Positions 1-64,000 of a stretch of 64,000 nucleotides of DNA are shown piece by piece; within the stretch, counting starts at the first letter, position 1; each line of letters begins with the position of its first letter. Position numbers and translations under genes: made by a program. Below the pieces are notes generated by a model that searched no databases, was not told the DNA's origin, and saw nothing but the letters and a program-made list of their open reading frames with translations. The stretch comes from Ostreococcus lucimarinus. Its lineage: Eukaryota. The DNA lies in NCBI GenBank assembly GCA_000092065.1, contig CP000596.1. The stretch is one strand, 5' to 3'.

Positions 1-270
1 CGTGGCGCGCGCGCGATTATGAAAACGAGGGGGCTGGCGTTCTCATTCGGTACGACGTGCGCGAGTACGCGTTTGCCGACGCCGCGCGACGCGGTCGCAC
101 CTCGCGCGTTCGCCGTCGTCCGAGCGACCCGACCGTGCGCGAAGGACGCGAATACGTCAACGCTCTTGAAAGCGTCGCGTGGGAAGCGCGCGCGCGCGCT
201 TTTCCCGTGGAATAATTGGAACACTGTACAGTAACATTACACAATATGTACATTTACGTAACACATTACG

Positions 271-1032
271 CTAATCAGAGTCTGAATTATCGCTCGCGGT
301 GAGTAAAAGATCCTTCGCGGCGTTGATCTCTTGCATCTTTTCTTTACCAGCCGGCCCGACCTTGTCCGTGTGATGCAGCTTCGCCTGTTTGTAAAAAGCT
401 TTCGTGATCTCCCTTTTCGTCGCACCTTCTGTCACCCCCAACGTCTCGCGCGCCGACTGCATCGCGTCGTCGTTATCATCTGCGGCCGGCGTGGTTTTGA
501 TGATTTGACGCTCGTTCTCCGCTTCCTTGTTCCGTTGCGCTCTTCGCTTTCGTCGACGACGGCGAAGGATATAATCCTCCGTCGCGGCGTCTTGGTTGTT
601 GTCCATCCCTCCAAACTCTGCCAGCGACGATCCCACTTCGACCTCCGGGGTTTCCGGTCCTCCCGCGTCGGCGTTGAGTTTAACGTGTCGATTAATCTCG
701 TCGCCGACCCAATTCGCCTCGCGAGAGTCTCTCGCGCGCCCCGGTCTCGCCGACGCGCCGTGTTGCATGCTCAATTGCTGCCCTCCCGCGATTTTTCGGT
801 TGTAGTACACGCTCAGCGCGCGCCGACCGACGCCGCGGTCGATGACGCGGTCATCGTTCGCGCTCGCGACGGGCGCATCGCGCGCGCGCGGCGTCGCGAG
901 CGCCAACGCGCCCCCCGTCGCCAACACCATGATCGTCAACACCCAACGCGCGCGCGCGAACGCGCGGTGACGCGGGCGATCTCGCGAGGCGTCGACCTCG
1001 CGCGCGGGCGCGGTGATCTCGATGTCGGACAT
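271..1032 (-). CDS. Membrane J-domain protein (TIM14/PAM18/DNAJC19-like) with the HPD motif replaced by HTD
   Basis: The 253-aa ORF starts at a real ATG (cat at 1030-1032 on the + strand). It has an N-terminal TM helix (WVLTIMVLATGGALALA). The C-terminal J-domain-like block (ITKAFYKQAKLHHTDKVGPAGKEKMQEINAAKDLL) aligns with PAM18 (...ANHPDKGGSP...INEAKDFLE). The overlapping +strand ORF 331-1152 is Arg-rich and was rejected. Confidence 0.5.
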   Translation of the reverse strand: MSDIEITAPAREVDASRDRPRHRAFARARWVLTIMVLATGGALALATPRARDAPVASANDDRVIDRGVGRRALSVYYNRKIAGGQQLSMQHGASARPGRARDSREANWVGDEINRHVKLNADAGGPETPEVEVGSSLAEFGGMDNNQDAATEDYILRRRRRKRRAQRNKEAENERQIIKTTPAADDNDDAMQSARETLGVTEGATKREITKAFYKQAKLHHTDKVGPAGKEKMQEINAAKDLLLTASDNSDSD

Positions 1033-1253
1033 CGTCGACGAACGCGCGCCGCGCCGACGGCGAGTGCGGGCTCTTACTTGATCGAGTCTCAGGTCGGTCG
1101 AGGAGGCCTAAACCCGCCGCAGTCGGCGAGACGCGAGCGCGCTCACTGTTAATGTTCAATAAAGATGTTGCATTAAAGATGTCGCACTGTAAGTTGTACT
1201 GTAGAGTTGAAATAGTTAAAATGACGGTGTTTTGGATTTTACGTCCAAGTCAA

Positions 1254-4200
1254 TCAGATGACGGAGCTGTAGCCGTCGACTTGGCGTGACGTCGTCGCGA
1301 CGAGCGACGTACGTTCGGACATTTCGGCGTCGGCTGGACGCGCGCGCGCGCGGAACGCGAACGCGAACAGCGCGACGCACAGCGTGAACGCGAAGGGAGT
1401 GTAAAAAATTGCGACCTTTTGACTGCCGTCGATGTCATCTTGAGGGCTCGATGATGCGAGAGATGATTTTTGTCGTGGAGAAGATCCCGACGACCCTAGT
1501 TGTGGCGTTTCGGCGGTGCTCGCGCCGACGCGCACAGGTGCGACGAATTCAAACTCAGCCGCTGGGTTGCCTGCGACGTCGGTCACTTCCGTAACAGTCA
1601 CTTTGTGATAGCCTTGTGAAAAGTATGGAAACTTCATCAACCAGTGACCACCAGCGCCATCGTTAACGCATTGAAGGACGTACTGTCTCAAGTCTTCGTT
1701 GGAAACGGCTTCGAAGGGACCCGTCGACGAGTTGCCTCGCTTGGCCGTGATCACTTGCTTCGTGCAATCAATGTCTTCCATGAAATCGACGCGTTGCGTT
1801 ACCTGTGAGCTCACATATTTGAAATCACCGACGAGCGGGTCCTTCGTATCTATCTTCACCATGAGATTTTGATCGCTCACAAATTCGTGCACTGACGGCT
1901 TTGCGAGGTGAGATCCGCCCACGCACATTGTTTTCAATCGGATATCATATTTCCCATCTTTATATCCACTCAGAAGTTTGTTGTAAGGGTCGTTTAGATC
2001 CCAGTCAAAGATGCAACCGTCTCCACCCCGCGACTCCGGGCAAAGTAAATTGAAATTCTTATTCGTGCCGGCACCGCGCTCGGCGTCTTTCGCTGTGATC
2101 CATTCGCCTCCTGATACCGAACGATATTGCACGTAGACGTAGGCGAGATTCCCATTCGTCACCAACGCTTCGGACGTGGATGCAGTTTCCTTGGGCCAGA
2201 GAGAATATCTATTCGGATTTACGACCGAGATGCTCAAAACGCTCGAATCAGACGCTGCGCTCTTCTCAAAGTAACTTGCTTCCTTGCTGAGCGTAGACGA
2301 GTGAAAAGCAACTTGAGGGCAATCTTTACTCCACGACATGGCACCGAGTGTAACACTGCTCGAGATGATCGGGCGATACATGTATTCTTCAATCATCGAC
2401 TCACACAAGCTCACCAAGGAAATCCCCAGGTACGAGCTTTCATACACTCCGTCGCTTGGCTCCACGCTCAGAAGCACGCGACTCTCGCGCACAACGCTTT
2501 GCGAATCCATACGCTCTCCAGCCAATCTTCGTAGAGGTAGGACTTCACCGAATGACCACATTTGAATACCATTGATCGAGAACTTCATTCCCTGTAGGAG
2601 TGTTCCTTGTGCTGTAGTGGTTTGCGTGAGACGAGCGATTGCGTTTGCCAACAATCTCCCTGCTCTGACGCTCATTGACTGTTCGTATGACGCTACGATG
2701 TCTTCAATCCGCGCCTTCAGGTCTTGAATGTCATCAGACTCTGACGCAAAGCATTCGTGGCTATCCGCCATGGCGTATGCTGCATTCTTTACGAACGTTG
2801 CGTTGTCCTCGTTCAACTGTGCCGCGTTATGAGCAGCCGCGATGATTTTTCCAACGCAGTCGGCGACTCCATCTACCAAACGAAGGCCCATGTTGGCCAC
2901 TTCCTTGTAGGGCGACTCATTGCTGATGAGAAGTTGGATCAAAGCGTGCTCTCCTGGGTTCAGATTCGTGTTATGCGTCGACTCCTTACCTATGGTAACG
3001 CCAGCTTCTCGGAACATCGTCCATTTTTCTCCCGGACATTGACTTCTGCCGCCCATCGTGATGAACACTGGAGATCCGAAACGTTTGTCGGAACTGACCT
3101 GGAGCACAAACTTATCCCCAAAATCTGGGTCACCTAATGAGTACATCGTGCTCATGTGTTCATACTTTGCCCAGGCAAAGGCACGACTTTTTGAAACTGA
3201 CTTGCTCATATCCGTGGTAGCACCTACATGCCCCTTGACGATGGCGATTGAACCCGCGAAGGAGTATCCGTTTTCAGCTGAGCCGTCCAGGCTGAGCGTC
3301 CATGCGTAATCTTGACCGTCGACGTTTTCGTTGGAAGAAAATATGTACTCTGTCGAAGCACCACCGCCGCTAAACGATAGTAAAATTGCTTCATCAGCGG
3401 GTCCATTCGAATCTGTGGTGGAGTAGCCGCGGGGACCCATACGCCCTGTAAACGACGCATCGACTCGTTTCGTATCGTTCATGTAAATGGATGCATCCTC
3501 TCCGAGCGTAAGATCGCTAAGATCGCTCGATTGAAGTAGTTGTGACGACACGTCTAGAGCCTGCGTTTTGCATTTTTCTGTGATGCAGGATGAAACCGTG
3601 TTGTTCAGATCTTCACGAGTGGGGCTATTCATCCCCATTGTCGTGACGAGCTCATCCGCTTCTTGAAATTGCTCGAGGAACTTCGGCTTCATCCTTTCAC
3701 TCTTTCGTGACCAGAAAACCTTGCCGACGTCTGGGGTGGCGTCGTTATCGTCGTCGTCACCGCGGAACCCAAGGTTTCCACTCAACAAGTCTGAAAATAA
3801 AGTCCCGGGATTGCTAACGTAGCCACTGATGAGCTGGGACAATCGAGATTCATCCGTCTCATCCGAGAGAATGAAGTCGTTAAGTGTGTCTATAGTACCA
3901 TCCGCGTCGCCCAAGTCCCCTGGAACGCCATGTATGTATGGACTAACTCTGTCGATTCTCTTCCAAGCAAGCTTCAACTCGTCTATTGGGGTAGAAATCG
4001 GACCGCTCGCGTCACTTATGAACGATGTTTCCATTTTCTCGGCTTCCATACCGAACGCGGATTGTTCATCCATAAAAGGAACCATGATGCGCTCCATTGC
4101 GCCGTAGTTTTTACCGTACAACACGGGAGCGCCTTCCGCAGTCGGCTCCATAGGAACCTTGTACACTGTTGGCGAAGCCCACAAAAGTGTGCGTTGCCAC

Positions 4201-7200
4201 ACGTTAATTTTGTCAGCGATGTACTGTGGCCAATTAGGCGCTTCCATTTTAGAATCATCCCCGACGATGAGGCCGCTTTCCACGACGGAAAGCAAATACC
4301 GCAAGTTTGGAATCACTTTCGCTTCAATCGAGTGTACCGTGAATATGTAGGACGTGGGTTTCCTCGGCATCCATGTGATCGCCGTCGATATCCGCAAGCA
4401 CGGTTTATCGTCTTCCCTTAGCGCAAGATCGAGCGTATCGGCTAGCCTGTAGACAAGTTCAACGCCGCCACCTAGAATCGCATCGCCCTGTCGTCCCGGG
4501 ATGGCGACGTCGGTACTTGTCCGTATGACACGATTTATCGTAGCCGTGAGATCCCAACCGACGGCGGAACTCTGAGCGACCGAAAATTCTGGTCCAGACT
4601 CCTCATGGTATGCGTCAAAATCTATCTTAAAGAGAGGCATTCCGAGCTGGAATAAAACCTCCATGCCATACCCAGCGCCGAACCCAGGTTTCGCCTCCAC
4701 TTCGAGTTCTACGCCGCCACCGCCTTCGTGTGAACTCGACACAGACGCCGCTTGTTCGTCTGAAAGCTCCACGGACATGGTCACTTCCGTGCCCATAAGA
4801 AGTTCGGCGTAAGAGTTGCCACCGGGCGGATCATGTACCGTCATGTACACCAAACCTTCGAGTGGAACAGTTGCCCAATACACGTCATCGCTTTCTTCGC
4901 CGTAGATCCCTTCGCCTCGCGGTTTCGAGCCAAGAGAGATGAGCTCTCGTTTCAACGGAACTGTCACTGTCATCGAACCATCAAATCTACCCACAGTCAG
5001 TTCGACAGATCTGCGGTAATTTCCTGAGAGCTTAGGATCTCCCGCGACAATGAGTCGATCCGTCGTCTTCTCGCCCTCATCCGTGGGGAATAAAAGTTTG
5101 TCGCTCTCCGGATCGATCTCAACGTCAAAGTCGCACAATGGTCCTCCATTGCGATCGGTATGACATGGATTTTCGGCTATATCGGTGACGCTTTGTCTGA
5201 ACATGGCCACCGTCATCCCGCCGCTCTCGGCGCTAGGCAGTGTCAAGCATTCATCGAGTGAACCATTCTCCACATGCAGTTCAAGTACTTTGGCGCTCAC
5301 AAGTTTCGGCCCCAAAGCGTAGAGCCCTTCTCCACCGAAATCATCAAAAAATGGCGATATCCCAACAAAGTGGTTGTGTCTAATGCCACCAGCTTTCACG
5401 CCATCAACGTCCCAGCAGTAATCGCCATCGTCGGTGATTACAGAAAGATCTACGAACTCTGCGCACAAATAACCGTGGTACTTGTATCTCGCCGAATACC
5501 AAGTGTGCTCAGTGCGTAATGGTACAAGCCTTTCGATCGTTGTTGGATGCTGGCGGAAGTATGGAATGATGCCGTCTACTCCGACATGACACAACGCGTT
5601 CGGATATTTCTCCTCGCGCATCGCCGTGAAATTCGCTGTGGATGGGGCCTCTTCGATCACTACCGAGTAATCCATCGCGGCGAGTGGCCACCGTCTTCCA
5701 TTCGGAACTTCTTGATATGTTGGTATAACGTCTGAGTTTTCCTTGTCGCGGTCAGGTAGAGTCCAGCCGGATACTTGAGCCGAAGTGAAGATGGCTGGTG
5801 GGTGACAGCCATTGATGGGGGTAATTTTGAAAGTCGCCCCTGTGTAAAGCTTTTCACACTCACCTTGATAGACACCCAAATCGACGTTTGCCGTCGTCGT
5901 GTCTGAGAAGAAAATGTACTTTTTCGATGATACGGCGTGGAGAGTAACTGTGGTCGGTTTACCGTCGCAGCTCCAAATTCTCGTAGCTTCCACGATGGTG
6001 GTTCCCGAATAGCAGATTTCGTGACCGGGATATTCCGCGGTTATCGTGTAGGTTTTCCCGTTTGTGACTGCGAATTCGAACCAGCCAGTCTCGTCTGTAG
6101 TGAATTGTCGCGGCGCACCAGCCTCGCTTTCATCTTTGACATAAATGCTTGCCTCAAAAAGTCCACACTCGGACAACTCGGTCCATTCTATTGGGAACAT
6201 GACGGCACCCAAAATGACCACTGTCGTATCGTCCTGCATTTTCTGCTCTACCTGATGATTATGGGTCAGCTCCAGGTTGATGACATCAATATCAGCCGTA
6301 TCCGAAAATACGGTATCACTTTCATATAGGTCACCATCGTCATCCGAAGTTCCAGCTTGCTTGACGACGTCATTGTTGTTGAATACATGCACGATTTCTG
6401 GCAGCTGCTGCGTGCTCCACAGCGCGACATCCAATCCAGGACGAGTGACGCGCGCGAACAGCGTCTGCGGATCATCTTGAACCACGTCGTGCAGTAGTGC
6501 GGCATCTAAGTCAACGAAAATCTTATTCGAGCCGGGAGATGTAGCAAGTAACGGTGTTGCATACACGGAGGTCTCATCGCCGACGACAATGGCATCGAAC
6601 TCGGCGTCTTCGAGAGGGCGACAGTGATCGATTTTTGACACAACATCACCCCCACTCTCTGCGCTGAGCTCATCATACCACTCGTTCCATCCCTCGGAAG
6701 AGTACGGAACGTGGGCTGATGTCGATCTTCGAACGATGAAATTTTCGCACGCTTTGCCAAACACTTGGCTACGCGCATCCTGGTGAGACTCGTCGGCGAT
6801 CGCAGCGCTAACACTCTGCACGGTGAACAAATCGAAGTCGTATGTAATTTTCCGCGGAGGGAATACGAGCACTGGCTCGACAAACAATGTCCGTTGAGCC
6901 AGACGATGCGCCACACTGAGGAATTCTTGTGCGTTCAGAAGTCCATCACCGTCCATATCCAACGACGAATTCCAAAGTTCTTCTGAAATTATCGCGTACC
7001 CATTGCTTGGAAAACTCGCACCTTTCTCGATGATGGCGGTCAACTCTGACTTATCGATGCCCCCGCTTCCATCTGTGTCTGTCTCGTCAAAATCGTGCAT
7101 CGGTGGTGGAGGCGATGGCGGTGGTGGCGATGGCGGCGGCGGCGATGGCGGCGGCGGCGATGGCGGCGGCGGCGACGGCGGCGGTGGCGACGGTGGCGGC

Positions 7201-10200
7201 GGCGGCGATGGCGGCGGCGGCGACGGCGGCGGCGGTGACGGTGGCGGCGACGGCGGCGGCGGCGATGGCGGCGGTGGTGATGCGATGCGCTCGACCCAGT
7301 GAACGTTTGTGAGAGAACCGGCCTTGACAGAGATATCCGCATGCAGCGGGTACTCGGGAGTCTGTTGACTGGTGTAAAAGCGAATTTCATTCTTGAAGTA
7401 CTCCACGGCTCCGGCGTCGTTGATGACGATTTGCAGCGAGTCGGACGAAGAGTAAGTCCCAGCCATCGTATACTCACGCTTGCCTTTCTCGTACACCTTG
7501 ATCTGTTTGGTATGCGTACAAAAAATCGCAAAATCAAGACTTTGATAATTCGTCGAATCCGTCGTCGACTGAGAGTTCAAACCGATCATCCTGTTGTTGT
7601 ATCCTCCGGCACAGACTGCGGAGATGCCACGCACAGAGTCAGAACCATTTCGAATAGCGCGCTGACTCACCGCACCGGCGTCCCAAGCGCCAGTCACTGC
7701 AGCCGTGCGCGTGACTTGGCCGCTTTCTGTGGATTCGACGCCGACTTGCGATACCCACGCGACATGATCGTCCGCCACCGCCTTTCCTGGCGGCGGCGGC
7801 GGCGGTGACGGTGGCGGCGGCGACGGCGGCGGCGGTGACGGTGGCGGCGGCGACGGCGGCGGCGGCGGCGACGGCGGTGGTGACGCGATGCGCTCGACCC
7901 AGTGAACGTTTGTGAGAGAACCGGCCTTGACAGAGATATCCGCATGCAGCGGGTACTCGGGAGTCTGTTGACTGGTGTAAAAGCGAATTTTATTCTTGAA
8001 GTACTCCACGGCTCCGGCGTCGTTGATGACGATTTGCAGCGAGTCGGACGAAGAGTAAGTCCCAGCCATCGTATACTTACGCTTGCCTTTCTCGTACACC
8101 TTGATCCGTTTGGTATACGTACAAAAAATCGCAAAATCAAGACTTTGATAATTCGTCGAATCCGTCGTCGACTGAGAGTTCAAACCGATCATCCTGTTGT
8201 TGTATCCTCCGGCACAGACTGCGGAGATGCCACGCACAGAGTCAGAACCATTTCGAATAGCGCGCTGACTCACCGCACCGGCGTCCCAAGCGCCAGTCAC
8301 TGCAGCCGTGCGCGTGACTTGGCCACTTTCTGTGGATTCGACGCCGACTTGCGATACCCACGCGACGCTACCAAGTATCTCGCCCGCCACCGCCTTTCCT
8401 GGCGGCGGCGGCGGCGGCGACGGCGACGGCGGCGGCGGTGACGGTGGCGGCGACGGCGGCGGCGGCGATGGCGGTGGTGGTGACGCCATGCGCTCGACCC
8501 ATTTAACATCGCTGAAGGAACCACGCATAATAAAAGCAACATCCGCGTGCAGCGGGTACTCGGGAGTCTGTTGACTGGTGTAAAAGCGAATTTCATTCTT
8601 GAAGTACTCCACGGCTCCGGCGTCGTTGATGACGACTTGCAGTGTATCGCTGTCCGTATACGCCACTGCAGCACCCTTAATTTTTTTACCACCTTCGTAC
8701 ACTTCAACTGCATCGGAGTGAAAATTGCATCTGATGCTGAAGTCCATTCGACTGGACACGGTCTCTGCCGCGGACTGCCGATTCAAGCCGATGAACTTGA
8801 GGCCGGACTCAGACCCACAACGAGCCGAGATTCCGCGCACTGAGTCCGTCAGGCCGTGGATCGACCGACGACTCACCGCACCGGCTGCGGAAAAATAATT
8901 CCACCAATTTGGAGATCGCCGCCAAACTTTTCGATTCGACGCTTTGGCTCTGCGAAGCGTCACCCAGACCACGTTGCCAACCGCCGCTTTTTCAGGCGGC
9001 GGCGGCGGCGGTGGCGACGGCGGCGGTGGCGACGGCGGCGGTGGTATGTACTGCGCAATGTTCCCCAGGAGGCGGCGCCCCCAGCGCTGCCTACCCAAGA
9101 GTGACGTCGTGGTTTCAGGAGATGACGAATCATCTTCCTTTAAGACCAATAAGACTTTACTGGGTACGTTCAGCGGGTCTGTCACGTCCGACGTTTGCAA
9201 GATGGGCTGCGTCGTCTTTTCAAAAACTTCCACTTTGTACGCCCCGATGTCAACGTGAGTTTTGATTGGCGTCATACCCGTGGAGTCTGTGATATGAACA
9301 ACAAACGATCCTTCCGAATCAGTGACCGCGCTGAAAGGGCATCGCGTCTCACCACCCAATACTCTTATTTCAGTCAAATTGACGTCTCGAACCGCCACGA
9401 CTGATACAAACTGCCCGTGCATCGCCTGCACAGTGTCGCCCCCGCCCCCCCCGCATGTAAACGTCAAACAGTCTGCGAATTCATCACTGACATCAGACGG
9501 ATCGTGGTTACATGCATATCCATAATTAGTCGTGTCTTCGGGATCGATTTCATGCACGTGCACTTTCATCGGTAAACTAAGCGTCGGACTCGCCTGTTGC
9601 CGAAATTCAAATCCCGTTACTTCAACTTTGCTCGATTCCGCACCAAACGAAATCTCGGGGAAAGTTATGTATTGATCTTGAGATGATATGAGGGTGGCGT
9701 TGAAACGTCTCCACGATTCCTCATGTATGGTGAATGATTCCGTACTGGCGTCAGTGGCGGATGTTCCGCGCAAGTCGATTGACACCGCGCGTTCACCACC
9801 CAAAGACTTCGCCCAAAACGACACCACGACAGAATCTCCAGTCAGGGCGCGCAAAGACTCGCCAGGAACGTGCACCGTGACTGAAACGCCTGCGTCCACC
9901 GATTTTACAACGTCCTCGAAACCAGGTGGAGGCGCAGTTGGGCTCGCGGTTAAAGGACTGATGGCGCTTGTCTGAACAAGCTCGAGGCGTTCGGTGAGAG
10001 TATTAAGAGTGAAATGAGCTCCGGTGAAGTAGAACGTACTTTCCGACCAAGCTGATACAGTAAATCCGACGAAAGCGGCGTCCTCTAACGTGTGCTTAAG
10101 CCTTATTTTCCTCCATTTATTCGGTTCAGCTGTAATGACGAGCGCGTCACCAACGGTCTGACGGCCTGCTGCTGTAGTTTGTTGTTCATACCCTAAAATC

Positions 10201-13162
10201 TGGAAAGTCATAATCGCCTCCTTCCCGACGGCGCGTACCCAGCATTCCAACAACACTGTATCACCAGCTTCGGCGTCTAGTCGATCAGTATTTTTCGCCC
10301 AGAGTTTCTCGTCTGCTCGCACGAGTCGGATGACATCATTCTCGTAACGAGGTGGATCAACGATCACGTCTGGATCATCGCCTGTATCGCCAGAATACCC
10401 CAGTCGGTCGGTGAGAGAACCCTCGGCAAGTTGGCGTGCCTTGATCGATTGCGGCTGTAGACATACTTGAACACTGCCTATTGACATCCAAAGACCAAGA
10501 TCGACGCGCGCGTAGCCACCCGTCGATACGACGACAGATTCACCGGTAGGTATGTGATTCCCATCGGTGAGCGTGTACGCTTGTTCATTCAAAGGGTTTG
10601 AGTATGCGTGCTTGAAAAGTGCGACATTGCTGGAAGATGATTCGACGTCGTCGCTCGGCCGTAAAGTTATCGTCGAATTCTCATTTTCATCCGCGTCTGG
10701 AGGCCTGGACCCTCGGTAATTTGCGACCTCCCCATCTATTACGATCGGGTCGTGAAAATTAGCGCATATTCGGACGTCGGGTACTGGAACAGCGGAATCA
10801 CCGGCGTACACGTAACCACCTACCTCTCCGTGCCAGGGCGTGATGAATTTGAAAGGGACAGAGTTTATACTTCCACCGGATGATGTTTTCGTCACCACCT
10901 TATACTTCCAAATCTGTCCTGGGATTGCCGCCGCCTCTCTGTCGGCGAAAAGCAACGGCGCGTACGATCGATGACAGTACGTGAGGCCACTGTCAATCAT
11001 CACCACTGACTCATAAGGTGCATCCGTCAGAGAATCCTGCATGCTTTGACGAAGAATCTCGAACCCAACGTCATTCCAGGCGGTATCACGGAAGCTGAAA
11101 GTGACTCCTACTGGATCCAGTTTTCCGTTGACGTCAATAGTAGAACCATCGTAGTACAATCCACCTCCACATTCAAACTTTGAGTAAGTTTCCTCGCGAG
11201 CGTCCGAAATGACGCCACTTAAACACACAATTCTTCGAGCTTTTGGTGCGGATGATTGACGAAGCACGCAGCGCTTGTAATGTCCACATCTTACGGTATC
11301 AATGAACATCACTTCGCGTATCACTCCGGTATACACTCGAACGTCGTCGAATTCAAAATCCACCGCGCCAAGCAGTGTAACGTCCGTCATTGACTCGAGC
11401 GCGCTCAGCGGCCAAGTTTCATCGCGCGTGTAAGTCGTATCATCGATTACTGTGGCCTTTGCGTCACTCGTTGGATCTACGTACAATGTCATGAAATTCA
11501 CCGAGTTTACGGCGAACGCGATGAGGTGCCACTCCCCGTCGCACGCAAAATCAAGTTTCACATCCTTTGAGGATGTGAAAGCGCTCGGAGGATCCACAGA
11601 CTCCTTGACCTGATGAGATGCCCGCAGTTCGACCATGCCGTCGCTCGTACGTATCTTGAGGTATACGTGGAGTCTGTGATCGTGAAGTCCCAACTGTCCT
11701 TGAAACTGAGCGACCGTCATGAGTGATTCGTCGTTGGAGGATTTGGGTTGCGAGCAACGACTTGGATCGATGCGCACCCATGTGCTCATCGCGATGTCGT
11801 GCCCAAGCGTATCTTCTTTATCAAGAGAGTATGAATAATCGTTCGTCCCAGGATCATCCACTGCTTGAAGGCAGCGAAATCCGTTGCCCCCCGAACATCC
11901 CGATATTGTGCGAGCGGATTTCGGCTGCAATCTCATCGGGACGGAAGACTGTCCGTCGACGATTGGCGCGACCGAATCAAGCGATCCGTCGTGTAAAGGG
12001 TCTTCATCAAACGTAAATGCTGCCACGAGAGAAGCGTGTTCGTCGAGAAAGTCACTCGTTGCTGGGCGAATGTCCGTGAAGGAGATGGGAAGTTGAAGCG
12101 TCGTGCCGCCGACTTCATACTCTTCAAAGCGCACATCGACGACGTCGTCGACTGTACCGTCGGCAACGTTGATCTGATTGAAGAGTATACCATCCACGTA
12201 TGCGCAGACGTAATCGCCGTTCGTTGGCTTAGGACTGTACGACCATGCAGTGGTGAGCCCGTTGAGGCCACTCACACAGCGATTCTCCGTTTGCCAGTCG
12301 AGAGTCGGATAGGTGATGCTATCGATACTGAAACTGTTCGACGGAGCTCCGCTGCACTTGACGGGTCGAACGGGGATTTCCATCACGTCGACAATAGACA
12401 CTGCCAGATCTGTGTCGTGCGCGGCGCGAAATTGGTCATTCCAAACGTTGAGAATGTACCTCGAAACGCTTTGTTCCACCAACATGGCCTGAAGTTCATT
12501 CAGTCGCAGCAGTCCGTCGCTGGGATCGACGTCGTGCCTACGAAAGATGCTTTCCTTTGTCTTGTAAATTTCGCCATCATCGCACAGCACGTTGTTGAAT
12601 TGATCGTTACTCAGCAATATGTACCGGACCAGTTCTTCAAGCCCCGAATTCTGATTCGCGCTCGCTTGGCCGGCGGCGTTGAATCCGAGAGGCAGGTGCA
12701 AATCGCAACCCTTGATAACTTCGAAAGAGTGTTGACCAACGGTTTCCGAACCTGGAACGATGCCATCGACCGTAACAAAGTGACAGTTATAAGTTATGGT
12801 GTGAGATCCAACCGAGTGCGTCCCATCCAACTCTGTGAGCGCGAGCGCCTTCGGGAAAAAATCATTCCATTTGCGACACGGTAAGTTATCCGCGTAATCC
12901 GACTCGGAACACGACTGATCGTCTCGTTTCACGCGAACATCGCATCGGAGACCAAGCGCGTGATTGCTCACGCTCTCTTCATTCACATTCAGTAAACAAT
13001 CGCTCGCTTCAGCGCACGCGGGATGATGCACCGCGACTTGGAAATCGTACGAGTACGCCGCAACCCTCTCCGTGGTGGAACCAAATCTCACTTCAATCGC
13101 AGCACCGGCACCAGGCGGCGGCGGTGGACTCGGCGGCGGCGGGCTCGGCGGCGGGCTCGGCG

Positions 13163-13202
<40 letters not shown>

Positions 13203-13569
13203 CGGACTCGGCGGCGGCGGCGGGCTCGGCGGCGGCGAACAATTCGCTATACCCTCGCAATTCTCCGTTCGTGTTTGTCCCTCATACGCTCCACAACTTC
13301 GTCCACCGTTTCGCGGCTTGACGGTGATCGTGAACGTCTGCGAGTACGTCGCCGGTCCGCAAAAAGCCGTGCAACTCCCTTGCCAAAAGCCTACACAATC
13401 CGTTTTCGGCGGCGACGGCGACGACCCCCCGTGGACCCCTCGCAGCGACGACAGCGCGCTCGCGACGACCAACCCGCGCATCATCGTTCGCGTCGCGTCC
13501 CATCGACGTCCGGCGCCATCGCGCGTCGTCGACCGCGACGGCGCGCGTCGTTCGCGAAGCTGACGCGGC

Positions 13570-13571
<2 letters not shown>
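1254..13571 (-). CDS. Giant (about 4,080-4,105 aa) single-exon cell-surface protein with a C-terminal TM anchor. N to C: signal peptide, TSP1-like Cys motif, extensin-like (S)PPPP spacers, LamG/concanavalin-like region, three tandem ~190-aa repeats, EF-hand/dockerin-like Ca-binding pair, ~2,500-aa C-terminal ectodomain. Function unknown.
   Basis: The ORF is uninterrupted for 12,318 nt on the minus strand. The probable true start is the ATG ATG at 13479-13484, giving MMRGLVVASALSSLRGVHG, which looks like a signal peptide. The TSP1-like motif is CVGFWQGSCTAFCGP...RNGGRSCGAYEG...NCEG. SPPPPSPPPP runs are encoded by GGCGGCGGCGGCGAY tracts. The LamG-like signature is FACDGEWHLIAFAVNSVNFMTLYVDPT. 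The Ca-binding loops are DTDGSGGIDKSE and DMDGDGLLNAQE. The C-terminal TM helix is VAIFYTPFAFTLCVALFAFAF, followed by a short tail. Confidence 0.8.
7040..9060 (-). repeat. In-frame tandem array of a roughly 600-bp unit (two near-identical 603-bp copies plus one or two diverged copies) inside the giant gene. Each unit encodes a ~160-aa domain plus a PPPS spacer.
   Basis: The string cgctcgacccagtgaacgtttgtgagagaaccggccttgacagagatatccgcatgcagcgggtactcgggagtctg occurs at 7291 and again at 7894, a period of 603 bp (201 codons). A diverged copy begins at 8494. The duplicated spurious ORFs in the track (MILRFFVRIPN..., MNVCERTGLD...) reflect the same repeat. Confidence 0.85.
13113..13240 (-). repeat. 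Coding G-rich 12-15-nt periodic microsatellite (GGCGGCGGCGGGCTC-like) encoding the (S)PPPP extensin-like spacer. Similar tracts lie at about 7100-7290, 7790-7890, 8395-8490 and 8990-9045.
   Basis: The periodicity is visible directly in the sequence. Read on the minus strand it gives SPPPPSPPPPPSPPPP. Confidence 0.7.
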
Positions 13572-13602
<31 letters not shown>

Positions 13603-13770
13603 GTCGTCCGTCCTCGCGCGCGGCCCTCGCGCGGGCGCCGCGTCGTCGCGCGTCGGGGGTTTCGGTTCGCTCCGCGTTCGTCGCGCTCGCGTCGCGCGAT
13701 GCCGTCGCGCGCGCGACGAACGCGCGCCGCGACGTTTGGGGGAGGTGTTGCGTCTTTTCAAAAAAAAACG

Positions 13771-13803
13771 AGGGTGTTACAAGGGTGTTACGAGGGTGTT
13801 GCG
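13771..13803. promoter_or_regulatory. Three tandem 11-bp repeats, AGGGTGTT(A/G)C(A/G), about 200-300 bp upstream of the giant-gene start. A degenerate fourth copy lies at 13743-13752, next to an A9 run.
   Basis: The sequence reads agggtgttac a agggtgttac g agggtgttgc. The 11-bp period is about one helical turn. It sits in the 5' flank of the minus-strand giant gene. Confidence 0.35.
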
Positions 13804-14218
13804 CGCGGGGCGTTACAAAATAAACGTCTAGGCTAGTTGGAGGACGCGAGGTCGAACGGATTGTTTTCTTCGGGATTCAATCGAATTCTTCGGAATTCTT
13901 GGAGATGCGAGCTCCGCAGCGGACCTCGCGCCCTACGCCTTCGCCCGATTTCGGCGAACGAACGAACGATCGCTCGCCTTCCGGCGGCGGCGCCGACAGC
14001 CCCTCGGGACTGGCGACCACCCACCTGGGAGGAGGGAAATCCCTGACCGCGATGCGCACCATCTCGAATGCGCGCACTCGGGATGATCCACGGACCCGCG
14101 CGCGCGCATCCGAACGATGCGGTAGGGAGTTTCTTTCGACCGACGCTTTTTTTTGTTTGACTTCCGTCGCCCCCGAAGGCGCGTCGACCGCTTCCATCGT
14201 AAAATTCGCGCGCGTCCG

Positions 14219-14764
14219 CTACATCTCGCCGCACTCCGCGATCACGCACGGCAGCTTGGGCTTATTCCCGCCCCCCGTCGCCACGTTCTCCACCTTTCTA
14301 ATCACCAACATCCCGTCTCCCAGCACGCGTCCGAACACCACGTGCTTATCGTCCAACCACTCCGTCTTCGCGCACGTCACGAAGAACTGGCACCCGTTCG
14401 TGTCCGGCCCGCTGTTCGCGCTCGACAGCAACCCCGCACCCGTGTGCCTGCCGACGAACGCCTCGTCGTCGAACTTCGATCCGTATATCGACGCGCACCC
14501 CGTGCCGTCGCCGTTGACGAAGTCCCCGCCCTGAATCATGAAATCCTTGATCACGCGATGAAACGCGCACCCCTTGTACCCTCGCGGCGCGCCCTCGCGC
14601 GAGCGAAACTCCCCCGCGCACATCTGCCTGAAGTTTTCGCACGTCTTCGGCGCGACGTCGGCGAAGAGCTCGAACGTCACCCGCCCCGCGCTCGCGCCGC
14701 CGATCGTCACGTCGAAGAAAACCACCGGATTCGAGTCGACGCGCGCGCGATCGTGCCACGACAT
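14219..14764 (-). CDS. Cyclophilin-type peptidyl-prolyl cis-trans isomerase (181 aa, cytosolic type)
   Basis: The protein reads [33 protein letters not shown]...[14 protein letters not shown]...[24 protein letters not shown]. It starts at a real ATG (cat at 14762-14764). Confidence 0.9.
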
Positions 14765-14919
14765 CCTCGGCGACGACGCGCGGCGTCGCCCGCGACGCGC
14801 GCGCGCGGTCCCGGTCGCGCCTCGCGACGCGACGCGGCGATGAGTGTGGACGATTCCTCACATCACAGCGCGCGACGTCGACCGCGTCGACGCTCGGACC
14901 CTCGCGAGACCTTCTCTTT

Positions 14920-14941
14920 ATGGCCGACGACTTAGTGTTCG
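14920..14941 (+). CDS. SUI1: eIF1/SUI1 exon 1 (22-nt micro-exon encoding MADDLVF plus the first base of the next codon). The intron spans 14942-15363 (422 nt; GTGCGT donor, GAGACTGACGAG branch site at 15323-15334, CAG acceptor).
   Basis: The SUI1 homology region (…NDPFANEA…YIHIRVQQRNGRK) has no in-frame Met before an upstream stop at 15297. The only GTGCGT in the 5' flank follows ATG GCC GAC GAC TTA GTG TTC G. Splicing to CC AAC GAT... gives MADDLVFANDPFANEA..., which matches the eIF1 N-terminus (MSDLD..AFDPFADA). Confidence 0.55.
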
Positions 14942-15363
14942 GTGCGTCGACGCCACGCGCGCGGCGCGTCGCGATCGCGTCGCGGCGCGCGCGCGGCGAC
15001 GCGATCGCGACGCGCGATCGCGACCTCGAATCGCGAACGATTCTTTCGGCGTCGCGCGGTTCGCGGCGCGCGCGCGCGCGAAGGGCGCGCGCGCGCGCGC
15101 GATGGACGCGCGATCGTCGCGCGCGACGGCGAGCGGCGCGAGCGGGGACGACGCGACGCGCGCGGGACGGGAAAACGGGACGATGGAGGGATCGCGCGGC
15201 GCGAGGGCGCGCGAGACGACGAGGCGCGCGGGAAGCGCGCGGATCTCGGACGAGACGCGCGAGGGATGACGAGGGATGACGAGGGATGGGGCGCGATGAC
15301 GACGACGACGACGACGCGAACGAGAGACTGACGAGAGGCGCGCGACGAATCCGCGAGACGCAG

Positions 15364-15713
15364 CCAACGATCCCTTTGCTAACGAAGCGCTTGACTTTGG
15401 AGACGAAGAAAAGCCAAAAAAGGAAAAGAAGGAAACCGCGGACTCGGTTCAGGAGAACTACATTCACATTCGCGTGCAACAGCGTAACGGACGTAAGAGC
15501 TTGACGACGGTGCAAGGACTCAACCCGAAGATCAACAAGAAATTGGTGCTCAAGGATCTCAAGAAGAAGTTCAACTGCAACGGATGCATCGTTGAGGATC
15601 CCGATCACGGAGACATCGTTCAGCTTCAAGGAGACCAGCGTAAGCAAATCGCGACGTTCCTTCTCGAGGCGAAGATTTCTAAAAAGGCGTTGATCAAGGT
15701 GCACGGGAGTTAA
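15364..15713 (+). CDS. SUI1: eIF1/SUI1 translation initiation factor, exon 2
   Basis: The protein reads YIHIRVQQRNGRKSLTTVQGLNPKINKKLVLKDLKKKFNCNGCIVEDPDHGDIVQLQGDQRKQIATFLLEAKISKKALIKVHGS, ending at TAA 15711-15713. Confidence 0.85.
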
Positions 15714-16035
15714 AATCTCACGCGCGTGATTTCACGACGGACGCGACGAGACGTCCAAAATTTTACTTACACGTTACACGACGCAAACGCGCGACTGGGA
15801 GACGGCGACCGCCGAAAGACAGACACGTTGAGGGGGGGTAGATTTTTTACCCGCGGCGCTCGCGCCGCCGGTGTACTTCTTGTAGCTTTCTCTTAGCGTT
15901 GTCAGATACGAAATGATACGAATTGCGTGACTTTCGTTTACCAGCCAAACTTCGTCAAGGGCGCGCTCTCGCGAGACGTCGAGTTTAAAAGTTCAATCTC
16001 ACACTACACACACCGCTCGTTCGATTCGTTCGCCG

Positions 16036-16827
16036 CTATTCTTCCTCATCCGGCGACGCGGCCTCGTCTTCGGTCGCCGCCTCCGCCGCGTCGTCGCCGC
16101 GTCGTTTCGTCCCCCACGAGCGCGCCTTTTCGTTCCTCGCCTTCGCCGCGGCCCTGCGCTCGTTCGCGCCCCCCCCGACCGGCCCGCTCACGACGACGTT
16201 CTTATAATTCTCCCCGCTCGACGTCATTTTCAGAATTTTAAATCCGCACAGCTCTCCGACCACGGGCGCGTCCACCTTCCCCCCCCCCGCCGCCGCTCGC
16301 TCCGCCGTCGTCGGCGGCGCTCGACCTCGATACGCTCTCGCCGGCAAAAACGCAATCATTCCCGCGATCCCCACCGCGTACCCCCCGTTCACCGCGTTCA
16401 ATATCCTCCCTTTCACCGTCGCACCCGCGTCGCGCGCTCGCACGAGCTCCCTCCACACCCGCTCCAGCGACCGCCGTCTCGCCAGCCCCTTCACCTCCAG
16501 GTCGAGCGCGCCCGCGGGATTATTCATCCACGTCACCCTCGCCTCCACGACGTCCCCGACCCGCGGCGTCGCGTCCAGCTCGCTCAACTTGTACGTCACC
16601 GCGCCCCGGATCCCCGTCAGCGCGCTCGCGACGCCGTTCCGCGCGTCGACGGCGACTATTCTCGTCGCGATGACTTTGCCCTGCACGCACGGCATCAGCG
16701 CGTTGTGCGCCGCGTCGTCGCGCGTCGGCGTCGAGTGCGGCGCCGTGGCGTCGCGCGTCGTCGTCGTCGTCGTCGCCGCGCCGCGCCGTCCCGCGAGACG
16801 CGCGAGCGCGACGCCGCGTCGAATCAT
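16036..16827 (-). CDS. Small S1-type RNA-binding-domain protein with a probable organellar transit peptide (MIRRGVALARLAGRRGAATTTTT...)
   Basis: S1-like segments are GKVIATRIVAVDARNGVASALTGIRGAVTYKLSEL...VGDVVEARV and ATVKGRILNAVNGGYAVGIAGMIAFLPARAY, followed by an acidic/basic tail. The start is a real ATG at 16825-16827. An alternative internal start lies at 16693-16695. The rest of the 627-aa track ORF upstream is Arg-rich and was rejected. Confidence 0.5.
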   Translation of the reverse strand: MIRRGVALARLAGRRGAATTTTTTRDATAPHSTPTRDDAAHNALMPCVQGKVIATRIVAVDARNGVASALTGIRGAVTYKLSELDATPRVGDVVEARVTWMNNPAGALDLEVKGLARRRSLERVWRELVRARDAGATVKGRILNAVNGGYAVGIAGMIAFLPARAYRGRAPPTTAERAAAGGGKVDAPVVGELCGFKILKMTSSGENYKNVVVSGPVGGGANERRAAAKARNEKARSWGTKRRGDDAAEAATEDEAASPDEEE

Positions 16828-16905
16828 CGTCGCGACGATCGGGACGCGCGTCGATCTGCGGCGCCGCACACGCGCGCGCGGGAGACGCGCGGCGCGGCGA
16901 CGACG

Positions 16906-18279
16906 ATGCGCGCGGCGACGCGCGCGACCGCGGCGCGCGTCGCCGCGACGCGCGCGCGCGCGCGACGCGCGAGGGCGACGACGATTCGCGACGACGATTC
17001 GACGCGGCGTCGTCGCCGCGCGTCTCGCGCCGAGGCGCGGCGCGGCGACGACGACGACGGCGCGAGCGGCGCGAGGGAGACGGCGCCCCGCGCGTCGGCG
17101 CAGGCGCGGGCGTCGGCGATGGACGCGGTGTGGGCGCGCGCGCACCCGAAGTACCTGCAGTCGGACGCGCTCGACGACGCGTTTTGCGACGAGATCGAGC
17201 GCGCGGACGACGTCGCGCGACGGCGGGACGCGGCGAAGATCGGGGCGTCGTCGCGGGAGGGCGGCGCGGGCGCGGCGGGCGACGAGGGGGCGGACGAGGC
17301 GGTGGATTACATTTGGACGGCGATTCGAGAGGAGGCGAGGCGAGACGCGGCGAGGGAGCCGATGCTGTCGAGCTCCCTGTACGCGAGCGTGCTCAGTCAC
17401 GACACGCTGGAGCAGAGCTTGAGCTTCGTGTTGGCGAATAAGTTGGCGGACAGCACGCTGCTGCCGACGCAGCTGATGGAGATTTTTAACACGGTGCTGA
17501 CGGAGGAGGAGGAGACGGCGGCGGGCGCGGAGCTGCGCGAGGCGGTGAGGGCGGACGTCGCGGCGTTCAAGGAACGAGATCCGGCGTGCGTGGGGTACTC
17601 GCACGCGTTGTTGTTGTTCAAGGGGTTTCACGCGCTGGAGTCGCATCGCATTCAGCACGCGCTGTGGAACCGCGGGCAGAGACTCATGGCGTTGGCGATG
17701 CAGAGTCGAATCTCCGCCGTGTTCTCGATGGACATTCATCCGGCGGCGCGGTTGGGGAAAGGGATCTTGATCGATCACGGCACGGGTGTGGTGATCGGTG
17801 AGACGTGCGTGATCGGAGACTCGGTGAGCATCTTGCAAGGCGTCACTCTGGGGGGCACCGGGAAGGCGGTCGGCGACCGTCATCCCAAAATCGAGTCGCA
17901 CGTCTTGATCGGCGCGCACAGCACCGTGCTCGGGAACATCAAAGTCGAGCGCGGATCGATGATCAGTGCGGGGAGCTTAGTGTTGAAGCCCGTCGCGGCG
18001 CACACCATGGTCGCTGGCTCGCCCGCGAAGGTCGTGGGTAAGGTTCGCGACAGCAAACCGTCGCTCGTCATGGACCATCACATCACGCCCATGGCGCCGA
18101 CGTTTTGCGACGACTTGGAAGAGGCGGTGCGTCGACAAGTGAGCGAGGAGAAAGAGAAGTGGACTCGCACGGCCGAAGATGAGGATCGAGTGCGCTCGCA
18201 AGTGATTTCCGCGGACGAGAAGAGGCGGCGAAGACGCGATCGAGGCAGTAGAAGCGGCGGCGATTCGTCGACGCGATGA
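16906..18279 (+). CDS. Serine O-acetyltransferase (SAT/SERAT; left-handed beta-helix hexapeptide acyltransferase) with an R/A/T-rich presequence and a roughly 110-aa C-terminal extension
   Basis: The core reads IHPAARLGKGILIDHGTGVVIGETCVIGDSVSILQGVTLGGTGKAVGDRHPKIESHVLIGAHSTVLGNIKVERGSMISAGSLVLKPV. The in-frame ATG at 16906 gives MRAATRATAARVAA..., and an alternative start (MDAVWARAHPKY) lies at 17119. The track ORF nominally begins at 16705 with GTG, which would overlap the divergent S1 gene. Confidence 0.8.
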   Translation: MRAATRATAARVAATRARARRARATTIRDDDSTRRRRRASRAEARRGDDDDGASGARETAPRASAQARASAMDAVWARAHPKYLQSDALDDAFCDEIERADDVARRRDAAKIGASSREGGAGAAGDEGADEAVDYIWTAIREEARRDAAREPMLSSSLYASVLSHDTLEQSLSFVLANKLADSTLLPTQLMEIFNTVLTEEEETAAGAELREAVRADVAAFKERDPACVGYSHALLLFKGFHALESHRIQHALWNRGQRLMALAMQSRISAVFSMDIHPAARLGKGILIDHGTGVVIGETCVIGDSVSILQGVTLGGTGKAVGDRHPKIESHVLIGAHSTVLGNIKVERGSMISAGSLVLKPVAAHTMVAGSPAKVVGKVRDSKPSLVMDHHITPMAPTFCDDLEEAVRRQVSEEKEKWTRTAEDEDRVRSQVISADEKRRRRRDRGSRSGGDSSTR

Positions 18280-18358
18280 TCGAGTTGTAACAAATGAACA
18301 GTAAATGAATTCACAGCTGCGTTCGCGCACGCCAATCGGACCGACTAAAGAATGTGTG

Positions 18359-19315
18359 TTAATCGAACGGGTCGATGCGAGGATCGTGCTCGGTCGCGAG
18401 CGCCATCCCGGTGCACAAGCACGACGTGCACATAACCTTCGCCGTGCCGCTGCACGTCGGACAAATACATCTCGTGTTCGACGTCGGATCGATCAATCGC
18501 CCCGGGCGGTTGCTCGTCGAGCACTCCGCGCACTGTAAGTACCCACTCCCCTTGCAATACATGCAAATCTTCTTGCGCTGCTCTTTGACGTTTTGAATTT
18601 CGATGACGAAGAAGGCGGAAATCGCCCCCACGGCGCCGCCCGTGAACGAAGCCACGATCGGATCAACCTGCGCGAGCTGCGCGGGCAAGTGCACGCTATC
18701 TATGAACTCCGCGTACGACGTCCCGCCGAGCCCGAGTTTCACTTCCGCCATGGGTGCGATCAACCCTCCGAAGAGGAGCAAAAATCCCACCGCCGCGCCC
18801 CAATAAATCCGATAATCCTTCACGCTATCCTCCGTCAACACCGGGAATCCCGGGATCACGGACTCGAACTCCCGCGTCTCCTTCACCTCATCGTCGTCCA
18901 ACCCGATCGTCTTCACGCGCTGCTGCACCCGCAACCGTCGCAACTCCTCCATCAACAAAAACAATCGCTGTCGGCGACTCTCGATGTTCTGCGCGATCTC
19001 CCCCGCCTGCATGTCCGCGAAATCCACCACACTGTTCCGCCCCTCGATGATGCAATAATTCTCCGGCAACGCTTGCGAATCAAAATCTCGCGCCTCGCCC
19101 TCCGCGTCGTCCTCCTCCGCGTCGTCGTTCGCCGCCGTCGTCGCCGCGCCCTCGCCTTCGCCCTCGCCGATCGCTCTGCGCGTCCCTCCCGCGCGCGTTC
19201 GCGCCCATTCCGCGCGCGCCGTCCGCGACGCTTTCGCGCGCATCCGCACTCGCGCGTTCACCGCCCCCGTTCGCGCGCGCATCGCGCATCGCGTCGTCGG
19301 CGTCGTCGCGCGCAT
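18359..19315 (-). CDS. OR: ORANGE (OR) protein: plastid DnaJ-like Cys-rich zinc-finger membrane protein, the phytoene-synthase holdase
   Basis: Near-identity to plant OR over the conserved core: CIIEGR..VDFA.M...I..NI.SRR...FLLMEE.RRLR.QQR; GLGGTSYAEFI; QVDPIVASFTGGAVGAISA; CMYCKGSGYLQC; KVMCTSCLCTGMALATEHDPRIDPFD. There are two TM helices and CxxCxGxG motifs. Confidence 0.9.
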   Translation of the reverse strand: MRATTPTTRCAMRARTGAVNARVRMRAKASRTARAEWARTRAGGTRRAIGEGEGEGAATTAANDDAEEDDAEGEARDFDSQALPENYCIIEGRNSVVDFADMQAGEIAQNIESRRQRLFLLMEELRRLRVQQRVKTIGLDDDEVKETREFESVIPGFPVLTEDSVKDYRIYWGAAVGFLLLFGGLIAPMAEVKLGLGGTSYAEFIDSVHLPAQLAQVDPIVASFTGGAVGAISAFFVIEIQNVKEQRKKICMYCKGSGYLQCAECSTSNRPGRLIDPTSNTRCICPTCSGTAKVMCTSCLCTGMALATEHDPRIDPFD

Positions 19316-19517
19316 GGCGCGACGCTTTTCGCCCTTTCGCGTCTTCTCGACGCCGTCGACGCGTCGTCGGGCCGCCGTTCGGCGTCGCGAGGCGGTCGGT
19401 CGGCGCGCGCGCTCGCGCGCTCGCGCTCGCGCGTCGCCGCGCGCGTCGGCGTCGGCTCGAGGCGCGCTGTGCGGCGTCGACGCGCGCGCGGGTTATCCGG
19501 AGCGGCCGTCGCCGCTG

Positions 19518-19533
19518 AACCCTAGCTAGGGTT
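19518..19533. promoter_or_regulatory. Perfect 16-bp palindrome AACCCTAGCTAGGGTT (telo-box-like AACCCTA core on both strands) in the OR/QS bidirectional promoter
   Basis: Read directly from the sequence; it is self-complementary. It contains TAGGGTTTAG, which is about 1.4 units of the plant telomere repeat TTTAGGG. It lies within the 384-bp spacer between divergent start codons 19315 and 19700. Confidence 0.4.
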
Positions 19534-19699
19534 TAGACGTATCCATCGCCGACGCCGTCGCCGCGACACGGCGACGCGCGCCGACCGCCCGACGCGCGCG
19601 CGCGACGCCGACGCGCGCGCGACGCTCGCGCCGACCGCCCGCGCGCGCCGACGCGCGCCGACGCGCCGACGCGCCGACGCGACGACGCGAAACGTCGCG

Positions 19700-21742
19700 A
19701 TGACGGCGGCTCGGACGTCGTCGACGTCGGCGCGCGCGACGACGCGCGGGACGGCGACGGCGAGGCGCGGAAGAGCGCGACGCGGCGCGGAAGAGCGACG
19801 CGCGATCGCGCGGCGCGCGATGACGCGCGAGACGACGACGGGCGGGAGCGTGCGGGAGCGCGCGTCGGCGGCGAGCGCGAGGGTTCGGGACGCGGGCGCG
19901 AGCGTCGCGGACCGCGTGAAATGGTTGATCGCGCTCGCGCGAACGCGGGGCGGCGACGACGCGTGGCTGGACGAGGATGGGAGAAATGCGACGACGCGCG
20001 TGATGGGGTGCGCGTCGGCGAGCTGGATCGAGGCGGTGGTGGATGAGGCGAGCGGACGGGTGCGAGCGCGATGCGCGAGCGAGAGCGACGCGACTCGAGG
20101 ATACGGAACGTTGTTGTGCGAGGCGTTGAGCGGTGGGACGGTGGATGAGTGCTTGGAGCTGGGAGATGATTTCGTGGACGCGATGGAGATCGGGATCGGG
20201 TCCAAGGTGGAGAAGTCGCGAACGAATGGGTTTAAGAATATGTTAGAGACGGCGAAGAAGCAGTTGCGAACGCTTCGAGCCGACGCCGGAGGGGATCCGT
20301 TTCCGAGCTTGATCGTCACCGCGGACGAAGTGCGATCGCGTGGATCGTTTGCGGCGTCGCAGGCGTCGTATTTGGAGCCCGATGCGGGCAAAGTGAAGGC
20401 TTTGGTCGAGGCGTTGTCGACGAAGAAGATCGGCATCGTGGCGCACTTTTACATGGATCCCGAGGTGCAAGGCATTTTGATGGCCGCAAAGGCGTCGTAT
20501 CCGCACATCGCCATCAGCGATTCGCTCGTCATGGCGGATTTAGCGGTGAAGATGGTCGAGGACGGGTGCGAGACGATCGGGGTGTTGGGGGTGGATTTCA
20601 TGTCTGAGAACGTTCGCGCCATCATCGACGAAGCCGGGCACGCGGACGCCAAGGTGTATCGCATGGCGGCGGAAGACATCGGATGCTCGCTCGCGGAAGC
20701 CGCACAGAGCGAAAGTTACGATAGCTATCTCGAAGATGCGAGTAAGACGAAGAACTCGGTGCACGTGATTTACATCAACACTGGTTTGGACACCAAGGCG
20801 GCGGCGAATGCGAAAATTCCCACCATCACGTGCACGTCTTCCAACGTCGTGGCGACGGTTTTGCAAGCCGCGGCGCAGATTCCCGACGTGCACGTATTTT
20901 ACGGCCCCGATACGTACATGGGCGGGAACTTGGCCGAGCTCTTGCGTCGGATGACGACGTGGGACGACGAGGACATCAAGGCGATGCATCCGGCGCACGA
21001 CAGAGAAACCGTCAAGGCGCTCTTGCCTCGTTTGAAGTACTTCAACGACGGCACGTGCATGGTGCACGACATGTTCGGCGAAGACGTTTGCAACACCGTG
21101 CGCGCGTTTTACGGCGATGCGTACCAAACCGCGCACTTTGAAGTTCCCGGAGAAATGTTCAAGCTCGCCATGGAGGCGAAGGATCGCGGGTTGGGCGTCG
21201 TCGGCTCGACGCAAAACATCTTGGATTACACGTGCGCGCGCGTGGACGAAGCCATCGAGCGCGCGCTTCCCGAAGGCGAACGTTTGCGATTCGTGCTCGG
21301 CACCGAGACTGGGATGGTGACGTCCATCGTGCGCGCGGTGCAGGCGCGTCTTCGCGCGGCGCGCGACGCGGGCGTTCGCGGCGTCGAAGCCGAAATCGTC
21401 TTCCCAGTTTCCGCCGACGCCATCACCGCCACGGGCGACGCGGAGATCCCTGTCGTGCCCGGCGTCGTCGCGGGCGAAGGGTGCTCGCTCGACGGCGGGT
21501 GCGCGTCTTGTCCGTACATGAAGATGAACTCGTACGACGCGTTGATGAAGATGTGCGACAAAATCGGCTCCGCCGCCGGCGAAGCCGTGCTCGCCGCGCA
21601 GGAGCCGCGCAAATACGAAAGCGCGGACGGCGCGGGTCCATCCATCGCATCGCAAGGATGCGTTCCGATCTTACACATGCGGCATTTCCAAAAGAACAAG
21701 ACGTTTAGCGACGCGTTGGTCGAGGACATCACCACTCGTTAA
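19700..21742 (+). CDS. QS: Quinolinate synthase (NadA) with an N-terminal SufE-like domain (the plant plastid QS/SufE3 architecture) and a transit peptide
   Basis: The SufE-like region reads RVMGCASASWIEAVVDE...LLCEALSGGTVDECLEL. The NadA core includes IGIVAHFYMDPEVQG, ITCTSSNVV and GTETGMVTSIV, plus a C-terminal GCSLDGGCASCPYMKMN. Confidence 0.9.
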   Translation: MTAARTSSTSARATTRGTATARRGRARRGAEERRAIARRAMTRETTTGGSVRERASAASARVRDAGASVADRVKWLIALARTRGGDDAWLDEDGRNATTRVMGCASASWIEAVVDEASGRVRARCASESDATRGYGTLLCEALSGGTVDECLELGDDFVDAMEIGIGSKVEKSRTNGFKNMLETAKKQLRTLRADAGGDPFPSLIVTADEVRSRGSFAASQASYLEPDAGKVKALVEALSTKKIGIVAHFYMDPEVQGILMAAKASYPHIAISDSLVMADLAVKMVEDGCETIGVLGVDFMSENVRAIIDEAGHADAKVYRMAAEDIGCSLAEAAQSESYDSYLEDASKTKNSVHVIYINTGLDTKAAANAKIPTITCTSSNVVATVLQAAAQIPDVHVFYGPDTYMGGNLAELLRRMTTWDDEDIKAMHPAHDRETVKALLPRLKYFNDGTCMVHDMFGEDVCNTVRAFYGDAYQTAHFEVPGEMFKLAMEAKDRGLGVVGSTQNILDYTCARVDEAIERALPEGERLRFVLGTETGMVTSIVRAVQARLRAARDAGVRGVEAEIVFPVSADAITATGDAEIPVVPGVVAGEGCSLDGGCASCPYMKMNSYDALMKMCDKIGSAAGEAVLAAQEPRKYESADGAGPSIASQGCVPILHMRHFQKNKTFSDALVEDITTR

Positions 21743-21853
21743 TCCTTCGTCTCCGCGCGCGCGGCGAATGGAATCAAACGGAATCAAAACAGTTGTCGAG
21801 AGTTGCAATACTACAATAAAGTGATAGCACCACCCATCGCCGTCGCGCACTTC

Positions 21854-22264
21854 CTACTCCTGCGCCCCCTTGACGCCGCGCGTGATGGGATCCTTCGCCA
21901 CGCTCAAAAGCTCCAAGTCGAGCGTCACCGTCCCGTTCGCCGGGATCTCCATGACCTCGTTCGGCCCGTACGCGTACTCCGGCGGCACGATCATCCGTCG
22001 CACCGTCCCGACGCCCATGCCCTTGATCCCCTCGTTAAACGCCTGTATGAACGGTCCTCCCGGCTCTCCCGCGGGTTGCCCGACGGTGAATCCGATCGGC
22101 GTCCCTCCCGTGACGCCCGCGCCCTGCCTCGACGTCCCCACCGTCACCGACCGAAACTTCAAGTCGTAGTGCACCGCCACGCGCGCCCCCTTCGGCACGC
22201 CCCCCGTCGCGCCGCTCGCGCCCTGTAAATCGTAGTACAGTATCGGCGGGTTCGTTCCCGGGAT
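21854..22264 (-). CDS. Thylakoid-lumen-type FKBP peptidyl-prolyl isomerase, exon 2. The intron spans 22265-22346 (82 nt).
   Basis: The FKBP domain reads PKGARVAVHYDLKF...GFTVGQP...FIQAFNEGIKGMGVGTVRRMIVPPEYAYGPNEVMEIPANGTVTLDLELLSV. It is one frame out of phase with the upstream Tat-signal ORF. The two are joined in phase by an 82-nt intron with a GTGCGC donor, GAGACTGACGA branch site and CAG acceptor. Confidence 0.7.
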   Translation of the reverse strand: MPGTNPPILYYDLQGASGATGGVPKGARVAVHYDLKFRSVTVGTSRQGAGVTGGTPIGFTVGQPAGEPGGPFIQAFNEGIKGMGVGTVRRMIVPPEYAYGPNEVMEIPANGTVTLDLELLSVAKDPITRGVKGAQE

Positions 22265-22346
22265 CTGCGTCGCGTCGCGCGTCGTCAGTCTCGCCGTCGT
22301 CGTCGCGTTCGTTCGCGGCGTTCGTCGTCGTCGTCGTCTCGCGCAC

Positions 22347-22577
22347 CGGCTGAAAGTTCTCGATCGGCACCCCTCCCGTGACGCCTCCCGAGAGTTTCGC
22401 GCGCGCCGCGCCCGGCGTCGCGACGAGCGCCAGCGCGGCGCCGACGAGCGCGTCGCGGCGTCGCGCGACGTCGCTCGATGCCGACGCGGACGCGCGCGGC
22501 CGCGTCTTCATCGCGCGTTCGCGTCGTCCTCGCGTCGCGCCGACGCGCGCGGGCGCGACGGCGCGTCGACAGCGCAT
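22347..22577 (-). CDS. Lumenal FKBP exon 1 (77 codons): short transit region plus a twin-arginine (Tat) lumenal signal
   Basis: The exon encodes MRCRRAVAPARVGATRGRRERAMKTRPRASASASSDVARRRDALVGAALALVATPGAARA|KLSGGVTGGVPIENFQP. An RRR-hydrophobic-AxA pattern precedes the FKBP domain. The start is a real ATG at 22575-22577, and an alternative ATG lies at 22509-22511. Confidence 0.6.
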
Positions 22578-22751
22578 GGCGTTCGCGCGCGCGCGCGCGC
22601 GGGGTCGCGGATCGGCGCGGTGGGACGCCCTCGCGTCGAGGAATGGCGACGATCGACGCGTCGAGCGCGGCGTCGAGCGCGCGCGAGCGGAAGAAACGCG
22701 CGCGACGCGTCGAAGGCGCGGCGATGGACGCGATGCGCGCGCGTGACATCG

Positions 22752-25475
22752 CTAAGAGGTGGCTAATTCGGGCGCGTCGCGGTCGTCGCGGTCGTCGTCG
22801 TCGCCGGGGCGAACGCGCTTGTTGGACGCGGGCTCGACGGCGAGATTTTCGGCGGAGGAAGAGCGGCGCGCGCTGTTGATCGTCCCGCGCTCGCGACGGA
22901 GCTTTCGACGCAATTCATCGTAACGCGCGTGATCCGACTTGCTCACCGAGGGTTGCACCTTCGTGAACGCCTCTTCGAAGTGCTTCGTCGTCACCGTCGG
23001 CGTCGATTCGAGCGTCATCGATTTCAACGCCGCCACGCACGCTTCGCGCACGAGCGCCGCCAAGTCGGCGCCGCTGAAGCCTTCGCACGATCGACCGAGC
23101 GCGATTTGATCCACGCGTACGTCTGGTGCGATGGGCGTTCGGCGCGTGAGCGTCTTCAAGATGGCGACTCGGCCGTCCGGCGGCGGCAACGGAACGTACA
23201 AGAGCTTGTCCAAGCGCCCGGGACGCAGCATCGCTGGATCGATCATGTCGGGTCGGTTCGTCGCCGCGATCAAGAACGTCGCGTTTCGCGCTTCGAGACC
23301 GTCCATCTCGGTGAGAAGTTGGTTCACGACGCGCTCGGCTGAGGTGTTGTCGCCGCCGCTTCCGCGACGCGGCGCCAGAGAATCCATCTCGTCAAAGAAT
23401 AACACGCACGGGCTCGCACTTCGTGCGCGCTGGAACAGCGTCCGCACCGCGCGCTCGCTCTCACCGACGTACTTATTTAATAACTCTGGACCTTTGATGG
23501 ATATGAAATTCGCCATCGCCTCGTTCGCCGTCGCCTTGGCGACGAGCGTTTTGCCGCACCCCGGTGGGCCGTAGAGCAAGACGCCCGTAGAGATGTTCAA
23601 ACCCATCGCTTGGAATCGCTCGGGATGAGCGATGGGCTCAGCAATGGAGAACTTCAACTCTTCGCGAATTTCTGTGAGCGAGCCAACGTCGTCCCAAGTC
23701 ACGTTCGGCGTCGTGGTGAAACCTTCGCGTTGCGCCGACGGTTGCACGCGCGTGAGCGCGAGGGAGAAATCTTCCATGGTGATTGCTAGATCCTCGAGTT
23801 CGTCCTCGGTGAGCGGACGCGGATCCGCTAAGCGACCAGTCGCGAGACGAGTGTCCCCCCCCAGTGCGGGCGCGACACCCTCGTCCATCGTCACATCCGC
23901 GCTCGCCCTTTCCTCGTCCTCGAGCTTTTTAAAGATGCGCGTGACCGCCGACGCGGCGGCTTCCTTGGCCAACGCCGATAAATCCGCGCCGACATAGCCG
24001 GGCGTTTTCTTTGCGATTTCGCGCAAGTCTAAATCTCCATTCAAGCGAAGCTTGGTCGCCTGCACTCGCAAAATGCGCTCTCGCGCGGCTTCGTCTGGAA
24101 TGCCGAGCATGATTTCGCGATCAAAGCGTCCGGCGCGACGAAGCGCGGCGTCCATACCGTCCGGTCTATTCGTGGCGCCGATGACGGTGACGTGGCGACG
24201 ACACCGCGCTAGTCGATCCACCTCGTCCGTGCCATCGATTGTTGATTGAAGATCGTCCATGGACGCTAACAGCTGGGCGACAATTCGACGTTCCATCTCT
24301 CGCTGCGCGCTCTCGCGCTTCGGGACGATTGCGTCGATCTCGTCGATGAAAATCAGCGACGGCGCGTGCGCGGCGGCGGACTGGAACAACTCACGTATCT
24401 TCGCTTCAGACTCGCCACTCATTCCACTCACAATCTCCGTGGCCGCTATGGAGAAGAAGGGCACTTTCGCCTCTTGCGCGATGGCGTGCGCCAACGTCGT
24501 CTTGCCGCAACCCGGCGGGCCGTGAAGCAACACCCCGCGCGGCGGATCGACCCCGAGCCATGCGTACAACTCGGGATGCATCAAAGGGCACAGTATGAGC
24601 TCCTTGATGTCCTTCAGCGAGTCCTCGATCCCGCCTAAATCCGACAACTTCACCGAGCGAGGCGACGTCATTTGCGCAAACGCCTTCGCGCTCGTCGTTC
24701 GTCCAAACTCATCCTCATCCAAACTCTCACTGTCGCTGTCTCGGTCACCCTTCCGCTTGCGACGATGCCCCTTACCTTTTTTCCCTCGCTTCTTATCCTT
24801 GCTTTTCTCCAGGCGTTCGATTTTCATTCCGCGCTCGTTCAGCTTCACCTCGTGACCGCGCGACTTCGCCTCCGCCACCGCCCGCACCGCGCGTTCGTGC
24901 GCTGACTCTTCCTCCTTCACCGCCTTAGACCCGGACGCGCTCGCTTTCGCCTCCGCTTCCAACTTCAACGCCCGCTGCGCGGCCGCCGCGACGACCTCCG
25001 GCGCCGCGAACGCCGCCGTCGTCGCCGCCTCGTCGCCGCCGTCCATCCCGTTCTCATCCCTCTCGATCGCCCCATTCTCGTCGCTCGTCCCGTCCGAGCT
25101 CGTCGCTTCACTCGTGCTCGTCTCGGAATCATCGCTATCTTCGTGATCGCTCGAGCCTTCGCCGTCCATTCGACTAAATTTCTCGTCGTCGCCGTTCCCG
25201 TCGTCGCCGTTCCCGTCGTCGCACCGCCCGCGCGCGCGCGCCTCCGCCATCGCGCGCTCCACCGCCTTACGAAACGGATTGACGGGTTTGCGCGCGTACT
25301 GCCTGTACTGCGAGCGCAGGTACTGCGCGCACGCGTCGACGTCGCGCAATGCGTTGAGGCCGCCGCCGGCGCTCGACCGCGCGAACGCCTCGACGCGCGG
25401 CAGCAACAGCGGGTCGCTCGTGACGTACGACGACGACACCCCACCGCGGAGCTTCGCGGGGCGCGCGTTGGGCAT
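22752..25475 (-). CDS. NVL: Nuclear VCP-like AAA+ ATPase (NVL/Rix7 family, two AAA domains; ribosome-biogenesis type)
   Basis: There are two Walker A motifs (GPPGCGKT twice), two second-region-of-homology segments, a basic NLS-like stretch (KSKDKKRGKKGKGHRRKRKG) and an N-terminal nucleolar-type domain. Confidence 0.9.
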   Translation of the reverse strand: MPNARPAKLRGGVSSSYVTSDPLLLPRVEAFARSSAGGGLNALRDVDACAQYLRSQYRQYARKPVNPFRKAVERAMAEARARGRCDDGNGDDGNGDDEKFSRMDGEGSSDHEDSDDSETSTSEATSSDGTSDENGAIERDENGMDGGDEAATTAAFAAPEVVAAAAQRALKLEAEAKASASGSKAVKEEESAHERAVRAVAEAKSRGHEVKLNERGMKIERLEKSKDKKRGKKGKGHRRKRKGDRDSDSESLDEDEFGRTTSAKAFAQMTSPRSVKLSDLGGIEDSLKDIKELILCPLMHPELYAWLGVDPPRGVLLHGPPGCGKTTLAHAIAQEAKVPFFSIAATEIVSGMSGESEAKIRELFQSAAAHAPSLIFIDEIDAIVPKRESAQREMERRIVAQLLASMDDLQSTIDGTDEVDRLARCRRHVTVIGATNRPDGMDAALRRAGRFDREIMLGIPDEAARERILRVQATKLRLNGDLDLREIAKKTPGYVGADLSALAKEAAASAVTRIFKKLEDEERASADVTMDEGVAPALGGDTRLATGRLADPRPLTEDELEDLAITMEDFSLALTRVQPSAQREGFTTTPNVTWDDVGSLTEIREELKFSIAEPIAHPERFQAMGLNISTGVLLYGPPGCGKTLVAKATANEAMANFISIKGPELLNKYVGESERAVRTLFQRARSASPCVLFFDEMDSLAPRRGSGGDNTSAERVVNQLLTEMDGLEARNATFLIAATNRPDMIDPAMLRPGRLDKLLYVPLPPPDGRVAILKTLTRRTPIAPDVRVDQIALGRSCEGFSGADLAALVREACVAALKSMTLESTPTVTTKHFEEAFTKVQPSVSKSDHARYDELRRKLRRERGTINSARRSSSAENLAVEPASNKRVRPGDDDDRDDRDAPELATS

Positions 25476-25599
25476 GGCGCGCGCGGACGAGGCGGCGAGG
25501 CGGGCAATGGGGCGCGAGGGTGATGATTCGGCAAAAATCTCGAGGCGGCGACGCGAGGCGAGCTAGAATGTGTCGATGTCAGAATTTCAAGAAAGAATA

Positions 25600-27873
25600 T
25601 CACGCTTCGCTGACGTTGCCGAGCAAGCTCATGCCGGACCTGTCTTCGATTTCCTCGAACCCGATTCCTCGCGGCGGGTTGGGGGGGATCTCGCCGAGCA
25701 AGTCGCGGCGGTCGAGGATGATTTCCAAATCTTTGTCGGAGATGTTGGCGGACTGCGGTGAATCCTCGTCGTTGGCGCCGGTTTCGCCCTTGAGGAGAGC
25801 CATGAGTTCGTCAGCGCCGAAAGCGCGACCGTCGTCGTTTTTCTCTTGTTTGAACCCGCCGTTGGTGACGACGAGCTTCTCGAGAGCGAGCTTGGAGGCG
25901 GCTTTTTTGAGCATTTTTCCTTCGACGGATTTCGCCGTGGCCAAGCGGTAGACGTGCACGGGCTTGGTTTGACCGATTCTGTGCACGCGATCCATCGCTT
26001 GCAAATCTTGATGCGGGTTCCAATCGCTGTCGTAAATGATAACGGTGTCACCGCCCGTGAGGTTGATGCCTAATCCTCCCGCGCGGGTCGAGAGCAAAAA
26101 GATGCCGTACTTCGGGTCTTCGTTGAATCGAGCGATGAACTCGCGACGGTCGTCTTGTTTCACCGAGCCGTCGATTCTGCACACCGGTTCGCCGCGCTGT
26201 TGGAAAAATGATTCGAGCAAGTCGAGCATGCGCGTCATCTGAGAAAAGATCAACACCTTGTGTCCGCGCGCGCGCAGGCGCGTCATCAACCTATCGAGGA
26301 GCTGCATCTTCCCGCACTGTTCCACGAGTTCGTCCGCGGAGGGGAACATGATGGATCCGTCCAGACCGCCGGTGATCAAATCCGGGTGGTTGCAGTTTTT
26401 CCGCAGTTGCATGAGCATGTTGTTCACAGCGGTGTGACCGACGGGAATGTGGCTGTTGCCCGCGAATTTCGTCAGCATCTCGGTGATGGTTTTGTTCACC
26501 AACGCGTCGTTGAACTCTTTTTGCTTTGGAACCATTTGCGCGTACAAAAGAATCTCCTTCTTGCGCGGAAGCGAAAGCTCGACGTCGCCCTTTAATCGGC
26601 GCAACAAAAATGGTCGCAAAATACCGTGCAACTTGCTCACGACGCGCGCGCGATGCTCTTGTTCATTCTTATCGACCACCTCCTGCTCTTGCGATTCGTC
26701 GTTCCCGATGTTGTCGGCAAAGTCAAACCAAGATTGGAACTGCGACAGCGAACTGAAGACGTCTGGGAGCAAAAAGTGCAAAAGCGACCAAAGCTCGGGC
26801 AAGTTGTTCTGGAGCGGCGTGCCGGTGAGCAACAACTTGTTCGCGGTGGGAATGTACTTGAGCTCGCGAATGAGCTTGCAGTCAAAGTTTTTCAATCTGT
26901 GACCTTCGTCCACGACCAAGTACTTGAAGTTGTACTTGGCCAAAAACTTGCGATCGGCCATGACGACTTCGTACGAGGTGACGATGACGGGGAAATCGGG
27001 TTTGATCGGCGTCGACGTCGGCAAGAATTCGATTCGCTTCTCCGCGCGTTCTTGCCTCGTGCCGTGGTACAAAAGCACGGGAATCGACGGCGTCCAACGT
27101 TGAAACTCGCTCACCCAATTGCTCAGCGTCGATAACGGACCGATGACGAGATACGGTCCCAACACGCCCTTCGATCGCAAGTGCGATAAAAAACCAATCG
27201 TCTGCACCGTCTTCCCGAGACCCATCTGGTCCGCCAAGATTCCGTTCAAGCCGTTTTGATATAAAGAAATCATCCAATTCACCCCCTTGAGCTGATAATC
27301 CCGCATCGAACCGCCCTCCATGAGCGGCAGCATCTTTCTCGTCGCCTCCAACTCCTCGCTCTCGCTCATCTTTTTCCGCTTCTTCGTCGCCTTCGCCTTG
27401 TCCCCATCCTTCCCGTGCTCGTCCTCCAGCGTGTCCATCTGCTCGCTCAAAAACTGCGAATAAATCGTCGTCTGATCCAGCAGCGCGTCCAACTGTTTAA
27501 ACTTTTTATCGTCCAACTTCGTCGTCCCGCTCGCCGCCGCGCTCGCGTCCTCGCTCGCGCCCTTCCCGCCGCCCTTCCCGCTCGGCGACGCCACGCGCGC
27601 CTTCTGCAGCTCCGCCTCCGCCTCGATCGCGTGCGCCTCGATCCCCGTCAGCGCCGACGCCGTCAGATCATCGTACGATTCCTCCGCGTCCGCGTTCACT
27701 CGCACCAGCCCCCCCCCGGCGCCGTCGTCGTCGTCGCCGTCCCGTTCCGTCGTCGTCATCATCTTTTCCCGCGCATCTCCCCCCGCGTCGTCGTCCTCGC
27801 GCGCGCTCTTCGCCGCGCCTTCGCCCGCGATCGGCGACGACGCCTTGCGTCGCTTCGCCCCGTTCGGCGCCAT
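25600..27873 (-). CDS. SNF2-family chromatin remodelling ATPase, DDM1/HELLS (LSH)-like, about 757 aa
   Basis: The SNF2_N motif is DYQLKGVNWMISLYQNGLNGILADQMGLGKTVQTIGFLSHL, followed by DEGHRLKN and the helicase-C QAMDRVHRIGQTKPVHVYRL. Its small size and N-terminal coiled-coil suit DDM1/HELLS better than ISWI. The real ATG is at 27871-27873 (MAPNGAKRRK); the track start at 28017 is GTG. Confidence 0.8.
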   Translation of the reverse strand: MAPNGAKRRKASSPIAGEGAAKSAREDDDAGGDAREKMMTTTERDGDDDDGAGGGLVRVNADAEESYDDLTASALTGIEAHAIEAEAELQKARVASPSGKGGGKGASEDASAAASGTTKLDDKKFKQLDALLDQTTIYSQFLSEQMDTLEDEHGKDGDKAKATKKRKKMSESEELEATRKMLPLMEGGSMRDYQLKGVNWMISLYQNGLNGILADQMGLGKTVQTIGFLSHLRSKGVLGPYLVIGPLSTLSNWVSEFQRWTPSIPVLLYHGTRQERAEKRIEFLPTSTPIKPDFPVIVTSYEVVMADRKFLAKYNFKYLVVDEGHRLKNFDCKLIRELKYIPTANKLLLTGTPLQNNLPELWSLLHFLLPDVFSSLSQFQSWFDFADNIGNDESQEQEVVDKNEQEHRARVVSKLHGILRPFLLRRLKGDVELSLPRKKEILLYAQMVPKQKEFNDALVNKTITEMLTKFAGNSHIPVGHTAVNNMLMQLRKNCNHPDLITGGLDGSIMFPSADELVEQCGKMQLLDRLMTRLRARGHKVLIFSQMTRMLDLLESFFQQRGEPVCRIDGSVKQDDRREFIARFNEDPKYGIFLLSTRAGGLGINLTGGDTVIIYDSDWNPHQDLQAMDRVHRIGQTKPVHVYRLATAKSVEGKMLKKAASKLALEKLVVTNGGFKQEKNDDGRAFGADELMALLKGETGANDEDSPQSANISDKDLEIILDRRDLLGEIPPNPPRGIGFEEIEDRSGMSLLGNVSEA

Positions 27874-28203
27874 CGTCGCGCCGTCGCGTCGCGTCGCGTC
27901 GCGTCGCGGCGTCGCGCGCGCGTTTGACGTCGACAGCCGACGTCGATCGTTCGAAACGCGCGCGCGCCCGTAATGTTCGCGCCTTTGGATCGTCGCGGCG
28001 GTCGCGGTCGCGGGCACGAAAACGCGTATTGTATGCGTTTTTCGTGCATTGTTGTCGATGTTTGTACTTTTTTTATCCGACTGTCCGACTGTCCGAACGA
28101 TGATTCAAAATCCACCGGCCCCGCGCGTCAGAGGTCGTCGGATCGATCGAACGCGCGCGCGCGCGCGTCGAGCGAACGAGCGCGCGCGTCGCGGACGCGG
28201 ACG

Positions 28204-28743
28204 ATGTCGACGATGTCGATGATGCCGATCGCGTCGACGTCGGCGCGAACGACGCGAACGCGCGCGCGCGCGCCGAGAACGACGCAGACGCGGGCGCCGC
28301 GGATGAAGATGGGGCGGGCGACGCGAGCGACGACGCGGACGCGGGCGATCGCGAACGAGGCGCAGACGAGCGAGGAGTTGAACTTTTGGGGGAAGATGCG
28401 ACAGGCGTATCGAATCTTTTTCCCGCCGAGCGCGGAGGAGAACGCGCGGAACGAGGCGAAGAAGCGCCTGCGAATGATTCTCGTCGCCGATCGGTGCACG
28501 ATGAGCGAGAGCTCGATGGACGAGATGAAGGCGAAGATAATGACCGTGGTCGGGGAATTCGTGGACGTGGACGATTCGCAGGAGGTGGACGTGAGCATGA
28601 ACACGGATGAGGAGTTGGGGACGATGTACGCGGTGTCGATTCCGGTGAAGCGCGTCAAGGCGGAGTACGACGCGGAGAACGACGCGTACATGTTGGGGGC
28701 GCAGTTCGTGTACGACGACGAGAACGTGTGGGACGACGAATGA
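28204..28743 (+). CDS. MINE: Plastid division topological specificity factor MinE, with a transit peptide
   Basis: AKKRLRMILVADRCTMSESSMDEMKAKIMTVVGEFVDVDDSQEVDVSMNTDEELGTMYAVSIPVKRV matches plant MinE (KKRLRLMLVSDRC...VEVNMSTDE...AVNIPVRRV). The start is ATG 28204 (MSTMSMMP...). Confidence 0.85.
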   Translation: MSTMSMMPIASTSARTTRTRARAPRTTQTRAPRMKMGRATRATTRTRAIANEAQTSEELNFWGKMRQAYRIFFPPSAEENARNEAKKRLRMILVADRCTMSESSMDEMKAKIMTVVGEFVDVDDSQEVDVSMNTDEELGTMYAVSIPVKRVKAEYDAENDAYMLGAQFVYDDENVWDDE

Positions 28744-28868
28744 TTAATTTTACTCGCGCATCGAGCGACGGGCGACGGACGGCGCGCGCGCGACGCGCGT
28801 CGATCGAGGCGACCGCGACCATTGTAAGCAAATCAAACGACAGACGGACCGCGTCACTTCGCCTCGCG

Positions 28869-29441
28869 ATGTCCGACGCGCGCGCGGCGTCGGGGCTCGA
28901 CCCCAAAACGTGGGCCGGCGCCTTCGACTGCGCGCGGTGCGCGCGCAAGCGCCTGCCCGCGATCGAATTCAGCAAAAAGGCGCTGCTCAGGATGCGCGAG
29001 CGCGGCGACGATGCCGGGACGTGCAAGGCGTGCGTCGACGCCGAGGCCGCGATCGAGCGCGCGCGCGCGAGGGAGAGCGCGAGCGCCGTCGACGACGACG
29101 CGGACGCGACGTGCGCGGCGTGCGGGGCGACGAAACCGGCGAGCGCGTTCTCGAAGACGCAGCGGCGCGGCGCGGCGCCGCGGTGCGGCGAGTGCGTCGA
29201 CGCCGCGGCGAGGGACGACGCGGCGCGCGGCGCCGCGGCGCTGGCGAAATCGTTGGAATCGGCGAGGGTCGACGCCGCGAGGGTCGGGGCGACGCTGGGG
29301 GATCACGTGCGAGAGACGAATCTGGACGCGGAGGCGGTGACGGGGTTGCGGGCGAAGTTCGTCGGCGCGCGGGGACGCGGACGCGGGCGAGGACGGTCGG
29401 CGAATCCGAACTCCATGCTCGGCCGAGGGGGGCGGAAGTGA
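28869..29441 (+). CDS. Small tandem CxxC zinc-ribbon protein with two C-x2-C…FSK…C-x2-CVD repeats (Stc1-like domain)
   Basis: The two repeats are CARCARKRLPAIEFSKKALLRMRERGDDAGTCKACVD and CAACGATKPASAFSKTQRRGAAPRCGECVD, followed by an RG-rich tail. The overlapping ORFs 28910-29455(+) and 28987-29490(-) are Arg/Gly-rich and were rejected. Confidence 0.4.
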   Translation: MSDARAASGLDPKTWAGAFDCARCARKRLPAIEFSKKALLRMRERGDDAGTCKACVDAEAAIERARARESASAVDDDADATCAACGATKPASAFSKTQRRGAAPRCGECVDAAARDDAARGAAALAKSLESARVDAARVGATLGDHVRETNLDAEAVTGLRAKFVGARGRGRGRGRSANPNSMLGRGGRK

Positions 29442-29522
29442 GCGCGACGCGATGATAGTGACTAGCTAGCTCTATTCTAGAAGATTGCAACGTTGTTCGT
29501 TTTGCTAATGATTGCGCGCGGG

Positions 29523-31736
29523 CTATTCGTCTCGCGCCCAGACGTCGCTGTAGACTCCGGGACGCGAGCTCTTCGGCGGATTGGCGCGACGACGAATGTA
29601 CGGCCCGCTCGATCTGAACCGACCGGTGCCGTCGTCGGGGAGCGCTAAAGCGACGTCACCGATGAGCGGGGTCGCAGCCTCGGTCCTGTCGGTGCGACGT
29701 CGATTGAATGAAATGGTTGAATCGTCGTCGTCGTTGACGCTGTACGAAAACGCCTTGACGGGCTTGTGCGTCGCCGTGCCGAATTCGTCGGCATGTGTGA
29801 TGTACAAGTCTTCATCGAACGCCAAAAGATCGACGTCTTCGTCTTCGTCGTCGCCGTCTATGATGCCGTAATCATCGACGTCCCGGTTGAACGCGCGACG
29901 AAGCGTGCACACGCTCGCCGCGACGAACGTGATCAACACGACGACGGAAAAAGACAGGAAACGCCAGACATCCGCGTTGACCTGCGCCGAGGCGCGCTTG
30001 TACACTCGAACGTAGTCGACGTAATGAAACATGTCATCGTCGCACTGATTGAGCGCCGCAGGCATGCCGAACGGCGACACCGCGGTGTTCAGGATGAGAT
30101 AAAACGGCCATCGCGGAATGATGGGCACATTAAAGCGCGTCAAGTGATGCACGGGATGACCGTCGACGGTGAACGTCAAGCTATCCTTCGACCACTCCAC
30201 CGCATACGTGTGGAAATCCGCGCTGAAATCGATCGCGGGGTCCATCATGGGCGGGTACGCGCTTCGCGAGAAGCCTTCGGCGCCGCACTCCGCCTTTGGG
30301 GCGAAATGATATCCCGATTCCACCGTTCCCGCACGCGTCCCGGGCCCGCCCAAACCTCTGCCGTACGACTGCATGATGTCAATTTGCCCGCCAAGCGGCC
30401 AGCACGCGCGCTTCGGCACGCTCTTCTCGGGGTCAGGTAACATCCAGTGCTGCGGCCAAACGCCCGGACACTTGGACTCGGGAATCTTCGCGCGAATCTC
30501 AACTCGCCCGTACGTTTGCGTGAACGCCTCTTTCGTGTCCACCCAGCACGACAGGAACGGATACTGATCACCGCGACCACGATGACCCACGGCACCTCCG
30601 TGTGGCGTCGCGGCAGTGCGCACGCCTCGCTGACGCCGCGTCCCGATGACGAGCGCGCCGTCGACGACTTTACACATCTCGGGAACGTAAAACTGTTGCT
30701 GTCCGCCGTGTCGCTCTAAACCTGGCGCGCTCTCGTTCACCTTCGGTCGCCATTTCGATAAATCTAACGCATCACCGTCGAACTCGTCGCTGAACGTCAA
30801 CTCCCATCCCGGCTGTCTCGCGTCCTTCGACGAGGCGCCCTTCGTCGACCCCGGCACGCTTTGCGGAAACCCACGTCGAGGGGTCGCGCCCGCGCGCCGC
30901 CGCGCCGCCGCGCGCTCTTTTATCGCCGCCGCGTTCGCTGGCGGTCGAGTCGGCATCGTTCTCGCCGCCGACGGCGCGTCTTCTTCCCCTCCCGTCGCGC
31001 CGTCGCCCGCGCCGGCGAGCGCGTCTCTCGCGCGACGCAGCGCCTCGTCTGGATCCTCCAACGCCCCCAGCGCCGCCTCATCGCGTTCTCTGCGCATTCG
31101 CGCCCGTCTAATTTTCATCATCTGTCGCTTCGTCGGCGCCCTCGCGCCCAACCGCGCCGTCGAACCGCCCGCGTCGTCTTCGTCCTCCTCCTCGTCCTCG
31201 TACGCCTCCTCGTCCTCGTCCTCGTCCGCCCCGTACATCTCGTCCGGATCGTCCGGCGCCTCGTCCTCGACGATCCTGCGCATCAACGCGTCGTCCATCG
31301 TCCCGAACCGCGTCCCCGCGCTCGCGTCGACGTACCCCGGCGCGTCGCCCGCGTCGTCCCGCGCGTTGGGTGTTGCGTCTCGCGTCGTCCCGTCCCCGCC
31401 CGCGCCTTCGCCCGTCGCGCGTCCCGATCGCGCCCTCGCGAGCGTCGCGAGCGTCACCGCGCACATCGCCGCCCGCGCGCGACGCGACGTCGCGCCGCGC
31501 GTCGCGCGCCGCGATCGGCGCCGCGTCGAATGCGCGGCGTCCATCGCCTCGCGCGCGTCGTCCCGCGTCGACGTCGTCGCCGTCGGTCGCCGCGCGCCGC
31601 CGCGCGCGTCGCCGCCGTCGCGCGTCACGCGCGCGACGTCGCCGTGTGTCGCGCGCCGCGCCGCGCGACCGACGACCGACGCCGCGCGCGGGATGTTGGC
31701 GCCGCGCATAAAACCAATCGCGCGATTCGTTCGCAT
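29523..31736 (-). CDS. GH16-like (laminarinase/beta-1,3-glucanase fold) membrane protein with both catalytic Glu replaced by Gln. It has a long disordered acidic/basic N-terminal region, one TM helix after the GH16 domain, and a C-terminal tail.
   Basis: GH16 signatures are VWPQHWMLP and FHTYAVEWSKDSLTFTVDG. The active-site strand is WPLGGQIDIMQ, where GEIDIME would be expected (CAA/CAG codons at + 30369-30389). The TM helix FLSFSVVVLITFVAASVCTL follows the domain. There is no N-terminal signal peptide in the ORF starting at ATG 31734-31736, so the start may differ. Confidence 0.65.
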   Translation of the reverse strand: MRTNRAIGFMRGANIPRAASVVGRAARRATHGDVARVTRDGGDARGGARRPTATTSTRDDAREAMDAAHSTRRRSRRATRGATSRRARAAMCAVTLATLARARSGRATGEGAGGDGTTRDATPNARDDAGDAPGYVDASAGTRFGTMDDALMRRIVEDEAPDDPDEMYGADEDEDEEAYEDEEEDEDDAGGSTARLGARAPTKRQMMKIRRARMRRERDEAALGALEDPDEALRRARDALAGAGDGATGGEEDAPSAARTMPTRPPANAAAIKERAAARRRAGATPRRGFPQSVPGSTKGASSKDARQPGWELTFSDEFDGDALDLSKWRPKVNESAPGLERHGGQQQFYVPEMCKVVDGALVIGTRRQRGVRTAATPHGGAVGHRGRGDQYPFLSCWVDTKEAFTQTYGRVEIRAKIPESKCPGVWPQHWMLPDPEKSVPKRACWPLGGQIDIMQSYGRGLGGPGTRAGTVESGYHFAPKAECGAEGFSRSAYPPMMDPAIDFSADFHTYAVEWSKDSLTFTVDGHPVHHLTRFNVPIIPRWPFYLILNTAVSPFGMPAALNQCDDDMFHYVDYVRVYKRASAQVNADVWRFLSFSVVVLITFVAASVCTLRRAFNRDVDDYGIIDGDDEDEDVDLLAFDEDLYITHADEFGTATHKPVKAFSYSVNDDDDSTISFNRRRTDRTEAATPLIGDVALALPDDGTGRFRSSGPYIRRRANPPKSSRPGVYSDVWARDE

Positions 31737-32010
31737 CGCGCGCGCGTTTTACCCCATCATCGCGCGTTCGCGTTCGCCGACCCCGCGACGCGCGTAAATT
31801 CCGAGATGGGCGTCGCGAGGCGCGGAATGCGCGATCACCGATCGACGGCGTCGATGACCGATCGTGGGAATCGCGGTTACGGGCGCGACGCGCGATCGCG
31901 GAATTCACGCGCGCGCCGGCGCGAACCCCGCGGGGCGACCGGCGGCACATCGTCGCGCGTCGCGGAGCACTCAGGACGCTCTTAAGAAGGCAACGCGCGA
32001 GGATAAAATC

Positions 32011-32239
32011 ATGGCTCCGAAGCAAGGATCGAAGAAGGCGGCCGAGGGCATCAACGCGCGACTGCAGATCGTCATGCGATCGGGGCGGTACACGCTCGGG
32101 TACAAGCAGTGCCTGAAGACGCTGCGCAAGGGACAGTCGAAGCTCGTGCTGATCTCGAACAACTGCCCGGCGCTGCGCAAGAGCGAGATCGAGTACTACG
32201 CGATGTTGGCGAAGACCGGGGTGCATCACTACGCCGGAA
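32011..32239 (+). CDS. RPL30: 60S ribosomal protein L30e, exon 1
   Basis: [76 protein letters not shown] matches RPL30e. The GTGCGT donor lies at 32240. Confidence 0.85.
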
Positions 32240-32297
32240 GTGCGTGCGCGAGGCGACGCGATTCGACGCGATGCGACGCGCGAGGACGGGGGGGTGG

Positions 32298-32307
32298 AAA
32301 ACCCTAA
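32298..32307. promoter_or_regulatory. Telo-box AAACCCTAAA inside the RPL30e intron
   Basis: The intron sequence ggaaaaccctaaagacgg holds 1.4 units of the CCCTAAA (TTTAGGG) telomere repeat. In plants this matches the telo-box cis-element typical of ribosomal-protein gene 5' regions and introns. Confidence 0.4.
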
Positions 32308-32362
32308 AGACGGCGACGACGCGCGAGAGACTGACGAAGACGACGAACGCGTCGCGTGAACA

Positions 32363-32469
32363 GATAACGTCGATCTCGGCACGGCGTGCGGTCGATACTA
32401 CCGCGTGTCTTGCATGTCGATCACCGATCCGGGCGACTCCGACATCGTCAAGGCGGTGCCGGAGGAGTA
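32363..32469 (+). CDS. RPL30: 60S ribosomal protein L30e, exon 2 (the 123-nt intron spans 32240-32362)
   Basis: After the splice (phase 1) the exon encodes [35 protein letters not shown], which matches the RPL30e C-terminus ([29 protein letters not shown]). The intron carries the branch motif GAGACTGACGA and a CAG acceptor. Confidence 0.85.
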
Positions 32470-32727
32470 AACGCGCGAAGCCGTTCGGCGACGCGCGGGC
32501 GATTCTTCGGACGATGATTGGTTCGGGCGATCGCGACGCGATCGACGTCGCGAGTTTGCTTGTAATAGATCATCGACTCGCTTCGAGAGTTATTTTAAAT
32601 CGGTCAAACGTCGCGGGTGGTGATGAAACTCTGTATCTGGTCTTCTTTCCACTGAGGAGACGTCGTCTCGGCGACGTCATGAAGAGAATGTCCGCATACC
32701 TTCTGAACCCAACTCTCTTTTGCGTCG

Positions 32728-32770
32728 CTCGTTCCTCGTTCGCTCGTTCGCTCGTTCGCTCGTTCGCTCG
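32728..32770. repeat. (TCGTTCGC)n octanucleotide microsatellite: four perfect copies plus degenerate flanks, in the RPL30e 3' region
   Basis: The sequence reads tcgttcgctcgttcgctcgttcgctcgttcgc at 32736-32767. Confidence 0.6.
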
Positions 32771-32810
32771 CGATAGAAATCTAGATTACAAAATGATGAT
32801 CAACGTTCGA

Positions 32811-33782
32811 CTACGCGGCGGCGGCGGCGGCGGCGCGCGCTGCCTCCCACTCGTCCACGCACTCGACGAGCAAACGATTGACGAGCTCGGGGGCCTCGTC
32901 TTGCGGGCAGTGTCCGACGCCCGGGAGCGGGATGAACTTATCGGCGTACGACGCGTATAGTTTCCGCCCTTGGTCGATGTTCTCCCACGGATCTTTATCG
33001 CCCCAGAACATGCGCACCGGGACGTCGCATCGAGGCAACAACTCCTCGGGCAGCGGACCGCCGCTGTACGAGATGAAATCCAAAAACACCTCCGCCGCGC
33101 CTTCGCGCAATCCCGGACTGAGAATCGCCTCCACGAGCTCATCCGTGACTTGCGCGGAGTCTCCGTACGCTTCGCACAAGATATTCTTCACCGTCCGCGC
33201 CTTGGCCACCGAACCGAAGAAGGACTTTCCCACGCTCGTCTCTCGAAGCGTTCGCTGCAGCGCCTTCACGAACGGTCGAATGATCGCCGGCTGCTTGCTC
33301 ACGTGCAATCCACGCAGGCTGATATTCATCAGCACCACCCCGCGCACCTTCGTCGGCGCGTCCACGGCGGCTTGCAACCCCGCGACGCCGCCCACCGAGT
33401 TGCACGCCACGTACGCCGGCGTCCCCACCACCTCGTCCAAAAAATCCTCAATCTGCTTTCCCCACGTCTCGAAGCAGTATATCTCGTTCTGTTCTCGCAG
33501 CATCGGATTCGGTTTATCGCTGTACCCGTACCCGAGCAGATCGATCGCGTACACGCGCTTGCCAGTCGCCGCCAGCGCGTTTACGTTTCTTCTCCAGTGG
33601 TCCGCGTTCCCGCCGAATCCGTGCACCAGCACCACCGCCGGTCCGTCGCCGTCGCCGACCGCCTCCGTGTACCGTATCGCGTGCGTCTCGTTCGTGCGCG
33701 GCGCGCGCCAGCGCCAGTAGCGCTCGTCCACGCCGTAGCGCTGCGCGCGCGTCGCCGGCGTCGTCGTCCCGGTCGACGTCAT
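32811..33782 (-). CDS. Alpha/beta-hydrolase of the pheophytinase (PPH)/CLD1-like family
   Basis: VVLVHGFGGNADHWRRNVNALAATGKRVYAIDLLGYGYSDKP, the nucleophile elbow CNSVGG, the Asp region GDKDPWE and the His motif GHCPQDE parallel the PPH-family motifs (VLIHGFGAS..HW, GNSLGG, GDLDPW, GHCPHDE). The start is ATG 33780-33782 (MTSTGTT…). A possible transit-peptide start (MTLGAAPRAPP...) lies at 33918-33920. The rest of the 684-aa track ORF is rejected because it overlaps Listerin. Confidence 0.8.
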   Translation of the reverse strand: MTSTGTTTPATRAQRYGVDERYWRWRAPRTNETHAIRYTEAVGDGDGPAVVLVHGFGGNADHWRRNVNALAATGKRVYAIDLLGYGYSDKPNPMLREQNEIYCFETWGKQIEDFLDEVVGTPAYVACNSVGGVAGLQAAVDAPTKVRGVVLMNISLRGLHVSKQPAIIRPFVKALQRTLRETSVGKSFFGSVAKARTVKNILCEAYGDSAQVTDELVEAILSPGLREGAAEVFLDFISYSGGPLPEELLPRCDVPVRMFWGDKDPWENIDQGRKLYASYADKFIPLPGVGHCPQDEAPELVNRLLVECVDEWEAARAAAAAAA

Positions 33783-33945
33783 CGCGACGCGCGCGCGCCG
33801 TCTCGCGTCGCCGCGCGCGCGCCGCGGCGCGCGACGCGCCGGCGAGCGACGCGCGACGTCGCGGAGCGTCGACGGCGGCGCGCGCGGCGCGGCGCCGAGC
33901 GTCATCGCGCGCGCGGCCGGCCGAGACGCGTCAGAGTGACGCGCG

Positions 33946-36900
33946 ATGGGACGCGAGCGCGTCGCCGCGTCGAGCGCGTCCGCGGCGCCCGCGAGCGCGG
34001 AGCGCGCGCGACGCGCGCTCGCGGACGCGCCCGCGGCGTCCGCGCTCTCGGGGTGCGTCGACCGCGCGAGCGACGCGAGGGCGACGCGCGCGAACGAAGG
34101 CGCGCGCGAACGACGACTGACGACGCGACGACGCGCGACGACGACGCGACGCAGGTTCGGGTTCGGTGGATACGCCGGACAGGTGTCCCTGACGGCGCGC
34201 GCGGCGAGCGACGCGAGCGCGGACGCGGGAGAGGTGGACGAGGACGCGGCGCGCGCGCTGCGGCGATGCGCGCAAAAGTCGTCGACGGCGACGAAGGCGA
34301 AGGCGCTGCGAGAACTCCGCGACGCGCTGTTCGTCGACGCCGCGGACGAAGATTCGATGGAGGAAGTGGCGAAAAAGGTGAAAACGGTCGCGGGCGTGCT
34401 CGGGGTGTCGCGGGCGTGGGCGAGGGCGTACGATAAATTGGCGGGCGACGGCGACGCGGGATGTCGACGCGAGGCGGCGGCGTTGAACGGAGCGATCGCG
34501 GTGGCGGCGGGGAAGGGACTGGGGAAGATTTTGAAGAGCACGCCGATCATGTGCGCGTGGGTGCGGGGGATGTGCGATCCAAGCGCGGAGGTGCGAGAGA
34601 TGGCGATGGTGGCGTTTGAGAAGACGTTTTCGACCGATGCGCGACGCGCGGGGGCGTTGGCGCTCGCGCACGAAGTGATTTTAGACGATTTGATCGAGGC
34701 TTTGAAACGGCGCGGGCCGCAGGATATGATCTTTAAGGAAGGCTCAGAGGCTGAGCAGTACGCGCGTTTCGAGTTGAGCGCGCGCGCGGCTCTCAGGGCG
34801 GTGACGTTTACGTGTGAGCGATTGAGCGCGTTTGAGGGAGACGAGAGCGACGCCGCGGCGAGCAAGTTTAGTTATTTGCTCGATGAGTTGGCGACGTTAA
34901 AGACGCAAATTCGAGGTGAATACATGGTCATACGCCGAGATGCGTACGCGACGTTGGCGGCGATTTGTAAGCGCGCGGTCGATGACGAAATCACCCCGGC
35001 GTGGCGAGACGCGCTTCGAGGCCAAGTGCCTAAAATTGCCTCGACGAGCTTCGCTCTGATTTCGTCCGAGACCGAGCCAGGAGCGATGCGTGATATGTGG
35101 GAGCTCATACTCGGTATCGCCACTTCGCACCCCGACGCTTGGGGCGCTATAGATGTCGAAAAAACCTTCATGTCTGGCTTGCGCAAGCACTTCAAACGCG
35201 GGAGCTACGGCGCCGCGAGTGTTTCGTCGCCGTCGCTCCTTCCGCTTCTCGCGCACTTGCCCCCGAAAGCGCTTATCGAGCGCGACGCCGATGGTCGCGC
35301 CATGTCGGGATTAGTGCGCGTCATGGACGCCGTTTTTGCGGGGTGGTGTTTCTTGAGTTCGAGCGCCGTTCGCTCAAACGAGGCGCGCGATACGCTGCCG
35401 GCGATGCGCGAAGGCGTTTTATACGGCGTTCTGAAGCTCGCCCCGCTCACCGATCACGCGGAAGAGTGCGCCACGCACGTCTTGGTCGATCACGTGGTCG
35501 ATGTGTGGATGCGAGAGTTTTTAGCGCGCGGTAACGGCGCCGCGCTCGATTTGATGTGCGACGTGCTCAACGTGCTGAGCACAAAGCCGCACGCGAAGAC
35601 CGCCGTCGTGGAGGCGTGGGCGAAATTAGGAGACATCACAGAAGCGGCGTTGGACGACCCCGAAAAAGGCGAACACGCAAATGCGATGTACGCTCGACTG
35701 TTTGCATCGGGGAAATTCGCGTCGTCGTCGCAGGCTACGGCGCCATTCGCGAAGGCTGTTTTCGCGCAAGCAGTGGATGCGCCGTCGAAGCAAACCTTCG
35801 AGCGATTGGCGACCTTGGTCGAGAGTCTAGGCGTTGAGCCATTCGACGGTGCGCAACGTTTGATGGACTTCGCACTCGCGGACAACGCGCCACAAGGTTC
35901 GGGCGCGGTCGTCGCTGCGGTGTTGAAGCACGACGCGAGCTGGTGGAGCGCGGTGCTGGATGACGCGAACGCGGCGGATGAATTGGAGTCGTCTTCGCGC
36001 GTGCGAGTCGTAACGGAAGCAATCGCCGCCACGAAATCGTTCGGTGAACTCAAATGCCCGGCGCTCGATGATCTCGTTCGTCGATGCGCGAAGCGATCGA
36101 GTGATGCTTCGTGCTCGCAACTGTTAATCGCCATCTCGCAGTTTTTTGAACCGGTTTCCGCCGACGTCGCATCCGACGTCTTTGAAAGTCTCGCTTCGAG
36201 CGACCTCGGCGACGGCGCGTCGAACGCGCGTAAAGCGCTGCGCGAGTGGATACTGATACCGCCTAAAGAAGCACTGAGTATTCCGTGGTCAAATGCCGTC
36301 GGTGCACTCTTCGCACACGTGCTCTTGGAAAGTCAGCACACCGTGAAGTGCGTGATTCACGAAGCCGAGAGCGAGGGTGAAAGCGAGGACGAGGTGGAAT
36401 ACGACGAGACGAAAGTCGGAGAAGTGCAACGCGATTGGAAAGCTTTCGAGTGCGACGCAGAGAGTAATCCAGTACTGTCACCCGCGCTTCAGGCCGCGTT
36501 CACAACCGCCATCGCACGCACCGCCGCGGCGACGGCGGCGACGCAACACCCAGGTGAATCCGATTTGGTTTTGAGATTGTGGGCGCAGATGACCGCGCGA
36601 GCGCTTCGAGCGTTCCACGTCGACGATGAGACGTTTGCAAAATGCATCGTCGACGAAATGGAAAATAACGTGGACGACGATGTGACTTTTCACTGGCTGA
36701 ACGCCGTCGCGCGCGTTCTCGATTGGAGCTCGTTGTTGCGCGCGATGGATGCAGACAGGCGAAAAGAATTCACGGTCGACGCGTTAGCGCTGGCGCCGAG
36801 TGTCAATAAAGCGTTCGCGATTGCGCTGTGCGGTGATGCTGCGATGCAAACGCAAATATTCGTCTCGCTCGTCAACGCGGTGTTGGAGGCGTCGCCAGAT

Positions 36901-39180
36901 GATGAATCTGCCGAAGACGCGTTGCTCAATTTTTCGCGTCGCGCTCGCGCGCTCGACGAGGCTTGGATCGACAATCACGCCGATGTCGTGCGCGAGTTCC
37001 TCGACGCGTCAAGCGCGAAGCGCGATACGTGTTCAAATCGTTTGACGCGAGTCATACCGTGGATATTACCCTCTGACATGTCTGGGGGCGCGCACGCCGA
37101 GCGTTTCATCGCTGAGCTCACGCGCGAGGTGATTGCGGATATCGAAAACCGTCGCCGACGATTGGATGGCGCTAAGATTCGACTCGTCGCCGCATGTTTT
37201 AGCCGCGCGGACGACTTGGGTGAAACGATTGTCGTGCATTCGATTCAAGACCCCGCGTGCGCGCCTCTCGTGGAGGTGTTTCGCGCGATTGCCAAACGAG
37301 AAGCGGCAGAGGCCGCCGCGAGCGCCGCCGCGGCGCGCTTCGGCGACGCTGGCGATAGCGAGTCGCGCGATGGTTCGAGTGCATCTGATGTAGGCATCGC
37401 CGCGCTCACCGCGGCAATCATTCGTCGCACCGCCGCGGATTTCGATTCTCGAGATTGGGGCTCTATAATCGGGCGATTGCACGCGTGGACGGCGTTGCGG
37501 GCGAAGATGGCGGAGACGTACGCAGAGAACGAAGCCGTCGACGGGGACGACGGTTCACAGTCGGCGCACGCTGCGGCGACGATCGTGTGTCTCATCGATG
37601 CGTTACCGATGGAACTTCTTGAAGCCACGGATTCGTCTTCGGGTGATCTCGTTCCTTACGCGGCGCATGGGTCGTCGATGATGACCATCGCCAAGGCGCT
37701 CGCGAATGCGTCGTGGCCGCGCGAGCGCGCCGAAATCGTCGAACGTTTATATCGTTGCGTCATCATCACCGGTACCGAGCTGCGCGACGTCGAAGAGGAG
37801 GACGACGACGAGCGTCGACATCGCTTCTGGGCCCGATGCCGGGACGAGACGCGCATGTGGATACGCATCGCTGACATTGCGTGCGGCGGCACGCCGACAA
37901 AGACGAGCGCGTGGCGAGCCGGCGTTTACGTAGACGCGTGGGACGATGCCCCGTGTGAATCCATAGGCGCGCTTTACCAGTTGCTCGCCATGTTGCCGAC
38001 GTTGTGGTTCGACGTTTCGGCCGCCGACGACGACGAAGTATTGGAAGCGCTCAGGCGCGCGGCTTATGGTTTGCTTTCCAACGAAGCGCTCATCCAAGCC
38101 GCCGTCGTCGGCTTGGACGCGGGAATCGCAGACGTCGCCAAGGTGGAGCAAGCCCTCGACGCCGCGCTCGCGGCCGCGGACGAGAACGACGAAGCAGACG
38201 TCGGTAACTTTGGGACACCCGCCGAAAGCGCCGGATTGCGCGAAGATTTGGCGACACTCCTATCGAGCGCCGGGTACGAGCCACGCGTCGCGTGGTTAGG
38301 CTGGGCCTTGCTCTTCCGCTACGTCCTCGCCTTGCCCATCGAGTCTTCGTGCAGGGAGCGTTTGGTGAATTATACGCGCGAAACAAAGGCGATTCCATCG
38401 CTTATGCGCGACATCATGCGCTCGATGCCCCTTCCCGAGAGTGCGGACGTAGAAAGCGAAGACGATTTGCCGTCGTCGTGGCGAGGCGTCGATTGGGACA
38501 ATCCCGCGTCGGCGACGCAAATTTATGATCCGAGATTCTCGTTCGAAGTCTTAATGTACGCCGCCGCGCTCCGCGCGCTTCCAGCGAGCGTTCGAGCGTT
38601 CGTAAGCGACATGAAACCTCAACGCGACGCCAAGCGTCTCGAAGGTGCCACCTCGGCGACGGTTTCGCCGACGCTCATCGCCGCCGAATTCAAAGCCGTC
38701 TCCGCCATGACGTTCGCCGGCGACGGCACGGGATCACTCACCGTCAAGCCCTCCATCGCCACGCGCGAATTTCTCACGACGTACGAAATCGACGAATCCT
38801 CCCTCGAGCTCACCGTGCGTCTCCCCAACGCCTACCCCCTCGCCCCGGCGGAGCTCGTCTGCGCCAAGCGCGTCGGCATCTCCGAGGCTCGCCTTCGCAA
38901 ATGGATGCTCGGCATCTCCGCCATCCTCAAGCATCAAAACGGTGCCGTCGCCCAGGCTTTACTCCAATGGCAGCGCAACATCGACGCCGAGTTCGCCGGC
39001 GTGGAGCCGTGTCCGATTTGCTACGCCGTCATCCACCCCGTGGATCATCAAAAGCCTCGCCTGCGCTGTCGCCAGTGCTCGAACACCTTTCACGCCACCT
39101 GTCTCTACACCTGGTTCCGCACGTCGAGCAAGAGTTCGTGTCCACTGTGCGTCACGCCGTGGGGGAGTTCGTACCGTTAG
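33946..39180 (+). CDS. LTN1: Listerin (LTN1/Rkr1) E3 ubiquitin ligase of ribosome quality control: 1,744 aa, single exon, HEAT/ARM repeats, RWD-like region and a C-terminal RING-CH
   Basis: The N-terminal conserved block is FGFGGYAGQV…KAKALRELRDAL (compare the human GFIGFG…KLKALQEF). The C-terminal RING is CPICYAVIHPVDHQKPRLRCRQCSNTFHATCLYTWFRTSSKSSCPLCVTPW. The overall size fits. Confidence 0.9.
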   Translation: MGRERVAASSASAAPASAERARRALADAPAASALSGCVDRASDARATRANEGARERRLTTRRRATTTRRRFGFGGYAGQVSLTARAASDASADAGEVDEDAARALRRCAQKSSTATKAKALRELRDALFVDAADEDSMEEVAKKVKTVAGVLGVSRAWARAYDKLAGDGDAGCRREAAALNGAIAVAAGKGLGKILKSTPIMCAWVRGMCDPSAEVREMAMVAFEKTFSTDARRAGALALAHEVILDDLIEALKRRGPQDMIFKEGSEAEQYARFELSARAALRAVTFTCERLSAFEGDESDAAASKFSYLLDELATLKTQIRGEYMVIRRDAYATLAAICKRAVDDEITPAWRDALRGQVPKIASTSFALISSETEPGAMRDMWELILGIATSHPDAWGAIDVEKTFMSGLRKHFKRGSYGAASVSSPSLLPLLAHLPPKALIERDADGRAMSGLVRVMDAVFAGWCFLSSSAVRSNEARDTLPAMREGVLYGVLKLAPLTDHAEECATHVLVDHVVDVWMREFLARGNGAALDLMCDVLNVLSTKPHAKTAVVEAWAKLGDITEAALDDPEKGEHANAMYARLFASGKFASSSQATAPFAKAVFAQAVDAPSKQTFERLATLVESLGVEPFDGAQRLMDFALADNAPQGSGAVVAAVLKHDASWWSAVLDDANAADELESSSRVRVVTEAIAATKSFGELKCPALDDLVRRCAKRSSDASCSQLLIAISQFFEPVSADVASDVFESLASSDLGDGASNARKALREWILIPPKEALSIPWSNAVGALFAHVLLESQHTVKCVIHEAESEGESEDEVEYDETKVGEVQRDWKAFECDAESNPVLSPALQAAFTTAIARTAAATAATQHPGESDLVLRLWAQMTARALRAFHVDDETFAKCIVDEMENNVDDDVTFHWLNAVARVLDWSSLLRAMDADRRKEFTVDALALAPSVNKAFAIALCGDAAMQTQIFVSLVNAVLEASPDDESAEDALLNFSRRARALDEAWIDNHADVVREFLDASSAKRDTCSNRLTRVIPWILPSDMSGGAHAERFIAELTREVIADIENRRRRLDGAKIRLVAACFSRADDLGETIVVHSIQDPACAPLVEVFRAIAKREAAEAAASAAAARFGDAGDSESRDGSSASDVGIAALTAAIIRRTAADFDSRDWGSIIGRLHAWTALRAKMAETYAENEAVDGDDGSQSAHAAATIVCLIDALPMELLEATDSSSGDLVPYAAHGSSMMTIAKALANASWPRERAEIVERLYRCVIITGTELRDVEEEDDDERRHRFWARCRDETRMWIRIADIACGGTPTKTSAWRAGVYVDAWDDAPCESIGALYQLLAMLPTLWFDVSAADDDEVLEALRRAAYGLLSNEALIQAAVVGLDAGIADVAKVEQALDAALAAADENDEADVGNFGTPAESAGLREDLATLLSSAGYEPRVAWLGWALLFRYVLALPIESSCRERLVNYTRETKAIPSLMRDIMRSMPLPESADVESEDDLPSSWRGVDWDNPASATQIYDPRFSFEVLMYAAALRALPASVRAFVSDMKPQRDAKRLEGATSATVSPTLIAAEFKAVSAMTFAGDGTGSLTVKPSIATREFLTTYEIDESSLELTVRLPNAYPLAPAELVCAKRVGISEARLRKWMLGISAILKHQNGAVAQALLQWQRNIDAEFAGVEPCPICYAVIHPVDHQKPRLRCRQCSNTFHATCLYTWFRTSSKSSCPLCVTPWGSSYR

Positions 39181-39268
39181 TCTCGATCGAGTAGCTAGTT
39201 TAGACGATACGAGTCGAGTTAGAATCCGTCGGCGTCGGCGTCGACGCCTCACACGTCGAGGCGTCGCG

Positions 39269-40762
39269 ATGAGCGCGCCGTCCATTTTCCTCGTCCTCGC
39301 CGTCGGCGCCCTCGAGCACGTCTACAGCGCGAGCGCGAACACGACGCACGTCAAGCGCACCGTGTTGATCGTCGACGGCGACCGCGCGCGTCGTCCGTCG
39401 CCGTTGATTCTTTGGAACGCCACGGCGAGATGCGAATTAAAAATCGGCGACGTCGCGTACGCGAGCGCGCTGCGGCGCGCGCACGCGTCGCCTCGATGGC
39501 GAACGCATCGCGACGCCCTCGTCGCGGCGCGCGGGTGCGAGATTCGCGCGGTGGCGAGCGCGGAGGCGGTGGCGGGACGGCGCGAGCGACGCGCGCCGGG
39601 TGCCGAGTTTTCAACGAAAAATGGATTCGACGGTCGCGCCGCGATGCGACGGACGATCGAGCGCGCGCGCAAGGAACACGCGGACGTGTTGCGACGCGCG
39701 GTGGACGCGGCGGAGGCGAGACGGCGGGAGAGCTTCGGAAGGGAGGCGGGGTACGTCGAGGTCGAGGCGCTCGACGGGACGAGCGCGGCGTTGGTGCACG
39801 TGCTGGGACGCGTCGTGCGAGAGACGATCGCGCCGAGCAGCTGGCGTCCGCGCGCGGGGGGACGCGACGGCGCGCGGTACGTGCGAAGGATCGTTTGGGT
39901 GGTGCAAACGCACGGGGGACGGTGCGTGGCGATTTGTTTACCGCCGACGACGGAGGCGGCGGCGGCGGAGCGATCTTTATTGAAAGACGGTGCGGTGATC
40001 GACGTGCGCAACGCGTTGGTTCGACGAAACGCGCAGACGGGCGTGTGTGACTTAGTGTGCGACGTTCGATCGCACTGGCGCGCGCTCGATGGGAAGGACC
40101 CGAGGTACGCCGACGTGTGCGCTCGCGCGCCGAAATCGGCGTTTGAGCAAACGCTGACGTTCGAAGCGCTCGCGCTCGCGATGCACTCGAACGGATTCGC
40201 GCGCGCGTCGTCCATGATTCGATTCAAAGCGTGCGTGCGATGGGTGAAGGTGGCCACAGAGCGTAGACGCGTGCCACCGATGCTTCGCGAGACGGACTCA
40301 TCCGTGACGGCGGCGATGACGTACTTGGCGTGCCTCGCGTGCTCGCGAGAGCTCGAAACCGATCACAACAACGTGTACAAGATGTGTCACTGCACGTCAA
40401 ACGACGCGAGGTGTGGGTTCGTGTGGCGGGACATCGTGCTCGGAATGCAAAGCGACCACGGAGATTCCAAGACGGTGATTCCGGTGCGGGCGCGCGGCGA
40501 CATCGCGCGACGACTTTTATTCAACGTCGACGCGTCGAGCGTGTTGGACGAACACGCCAGCGACGACGAGTTTGACGACTTCGACGACGACGACGCAGCT
40601 CCGCGTTCAGATCACAAGAAGGTCGTGGTTGCCGCCATCAACGCGCTCGCCGCCGGCCGTCGAAACGCCGCCATGGATTGGCGAGTGAAATTCCCCGCGC
40701 TCGACGAGAACGGACTGCCGAGACGAGACGAGCTCGAGCTCGTGGATTTTAACGCAGACTAA
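39269..40762 (+). CDS. Hypothetical 497-aa protein with an N-terminal signal-peptide-like segment (MSAPSIFLVLAVGALEHVYSA); function unknown
   Basis: The ORF has mixed, non-Arg-biased composition (K, N, F, Y, W and H present) and several Cys pairs (CDLVCDV, CHCTSNDARCGF). The start is ATG 39269; the upstream part of the track ORF overlaps the Listerin 3' end in another frame. I recognise no family. Confidence 0.5.
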   Translation: MSAPSIFLVLAVGALEHVYSASANTTHVKRTVLIVDGDRARRPSPLILWNATARCELKIGDVAYASALRRAHASPRWRTHRDALVAARGCEIRAVASAEAVAGRRERRAPGAEFSTKNGFDGRAAMRRTIERARKEHADVLRRAVDAAEARRRESFGREAGYVEVEALDGTSAALVHVLGRVVRETIAPSSWRPRAGGRDGARYVRRIVWVVQTHGGRCVAICLPPTTEAAAAERSLLKDGAVIDVRNALVRRNAQTGVCDLVCDVRSHWRALDGKDPRYADVCARAPKSAFEQTLTFEALALAMHSNGFARASSMIRFKACVRWVKVATERRRVPPMLRETDSSVTAAMTYLACLACSRELETDHNNVYKMCHCTSNDARCGFVWRDIVLGMQSDHGDSKTVIPVRARGDIARRLLFNVDASSVLDEHASDDEFDDFDDDDAAPRSDHKKVVVAAINALAAGRRNAAMDWRVKFPALDENGLPRRDELELVDFNAD

Positions 40763-41703
40763 GCCACATCACTCGTCGCCGCGTGGGCGATCTCTCGGAG
40801 CACGCGCGCGCGCTCTTCGACGAAGTCTAACTCGCGCGAGAGGCTCGCGTCGCCGCCGTAGGCGCGATTATCGCGTGAGCACCGACACGCCAGGTTTCGC
40901 ACCGCCATCTTCGCCTCGGCGAGACCGCGCACTTTTTCCACCATCGCCCGCGCCCTGTACGCCGCCTCCTGTTGCAATCGCCCGTTTTCGCGCTTCAAGT
41001 CTTCATCCTGTTGTCGCAGCCGAGCGACGGACGCCGTCGCCGCCAACCGTTCCTCCTCCATGTGTTTCACCGCGCGCTCGTGCGCCGCGCGCGTCGCCTC
41101 CACGCGCTCGTTCGACTCCACCACGCTCGCGCGCAAGCTTTCGTACGTCCGCTGCAGCGTATCGTGCCGTCCGAGCACATCGGCGATGTCCTCGAACGCG
41201 TTTCCCCGCGCCGCTTCCTCGGCGACGCGCGCCAGAAACCATTCAAACACCCGCACCCGACCCAACTCCTCCTCCACGCTCGCCCCCGCGCTCGCGCGCT
41301 CGCGCAGGCTCCATCGCATCTCCGTCAATCGCGCGTCCCGCGCCTCGTTCGCCTCCCGCTCCTCTTTCGCCCGTCGCAGCGCCGACTGTCGCTTCACCTC
41401 GTTCTCCCGCACGAACGCCTCGAACCGCCCGACGTCCGCGCGCGCGCGCCGCTGCGCCTCGTTCGTCGCGCGCTCGCGCCTCGCGCACGCCTCCGCGCGC
41501 GCGTCGCGCTCGCGCTTCTTCGCCTCGAGCGCGAGCGACACGCGCGCGAGCGCCAGCGCCTCGAGCGCGCGCGACGACCGCGCGGCGGTTCGCGCGAACG
41601 CCGCCACCGCGCGCGCCTCGCTCGCATCGCTCGTCGCCGCCGCGTCCGACGCGAGCGCGGTGAGGAAACCCTCGCGCGCGGTCGCGCGCGCGTCGTCGTC
41701 CAT
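40759..41703 (-). CDS. Coiled-coil protein, about 314 aa (possibly DUF4200/CCDC42-like); the stop codon overlaps the stop of the convergent upstream gene
   Basis: The protein is heptad-rich (…FEAFVRENEVKRQSALRRAKEEREANEARDARLTEMRWSLRE…VRVFEWFLARVAEEAARG…LKRENGRLQQEAAYRARAMVEKVRGLAEAK). The start is ATG 41701-41703. Upstream of that the track ORF is poly-Arg and was rejected. Confidence 0.5.
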   Translation of the reverse strand: MDDDARATAREGFLTALASDAAATSDASEARAVAAFARTAARSSRALEALALARVSLALEAKKRERDARAEACARRERATNEAQRRARADVGRFEAFVRENEVKRQSALRRAKEEREANEARDARLTEMRWSLRERASAGASVEEELGRVRVFEWFLARVAEEAARGNAFEDIADVLGRHDTLQRTYESLRASVVESNERVEATRAAHERAVKHMEEERLAATASVARLRQQDEDLKRENGRLQQEAAYRARAMVEKVRGLAEAKMAVRNLACRCSRDNRAYGGDASLSRELDFVEERARVLREIAHAATSDVA

Positions 41704-41720
41704 CGCGTCGCCCGCGTCGC

Positions 41721-41755
<35 letters not shown>

Positions 41756-42048
41756 CGGTTCGACGTGCGCGCGAACGTCGCTTTGTATCGCCAAAAATAA
41801 CCGTCGACGCCTCGACGCGCGCGACGCGCGCCGCCTCGACGCGCGCGCGAACGCGCGACGGTTCCCTCGACCGCGCCGAAAACAGGCGCGCGCGCGACGC
41901 GCGCGCGACGGGCCGCGTCCGCGCGCGCGCCGACGCCCGGCGCGTCGTCCGTCTCGACGTCGAAAACGCGCGCGCCGCGCACCGTCGCGGACCGTCGCGC
42001 GTTAAAACGCGCGCGCTCGAAACGCGCGCCGCGCGCGCGCGATGAACG

Positions 42049-45000
42049 ATGGAAAGTTTCGAGTCGTCGTCGCGGCGCGTCGTCCGTCTCGACGTCGCGC
42101 CCGCGCGACGCCGCTCGAGCGTCACGTCGCGACGCGCGATGTCGCGAATCGCCGCGCTTCGCGCGCTCGCGCTCGTCGCGTGCGTCGCGACGCTCGTCGA
42201 TCGTCGATGCGGCGTCCCGTCGTCGTCGTCGGCGTCCGACGCGACGGCGTTCGACGAGTCGCGCGCGCGCGCGACGGCGCGCGCGCTCGAGGCGCTCGGC
42301 GCGCGACCGTGCGGGACGCCCGCCGAGGCGCGCGGATTCGCGACGCTCGAGCGCGCGACGACGACGATGGCCGAGGCGCTCGCGCGGGACGCGGGCGCAC
42401 ACGGCGTCGCGTCCTGGACGACCGCGGAGACGCGCGCGACGTCGACGTGGACGAGCGAGGCGTACGAGACGACGTACGCGAACGCGACGGCGACGACGAC
42501 GAAGGCGATGAATCGGGACGCGATCGAGCGGTTAGGGTACGACGAGCGCGTGGTCGTCGTGAGCGCGCACGTGGACACGGCGCACGCGAGCGCGGGCGGG
42601 AGCGACGCGGGAGCGTGCGCGGCGATCGCGCTGGAGACGATGCGGGCGCTGTCGGCGCGAATCGCGGCGGCGGCGAACGAAAAGGCGAAGAGCGGAGGGA
42701 CGGCGTCGCCGGTGATGTGCGACGCGAAAGCGCGGCGGTGCGCGTCGGTGGTTTTGACGTTTAGCACGGCGGAGGAGGACGGATTGGCGGGCGCGCGAGG
42801 GTTGACGGCGTCGCGGGAGTGGGCGCGGCGAGCGCCGCAGGCGATTTTAAACCTCGAGTCGATGGGCGCGGGCGGGCCGCATCGAATGTTTCAGGCGCGC
42901 GCGGACACGGCGGTCGGAAGGCAGGCGCTGCGCGCGTGGGCGCGCGTCGCGCCGCTCGCGAGCGGCGGCGTCTTCGGAGACGATGTGTTCAAGTCGGGGT
43001 TGATCAACAGCGGCACCGATTACTCGGTGTTTCGGAAATTTAGCGACGCCGAGGCGCTGTTCGATTTCGCGTTCGTCGAGCGCACGATGGTGTATCACAC
43101 GCCGCGAGATCGGGTGAAATATATCCGGCCGGGGTCGTTTAAGCATTCGGGGGAGAATTTGCTCGAGTTTTTATCGGACTACGTCACGCGCGGCGGATTC
43201 GAGAGCGAAGGCGACGACGCGCGCGCGACGAAATCATCGCCGCCGGTGTCGTGGTACACGATCCCTGGATACGGCATGGTGGTGCACGACGCGCCTCGGC
43301 GCGAGACGCACGCGGTCTTCTTCGCCGCGCCGCTCGTCCTCTTCGCCGCGTTTTTGCACAAGGCGTACGTCGGCGAAATATTCGCCTCGTCGTCGGCTTG
43401 CTCCGAAGCCGCGCGCGTTCGCATGGAAAACACGTTTCGACTCATGGTGAGCGTCCCGTTCGTCATCGCGGGGTGCGCCGCGAGCTGGATGGGTGCCATC
43501 GCATCAGCCGCGCTCGCGCCCGCGACGGTGGCGTTCGCGTTCGGCGAGCCGAGTTTGTACGTCGCTCGTCCGCTCGCGCTCGGCGCGCTCGCGGGCTCAG
43601 CCGCGTGTCTCGCCTTCATCTGCGTTCAAAGGTTCACGCGCATGCTCGCGTTCGCGATGATGCCCTTACCGGTGAAGATGAAATCGAACGCCGACGACGA
43701 GCGCGTCGTCGAGTGGTCGCTGCTTCTGGGAAACGTCGCGATTTGGGGCGCGGCGGCGTCTCGCGCGACGCGCGCCGAGATCGGCTCGTCCTACATCCCG
43801 CTGCTTTGGCTGATATTGCCGTCGTCCATAATCATCGCGCCGGTTCTCGTGCCGTGGATTCTCGCGCATGGTCGATCGAGCGAAACGGAAGCCGCGCCGC
43901 CGCCGCCGACGCCGATGAACGTCGCGTTCGCCATCGCCGCGCCGGTGTGGATTACGTTTCCGAACGCCGCCCTCGTGCTTCGCGTCTTGCAAGGCATCGG
44001 CGCGCGTTCGCCTCTGAGTGATGATATCGTGTATCTCTACGACGCCATCGGCGGCGCCGTGGTCGGGATCTTCGTCGCCATGACGTGTAGCTTTTTGGTT
44101 CCGGGCGCGGTGGCGAAGGAGGACTCGGCGTCGTGGCGGCGCGGCGCCAGGATCTCAATCATCACGCTCGCTTCGGCGTGCGCGTATACCGTGGTTTTCA
44201 TGCGCGCGAACGCGGGCGTGCACTGGACGGCGTTGTCGCCGCAGCCACTGGTCTTGACGCACATCTCCGACGCGTCGTTTTCTCGCTCGCGCGTCGTGTT
44301 GGCGCGCGCTGGAGCGTCTCGCACGCGACGCGTCGTCGAGCACCTCGAATCCAACCCCGCCATCGCTCGCGCGTTCACGTTCGATTGCACCGCCAACGCG
44401 ACGTATGATTTTGTGAACACCGTCGTCAGGGGCGCGTGCGTGATCGATGCGAAACAGAAGACACCCGGCGTCGACGCGCTCGCGATGGAGGCGAGAGCCA
44501 CTGGAGCGTCGCCGCCGAAATTTACGACGCCGCGCCAAAGACACGCACCGAACGTGCGTTCGGTGACGATGGACGTGGGCGAAAGCACGCGATGGGTGCT
44601 CGCGGTGGACACGCGGTGCGTCGCTCGCGTCGCCATCAAGGCGCTTTACGATGAAAACGACGACGAATCGCCCGAGCAATGGGTGCGCGTCGAGCCGTAC
44701 GCGCCCGGCGGCAAGAAACGACACGTGCTCAACGGCGTCGGCGGCCTCTCGGCGCCGTCGACGTACGCGATTTGGTATGAAACGCGCGACGCGGAGACGC
44801 GCGCTCGTTACTTTTCGAGCGACGACGAAGCGCAAGCGCGCGCGTGCGCCAAAGGCTTGCGCGCGCGAACGGATTACGTCGCGCGAACGCCGAGCGTCGT
44901 CGCCGTCGACGCGGCTTTGCCCACATGGGCGGTGCCGTTCGGTAAACATCGAAGCCCGCAATGGCTAGGTTTCGTAGAAACGCACGATGTGTTGAATTGA
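42049..45000 (+). CDS. M28-family zinc metallopeptidase with a C-terminal polytopic membrane region (ERMP1/FXNA-like)
   Basis: The M28 core is VVVVSAHVDTAHASAGGSDAGACAAIALETMRAL…TFSTAEEDGLAGARG, with at least eight predicted TM helices in the C-terminal half. ATG lies at 42049, with an alternative at 42139 (MSRIAALRALALVACV). Confidence 0.8.
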   Translation: MESFESSSRRVVRLDVAPARRRSSVTSRRAMSRIAALRALALVACVATLVDRRCGVPSSSSASDATAFDESRARATARALEALGARPCGTPAEARGFATLERATTTMAEALARDAGAHGVASWTTAETRATSTWTSEAYETTYANATATTTKAMNRDAIERLGYDERVVVVSAHVDTAHASAGGSDAGACAAIALETMRALSARIAAAANEKAKSGGTASPVMCDAKARRCASVVLTFSTAEEDGLAGARGLTASREWARRAPQAILNLESMGAGGPHRMFQARADTAVGRQALRAWARVAPLASGGVFGDDVFKSGLINSGTDYSVFRKFSDAEALFDFAFVERTMVYHTPRDRVKYIRPGSFKHSGENLLEFLSDYVTRGGFESEGDDARATKSSPPVSWYTIPGYGMVVHDAPRRETHAVFFAAPLVLFAAFLHKAYVGEIFASSSACSEAARVRMENTFRLMVSVPFVIAGCAASWMGAIASAALAPATVAFAFGEPSLYVARPLALGALAGSAACLAFICVQRFTRMLAFAMMPLPVKMKSNADDERVVEWSLLLGNVAIWGAAASRATRAEIGSSYIPLLWLILPSSIIIAPVLVPWILAHGRSSETEAAPPPPTPMNVAFAIAAPVWITFPNAALVLRVLQGIGARSPLSDDIVYLYDAIGGAVVGIFVAMTCSFLVPGAVAKEDSASWRRGARISIITLASACAYTVVFMRANAGVHWTALSPQPLVLTHISDASFSRSRVVLARAGASRTRRVVEHLESNPAIARAFTFDCTANATYDFVNTVVRGACVIDAKQKTPGVDALAMEARATGASPPKFTTPRQRHAPNVRSVTMDVGESTRWVLAVDTRCVARVAIKALYDENDDESPEQWVRVEPYAPGGKKRHVLNGVGGLSAPSTYAIWYETRDAETRARYFSSDDEAQARACAKGLRARTDYVARTPSVVAVDAALPTWAVPFGKHRSPQWLGFVETHDVLN

Positions 45001-45020
45001 ATTAAATTGAATCGGCTCGT

Positions 45021-45755
45021 TCACGCCGCCGCCGCGCTTCTCGAAGAGCGAGTCTCCACGAAGAGCAAGTCTTCATCCGTCCCGAACGCCGTCCGCGCCT
45101 CGTCGAACCGCGCGCGAGAGACCATCACGTCGCCCCCATCCGGCGCCGGGTCGAATATTCTAAATCGAATCACCCTCCCGCCGTCGACGTCCGCGCCTCG
45201 CACGACGACGAAGTGCCCGACGAAATCGCGCTCGCGTTCGCGTTCGCCCTCCCGCGCCGTCAACAACCGCGCGTCCACCAGAGCCACGCACCGCACCGCC
45301 CGCGTCGAGAGCGCTCGCGCGATGTCCTCCGCGCGCATCCTCGCGCGCACCACCGTCGAGGCGTCCGCGCGCGCGAAGAGCCTCGCCACGCGCTCGCAGT
45401 CCTTTATCAACTCGTTCTCGTAAAAGCCGTCGTTCGCGTACCGCGGATCGACGCCCGCGCGCGTCGTCACCAGCGTCGCCCTCGCGCCCGTCGCTCGCAC
45501 CGCGCGCAGCAAATCGATCGTCCAGCACGACCTCGCGCGCAGCGCCCGTCGCAGGGCGTCGCGCGGCGTCCCGCTCGCGCTCGCCGCCGCGCTCAGCCCG
45601 CAGTCCCACGCCGAGCGCTGTTCGCGCGGCGTCCAATCCGCCGCCTCGTCGCGCGCGCGCGCGGGAAACCGTCCAAACGTTCGGTCGAACGCGCGCGCCG
45701 TCATGGCGCGCGCGCGCGCGGTCCGGTCGTCGTCGTCGCGCCGTCGCGTTCGCAT
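45021..45755 (-). CDS. Peptidase-C39-like fold protein (Pfam Guanylylate_cyc-like, cf. plant GC1-type proteins)
   Basis: The ORF has AWDCGLSAAASA (Cys region), GHFVVVRGADVDGGRVIRFRIFDPA (the GHxVVxxGYD-like His motif typical of C39-like domains) and VMVSRARFDEAR. A real ATG lies at 45753-45755. The family call is tentative. Confidence 0.4.
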   Translation of the reverse strand: MRTRRRDDDDRTARARAMTARAFDRTFGRFPARARDEAADWTPREQRSAWDCGLSAAASASGTPRDALRRALRARSCWTIDLLRAVRATGARATLVTTRAGVDPRYANDGFYENELIKDCERVARLFARADASTVVRARMRAEDIARALSTRAVRCVALVDARLLTAREGERERERDFVGHFVVVRGADVDGGRVIRFRIFDPAPDGGDVMVSRARFDEARTAFGTDEDLLFVETRSSRSAAAA

Positions 45756-46376
45756 CGTTCGAACACCGTTACTCGAAATGTTTGATTGATGAAGGCGCGA
45801 TTCGTCGCGCGAGGACGCGAAATGCGGCGCCGAGGCGCGCGCGCGACGCGCGCGACGGCGTCGTTCGCGCGCGTCGTCGCGCGCGGCGCGCGGCGCGCGG
45901 CGCGCGGCGGTGTGAGGAAATGGAGCGTCGACTCGCGCTCACGCGAGGCACGGGACGGCGGCGGCGGCGGCGAAGAGGAGCGACGCGCGCTCGCTCGCGG
46001 CGATGGCGGCGCACGCGCTCGAGCCCGACGCCGACGTGGTGCCGACGGCGCACGCGGCGCACGCGCTCGAGCCCGCGTTCGCGGCGAACGTGCCCGACGG
46101 ACAGAAATCACACGCGCCGGCGACGCGTCCGCGCGCGCGCGCCCGGGATCGATCGCTCACTGTTACTCATACCCGAATGTCCGAAATCGTCGTCGTATTT
46201 ATGCGCGACGCGCACCGTACTCGAGCGCTCTGAAAGGCCATCAGTAAAGCGTCGCGAGACGTCGCGTCCGACCGCCTCCCGCGCGCGCGTCGCACACCGC
46301 GACGCGCGCGCGCGACGCGACGGACGACGCGGAAGACGACACGGAAGACGGACGACGGACGCTCGAACCGCGAGCG

Positions 46377-47447
46377 ATGCCGACCGCCGCGATGACGGCG
46401 CGAACGAAGGACGAACGACGACGATTCGTCGTTCGAGGCGCGATCACGCGCGCGCCCTGCCTCCCGGAATTGAGCGCGAAGGCGACGCCGGAAGCGCGTA
46501 AGAAGGTCGATTTCAACGAGGTGATGAAGAAGGCGTCCGCGCGGGCGTTTCGCGGCGGCGTCGCGGGATTCGCGGCGGGCGTGATTCAGGTCGGGACGTT
46601 CATGTGGATGCGAACGGCGATGAATTATCAGTACGCGAACGGCGGGACGATGCTGTCGAGCATTAAGGCGCTGTATAAGGAGGGCGGAGTGCCGAGATTG
46701 TATAAGGGGATGTCGTTTGCGATCGTGCAAGCGCCGTTGAGCCGATTCGGGGACACGGCGGCGAACACTGGGGTGATCGCGGCGTTGGAGGCGTACTATC
46801 CGCAAATGCCGGTGAGCGTGATGACGGGATTCGCGAGCGTCGGAGGCGCGACGTGGCGGATCTTTTTAACGCCCGTGGACACGTTCAAGACGACGCTGCA
46901 AGTGCAAGGGAACGCGGCCTTCGCGTTGTTGAAGGATAAGGTGCGAACTGGTGGCGTCGGAGTGTTGTACAACGGCGCGGCGGCGAACTTCGCGGCGAAC
47001 TGGGTCGGCAACTATCCGTGGTTCGCGACGTTCAACTACTTGCAAAAGGCGATCCCGAAGCAAGACACGAAGTTGAAGAACAACGCGCGCAACGCTTTGA
47101 TCGGTATGGCGGCGTCGATCGTGTCCGATTGCATCTCCAACTCTTTGCGCGTCGTGAAGACGGTCAAGCAAACCTCTGGCGACGCCAAGTTGAGTTACAC
47201 GGGCGCCATCAAGGGTGTGCTCGAAAAGGACGGCATGAAGGGCTTGTTCGGCCGTGGATTGTCCACGCGCATCGCCACGAATGTGTTGCAAGCCATGGTG
47301 TTCTCTGTGGCGTGGAAGGCTATCGAGGAAGAGCTCAACAAGAAGGCTGAAGCCAAGAACGCCGCGCCGGCGAAGAAGGGCAAAAAGGCGTCCCTCACCG
47401 CCGCGCAAGTCGCCGGCGTCGGGTTACCCCCGCTCAGCATCGCGTAA
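46377..47447 (+). CDS. Mitochondrial carrier family (SLC25) transporter
   Basis: There are three carrier repeats with P-x-D/E-x-x-K/R signatures (PVDTFKTTLQ, …), six TM segments, and a possible N-terminal extension or presequence. Confidence 0.85.
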   Translation: MPTAAMTARTKDERRRFVVRGAITRAPCLPELSAKATPEARKKVDFNEVMKKASARAFRGGVAGFAAGVIQVGTFMWMRTAMNYQYANGGTMLSSIKALYKEGGVPRLYKGMSFAIVQAPLSRFGDTAANTGVIAALEAYYPQMPVSVMTGFASVGGATWRIFLTPVDTFKTTLQVQGNAAFALLKDKVRTGGVGVLYNGAAANFAANWVGNYPWFATFNYLQKAIPKQDTKLKNNARNALIGMAASIVSDCISNSLRVVKTVKQTSGDAKLSYTGAIKGVLEKDGMKGLFGRGLSTRIATNVLQAMVFSVAWKAIEEELNKKAEAKNAAPAKKGKKASLTAAQVAGVGLPPLSIA

Positions 47448-47681
47448 ACAAACGCGATTAATATCTGTAGATCATTCGATCTCTGTGCCGCTCGAAAACC
47501 GAGCAGCGCACATTTTTCTCGCGTCGACACGAAGCAGAGCGCTCGCGGGGCGAGCGGTGATACAATACGCCGTTTCGCTCTTCGGCGAATTCCAGCATGT
47601 GAAATAAACACGCACGTATATAATCATAATCACAATGCTCGTCTCTCTAACTAAAACTTAATATCCTCGTCACACGCGCGC

Positions 47682-48977
47682 TCACGCCGCGACCGGGTCG
47701 AGCTGCTTGTCCGTGAACACCCACTCGTCGCCCTTCTTGACGACGGCGATGCACTTGCTGCCGACGCGCCAAGTCGCCGTGGCGATGGGCGTCGGGTCAT
47801 ACAGGTACAGATCCGGGAACGCCTTTTGCAACGCCTCGGTGGCCTTCTTGGCGTGGTAGTGCGGGATGGTGTGGTTGATGTGATGCGCGACGTGCGTGCT
47901 GCCGATGCGGTGGTGCAAAAAGTCAAACACTGGCCCGTACGGGCGATCAATCGTCATAAACGCGCCCTTGACCAAGTTCCAGTCGTCGCCCTCAAAGTGC
48001 GGCACGTCCACGTCAGTGTGCTGCAACCACGTGTACAGGACGAGCCAAAAGTTGGTCACCATGTACGGTCCGACGTAGAGCGCCATGACGGTGGCGACAC
48101 CGCTGTGCGCCGCCCACGCCGCGAGCGCTCCCAAAACCGCCACGACGCCGACGTCGCTCTGCCAAACCTTCTTCGCCCACTTCCCCGGGAACAACGCGTG
48201 CTTACCCTTCTCGCCCATGAACGGCAAGAAGTGGTTCGTGTTCCCGCGAACCGGCCCACCGCTGGCGCCGGTGAGCAAATAAATCGGCCACCCCAAGGCG
48301 AACACTCCGACGAGGTTCAAAAACGTAAACGGCCCTTCGCCGAGCAACCCGCGCAACTTGAACATCACGTTCGCGTCCTCCGTCCCCAACCGCGCCGGCA
48401 CGTGCGTCTCTCCCTCGAGCACGTGATTAGTCCTCGAGTGATGCACCGCGTGCGACCGCTGCCACGAAAAATACGGCACCAACAACAACGAGTGCAGCGC
48501 GTATCCCACCGCGTCTTGAATCGTTTTATCGTCGCTAAACGCGCCGTGTCCGCACTCGTGCGCCGCGACCCAGCACCCGGTCGCCGCCGTTCCCGTCACG
48601 AACGCGTACGCCACCCACACCGGCCAATACGCCGCCGTCACCGGCACGCACGCCCACGCCAGCGCGCCGCACGCCAGCGTGATCGCCGTCGAGCACGCCG
48701 CGTACGCGAGCGACTTTCCCGTGTCCCGCTCGAAGCACTCCCTCGGGATCGCGCGCAGCACCTCTTGCATCGTCGGGAACGTCTTCGCCTCGGCGTTCAG
48801 CGCCTTGGCGTTCAAGCCCGAGCGCAGTTGTTCGTGTCGCGACGTGTCGTAGGTCGTCGCGGCGTCGGCGCGCGCGGCGCGGGCGACGCGCGCGCGATCG
48901 CGACGTGACGTCGTCGAGCGAGAGAACGCGGCGCGCGGGAGCGCGCGAGCGCGCGGGAGCGTCAGAGCGCGGAGCAT
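47682..48977 (-). CDS. Membrane-bound fatty-acid desaturase, Δ12/ω6 (FAD2/FAD6)-like, with a plastid-type transit peptide
   Basis: The three His boxes are HECGHGAF, WQRSHAVHHSRTNH (FAD2-like W..SH..HHS.T) and HVAHH. The N-terminus is MLRALTLPRARALPRAAFSRSTTSRR. There is no cytochrome-b5 fusion. Confidence 0.85.
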   Translation of the reverse strand: MLRALTLPRARALPRAAFSRSTTSRRDRARVARAARADAATTYDTSRHEQLRSGLNAKALNAEAKTFPTMQEVLRAIPRECFERDTGKSLAYAACSTAITLACGALAWACVPVTAAYWPVWVAYAFVTGTAATGCWVAAHECGHGAFSDDKTIQDAVGYALHSLLLVPYFSWQRSHAVHHSRTNHVLEGETHVPARLGTEDANVMFKLRGLLGEGPFTFLNLVGVFALGWPIYLLTGASGGPVRGNTNHFLPFMGEKGKHALFPGKWAKKVWQSDVGVVAVLGALAAWAAHSGVATVMALYVGPYMVTNFWLVLYTWLQHTDVDVPHFEGDDWNLVKGAFMTIDRPYGPVFDFLHHRIGSTHVAHHINHTIPHYHAKKATEALQKAFPDLYLYDPTPIATATWRVGSKCIAVVKKGDEWVFTDKQLDPVAA

Positions 48978-49143
48978 GACGCGCGACTGTCGTTCGTGGA
49001 TCGCGGTGCCGCGGGAAAGCGGTCGACGCGCGAGCGCCGGTGAGTGCGAACGCGACGACGCGACGGGAGAGCCTTATCCCGCGAGGCGCGAAGGCGGACG
49101 CGAGGCGAGCGAAACGCGCGAACGAATCGGGGCGTTACAAAGG

Positions 49144-52100
49144 CTAGACGACGCGCGAGAGACGCATGGAACGTAAAATCTTATCCACGAGTTGTGCGAT
49201 CACGGTGTGGGATTGACGCTCGTCGCCGTGGTCGGTGAATAAAGACTTGAGCCTGGCGACGACGTCGTGGCGGATGATGAGCTCCTTGGGACGCTGGGCG
49301 TGCTCGTGGACGACGCCGAGGGTCTTGAGAAGGGTGATGCGGATCGTCGGTTTCGTGGTTGGGGAAGTGATGGCGTCCATGAGGGATGGGATGAAATCCT
49401 CGTTGGCCAGGGCTTGGCACAAGCGGGGGGATTTGGAGATGAGATCGAGCAAGGCTTCGAGGACGTTGGCTTGGGAGGTGGATTCGTCGAGGACCTCGAG
49501 GATGGAATCGATGGCGTCCGTCTCGAGCAAGCGAGCTTCGACTTTCCACGGTTCGATAGCGAGCCAGGAACCGACGGCATTGAGCGCGGAGAGTGTCCAT
49601 CCGGAGTTCACGGCTATGAGCTGGACGTAGGTGTCCAACGCGCCGTGCTTCTCCAAAATTTCGCGCGTTTTCCGACTCGTCGACGCCATGTCGCACAAGA
49701 GCGGCACGGCGAGCGTCATCGCGGAAGAGCGCGCGGTGGTCGCGACTGCGGCGGTGTTGACTTTATCGCCATTCGTGGCCGTCGACATCGAGCCATCTCC
49801 GTTCTTTTCGTCCCGAGCGCTGGCGATGATTTGAACGAGGATTGGAATCAAACCCGCCACGGCGGCTTGCTCCTGACGCTCCTTGTTCACCGCGCACAAG
49901 TTGTGCAACGCCTTCAGCGCCATCTCCCACGATTGCGCGTGACCACTTCGAAAGTTACCTTCGACGCATTTCACCAATTTGGGAATCGCTCCGGCGTTTT
50001 GCAACACATGAAATGCATTCGTTTGTTGAGACAGCAAGTGCACCAGACCGAGAATCTTCGTCGCCGTCGAGCGAGGGACGACGCTCAATTGCGCCAAACA
50101 TCCGTGAATAATTCTCACGTCCACGAGCGCCTTGGAGACTTCTGCGCATCCTTCACCACGTTTGGCGACACGATACAGCGTCTCGGCGACGAGTTCGCGG
50201 TAATACTTGCCCCCACTGGAACCTCCGCTGCGCGATCGACTGATCGTACTCGCGCCGCCGATTGATCCTGTCATCGACGAACCCCCCTCGCTGCGCGCGT
50301 CGTCGATATCGTCCGTGATCATCGCCGCATCTTCTAAACTCGCTGTGTGCGTTGCACCGAGCAAGGTGACAAGTTTCGGGAACAGGCCTGCGCTAGCAAG
50401 GGCAAGCGAGACGGTTTGAGCGAGTTGTTTCGGCAGCTGGTCGCCGCGCTCGATCTCCGCGGCAATATAAATCGCCCCGAGTGCGTATTTGGTGAGCTCG
50501 CGCCCGTTTCCGCTGTATCCGTAATCCAATACGTCGACTAATATGGGAAGCGCCCCGCATGCGACGAGACATCGTGTGAACACCGGTCCAGCCTTGGCGG
50601 TGGCGCGACACAGCCGCAACGCCGCGAGCTTGATCCTCATGCTTGAATCCTTCTTTTTCAGCACCTCTAAAGCCCTAGGTAGCACCGCAAGCGTGACGAA
50701 CGATGTGAGTATATCTCTGCTCAACATACTCGCTGCCGTGACACACTCTAACGCCACCGTTCGCATTCTTGCCGACGCCGATTCATTTTCTAAGACGTTG
50801 ACGAAAACGCCGCACGCTCGCGTGGTAAAGAGCGTCTCGTTCGCCACCAATACGCTCGTAGCGGTCTCCATCGCGCGTACGAATTCTGCACCAGCCTGTT
50901 CGGCGTCATCTATCGCCGCCACATCACTCGTTGACGTGCCGAACGCATCCTTCAAGCGATCGACGATTGAGATGAGCGATTTGTTGAAGTCGATTTGCGC
51001 CTTTGTCACGCCCGAGTCGCTCTTCATAAAGTTCCCCAAATCGCTCTTCATAAAGTTTTCTAAGTCCTTTTGCGAGCTTGAGCGCTCGCTCGCGGCTATT
51101 AGGGGTGACGAATTGGCGGCTGCGGCGTCGTCCGCCGCCGTGACGTCGCCGTTCACGCCAACTTTTGCCATTTGATCGATGACTTTAACGATGACGCCTT
51201 CCTCCGCGTCGTCATTCTGCGTTCGCCCACCGCTCGCGTCTCGTTTGGTCCACGTCTCGGCGAGCACTTTGTGCTCGTCCATCAACCACGTGTGGTTGAT
51301 CAACTCCTCCGCGCTCGGTCGATCTTTCGGGTCCCTTTTGAAGCACAACAACAAGAAATCCCGCAACGCCTCTGAAATCCCCGTCGGCAGCGGCGGGTGC
51401 TCGTCGCGTACGATCCTAAACAACGCCGGCATGGGATCGAGATCAAAATACGGCGGGTTGCTGGTCAATAACTCTATGATAGTACATCCCACGCTCCATA
51501 TATCCGCCGCCGCCGTGACGCTCCGCATTTCGATCACTTCCGGCGCCATCCAATACGGAGTCCCCAGCGCCTTGTCGCCCTCGCCCTCACCCTCGGCTCG
51601 CGTCCCATCGCCAATCCCGCGCCCATCGCTCGCATCACCATCGCTTCCTTCCGACCTCCCCTCCGCCCCGAACACACCACTCAACCCATCCCCCGACGCC
51701 CGTCCGCCCTTTGTCGCCACGCCGAAATCCGCCAACTTCACCACTCCCTCCTTCGTCGTCAATATATTCGCCCCCTTGATGTCCCTGTGCACCACTCCTT
51801 GCGAGTGCAAGTACGCCAACCCTCTCAACACCTGCGCGACGTACACCGCGCACAGGCTCTCCGGGAACGCCCCGAATCGACTCGGATGTACCGTTCGCGC
51901 CAGCGACCCATTCTCCGCGTACTCCAGCATGATGTACAAGCACTCCTCCACGCGCACCGCGCCCTCATATTTCACGATATTCGCGTGTTCGAGCCTCGAC
52001 AGCAGCTCCACTTCGCTCGTGATGCGCTCGAGCTGCTCGACCGGGACGCCGCGCAGCGGAATCTCCTTCACCGCGCAAATCGACCCCGTGCGCTGGTCGA

Positions 52101-52209
52101 CGGCTTTGTGCACGCGCGACGTCGCGCCGGAGCCGATGAGCTCGCCCAGGATGTGGTTACCGACGCGTTTCACCGCGTGGTGCGGCGACGCCGGCGGCGA
52201 CGCCGGCAT
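49144..52209 (-). CDS. MAP3K-epsilon (Cdc7/sepH-type) Ser/Thr protein kinase with C-terminal ARM/HEAT repeats and a long Gly/Asp/Ser-rich activation-loop insert
   Basis: Kinase motifs are GSGATSRVHKAV…AVKEI, HRDIKGANIL, DFGVAT and (about 45-aa insert) GTPYWMAPEV, followed by an ARM-like repeat region. The real ATG is at 52207-52209 (MPASPPASP…); the track start at 52341 is GTG. Confidence 0.85.
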   Translation of the reverse strand: MPASPPASPHHAVKRVGNHILGELIGSGATSRVHKAVDQRTGSICAVKEIPLRGVPVEQLERITSEVELLSRLEHANIVKYEGAVRVEECLYIMLEYAENGSLARTVHPSRFGAFPESLCAVYVAQVLRGLAYLHSQGVVHRDIKGANILTTKEGVVKLADFGVATKGGRASGDGLSGVFGAEGRSEGSDGDASDGRGIGDGTRAEGEGEGDKALGTPYWMAPEVIEMRSVTAAADIWSVGCTIIELLTSNPPYFDLDPMPALFRIVRDEHPPLPTGISEALRDFLLLCFKRDPKDRPSAEELINHTWLMDEHKVLAETWTKRDASGGRTQNDDAEEGVIVKVIDQMAKVGVNGDVTAADDAAAANSSPLIAASERSSSQKDLENFMKSDLGNFMKSDSGVTKAQIDFNKSLISIVDRLKDAFGTSTSDVAAIDDAEQAGAEFVRAMETATSVLVANETLFTTRACGVFVNVLENESASARMRTVALECVTAASMLSRDILTSFVTLAVLPRALEVLKKKDSSMRIKLAALRLCRATAKAGPVFTRCLVACGALPILVDVLDYGYSGNGRELTKYALGAIYIAAEIERGDQLPKQLAQTVSLALASAGLFPKLVTLLGATHTASLEDAAMITDDIDDARSEGGSSMTGSIGGASTISRSRSGGSSGGKYYRELVAETLYRVAKRGEGCAEVSKALVDVRIIHGCLAQLSVVPRSTATKILGLVHLLSQQTNAFHVLQNAGAIPKLVKCVEGNFRSGHAQSWEMALKALHNLCAVNKERQEQAAVAGLIPILVQIIASARDEKNGDGSMSTATNGDKVNTAAVATTARSSAMTLAVPLLCDMASTSRKTREILEKHGALDTYVQLIAVNSGWTLSALNAVGSWLAIEPWKVEARLLETDAIDSILEVLDESTSQANVLEALLDLISKSPRLCQALANEDFIPSLMDAITSPTTKPTIRITLLKTLGVVHEHAQRPKELIIRHDVVARLKSLFTDHGDERQSHTVIAQLVDKILRSMRLSRVV

Positions 52210-52388
52210 GGCGCGTCGGAGAGTGCGTTCGATGCGATTGAGATTGGCGACGACGGTTGAAAATTTGAGATTTCGGCGGAGGCGCGGTCGGCGACGGATG
52301 CACGCGCGATGCGGGACGCGCGCGACGCGAACGCGCGTCACGAACGAAATGAAAAGACTCGCATGAGATTACACGCGAGATGGCGCGG

Positions 52389-55300
52389 TTAGATCTCGGC
52401 CGAGGTGGAGACGTCGAGGATTCGACGGCGAATGACGCGGTCGGCGACGGCGAGTTGGGCGTCGGCGACGGAGGCTCGAACGGCGCGAATCGCGGATGCG
52501 GTCGTGGCGATGATGGCGATCGCGCCGAGAGGCGATTTGGGGGGTAACGTTCCCGCGCGAATGTGCGCGGAGAGGGCGTAGATGGCGTACACGGTGGGGA
52601 TGGCTTGGAAGACGTAAAAGGCGACGACGGCGAGGCGTTGCGACGCGGCGTACGCGACGGTTTCGTAGTGAGGAAAACCGCTCGCCGTTCGGGCGAATGT
52701 GCGGAAGTGTACCGTGGCGTCGCGGAGTTCGGTGATGAGCGAACACGCGATTGCGACGACGAAAACGTCGTGGTGCAACGCGAGGAGCGTGACGGCCAAA
52801 GCGACGACGCGGCGAAACATCTCGCCGCGCTCGCGGCGGGCGCCGTCGACGACGACACGACCGACCATCACCATGACGTACACCTTGAGTAACTCCACCG
52901 CAGCTAACTTTCCAGCCTGCTTTCTTTCGTTCGGAAGTATCCACGAGATGGCGGCGGCGCGCACGTTTTGCGTGTCGTCGATGAAGCGATACGCCGCCGT
53001 GCCGACGGCGGCGGCGACGACTGCCTTGGTCAACGGGACGCTGAGCGCCAAGGAACGTTCCATGAGCGTGCCGTGTGCGCTCGATGCTTCGGCGAGCTTG
53101 ACTTTACTAACCTTTTTACCGAGCTGCGGCAACGCCACGCTCGAGACGACGGCGGCTAAGAAGGTCGCGCAGCTAAAGACTGCGACGACGCCGACGAGCA
53201 GAGGCACAGCCATCGGGAGCATTTCCGTCACTGTTGAAGGATTGCGCTGCGCGAACATCGCACAGATGGCCACTACCACGGCTAAGTATTGAAATTCCGG
53301 CGCGATGGACGAGGTAGAAACCTCGCTTCTAGATGCATCGTCGCTCTTCTTGACCCACGTCATTTGCAAATCGTAAATCAACTTGTTCGCAAACGCAGCC
53401 TCGCAATACGCAAAGTAAAACTCAAACATGCGCAAAAACTTTCGTGAGTAGCCCATAGAAAGGATTCGTTGGGCGTGATGCATCATACGCTCGCGCCACA
53501 ATCGCAAAGTGACGGCATAATGCAAGCCGATATCGTCGTATCCCTCGAGCACGAGACCACGCGGCGAAGCGCTCTTCATCGCCCCCACCGACGGCAAGTG
53601 GCCACCTGGGAAAATGTACGCACGAATGAAGTCGCTTTCACTGTTGCAGTATGACTCGTAGCGGCCGTCCGGCATAGTGATGACTTGGATCGCGGCTCGC
53701 CCGCCGGGTTTCAGCACTCTGTGCACGGTGCCAAAGAACGTCGGCAAGTGTTCGTGTCCGACCGCCTCAAGCATTTCAATCGACACCACCTTGTCGAACG
53801 TTCCTTGCACATCGCGGTAGTCACAAATGACGATGTCGATCAAGTGTGACAAACCGGCGGCTTTGACGCGCGCCGTTGCTTCGGCGTGCTGCTCGTGCGA
53901 CAGTGTCAAACCAGTGACATGGCAATTCTTCTCGCTCGCCATGCGAATCGCGCACGTCCCCCAACCGCAGCCAATCTCAAGCACGCGATCGCCTGGCTTA
54001 ATACCCGCTCGAGCGATCATGGCGTCTATCTTTAAATACTGCGCCTCTTCCAAGTGCTTTTCTTGGGCCTCGAACGTCTTGAACTTCTTCAAAACGTCTA
54101 CGGACATCGCAGCGTCGTCGATAGCGCCGTGAATGGCGCTCGAGTACAACATGGTGTCATCCAAAAACAGCTTGTAGAACTCGTTTCCAGCGTCGTAGTG
54201 GTACTCTATGTTTTTACGAGATCCTTCTTTCGTGTTACTTAACGCCTTGTGTGCTGCCATCTCCATTTGCGCTCCTACCCAGTTAACCGCCTCCGTGAGG
54301 AGACCCACTGGGTCGAGACGCATCTTCGGCTTACAGCTCTCCGTCTCTGCGCCAGAAGCCGCGGGATGGCCTTTGCAAATCATGTCCATGAACCCAATTA
54401 AATCCACGTCGAAATCTCCGTTCATATAACACTCACCAAGACCGATATCTGCGCGCAAAATCGTTTGCATGAAGAGTCTTTGGTTGAATACCGTCATGGT
54501 AATCGTCTCCGACGACGCGTTGGCCTCTTTACCCATCATAAGACGTTCGCTTCCATCCGGTAAAATCATGCGGAGTCGTTTGTCGGCTGGTAACCACCCC
54601 ACGCACGCGCGCTGGAAAAGCGGTAAGACCATCTTCGTGCTCATGGACAACTTTGGATCGCACGACCGCGGCATCCACGGCACGGATGACTTGCCGAGCA
54701 TTTTGTCCACACAATCAACCGCTGATTTGATACCATCCTCGTGAAATCCGTAGCCGCACCACGCGCCGCAAAACCAAACCCGGTCTTTACCTTGTAACGC
54801 CTTGATCTCCTCCTGCGCCGCGATCGCGGCTTTGTTAAATAACGGATGCGCGAGCGTGACTTTGTGTTCGACCGAGCCTGCCTTCGGCTCGCGCGGCGGG
54901 TTCAGCGTGACGAACAAATCCTTCGTCCCAGGGGCGAGGTTTTGCAACAAGTTGACCCAGTAAGTCACACAAACGCTTCGATTTGCGGCTTCTTCGGCGG
55001 GAATGCCTAAGCGATCGCCGCGAAGGCAGTTCCACGATGCCCAGGCATCTTTGTTCCGCGGCATCATTGTTTCGTCGGTGTGCAAATACACGTCATTCTC
55101 TTGATACTTCACCGCCGACAGAGCCGAGACTTCTTCCTCGCTCGCAGCTTTGCCAAGTATTTGTAACGCTTGATCGCTATGGCACGCGAAAACGACGTCG
55201 TCGAAAACCTCGGTGGACTCCTGAACTTTTCCCTTGGCGTCCTCTGTCTTAAAAGTCACGCTCACGCCCCCCGCCACGCGGTACACCTTGGTCACGTACG

Positions 55301-56072
55301 CGCCCTTACGCACGTCTTTGAGCTCGCGCTCAACGGCGTCGACGTAAGCGCTCGATCGACCACTGACGACTCGCCAGAGAGGTCGCTCGATGATGTTTAA
55401 TAAGTGATGGTTCACCCAAAATCGTACGAGCGTGCGCACTGGGAACGCCATCGCGTCGTCGTCGCTGCAGCTCCAAATCGCCGCACACATCGGCACCACG
55501 TACGACTCTTGAAAGAACGCCGAGTACTTGCGAGCTTTGAGGTACTCACCCAAAGAGACGTCCGCGAACTCGCTCGCGCGTTCCGGCGCCAAAACCTCTG
55601 GCGCCTCGCGACCAAAACGTAGAATCTCCCGAATCATATTCAAAAACCGTCCGCTCATCGCGTTCGACTTTTGCGCGAACACGCCTTTCAGTCCTATGCT
55701 CCCCCACTCGACGTCTCCCGTGGACAATGAAAACGACATGTCGCTCGGTTCGCTCTCGACGCCGAGCTCGCCGAACAGGCCCACCAGGTGCGGGTACGTC
55801 GTCAGGTTGAACACCTGGAAGCCCAAATCCACGTCGCACTTCGCCGTGCTCGAGTATTGCGTCAGTGCGTGTCCACCGAGCTTCGTCGACGCTTCGAACA
55901 GCGTCACCGCGCCGCACGAGGGCGTCGAGGGCGCGCTTTGCGCTTTTACACTTTTTGGTCCGCCGCCGGCGTCGTCGGCGTTCTTTTGGAGTAAATACGC
56001 CGCCGACAGGCCGCTGACGCCGCCGCCGATGACGGCGACGCGTTTACCGCGTGTGGTGGCTTCGTCCTTCAT
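52389..56072 (-). CDS. CFAS: Tri-domain fusion of 1,227 aa: N-terminal FAD-dependent amine-oxidase-like domain, a cyclopropane-fatty-acyl-phospholipid synthase (CFAS, SAM methyltransferase) domain, and a C-terminal ~330-aa polytopic membrane domain
   Basis: The FAD Rossmann motif is KRVAVIGGGVSGLSAAYLL. The CFAS region reads NIEYHYDAGNEFYKLFLDDTMLYSSAIH…VLEIGCGWGTCAIRMASEKNCHVTGLTLSHEQ…FDKVVSIEMLEAVGHEHLPTFF…LKPGGRAAIQVIT. After it come six or seven hydrophobic helices (LAVVVAICAMFAQ…, MAVPLLVGVVAVFSCATFLAAVV, VVALAVTLLALHHDVFVVAIACSL, LAVVAFYVFQAIPTVYAIYAL…). Confidence 0.85.
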   Translation of the reverse strand: MKDEATTRGKRVAVIGGGVSGLSAAYLLQKNADDAGGGPKSVKAQSAPSTPSCGAVTLFEASTKLGGHALTQYSSTAKCDVDLGFQVFNLTTYPHLVGLFGELGVESEPSDMSFSLSTGDVEWGSIGLKGVFAQKSNAMSGRFLNMIREILRFGREAPEVLAPERASEFADVSLGEYLKARKYSAFFQESYVVPMCAAIWSCSDDDAMAFPVRTLVRFWVNHHLLNIIERPLWRVVSGRSSAYVDAVERELKDVRKGAYVTKVYRVAGGVSVTFKTEDAKGKVQESTEVFDDVVFACHSDQALQILGKAASEEEVSALSAVKYQENDVYLHTDETMMPRNKDAWASWNCLRGDRLGIPAEEAANRSVCVTYWVNLLQNLAPGTKDLFVTLNPPREPKAGSVEHKVTLAHPLFNKAAIAAQEEIKALQGKDRVWFCGAWCGYGFHEDGIKSAVDCVDKMLGKSSVPWMPRSCDPKLSMSTKMVLPLFQRACVGWLPADKRLRMILPDGSERLMMGKEANASSETITMTVFNQRLFMQTILRADIGLGECYMNGDFDVDLIGFMDMICKGHPAASGAETESCKPKMRLDPVGLLTEAVNWVGAQMEMAAHKALSNTKEGSRKNIEYHYDAGNEFYKLFLDDTMLYSSAIHGAIDDAAMSVDVLKKFKTFEAQEKHLEEAQYLKIDAMIARAGIKPGDRVLEIGCGWGTCAIRMASEKNCHVTGLTLSHEQHAEATARVKAAGLSHLIDIVICDYRDVQGTFDKVVSIEMLEAVGHEHLPTFFGTVHRVLKPGGRAAIQVITMPDGRYESYCNSESDFIRAYIFPGGHLPSVGAMKSASPRGLVLEGYDDIGLHYAVTLRLWRERMMHHAQRILSMGYSRKFLRMFEFYFAYCEAAFANKLIYDLQMTWVKKSDDASRSEVSTSSIAPEFQYLAVVVAICAMFAQRNPSTVTEMLPMAVPLLVGVVAVFSCATFLAAVVSSVALPQLGKKVSKVKLAEASSAHGTLMERSLALSVPLTKAVVAAAVGTAAYRFIDDTQNVRAAAISWILPNERKQAGKLAAVELLKVYVMVMVGRVVVDGARRERGEMFRRVVALAVTLLALHHDVFVVAIACSLITELRDATVHFRTFARTASGFPHYETVAYAASQRLAVVAFYVFQAIPTVYAIYALSAHIRAGTLPPKSPLGAIAIIATTASAIRAVRASVADAQLAVADRVIRRRILDVSTSAEI

Positions 56073-56242
56073 CTCGGCGTCGCCCGCGCGCGCGATGACG
56101 CGTCGAGCGCTGACGTCACTCTGAGGTGGTCACTTTAGGGGACGGCGGGACGAGGCGCGCGCGGACGCGAACGCGGCCACGTTTGGGCGCTACGATGATC
56201 TAATTCTAGTTACACGTTGTTGTGCTAATGTTTGAGCGCGCG

Positions 56243-57712
56243 CTACGTCCACACGATGTGCCGGTCGGAGGTGACCTCGTATCGGCGCTGGTCCACGAGG
56301 CGACGCTTTACGTGGTCGCATCGAAGGTCGGGGTGCGGGAACCGCGCGAGGTCGGCCACGCCGTCGTGGTCGAAATCGGTGGCGGATCGTAATGGAATGG
56401 CGGTCGTGGCGTCGGGCCCGATTCCGAGCGCGGCTTCGGCGTTGTGCTTGGTTTCGAGGACGTGCTGGAGGAATTGTTCCTTGTCGCGCGCGTCTCCGCA
56501 ATACGACGCCGTGACGGTGTGCGCGCCTGGGAACGTACCATCGTCTCCCGCGTTGGCGGTGATGAAATTTCCCGATTCTGCGGTGCTCATGGCGTGGATG
56601 TGGAACTCTCCCGCCGTCGTCGGCACGAGAACGTAGTTGAAGTAACTCTGCTCCGGAAATTCGCCGTAGTTCACCTTGGATACTAATCGACTCTCCCCCT
56701 CGAGCCATCGCTCGCACAAACTCACGCTCCGCGTCGTGGCTGGGAAAATGACGAGCTTCGTGTTCATGTTTCCTTGCGCCTCGAACTCGTTACCGACGTC
56801 TGAGCTCACGACGACGTCGTACTTTTCGAGCGCGCTCGTCCACGCTTCGGTTGGATCGGACAAAAACACCGTGTCCGAATCGAGCATCACCACTGGGATG
56901 CGCGCTTTCAGTAATTCTAAGGCCGCGTGTACCTTGCGCCACGACATGGCGTCGCGCGCGACGCCATCGTTCGGATCTTGCCCGTACGCCCGCGCGAAGT
57001 CGGCGTCGTAAAAGCAATCCACGCCGCGATGCGCCTCGCACGATCGCTGCGTCTCCGTGTCGTACGTCAGCACCGTGACGTGCGGCAACAACGCCGGTGC
57101 CCATCGTTTAACGCTCTGAATCTGCAAATACGTCATCCCCCACTCGAACGGCTTGGTGAGGATTAATATCCGCGCGTCGTCGCTCGCCCGCTGCGTCTCT
57201 CGCACGTGCGTCCGCAGCCCCGGCACGCCGCGTCCCGGCGACCGCAGTCCCGGCACGCGCGTGCGCAGCGATATCCTATTTATCACATCCGCCTTCGCCG
57301 GCGCCCGCATCCGCGCTTCCGCGCTCAACGGCGCTCCGAAAAAGTTCCCTCGCTCGTTCGCCGTCCCGCCCAGCCTCGCCGTCGCCCTCGATCGCCCCGC
57401 CGCGCCCTCTCGCACCGCCGCGACCGCGAGCGCGCACGCCAGCGCGACCGCCACCGCGACCGCGATCCCCGAGCCGCGCGTTCGCGCGCCGATTCGCCTC
57501 GCGCGGCGCACCTCGGCGACGCGTTCGTCCTCAACACCATTCGCTTCCCGCGCGCGCGACTCCGTCCCGTACGCCGTCGACGCGCCGCGCGCCATCAGCC
57601 CCGTCGCGGGGTCCTCGCTCGACATCTCCGCGCGTCGACGCTCGCGCGCGCGCGCGTCGCGGTGTGCCGCGCGCGTCGCCCGCGCGCCGCGCGAAGATGT
57701 CGTAACACCCAT
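56243..57712 (-). CDS. Type-II membrane nucleotide-diphospho-sugar glycosyltransferase (Nucleotid_trans/GT77-like) with a DxD motif
   Basis: The N-terminal cytosolic tail is followed by a signal anchor (IAVAVAVALACALAVAAV). The catalytic region contains IPVVMLDSDTVFLSDPTEAW (DxD), VVVSSDVGNE and KLVIFPATTRS. An alternative ATG lies at 57623-57625. Confidence 0.55.
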   Translation of the reverse strand: MGVTTSSRGARATRAAHRDARARERRRAEMSSEDPATGLMARGASTAYGTESRAREANGVEDERVAEVRRARRIGARTRGSGIAVAVAVALACALAVAAVREGAAGRSRATARLGGTANERGNFFGAPLSAEARMRAPAKADVINRISLRTRVPGLRSPGRGVPGLRTHVRETQRASDDARILILTKPFEWGMTYLQIQSVKRWAPALLPHVTVLTYDTETQRSCEAHRGVDCFYDADFARAYGQDPNDGVARDAMSWRKVHAALELLKARIPVVMLDSDTVFLSDPTEAWTSALEKYDVVVSSDVGNEFEAQGNMNTKLVIFPATTRSVSLCERWLEGESRLVSKVNYGEFPEQSYFNYVLVPTTAGEFHIHAMSTAESGNFITANAGDDGTFPGAHTVTASYCGDARDKEQFLQHVLETKHNAEAALGIGPDATTAIPLRSATDFDHDGVADLARFPHPDLRCDHVKRRLVDQRRYEVTSDRHIVWT

Positions 57713-57822
57713 CGACGGCGCGACACAAATCGTCGCGCGAGCGCGCGCGAGCGTCGCGCTCGACGCCCGGCGCCGACTCGAGCGACGCGCGAACGCGATC
57801 GACGCGCGATCGACGACGCGCG

Positions 57823-59406
57823 ATGGCGCGAACGGAGCGCACGGCGCTGCTGCGCGGCGATGAAGACGTGGAAATCGCGTTGAAAACGCGTCGCGGCGAC
57901 AAAGACGCGTCCGCGGACGACGCGCGCGAGGCTCTCGGGCGACGCGAGAGGCGCGCGCGCGAGTCGAACGGTGGCGCGGAGGCGTCGACGAGCGCGCGCG
58001 GGATGAAGACGGCGCGCGCGGTGGTGGTGGGGACGTTGGCGGCGGGGGCGATCGCGGCGGGCGTCGCGGCGTTCGCGGCGTCGCCGCGCGCGGCGTCGAT
58101 GACGGCCGATCGCGCGTTCGCGTCGCTCGGTGAGCGAGGAATGGCGATGTTGGGCTCGAGCGAGGGCGCGGGTCGCGACGCGAGACCGGTGCCGGTGCTG
58201 TCGAAACGATTTCCGGGATACGCGGCGCCGTTTAGCGGACGTTTCGAACGCATCGGCGAGTGGCCCGAGCACTGGTTGGTGAAGTGCTCGAAGCACGTGG
58301 TGTGCGAGCAATCACACTTGGGAGCGTTTTTGGGGTCTCGTGACGCGCCCGCGCCGTATGCTAACCCGCTCGGGCACGGGCTGCCGCGTGGATACGTGCG
58401 GCCAGACCAGGCGCGCATAAACGAGTTCATCTCGACGTGGGACAGCAACGCTAGACAGGCGCACGGGGGGGTGTATGAGCTGCCGCAAGCTGGCAAGGCT
58501 AAAATGGTCGCGATGGCGCATAATTCTGCGTACTTTTACAACTTTGTGCACGTGCCAAAGGCGGGCGGGTCGTATTTTTCCATCACCGTCTTGATGGAAG
58601 CCCTGGAGCGCAGCGGTGAGCATCACGGGTATCCGTACAAACTCACGCACGAGCCCGTATCGCACTGGATCACGCTTCCACAGGTGGATCTTACGCAGAC
58701 AAACGTGAAGGAGACGTATACACATTTCCAGGAAGGGAAGCCGGAGGGCATTTTTGGACCCGAAAATACCAAACAAATGTATAAAGAAGGCAAGCGGATG
58801 TTCGGAAAGGGCCAGTTCGGCATGGGACTGTGCGGAGTTATTCACGCACCGTGCGTGTACTTGACTGTGTTGCGCGATCCGGTGGAACGTTACTTGAGTC
58901 ATTACAAGTACTCGTGCTTGGCCGGGTCTGAGGGCGCCGCGCAGTGGTTACCCGAGTGGAAAGAACTCGACCGTTGCCCGTTGGATCCGATCGAGTTCAT
59001 GGACTACCTCGGACCAAACCTGGACTGGACGATCGAGCTCGCCCCTGGCGCGAAGAACGCGCAAGAGCGCATGGAGACAGCCAAAAGAAATCTCGACAGT
59101 AACTGCTTGCGATACCTCATACTCGAGAAGTACGAAGACGGGTTGGATAAACTCGGCGCGACGTACGCCGATTTCTTATTTTTGAACAAAGAGCCCGCGA
59201 AAGAAAGGCACAAAAAAAAAAACGAAAAGGCCAAAAACGCCGGGCACGGCGTGAGCGAAGGCGAGCAAGACAGGTTTGACATCTACATGAAGAACCAAAC
59301 CATCGTCGACGCCATCGCCGCGCGTCACGCAAAGATGAAGGAAGTGTACGACTACGCGGTCGCCAAATACGAAGCCAACTGGGCGCGCGCGCCGGGGAGC
59401 TGCTAA
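57823..59406 (+). CDS. Type-II membrane carbohydrate sulfotransferase, paralog 1 (Sulfotransfer_2/HS6ST-Gal3ST-like)
   Basis: The signal anchor is AVVVGTLAAGAIAAGVAAFAA. The 5'-PSB motif is FVHVPKAGGSYF. The 3'-PB motif is YLTVLRDPVERYLSHYKYSCL. There are conserved luminal Cys. Confidence 0.7.
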   Translation: MARTERTALLRGDEDVEIALKTRRGDKDASADDAREALGRRERRARESNGGAEASTSARGMKTARAVVVGTLAAGAIAAGVAAFAASPRAASMTADRAFASLGERGMAMLGSSEGAGRDARPVPVLSKRFPGYAAPFSGRFERIGEWPEHWLVKCSKHVVCEQSHLGAFLGSRDAPAPYANPLGHGLPRGYVRPDQARINEFISTWDSNARQAHGGVYELPQAGKAKMVAMAHNSAYFYNFVHVPKAGGSYFSITVLMEALERSGEHHGYPYKLTHEPVSHWITLPQVDLTQTNVKETYTHFQEGKPEGIFGPENTKQMYKEGKRMFGKGQFGMGLCGVIHAPCVYLTVLRDPVERYLSHYKYSCLAGSEGAAQWLPEWKELDRCPLDPIEFMDYLGPNLDWTIELAPGAKNAQERMETAKRNLDSNCLRYLILEKYEDGLDKLGATYADFLFLNKEPAKERHKKKNEKAKNAGHGVSEGEQDRFDIYMKNQTIVDAIAARHAKMKEVYDYAVAKYEANWARAPGSC

Positions 59407-59436
59407 TCAGATCCCAAAATTAGAACCATAACTGTA

Positions 59437-59466
59437 ACATCAACGCGCATCAACGCGCATCAACGC
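59437..59466. repeat. (CATCAACGCG)x3 tandem decamer between the two sulfotransferase paralogs, just downstream of a TGTAA poly(A)-type signal
   Basis: The sequence reads ctgtaacatcaacgcgcatcaacgcgcatcaacgcg. Confidence 0.5.
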
Positions 59467-59708
59467 GCTGGATGGAGCGCGCGTCCAAAGTCCAAAATCG
59501 CCGAGCGCGCCGCCGGCGCCTCCGTCTCGTCGATGTCTGCTCGCGCCTCACTGCGCCGCGCGCGGCGTCTCGCGCGAACGCCCACGGCTCGAACGCGCGT
59601 CTAAAACGCTTTCGAGCGCGAGCGACGCCTCCGCGTTCGCGAGCGATCGCCGGCGACGCCCCGAGCGACGATCTCTCGCGGCGGGCGGGGCGTAACACCC
59701 TCTGGACG

Positions 59709-61157
59709 ATGACGAAAGAAACGAGCGCCCACAACGCCGAGCGCGCGCCGTTGGTCGTGAAAACCACCGCGCGCGATGCGGTGGACGTAGAGATTGCCGA
59801 TCGCGCGCGTCACGCGGGCGGTGAAGGCGAAGCAACGCCGACAGCGCGAGGAAAGTGGTCGATCGCGGGCAGAGCGGCGTTGGCGGTGGCGTGCGCGACG
59901 TTCGCGGCGGTGGGCGTCGCGCGCGCGTCCACCGTTCGTCGCGGTGGTGAGGTCGTGACGTTGTTCCCCGAACTAGGTGGGGTTTCGGAGTGGCGCAGGG
60001 ACTTCGTGGCGGGGAAGATTGCGCCGGGGCGGAAGTTTAGCGACACGGTGCCGAGCAAGACGTGCGTGCGACAAACGAGCCGGAATAGATTGGAGGACGT
60101 GGAAAAGTATTACATCGTGAGGGCGATGAATCACGAAAACGAGCTGCATAAGGGTAATAAAACGATCGCGGCGATGCCGACGTACGATCACATAAAGGCG
60201 GAGTCGATGTTCATGACGGGCATGGTGAACAAGAATTCAGAGTCGCCGTACATGTTGCCGTCAAGCGGGTACGAGAAGAGCATCAAGCAGTCCGGAAACT
60301 CGGCGATGATGTATAATTTCGTGCACATTCCCAAGGCTGGGGGGACGTACTTGTGCGAAGTTTTGCAGCAGGTGCAATCTCATTTGGACGCTCGACACGG
60401 GAGCGTCTTTGGAAATTACAACCTGTACCGCGACCCATGGTCCATGAAACCGCTCTTAGACGCCACGTCGCGCAATGTTTGGCAAACCACGCATCTCATG
60501 AAAAGTAAGCTCAAGGCGTTTACCGACGAAAATCTGGCGAGAGGCTACGCCAAGGGCCAGCGGATGATGTCGAAGGGGTCGTATAATATGGGCTTGTGCT
60601 CAACCACGGAGGCGCCGTGCATGTACCTCACCGTTTTACGAAATCCCTTTCAGCGCTTTATGAGTCACTACAAGTATTCTTGCCTCGAAGGCGCGGAGAA
60701 CCGAGCGATGTGGATGCCGGCTTGGAAAAAGCAAGGCTCGTGTCCACTCAACCCATTGGAATGGTTTTACTTCACGCAAGGCGACGATTGGACGCATCTG
60801 ATCGCCCCGGGGGCGTTCCCGCGTGACTCCCAGTGTCACATCGACGCCGCGAAGAATAATTTAATGAGTGGTTGCATGCGATACTTGATCACGGAGAACT
60901 TGCACGACGGATTAGCCAAGCTTAAGAATAAGCTTCCAGATTTCGCGACGTTGGATCTCAACGCCGTCAAGTCGCTCTTCAAGAATGACAGCGCTGGTCG
61001 ATTAACGCCGGCGCTGCAAGCGAGGTTGAAGCGGTACGAGGAAGATAAGAACATGATGCACCAGATCAAACAAGGACTGTGGCATCAAACGAAAATTTAC
61101 AACTTTGCCGTAGAGAACTACGAAAAGTCGTGGGACAGAGACATTCAGACGTGCTGA
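59709..61157 (+). CDS. Type-II membrane carbohydrate sulfotransferase, paralog 2, a tandem duplicate of 57823-59406
   Basis: The protein has FVHIPKAGGTYL and YLTVLRNPFQRFMSHYKYSCL, and is collinear with paralog 1 along its whole length (…CMRYLITENLHDGLAKL vs …CLRYLILEKYEDGLDKL). The start ATG 59709 aligns with the paralog-1 N-terminus (…DVEIA…). An alternative ATG lies at 59472. Confidence 0.7.
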   Translation: MTKETSAHNAERAPLVVKTTARDAVDVEIADRARHAGGEGEATPTARGKWSIAGRAALAVACATFAAVGVARASTVRRGGEVVTLFPELGGVSEWRRDFVAGKIAPGRKFSDTVPSKTCVRQTSRNRLEDVEKYYIVRAMNHENELHKGNKTIAAMPTYDHIKAESMFMTGMVNKNSESPYMLPSSGYEKSIKQSGNSAMMYNFVHIPKAGGTYLCEVLQQVQSHLDARHGSVFGNYNLYRDPWSMKPLLDATSRNVWQTTHLMKSKLKAFTDENLARGYAKGQRMMSKGSYNMGLCSTTEAPCMYLTVLRNPFQRFMSHYKYSCLEGAENRAMWMPAWKKQGSCPLNPLEWFYFTQGDDWTHLIAPGAFPRDSQCHIDAAKNNLMSGCMRYLITENLHDGLAKLKNKLPDFATLDLNAVKSLFKNDSAGRLTPALQARLKRYEEDKNMMHQIKQGLWHQTKIYNFAVENYEKSWDRDIQTC

Positions 61158-61227
61158 GACCAATCGAGAAAATCTGTTGTAATATGCAAAACGCTAATTA
61201 GTGGTGCTAACCCGCTGAGATGCTCGC

Positions 61228-62391
61228 CTAGACCGCAGCCGAGCCGATGCCGCCCGTTGTGGCGGCGGCGATCCCCTCCCGATACGCCTCGGCGCGCGCC
61301 TGCTCGAGCGTGTGCCCGCCGCTGCGGAACGAGCTGTACACCCAGCGAATAGCCAAGACGGACAAGACGGAGTCCGCCGCGAACAGCAGCATGACGATGG
61401 TGTGCATGACGCCAATGGTCTTGTTGCCTTGCAGCGCTTCGTTGAGATTCAATATTCCGCACAGCGACCATTTCTGCGCGCCGAACATGTTCGGCGGCGC
61501 CAGGGTGGCGAAGAAGACGAATCCGATGTGCACCATGAACATCAAGAAGAACCAAAGGAACCCGAACGCGCGGTCGGTTTTGCACGAATTATAAACTCGT
61601 CTGTACCACAACATGTAGGCACCGGGGATGCCACACACCATGTATATGAACGCCATGAGAAACGCCGCGAAGTCCATGTGCAAGAACATGCGCGCCATGG
61701 CCACGAAAAAGTTGCTCACGAGGGCGAGCGCGAAGACGCAGTACACCGTGTAACAGAACTTCACGCACGATCGGTGCTGCGGATGAATCTCGTCGGAGAT
61801 GTTGTGGTACGTGAACGCCCAGAACGAGAACGGCCAGTTCGGCGTCTTCCCTCCCCCTCCGCTTCGCGCCGACCGCTCGCGAACCTCCAAGTCGCGCTCT
61901 CGCCGTAAAATTTCCGCCTCGCGACGCTCGAGGTCGCGTCGCGCCGCCGTCAACGTCGCCGCCGACGCGCCACCGCCGCCCGCGCTCGTCCCCATCGCGC
62001 CTTGCGTCCCCCCCACCGCGGACGCGGACGAAGACCCGCCGCCGAACGCGCCCTTAAACGCGCTCGTCGCCGATCGAAACGCCGACCGCCCGCCCTCCGC
62101 GGCCGCCTCCACCCCTCCCGTCGCCCCAGCCCCCGCCGCGACGTCGTACGCCCCGAACGTCGAGTGCGGCGCCCCCCCGCTTCCCACCGCTCGCTCGTAC
62201 GCGCTCTCCGGCATCGGCACGTCCGGCAGCGTCTCGCCGACCCCCCCCGCGCCGCCGCCCTCCGTCGTCGTCGACGCCCCCTCGAACGGGTTACTGAACC
62301 CATCCTGCGACTCGTCGCTCGCGCGTCGCGCGCGTCCGCTCTCGAACGGGTTCGACGCCCGCGCGGGCGTCGTCTCGAACGGGTTGCTCAT
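61228..62391 (-). CDS. SCAMP: Secretory carrier membrane protein (SCAMP)
   Basis: There are three N-terminal NPF repeats (NPFE) and a coiled-coil. The SCAMP box is KTPNWPFSFWAFTYHNISDEI. Four TM helices follow, then a C-terminal tail. Confidence 0.85.
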   Translation of the reverse strand: MSNPFETTPARASNPFESGRARRASDESQDGFSNPFEGASTTTEGGGAGGVGETLPDVPMPESAYERAVGSGGAPHSTFGAYDVAAGAGATGGVEAAAEGGRSAFRSATSAFKGAFGGGSSSASAVGGTQGAMGTSAGGGGASAATLTAARRDLERREAEILRRERDLEVRERSARSGGGGKTPNWPFSFWAFTYHNISDEIHPQHRSCVKFCYTVYCVFALALVSNFFVAMARMFLHMDFAAFLMAFIYMVCGIPGAYMLWYRRVYNSCKTDRAFGFLWFFLMFMVHIGFVFFATLAPPNMFGAQKWSLCGILNLNEALQGNKTIGVMHTIVMLLFAADSVLSVLAIRWVYSSFRSGGHTLEQARAEAYREGIAAATTGGIGSAAV

Positions 62392-62411
62392 TCGAACGCG
62401 TCGGATCGAAT

Positions 62412-62446
62412 CAAATCTTCAAATCTTCAAATCTTTCGCAAATCTG
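62412..62446. repeat. (CAAATCTT)n tandem octamer (three or four copies), 20 bp upstream of the SCAMP ATG in the SCAMP/SET bidirectional promoter
   Basis: The sequence reads tcaaatcttcaaatcttcaaatctttcgcaaatctg. Confidence 0.5.
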
Positions 62447-62623
62447 TGCGCGTTCGCGCCCCTCGCGAAGCGTCGCGACGGATTCGCGCGTAAAGCGTCG
62501 CTCGTGGGCGTCCCGCGTCTCTCCCGCGCGCGAACCCGCGGCGGCGCGCGGCGTCAGCGCGCGAACCGCGTCGCGAAATGCCGAATCCGCAGCGTCACTG
62601 CGCGACGCCGATCGATCGACGAC

Positions 62624-64000
62624 ATGGCGCCGAGCGACGCGCTGACGCGATTGCTCGAAGAAACCCCGCTCACGACGGACGCGTGGGTGCAGTGCGATTC
62701 GTGCGAGACGTGGCGCCGCGTCCCGCGCGTCGTCGCGGACCGGTTGGGGGAAAACACGGCGTGGTTTTGTCATCAGAATTTGGATCAGAAATTCTCGACG
62801 TGCGACGACGCGCAGGAGCTGAGCGACGACGAGATCGATCGGTTGATGCGCGCGCAGGCGCATGCGGCGACGAGCGCGGCGAACGGTGAGGACGCGTGCG
62901 ATGGGGATTCGAACGCGAGGGCGCGCGGGCGCGCGGTGACGAACGAGTGGTACAGGACGACGCGAAACATATTCGCGCACCGAGCGCCGAGGACGCCGTC
63001 GGAGGACGACGCGATGATCTGCGCGTGCGCGCCGGAGAGCGGCGCGGGGTGCGGGAGCGATTGTTTGAATCGATTGGTGCTGAGCGAGTGCGATCCGGCG
63101 CACTGTCCGTGCGGGAGCGCGTGCGGGAATCAGAGGATGAGTCGGGGGGAGAGCAGAGCGACGACGGTGCGACGAACGGGGAAAAAGGGACACGGGTTGT
63201 TCGCCGCGGAGCGCGTCGGCGCGGGGGAGTTCGTGTTGGAGTACTGCGGGGAGGTTTTGCACGAGGAGGCGTACAAGGAACGGAAGCGGCGGTATCAAGA
63301 CGAGGGAAGGAGTCATTATTACTTCATGACGCTGTCGAGCAGCGAAACGATCGACGCGACGATTCGAGGAAACGAGGGGCGGTTTTTAAATCACTCGTGC
63401 GCGCCGAATTGCGAGACGCAAAAGTGGATGGTTCGCGGGGAGCTGTGCATCGGAATATTCGCCACGCGAGACATCGAGGAGGGGGAGGAGCTGACGATCG
63501 ATTACAAGTTTGAGCGCTTCGGTGAGAAACCGTCGCGATGCTACTGCATGGCGGGCGCGTGTTGCGGGTGGATCGGCGGCGCGAAAGCCGCCGAGGCGGC
63601 CAAGGCGTACAACGTCGACGGCGACGACGACGAGGGGCACGAGGACGATCCGGAGCCGATAATGCGCGAACTCGACGAGGCGCTCATCGCGCAAGAAGAA
63701 GCCAAGGGACGAGAACAGATGGCGGACAAGTACGCACCGAAAAAGGTGGCCGTCAAGGCCGAAAACAAGTCTTGGCGACCGCCCGAGGAGGTTCGCGAAA
63801 TCGAGCGACAGCGCAAGGCGACGGAACGAGACGAAAACCGCGCGGCGCGCGCGGCGAGATCGAGCGGTGGCTCCAACGTCCGTCGCGTCAAGATTCCCGC
63901 GGGTTCGTACGCGCAAAAGTGGAGCGCGATGTCCGCCGGGGCGAAGAAGCGGACCGAGGTCGATCTCACCATGGAGGAGTTGCAATCCACGACTGGGGGG
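62624..64000 (+). CDS. SET-domain histone-lysine methyltransferase of the SET2/ASH1 (H3K36) class with an N-terminal CW-type zinc finger. It is 5'-complete and 3'-truncated by the window end.
   Basis: The ORF opens at ATG 62624 and runs to the window end without a stop, so it is absent from the ORF track. The CW domain reads WVQCDSCETWRRVPRVVADRLGENTAWFCHQN. The AWS region reads CACAPESGAGCGSDCLNRLVLSECDPAHCPCGSACGNQRM. The SET domain reads GKKGHGLFAAERVGAGEFVLEYCGEVL…RFLNHSCAPNCETQKWMVRGELCIGIFATRDIEEGEELTIDYKFERFG. The post-SET segment reads CYCMAGACCGW. Confidence 0.85.
   Translation, partial: MAPSDALTRLLEETPLTTDAWVQCDSCETWRRVPRVVADRLGENTAWFCHQNLDQKFSTCDDAQELSDDEIDRLMRAQAHAATSAANGEDACDGDSNARARGRAVTNEWYRTTRNIFAHRAPRTPSEDDAMICACAPESGAGCGSDCLNRLVLSECDPAHCPCGSACGNQRMSRGESRATTVRRTGKKGHGLFAAERVGAGEFVLEYCGEVLHEEAYKERKRRYQDEGRSHYYFMTLSSSETIDATIRGNEGRFLNHSCAPNCETQKWMVRGELCIGIFATRDIEEGEELTIDYKFERFGEKPSRCYCMAGACCGWIGGAKAAEAAKAYNVDGDDDEGHEDDPEPIMRELDEALIAQEEAKGREQMADKYAPKKVAVKAENKSWRPPEEVREIERQRKATERDENRAARAARSSGGSNVRRVKIPAGSYAQKWSAMSAGAKKRTEVDLTMEELQSTTGG

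What the first reader, a model, noticed from the sequence alone, without database searches (positions are those of the whole stretch)
56243..61157. Secretory-pathway glycan-modification block: GT77-like glycosyltransferase divergent from two tandemly duplicated carbohydrate sulfotransferases
Three consecutive type-II (signal-anchor) Golgi-type enzymes sit together. One is a DxD nucleotide-sugar transferase. The other two are paralogous sulfotransferases with the PAPS-binding motifs (I/V)PKAGG(S/T) and LR(D/N)P.(E/Q)R..SHYKY. The glycosyltransferase and ST1 start codons are only 110 bp apart, implying co-regulation. Tandem duplication of the sulfotransferase suggests diversifying substrate specificity. 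This could be a module for sulfated surface glycans, possibly acting on the HRGP-like giant protein 43 kb away. In prasinophytes such genes have been linked to virus resistance; that connection is speculative here.
Basis: partly seen in the sequence, partly recalled or inferred. Interest (0 to 1): 0.6.

Follow-up and report, generated by a model that had tools for sequence, protein, structure and literature searches.

The report
Conserved algal glycosyltransferase plus two sulfotransferases
Three neighbouring genes of the tiny marine green alga Ostreococcus lucimarinus encode a sugar-adding enzyme and two anciently duplicated sulfate-adding enzymes of the secretory pathway. All three are real, conserved and uncharacterised, but they are ordinary core-genome genes and nothing ties them to virus resistance.

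Summary
Three intronless ORFs at 56243-61157 encode single-pass, N-terminally anchored proteins. One is a GT77/PF03407 glycosyltransferase (E 2.5e-38, invariant DSD). The other two are paralogous sulfotransferases (39% identity, E 3e-69) with intact PAPS-binding motifs and a predicted sulfotransferase fold. The closest solved structures are heparan-sulfate 6-O- and 2-O-sulfotransferases.

Two corrections to the gene starts:
- ST2 starts at 59709 (482 aa), an exact match to O. lucimarinus XP_001421913 / UniProt A4S9D1.
- The GT probably starts at 57625, so the two start codons are about 197 bp apart, not 110 bp. Either spacing is typical for this compact genome.

The duplication is old. GT-proximal and GT-distal copies form separate orthologous clades (bootstrap 100 and 99) across Ostreococcus species. 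Relatives on higher-GC contigs carry one long copy.

The head-to-head ST-GT77 arrangement recurs in three distant lineages but is absent in a fourth.

The block lies on a 428-kb chromosome syntenic with O. tauri chromosome 17, not on the small outlier "viral immunity" chromosome. The O. tauri orthologues are not among the published resistance-regulated genes. No prasinovirus relatives were found.

The most likely role is Golgi/TGN sulfation of a glycan. The acceptors, the donor sugar and any functional coupling between the enzymes remain untested. This is a new member of known kinds, of modest interest.

The parts
56243..57625 (-). GT77-family glycosyltransferase CDS, probable 460-aa form starting MSSEDP. 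The open reading frame continues upstream to an ATG at 57712 (489 aa).
   Evidence: PF03407 E 2.5e-38. The upstream ATG is lost in strain variant L002. The N-terminal 29 aa are not conserved. 460-aa forms exist in the protein cluster. Translation checked.
57413..57469 (-). GT signal-anchor / transmembrane segment GIAVAVAVALACALAVAAV
   Evidence: Kyte-Doolittle 19-residue mean of 2.71, the only strongly hydrophobic segment, preceded by RRARRIGARTRG.
56468..57091 (-). GT77 catalytic domain (Pfam Nucleotid_trans, profile positions 2-208 of 208)
   Evidence: The AlphaFold model shows alternating strands and helices over residues 181-323 at pLDDT 70-88; the rest of the model is poor.
56873..56881 (-). 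DxD motif (D278-S-D280 in LDSDTVFL)
   Evidence: Invariant in 12 orthologues. It follows predicted strand E274-277. Coordinates checked.
57626..57822 (.). Divergent intergenic region between the GT and ST1 start codons: 197 bp, or 110 bp if the 57712 ATG is used
   Evidence: Identical among strain variants except for a small indel/SNP patch at 57712-57722. No promoter function was tested.
57823..59406 (+). ST1, the GT-proximal sulfotransferase paralogue, 527 aa
57835..57852 (+). ERTALL, an acidic-dileucine-like motif in the ST1 cytosolic tail
   Evidence: [DE]xxx[LI][LIVM] occurs within the first 40 aa (observed start positions 2-20) in 27 of 56 full-length family members, against 4.1 expected from shuffles. 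Visible in the alignment.
58021..58077 (+). ST1 signal-anchor segment VVVGTLAAGAIAAGVAAFA
   Evidence: Kyte-Doolittle 2.13.
58549..58572 (+). ST1 5'-phosphosulfate-binding loop HVPKAGGS (K246)
   Evidence: Invariant HVPKAGG in 20 relatives. Aligns to HS6ST FLHIQKTGGT.
58870..58911 (+). ST1 3'-phosphate-binding motif LRDPVERYLSHYKY (R351, S359)
   Evidence: R351 and P353 are invariant and S359 is at least 90% conserved in 49 sequences. Aligns to HS6ST YITMLRDPVSRYLSEWKH and HS2ST YINVIRDPIERLVSYYYF.
59438..59467 (+). Three tandem copies of CATCAACGCG in the ST1-ST2 spacer
   Evidence: Function unknown. It lies in the 302-bp gap between the ST1 stop and the ST2 start.
59709..61157 (+). ST2, the GT-distal sulfotransferase paralogue, 482 aa. 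The ORF is open from 59472, but 59709 is the accepted start.
   Evidence: Exact match to XP_001421913.1 / ABP00207.1 / UniProt A4S9D1 'Sulfotransferase' of O. lucimarinus CCE9901. PF03567 20.0 bits, below the cut-off. The ST2 clade has 99% bootstrap.
59739..59756 (+). ERAPLV, the tail motif of ST2
   Evidence: ERAPL[VIL] is conserved in ST2-clade orthologues (listing).
59862..59918 (+). ST2 signal-anchor segment IAGRAALAVACATFAAVGV
   Evidence: Kyte-Doolittle 1.82.
60324..60347 (+). ST2 5'-phosphosulfate-binding loop HIPKAGGT
60636..60677 (+). ST2 3'-phosphate-binding motif LRNPFQRFMSHYKY
61228..62391 (-). SCAMP (secretory carrier membrane protein) gene, tail-to-tail with ST2. It is a neighbour conserved next to the ST in every related locus examined, not a demonstrated part of the module.
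   Evidence: PF04144 E 2.6e-43. Adjacent to the ST in L005, L006, L009, L010, L011 and L013.

Best explanation
The window is from Ostreococcus lucimarinus CCE9901. The three genes encode type II (N-in, catalytic domain in the lumen) membrane enzymes of the Golgi/TGN.

The first is a GT77-family glycosyltransferase. It would use a nucleotide sugar bound through its DSD motif and a divalent cation. The other two are PAPS-dependent O-sulfotransferases of a divergent, largely Mamiellophyceae-centred branch of the Sulfotransfer_2 family. This is the family of the Golgi glycan sulfotransferases HS2ST, HS6ST and CHST8-14.

In each ST, the PKAGG(S/T) loop lysine would bind the 5'-phosphosulfate of PAPS. 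The LR(D/N)P...S motif would bind the 3'-phosphate. Sulfate would be transferred to a hydroxyl of a glycan on a secreted or surface glycoconjugate.

The two STs arose by one tandem duplication. It happened after the split from relatives that carry a single long copy and before the Ostreococcus species diverged. Both copies have been kept as distinct orthologues since, most simply because they sulfate different positions or acceptors.

Shown here: enzyme families, cofactor-binding motifs, fold, membrane topology, age and orthology of the duplication, core-genome location.
Inferred: Golgi/TGN location, a glycan acceptor, distinct specificities.
Only suggested, at roughly 40%: that the GT and the STs act on the same glycan.
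For: Identity of the organism: ST2 is an exact match to XP_001421913.1 / A4S9D1 on a 428,333-bp record.

GT:
- PF03407 at 132.6 bits.
- DSD invariant.

STs:
- Paralogous, E 3e-69.
- HVPKAGG and TVLRxP..R..S.Y.Y are invariant in 20 relatives, together with six invariant cysteines that suit a lumenal, disulfide-bonded domain.
- 32 of 49 family members hit PF03567, best E 3.4e-12.
- The AlphaFold catalytic domain is confident.
- Foldseek against PDB: the top four hits are HS 2-O-sulfotransferase (E 1.3e-5, probability 1.0), followed by HS6ST and cytosolic SULTs.
- A profile search against PDB sequences aligns both PAPS motifs to HS6ST and HS2ST.

Topology: one N-terminal hydrophobic segment in each protein. 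47 of 56 family members have a TM segment upstream of the P-loop.

Duplication: ST1 clade 100%, ST2 clade 99%, single-copy long clade 98%, and ST1+ST2 (with P0045) 93% bootstrap. The same proximal/distal order is seen in O. tauri chromosome 17 and in a third species.

Possible coupling: the head-to-head ST-GT77 pair is also present in three distant high-GC lineages, L009, L010 and L013. There the GT is only 39-47% identical and the ST catalytic domain about 35-42% identical.
Against: - ST1 only just reaches the Pfam gathering score (22.5 against 22) and ST2 falls below it (20.0).
- Identity to any solved sulfotransferase is 14-17%.
- No catalytic base could be assigned. The stretch that the motif spacing places opposite HS2ST's catalytic histidines (by my recollection of that sequence) holds an invariant K329-G330 and no conserved histidine. 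I judged this by eye from motif spacing, not by structural superposition.
- No experiment shows activity, location or acceptor.
- The GT model is poor (pLDDT 54), and its GT77 clade, and so its donor sugar, is undetermined.
- The ST-GT adjacency is embedded in a wider conserved block (SET, SCAMP, ST, ST, GT, amine-oxidase/CMAS fusion, kinase), so adjacency may be plain inherited synteny.
- In one lineage (L011) the ST, SCAMP and CMAS genes are present but no GT77 lies within 8 kb on either side.
Confidence: 0.6

Rival explanations
1. The enzymes are as described, but the adjacency means nothing. The GT77 and the two STs work in unrelated pathways. For example, the GT might arabinosylate hydroxyproline as RRA and XEG113 do, while the STs act on another polymer. 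They sit together only because Mamiellales gene order is conserved and the genome is compact.
For: The whole neighbourhood, including unrelated genes (amine-oxidase/CMAS fusion, protein kinase, SET-domain protein), keeps the same order in O. tauri chromosome 17. Intergenic gaps of 70-302 bp are normal here. Lineage L011 keeps ST, SCAMP and CMAS but has no GT77 within 8 kb. SCAMP is an even more constant neighbour of the ST than the GT is.
Against: The head-to-head ST-GT77 pair persists in three distant lineages (L009, L010, L013). In one of these (L010) two extra genes separate the GT from the CMAS gene. Both enzyme types are lumenal glycan-modifying enzymes.
Confidence: 0.3
2. The STs do not sulfate carbohydrates. 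They act on protein tyrosine (TPST-like), lipids or sterols, or small metabolites in the secretory pathway.
Against: The best sequence and structure relatives are the Golgi glycan O-sulfotransferases HS6ST and HS2ST. The Pfam family hit is Sulfotransfer_2, plus Gal-3-O_sulfotr for 3 members, and not the TPST family. As far as I know, all characterised PF03567 members act on glycans.
Confidence: 0.07
3. The block is part of the prasinophyte glycan-based virus susceptibility/resistance system, like the glycosyltransferase and sulfotransferase genes of the small outlier chromosome (SOC).
For: Literature only. SOC GTs are over-expressed in OtV5-resistant O. tauri (PMC5082852). SOC sulfotransferases are more highly expressed in susceptible lines of O. 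tauri and O. mediterraneus (bioRxiv 10.64898/2026.02.10.705097). A surface sulfated glycan could in principle be a virus receptor.
Against: - The block is on a 428-kb chromosome syntenic with O. tauri chromosome 17. The SOCs are 150 kb in O. lucimarinus and 290 kb in O. tauri.
- It is conserved and orthologous across species, whereas SOC genes are not.
- Yau et al. state that the only non-SOC GTs regulated in resistant lines are on chromosome 2. None of their five regulated chromosome-17 genes is a GT or ST.
- No relatives were found in viral contigs or among prasinovirus proteins.
Confidence: 0.03

Closest known systems
Heparan-sulfate 6-O- and 2-O-sulfotransferases (HS6ST, PDB 5t03/5t05; HS2ST, PDB 3f5f/4ndz), Pfam Sulfotransfer_2 (PF03567)
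   Same: - Type II Golgi-type architecture.
- 5'-PSB loop: xHxPKxGGT, against HS6ST HIQKTGGT.
- 3'-PB motif: YLTVLRDPVERYLSHYKY, against YITMLRDPVSRYLSEWKH and YINVIRDPIERLVSYYYF.
- A C-terminal helical region also aligns with HS2ST.
   Different: - Only 14-17% identity, and sequence E-values against these chains are not significant (0.037 and 2.1).
- At or below the Pfam cut-off.
- Six family-specific conserved cysteines.
- No conserved histidine where the motif spacing would place the HS2ST catalytic histidines (my recollection of that sequence, by eye).
- A conserved [DE]xxxL[LIV] tail motif.
- From my own knowledge, green algae are not known to make heparan sulfate, so the acceptor must differ.
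Plant and algal GT77 glycosyltransferases: RRA1-3 (clade A) and XEG113 (clade C), which are extensin Hyp-beta-arabinofuranosyltransferases; RGXT (clade B), which are RG-II alpha-xylosyltransferases; clade D, of unknown function
   Same: Full-length PF03407 domain at 132.6 bits, DxD motif and type II topology. Ulvskov et al. 2013 report clade A and clade C members in all green algae they analysed, including prasinophytes (PMC3797821).
   Different: The clade was not determined. Both homologue searches returned only Mamiellales-like orthologues; the nearest named one is O. tauri 'Nucleotide-diphospho-sugar transferase' at 63% identity. The protein has a conserved C-terminal extension of about 70 aa. 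Prasinophytes lack the GT75 UDP-Ara mutase, and Hyp-Araf4 was not detected in O. tauri, so an arabinosyltransferase role is uncertain.
Glycosyltransferase and sulfotransferase genes of the Mamiellales small outlier chromosome (the 'viral immunity chromosome')
   Same: The same broad enzyme classes, in the same organisms.
   Different: A different chromosome, conserved synteny and orthology instead of hypervariability, and no reported regulation in resistant lines.

Membership tests
PAPS-dependent sulfotransferase superfamily / Pfam Sulfotransfer_2 (PF03567) | 5'-phosphosulfate-binding loop (PKxGxT/S) with the catalytic lysine | tested here: met
   HVPKAGGS in ST1 (K246) and HIPKAGGT in ST2. 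HVPKAGG is invariant in 20 relatives. K246 is at least 90% conserved and G249 invariant in 49 sequences. The loop aligns to HS6ST HIQKTGGT.
PAPS-dependent sulfotransferase superfamily / Pfam Sulfotransfer_2 (PF03567) | 3'-phosphate-binding motif (strand, then Arg, then helix with Ser) | tested here: met
   R351 and P353 are invariant and S359 at least 90% conserved. The motif aligns to the RDPxxRxxS motif of HS6ST and HS2ST.
PAPS-dependent sulfotransferase superfamily / Pfam Sulfotransfer_2 (PF03567) | Score at or above the Pfam gathering threshold | tested here: inconclusive
   ST1 scores 22.5 bits against a cut-off of 22. ST2 scores 20.0 bits, below it. At family level, 32 of 49 members hit PF03567 at E<=0.01, best 3.4e-12.
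PAPS-dependent sulfotransferase superfamily / Pfam Sulfotransfer_2 (PF03567) | Sulfotransferase (P-loop-like alpha/beta) fold | tested here: met
PAPS-dependent sulfotransferase superfamily / Pfam Sulfotransfer_2 (PF03567) | An identifiable catalytic base (His in HS2ST and HS6ST; Glu in HS3ST, NDST and TPST) | tested here: inconclusive
   There is no invariant His between the two PAPS motifs. The conserved candidates are K329, D289, E370 and E435. No coordinates were available for a superposition.
PAPS-dependent sulfotransferase superfamily / Pfam Sulfotransfer_2 (PF03567) | PAPS-dependent sulfate transfer to a glycan acceptor | not testable with these tools
   This needs enzymology.
Heparan-sulfate 2-O/6-O-sulfotransferases proper (orthology) | Significant sequence relationship to, or orthology with, HS2ST or HS6ST | tested here: not met
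   Profile against PDB sequences gives E 0.037 (HS6ST) and 2.1 (HS2ST), matching only the motif segments. Structural alignments show 14-17% identity. These proteins are fold and family relatives, not members.
CAZy GT77 / Pfam Nucleotid_trans (PF03407) | Full-length PF03407 domain above the gathering threshold | tested here: met
   132.6 bits against 22, covering profile positions 2-208 of 208. All 16 orthologues carry PF03407.
CAZy GT77 / Pfam Nucleotid_trans (PF03407) | DxD metal / nucleotide-sugar binding motif after a beta-strand of a GT-A type fold | tested here: met
   D278-S-D280 is invariant and follows predicted strand 274-277. The fold itself is modelled only at pLDDT 70-88 for residues 160-340 and poorly elsewhere.
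CAZy GT77 / Pfam Nucleotid_trans (PF03407) | Assignment to a functional clade (A RRA, B RGXT, C XEG113, D unknown), which would predict the donor sugar | not testable with these tools
   No reference GT77 sequences could be retrieved. Both searches returned only Mamiellales-type orthologues. PDB holds no sequence relatives. The supplementary table of PMC3797821 is truncated.
Type II (signal-anchor) Golgi membrane enzymes | Short basic cytosolic N-terminus, a single TM segment, and a lumenal stem plus catalytic domain | tested here: met
   Hydropathy maxima of 2.71, 2.13 and 1.82 at aa 82-100, 67-85 and 52-70, with arginine/lysine-rich tails. Lumenal cysteines are conserved. Actual localisation was not tested.
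SOC-encoded virus susceptibility/resistance glycan genes of Mamiellales | Location on the small outlier chromosome | tested here: not met
   The O. tauri orthologues are on CAID01000017.2, which is chromosome 17. The O. lucimarinus record is 428 kb, against a SOC of 150 kb.
SOC-encoded virus susceptibility/resistance glycan genes of Mamiellales | Differential expression between resistant and susceptible lines | tested here: not met
   Literature only. The non-SOC regulated GTs are on chromosome 2 only, and the five regulated chromosome-17 genes include no GT or ST. This was not tested for O. lucimarinus itself.
Co-regulated divergent gene pair / glycan-synthesis gene cluster | Head-to-head adjacency conserved beyond general synteny | tested here: inconclusive
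   The pair is kept in Ostreococcus species and in three distant lineages. It is absent in L011. The flanking SCAMP and CMAS genes are conserved too.
Co-regulated divergent gene pair / glycan-synthesis gene cluster | Correlated expression of the members | not tested
   No expression data were accessible for these genes.

The most novel reading that the evidence does not exclude
The GT77 and the two sulfotransferases form a dedicated, Mamiellophyceae-specific pathway. It would build a sulfated glycan epitope on the surface glycoproteins of these supposedly 'naked' picoalgae. One example would be sulfated oligosaccharides on the extensin-like SP(n) linkers of giant membrane-anchored proteins such as the 4105-aa ORF in this window. 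ST1 and ST2 would add sulfate at two different positions. The conserved ExxxLL tail would place the STs in a late Golgi/TGN-endosome cycling compartment. Such a glycan would be an unrecognised component of the cell coat and a candidate attachment factor for prasinoviruses.
Probability: 0.15. Interest if true: 0.6.

Novelty: new member of a known kind. Interest (0 to 1): 0.3.

Why it matters
Ostreococcus and Micromonas are described as wall-less and scale-less, yet their genomes keep secretory glycan-modifying enzymes, and what coats their surface is poorly known.

This work defines a conserved, uncharacterised sulfotransferase subfamily. It has about 74 representative sequences at E<1e-30, is centred on Mamiellophyceae, and shows an ancient tandem duplication and frequent pairing with a lineage-specific GT77.

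That gives concrete knock-out targets in O. tauri, which to my knowledge is genetically tractable by homologous recombination. Such knock-outs could test whether sulfated surface glycoconjugates exist and what they do.

The work also separates these core-genome genes from the sulfotransferases and GTs of the small outlier chromosome, which are implicated in virus susceptibility. That prevents a tempting over-interpretation.

Nothing here challenges current understanding. The value lies in annotation and hypothesis generation.

Tried and rejected
- **Direct sequence searches against PDB.** ST1 gave only a chance hit. The GT gave nothing, either as a single sequence or as a profile. Sequence alone therefore cannot name a solved relative; profile and fold searches were needed.
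- **AFDB fold library.** It was not available, so no UniProt-named structural neighbours could be obtained.
- **Placing the GT in a GT77 clade.** Two homologue searches (single sequence, then a 12-sequence profile) returned only 15-16 Mamiellales-type orthologues. The supplementary GT77 table of Ulvskov et al. is truncated in the held copy. The clade remains unassigned.
- **Naming the organisms of distant family members.** Cluster look-ups returned no organism names. I can only call L009, L010, L011 and L013 'high-GC (64-68%) Mamiellophyceae-like' contigs, which is an inference from synteny and GC content.
- **Viral link.** Scans of IMG/VR with the ST and GT profiles were negative. These scans are pattern-limited, so distant relatives could be missed. 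The BFVD fold search gave only generic sulfotransferase folds from Megaviridae and phage entries, and no prasinovirus hit.
- **Literature look-up by accession** (A4S9D1, XP_001421913, ABP00207): no paper mentions them.
- **First phylogeny script.** It timed out. It was rewritten with numpy distances. The tree is neighbour-joining on Kimura distances, not maximum likelihood.
- **One ST as a dead pseudoenzyme.** Rejected, because both clades keep every PAPS-binding residue.
- **The long 561-aa ST2 ORF and the 489-aa GT ORF as the true proteins.** Rejected in favour of the shorter forms.

Full report
**1. What is in the sequence**

An exact-sequence look-up identifies the organism. The 482-aa form of the third protein, starting at 59709, is identical to XP_001421913.1 / ABP00207.1 / UniProt A4S9D1. 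That entry is a "predicted protein" that UniProt auto-names "Sulfotransferase", from Ostreococcus lucimarinus CCE9901, on a 428,333-bp record. The exact ST1 and GT sequences are found only in metagenome and Logan assemblies, not as NCBI proteins. The reference gene models for those two therefore differ from these ORFs or are missing; I could not tell which.

The same five-gene neighbourhood recurs in four marine metagenome or read-archive (Logan) contigs, two of them named TARA, that are nearly identical to the window.

**2. Gene-start corrections**

*ST2.* The reference protein and the metagenome gene calls begin at 59709. Orthologues align from that methionine.

*GT.* The ATG at 57712 is changed to CAA (on the + strand) in strain variant L002, which is otherwise identical over the region. 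The first 29 residues are not conserved in any other species. 460-aa forms exist in the cluster. The GT therefore most likely starts at 57625.

The GT and ST1 start codons are then 197 bp apart rather than 110 bp. Gaps between the other neighbouring genes at this locus are 170, 302, 70 and 232 bp. A short divergent gap is simply how this genome is packed. From my own knowledge, Ostreococcus intergenic regions average about 200 bp.

**3. The glycosyltransferase**

- It matches Pfam Nucleotid_trans (PF03407, the GT77 domain) end to end at 132.6 bits, E 2.5e-38.
- D278-S-D280, within LDSDTVFL, is invariant in 12 orthologues.
- It has one strongly hydrophobic segment (aa 82-100 of the long form, Kyte-Doolittle 2.71), preceded by an arginine-rich tail.
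- The AlphaFold model is weak overall (pLDDT 54). It shows alternating strands and helices at pLDDT 70-88 over residues 160-340, with the DSD directly after strand 274-277.
- PDB holds no sequence relative.
- Both homologue searches returned only 15-16 orthologues. The nearest named one is O. tauri "Nucleotide-diphospho-sugar transferase", 63% identical.

I could not place the protein in GT77 clades A (RRA), B (RGXT), C (XEG113) or D. The literature says clades A and C have members in all green algae analysed. It also says prasinophytes lack the GT75 UDP-arabinose mutase (PMC3797821) and that Hyp-Araf4 was not detected in O. tauri (PMC5371791). Donor and acceptor therefore remain open.

**4. 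The sulfotransferases**

ST1 and ST2 are 39% identical over 315 aa (E 3e-69).

*Pfam.* Individually they sit at the Pfam boundary for Sulfotransfer_2: 22.5 and 20.0 bits against a cut-off of 22. The family-level evidence is solid.

*Conserved residues.* An alignment of 20 close relatives has the following invariant features:
- H-V-P-K-A-G-G;
- T-V-L-R-x-P..R..S-x-Y-x-Y;
- six cysteines, C337, C344, C365, C385, C428 and the C-terminal C527. These suit a disulfide-bonded lumenal domain.

*Size of the family.* A full-library profile search finds 574 representative sequences at E<=1e-3 and 74 at E<=1e-30. Of 49 sampled members, 32 hit PF03567 (best E 3.4e-12) and 3 hit Gal-3-O-sulfotransferase.

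*Fold.* The AlphaFold model of ST1 is confident across the catalytic domain: block-mean pLDDT is mostly above 80, with dips to 64-71, from residue ~200.
- Foldseek against PDB puts heparan-sulfate 2-O-sulfotransferase first (4ndz and 3f5f; E 1.3e-5 to 4.7e-4; probability 1.0), followed by HS6ST and cytosolic SULTs.

*Motif alignment.* The family profile aligns its two motifs to the PAPS-binding elements of solved enzymes:
- FVHVPKAGGT to HS6ST FLHIQKTGGT;
- YLTVLRDPVERYLSHYKY to HS6ST YITMLRDPVSRYLSEWKH and HS2ST YINVIRDPIERLVSYYYF.

*Catalytic base.* This I could not establish. No histidine is conserved between the two motifs. By motif spacing, and from my recollection of the HS2ST sequence, the position of that enzyme's catalytic histidines is occupied by an invariant K329-G330. 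Other conserved candidates are D289, E370 and E435. I had no coordinates for a superposition.

**5. Topology and sorting signal**

Each ST has a single hydrophobic segment: ST1 at aa 67-85 and ST2 at aa 52-70. Of 56 full-length family members, 47 have a TM segment upstream of the P-loop.

There is also an unexpected family trait. The cytosolic tail carries an acidic-dileucine-like motif, [DE]xxx[LI][LIVM], starting within the first 20 residues. Examples are ERTALL in ST1, ERAPLV in ST2, ERARLL and ERAPLV in O. tauri, and ETDRLL and ETDELL in the long forms. It occurs in 27 of 56 members, against 4.1 expected from shuffled tails, and in nearly all of the Mamiellales-like subfamily.

In other eukaryotes such motifs bind clathrin adaptor complexes (my own knowledge). 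That hints at TGN/endosome cycling. This is an inference only.

**6. Age and fate of the duplication**

O. tauri chromosome 17 (CAID01000017.2) has the same gene order: SET, SCAMP, ST (494 aa), ST (481 aa), GT (471 aa), amine-oxidase/CMAS fusion, kinase, desaturase. A third Ostreococcus-like species, L006, has it too.

A neighbour-joining tree of the catalytic domain (304 columns, 42 sequences, 200 bootstraps) gives the following support:

| Clade | Bootstrap |
|---|---|
| GT-proximal copies (ST1 clade) | 100% |
| GT-distal copies (ST2 clade) | 99% |
| ST1 + ST2 together (with P0045) | 93% |
| Single-copy long forms (657-1443 aa, contigs of 64-68% GC) | 98% |

A further lineage also carries both types on the same contigs: P0035 (ST1-like) and P0039 (ST2-like).

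So there was one duplication, older than the Ostreococcus radiation, and both copies were retained.

- ST2 is closer to the single-copy clade than ST1 is (41.7% against 35.4% identity). It also keeps an ancestral cysteine that ST1 has lost. ST1 is therefore the more derived copy.
- Between the clades, 66 catalytic-domain columns are conserved and identical. Six are conserved but different. Twelve and sixteen are conserved in only one clade.
- This fits long-standing division of labour, not ongoing diversification.
- Both STs evolve faster than their neighbours. O. lucimarinus against O. tauri gives ST1 45% and ST2 43%, compared with GT 63%, kinase 67% and CMAS fusion 71%.

**7. Is the GT functionally tied to the STs?**

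*For.* The head-to-head ST-GT77 arrangement also occurs in three distant high-GC lineages:
- L009, start codons about 0.9 kb apart;
- L010, about 1 kb apart;
- L013, about 0.8 kb apart.

In these the GT is only 39-47% identical to the window's, and in L010 two extra genes separate the GT from the CMAS gene.

*Against.* The whole neighbourhood is syntenic, including unrelated genes. SCAMP is an even more constant neighbour of the ST. In lineage L011, the ST, SCAMP and CMAS genes are present but tblastn finds no GT77 within 8 kb on either side.

I rate coupling at about 40%. Expression data would settle it.

**8. Virus resistance and the giant protein**

- The block is not on the small outlier chromosome. 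Its record is 428 kb, while the O. lucimarinus SOC is 150 kb and the O. tauri SOC (chromosome 19) is 290 kb. The O. tauri orthologues are on chromosome 17.
- Yau et al. 2016 state that the only non-SOC GTs regulated in OtV5-resistant lines are on chromosome 2. Their table lists five regulated chromosome-17 genes, none of them a GT or ST.
- A 2026 preprint reports sulfotransferases more highly expressed in susceptible lines, but those genes are on the SOC.
- IMG/VR scans with both profiles were negative.
- A fold search of viral proteins gave only generic sulfotransferase folds, none from prasinoviruses.
- The giant ORF at 1254-13571(-) is real. It is 4105 aa with a signal-peptide-like N-terminus, 34 SP(2+) extensin-like runs and a C-terminal TM segment. 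It is a plausible substrate class for GT77-type enzymes. A distance of 43 kb in a gene-dense genome full of housekeeping genes carries no evidential weight.

**9. Verdict**

The enzyme-class interpretation is supported. The inferences of co-regulation, diversification and virus resistance are not.

These are uncharacterised but recognisable members of known families: GT77, and a divergent Sulfotransfer_2 branch. One of them already carries an automatic "Sulfotransferase" name in UniProt. None appears in the algal sulfotransferase phylogeny I checked, which lists only A4S6Z1 and A4RZY0 for O. lucimarinus (PMC4659905).

Interest is modest. The useful outputs are:
- a defined subfamily;
- the dated duplication;
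- the tail motif;
- a clear separation from the SOC genes.

Noticed in passing
window 57835-57852 (ST1) and 59739-59756 (ST2); also the N-termini of P0003-P0053: The cytosolic tails of this sulfotransferase family carry a conserved acidic-dileucine-like motif, [DE]xxx[LI][LIVM], starting within the first 20 residues (ERTALL, ERAPLV, ETDRLL and others). It occurs in 27 of 56 full-length members, against 4.1 expected from shuffles. It may be an adaptor-binding sorting signal. The GT tails lack it but share a conserved [AS]-Y-G.
   Followed up: partly
window 1254-13571 (-): A giant 4105-aa ORF in the lower-GC part of the window (51-57% GC). It has a signal-peptide-like N-terminus, 34 extensin-like SP(2+) runs (SPPPPSPPPP linkers between globular regions) and a C-terminal TM anchor. 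Pfam gives only sub-threshold EF-hand and CarboxypepD_reg hits. It is probably a giant surface glycoprotein.
   Followed up: partly
window 61228-62391 (-); L005, L006, L009, L010, L011, L013: A SCAMP (secretory carrier membrane protein) gene lies tail-to-tail with the sulfotransferase in every related locus examined, including the lineage that lacks the adjacent GT77. This may be plain synteny or a secretory-pathway association.
   Followed up: partly
window 59438-59467: Three exact tandem copies of CATCAACGCG lie immediately downstream of the ST1 stop codon, in the ST1-ST2 spacer. Function unknown.
   Followed up: no
window 52389-56072 (-): A 1227-aa fusion protein. It combines an N-terminal flavin amine-oxidase / NAD-binding domain, a cyclopropane-fatty-acyl-phospholipid-synthase (CMAS) methyltransferase domain, and a hydrophobic C-terminal region. 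It is conserved next to the block in all Mamiellales-like loci.
   Followed up: no
P0037, P0040, P0041 (L010, L013): In the higher-GC relatives the single sulfotransferase has a very long (about 800-1000 aa) acidic, proline- and alanine-rich lumenal stem between the TM segment and the catalytic domain. This gives proteins of 1285-1443 aa. Gene callers split these genes into several spurious ORFs.
   Followed up: partly
window 57823-59406 and 56243-57712: The exact ST1 and GT protein sequences are absent from NCBI protein records for O. lucimarinus. Several neighbouring reference models are shorter or partial: SCAMP 220 aa partial, CMAS fusion 877 aa partial, AAA ATPase 691 aa against 907 aa. 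This suggests the 2007 reference annotation of this region is imperfect.
   Followed up: no
window 29523-31736 (-): A 737-aa protein with GH16 and SKN1/KRE6-like (beta-glucan synthesis-associated) domains. It is another secretory carbohydrate-active gene in the window, 25 kb from the block.
   Followed up: no
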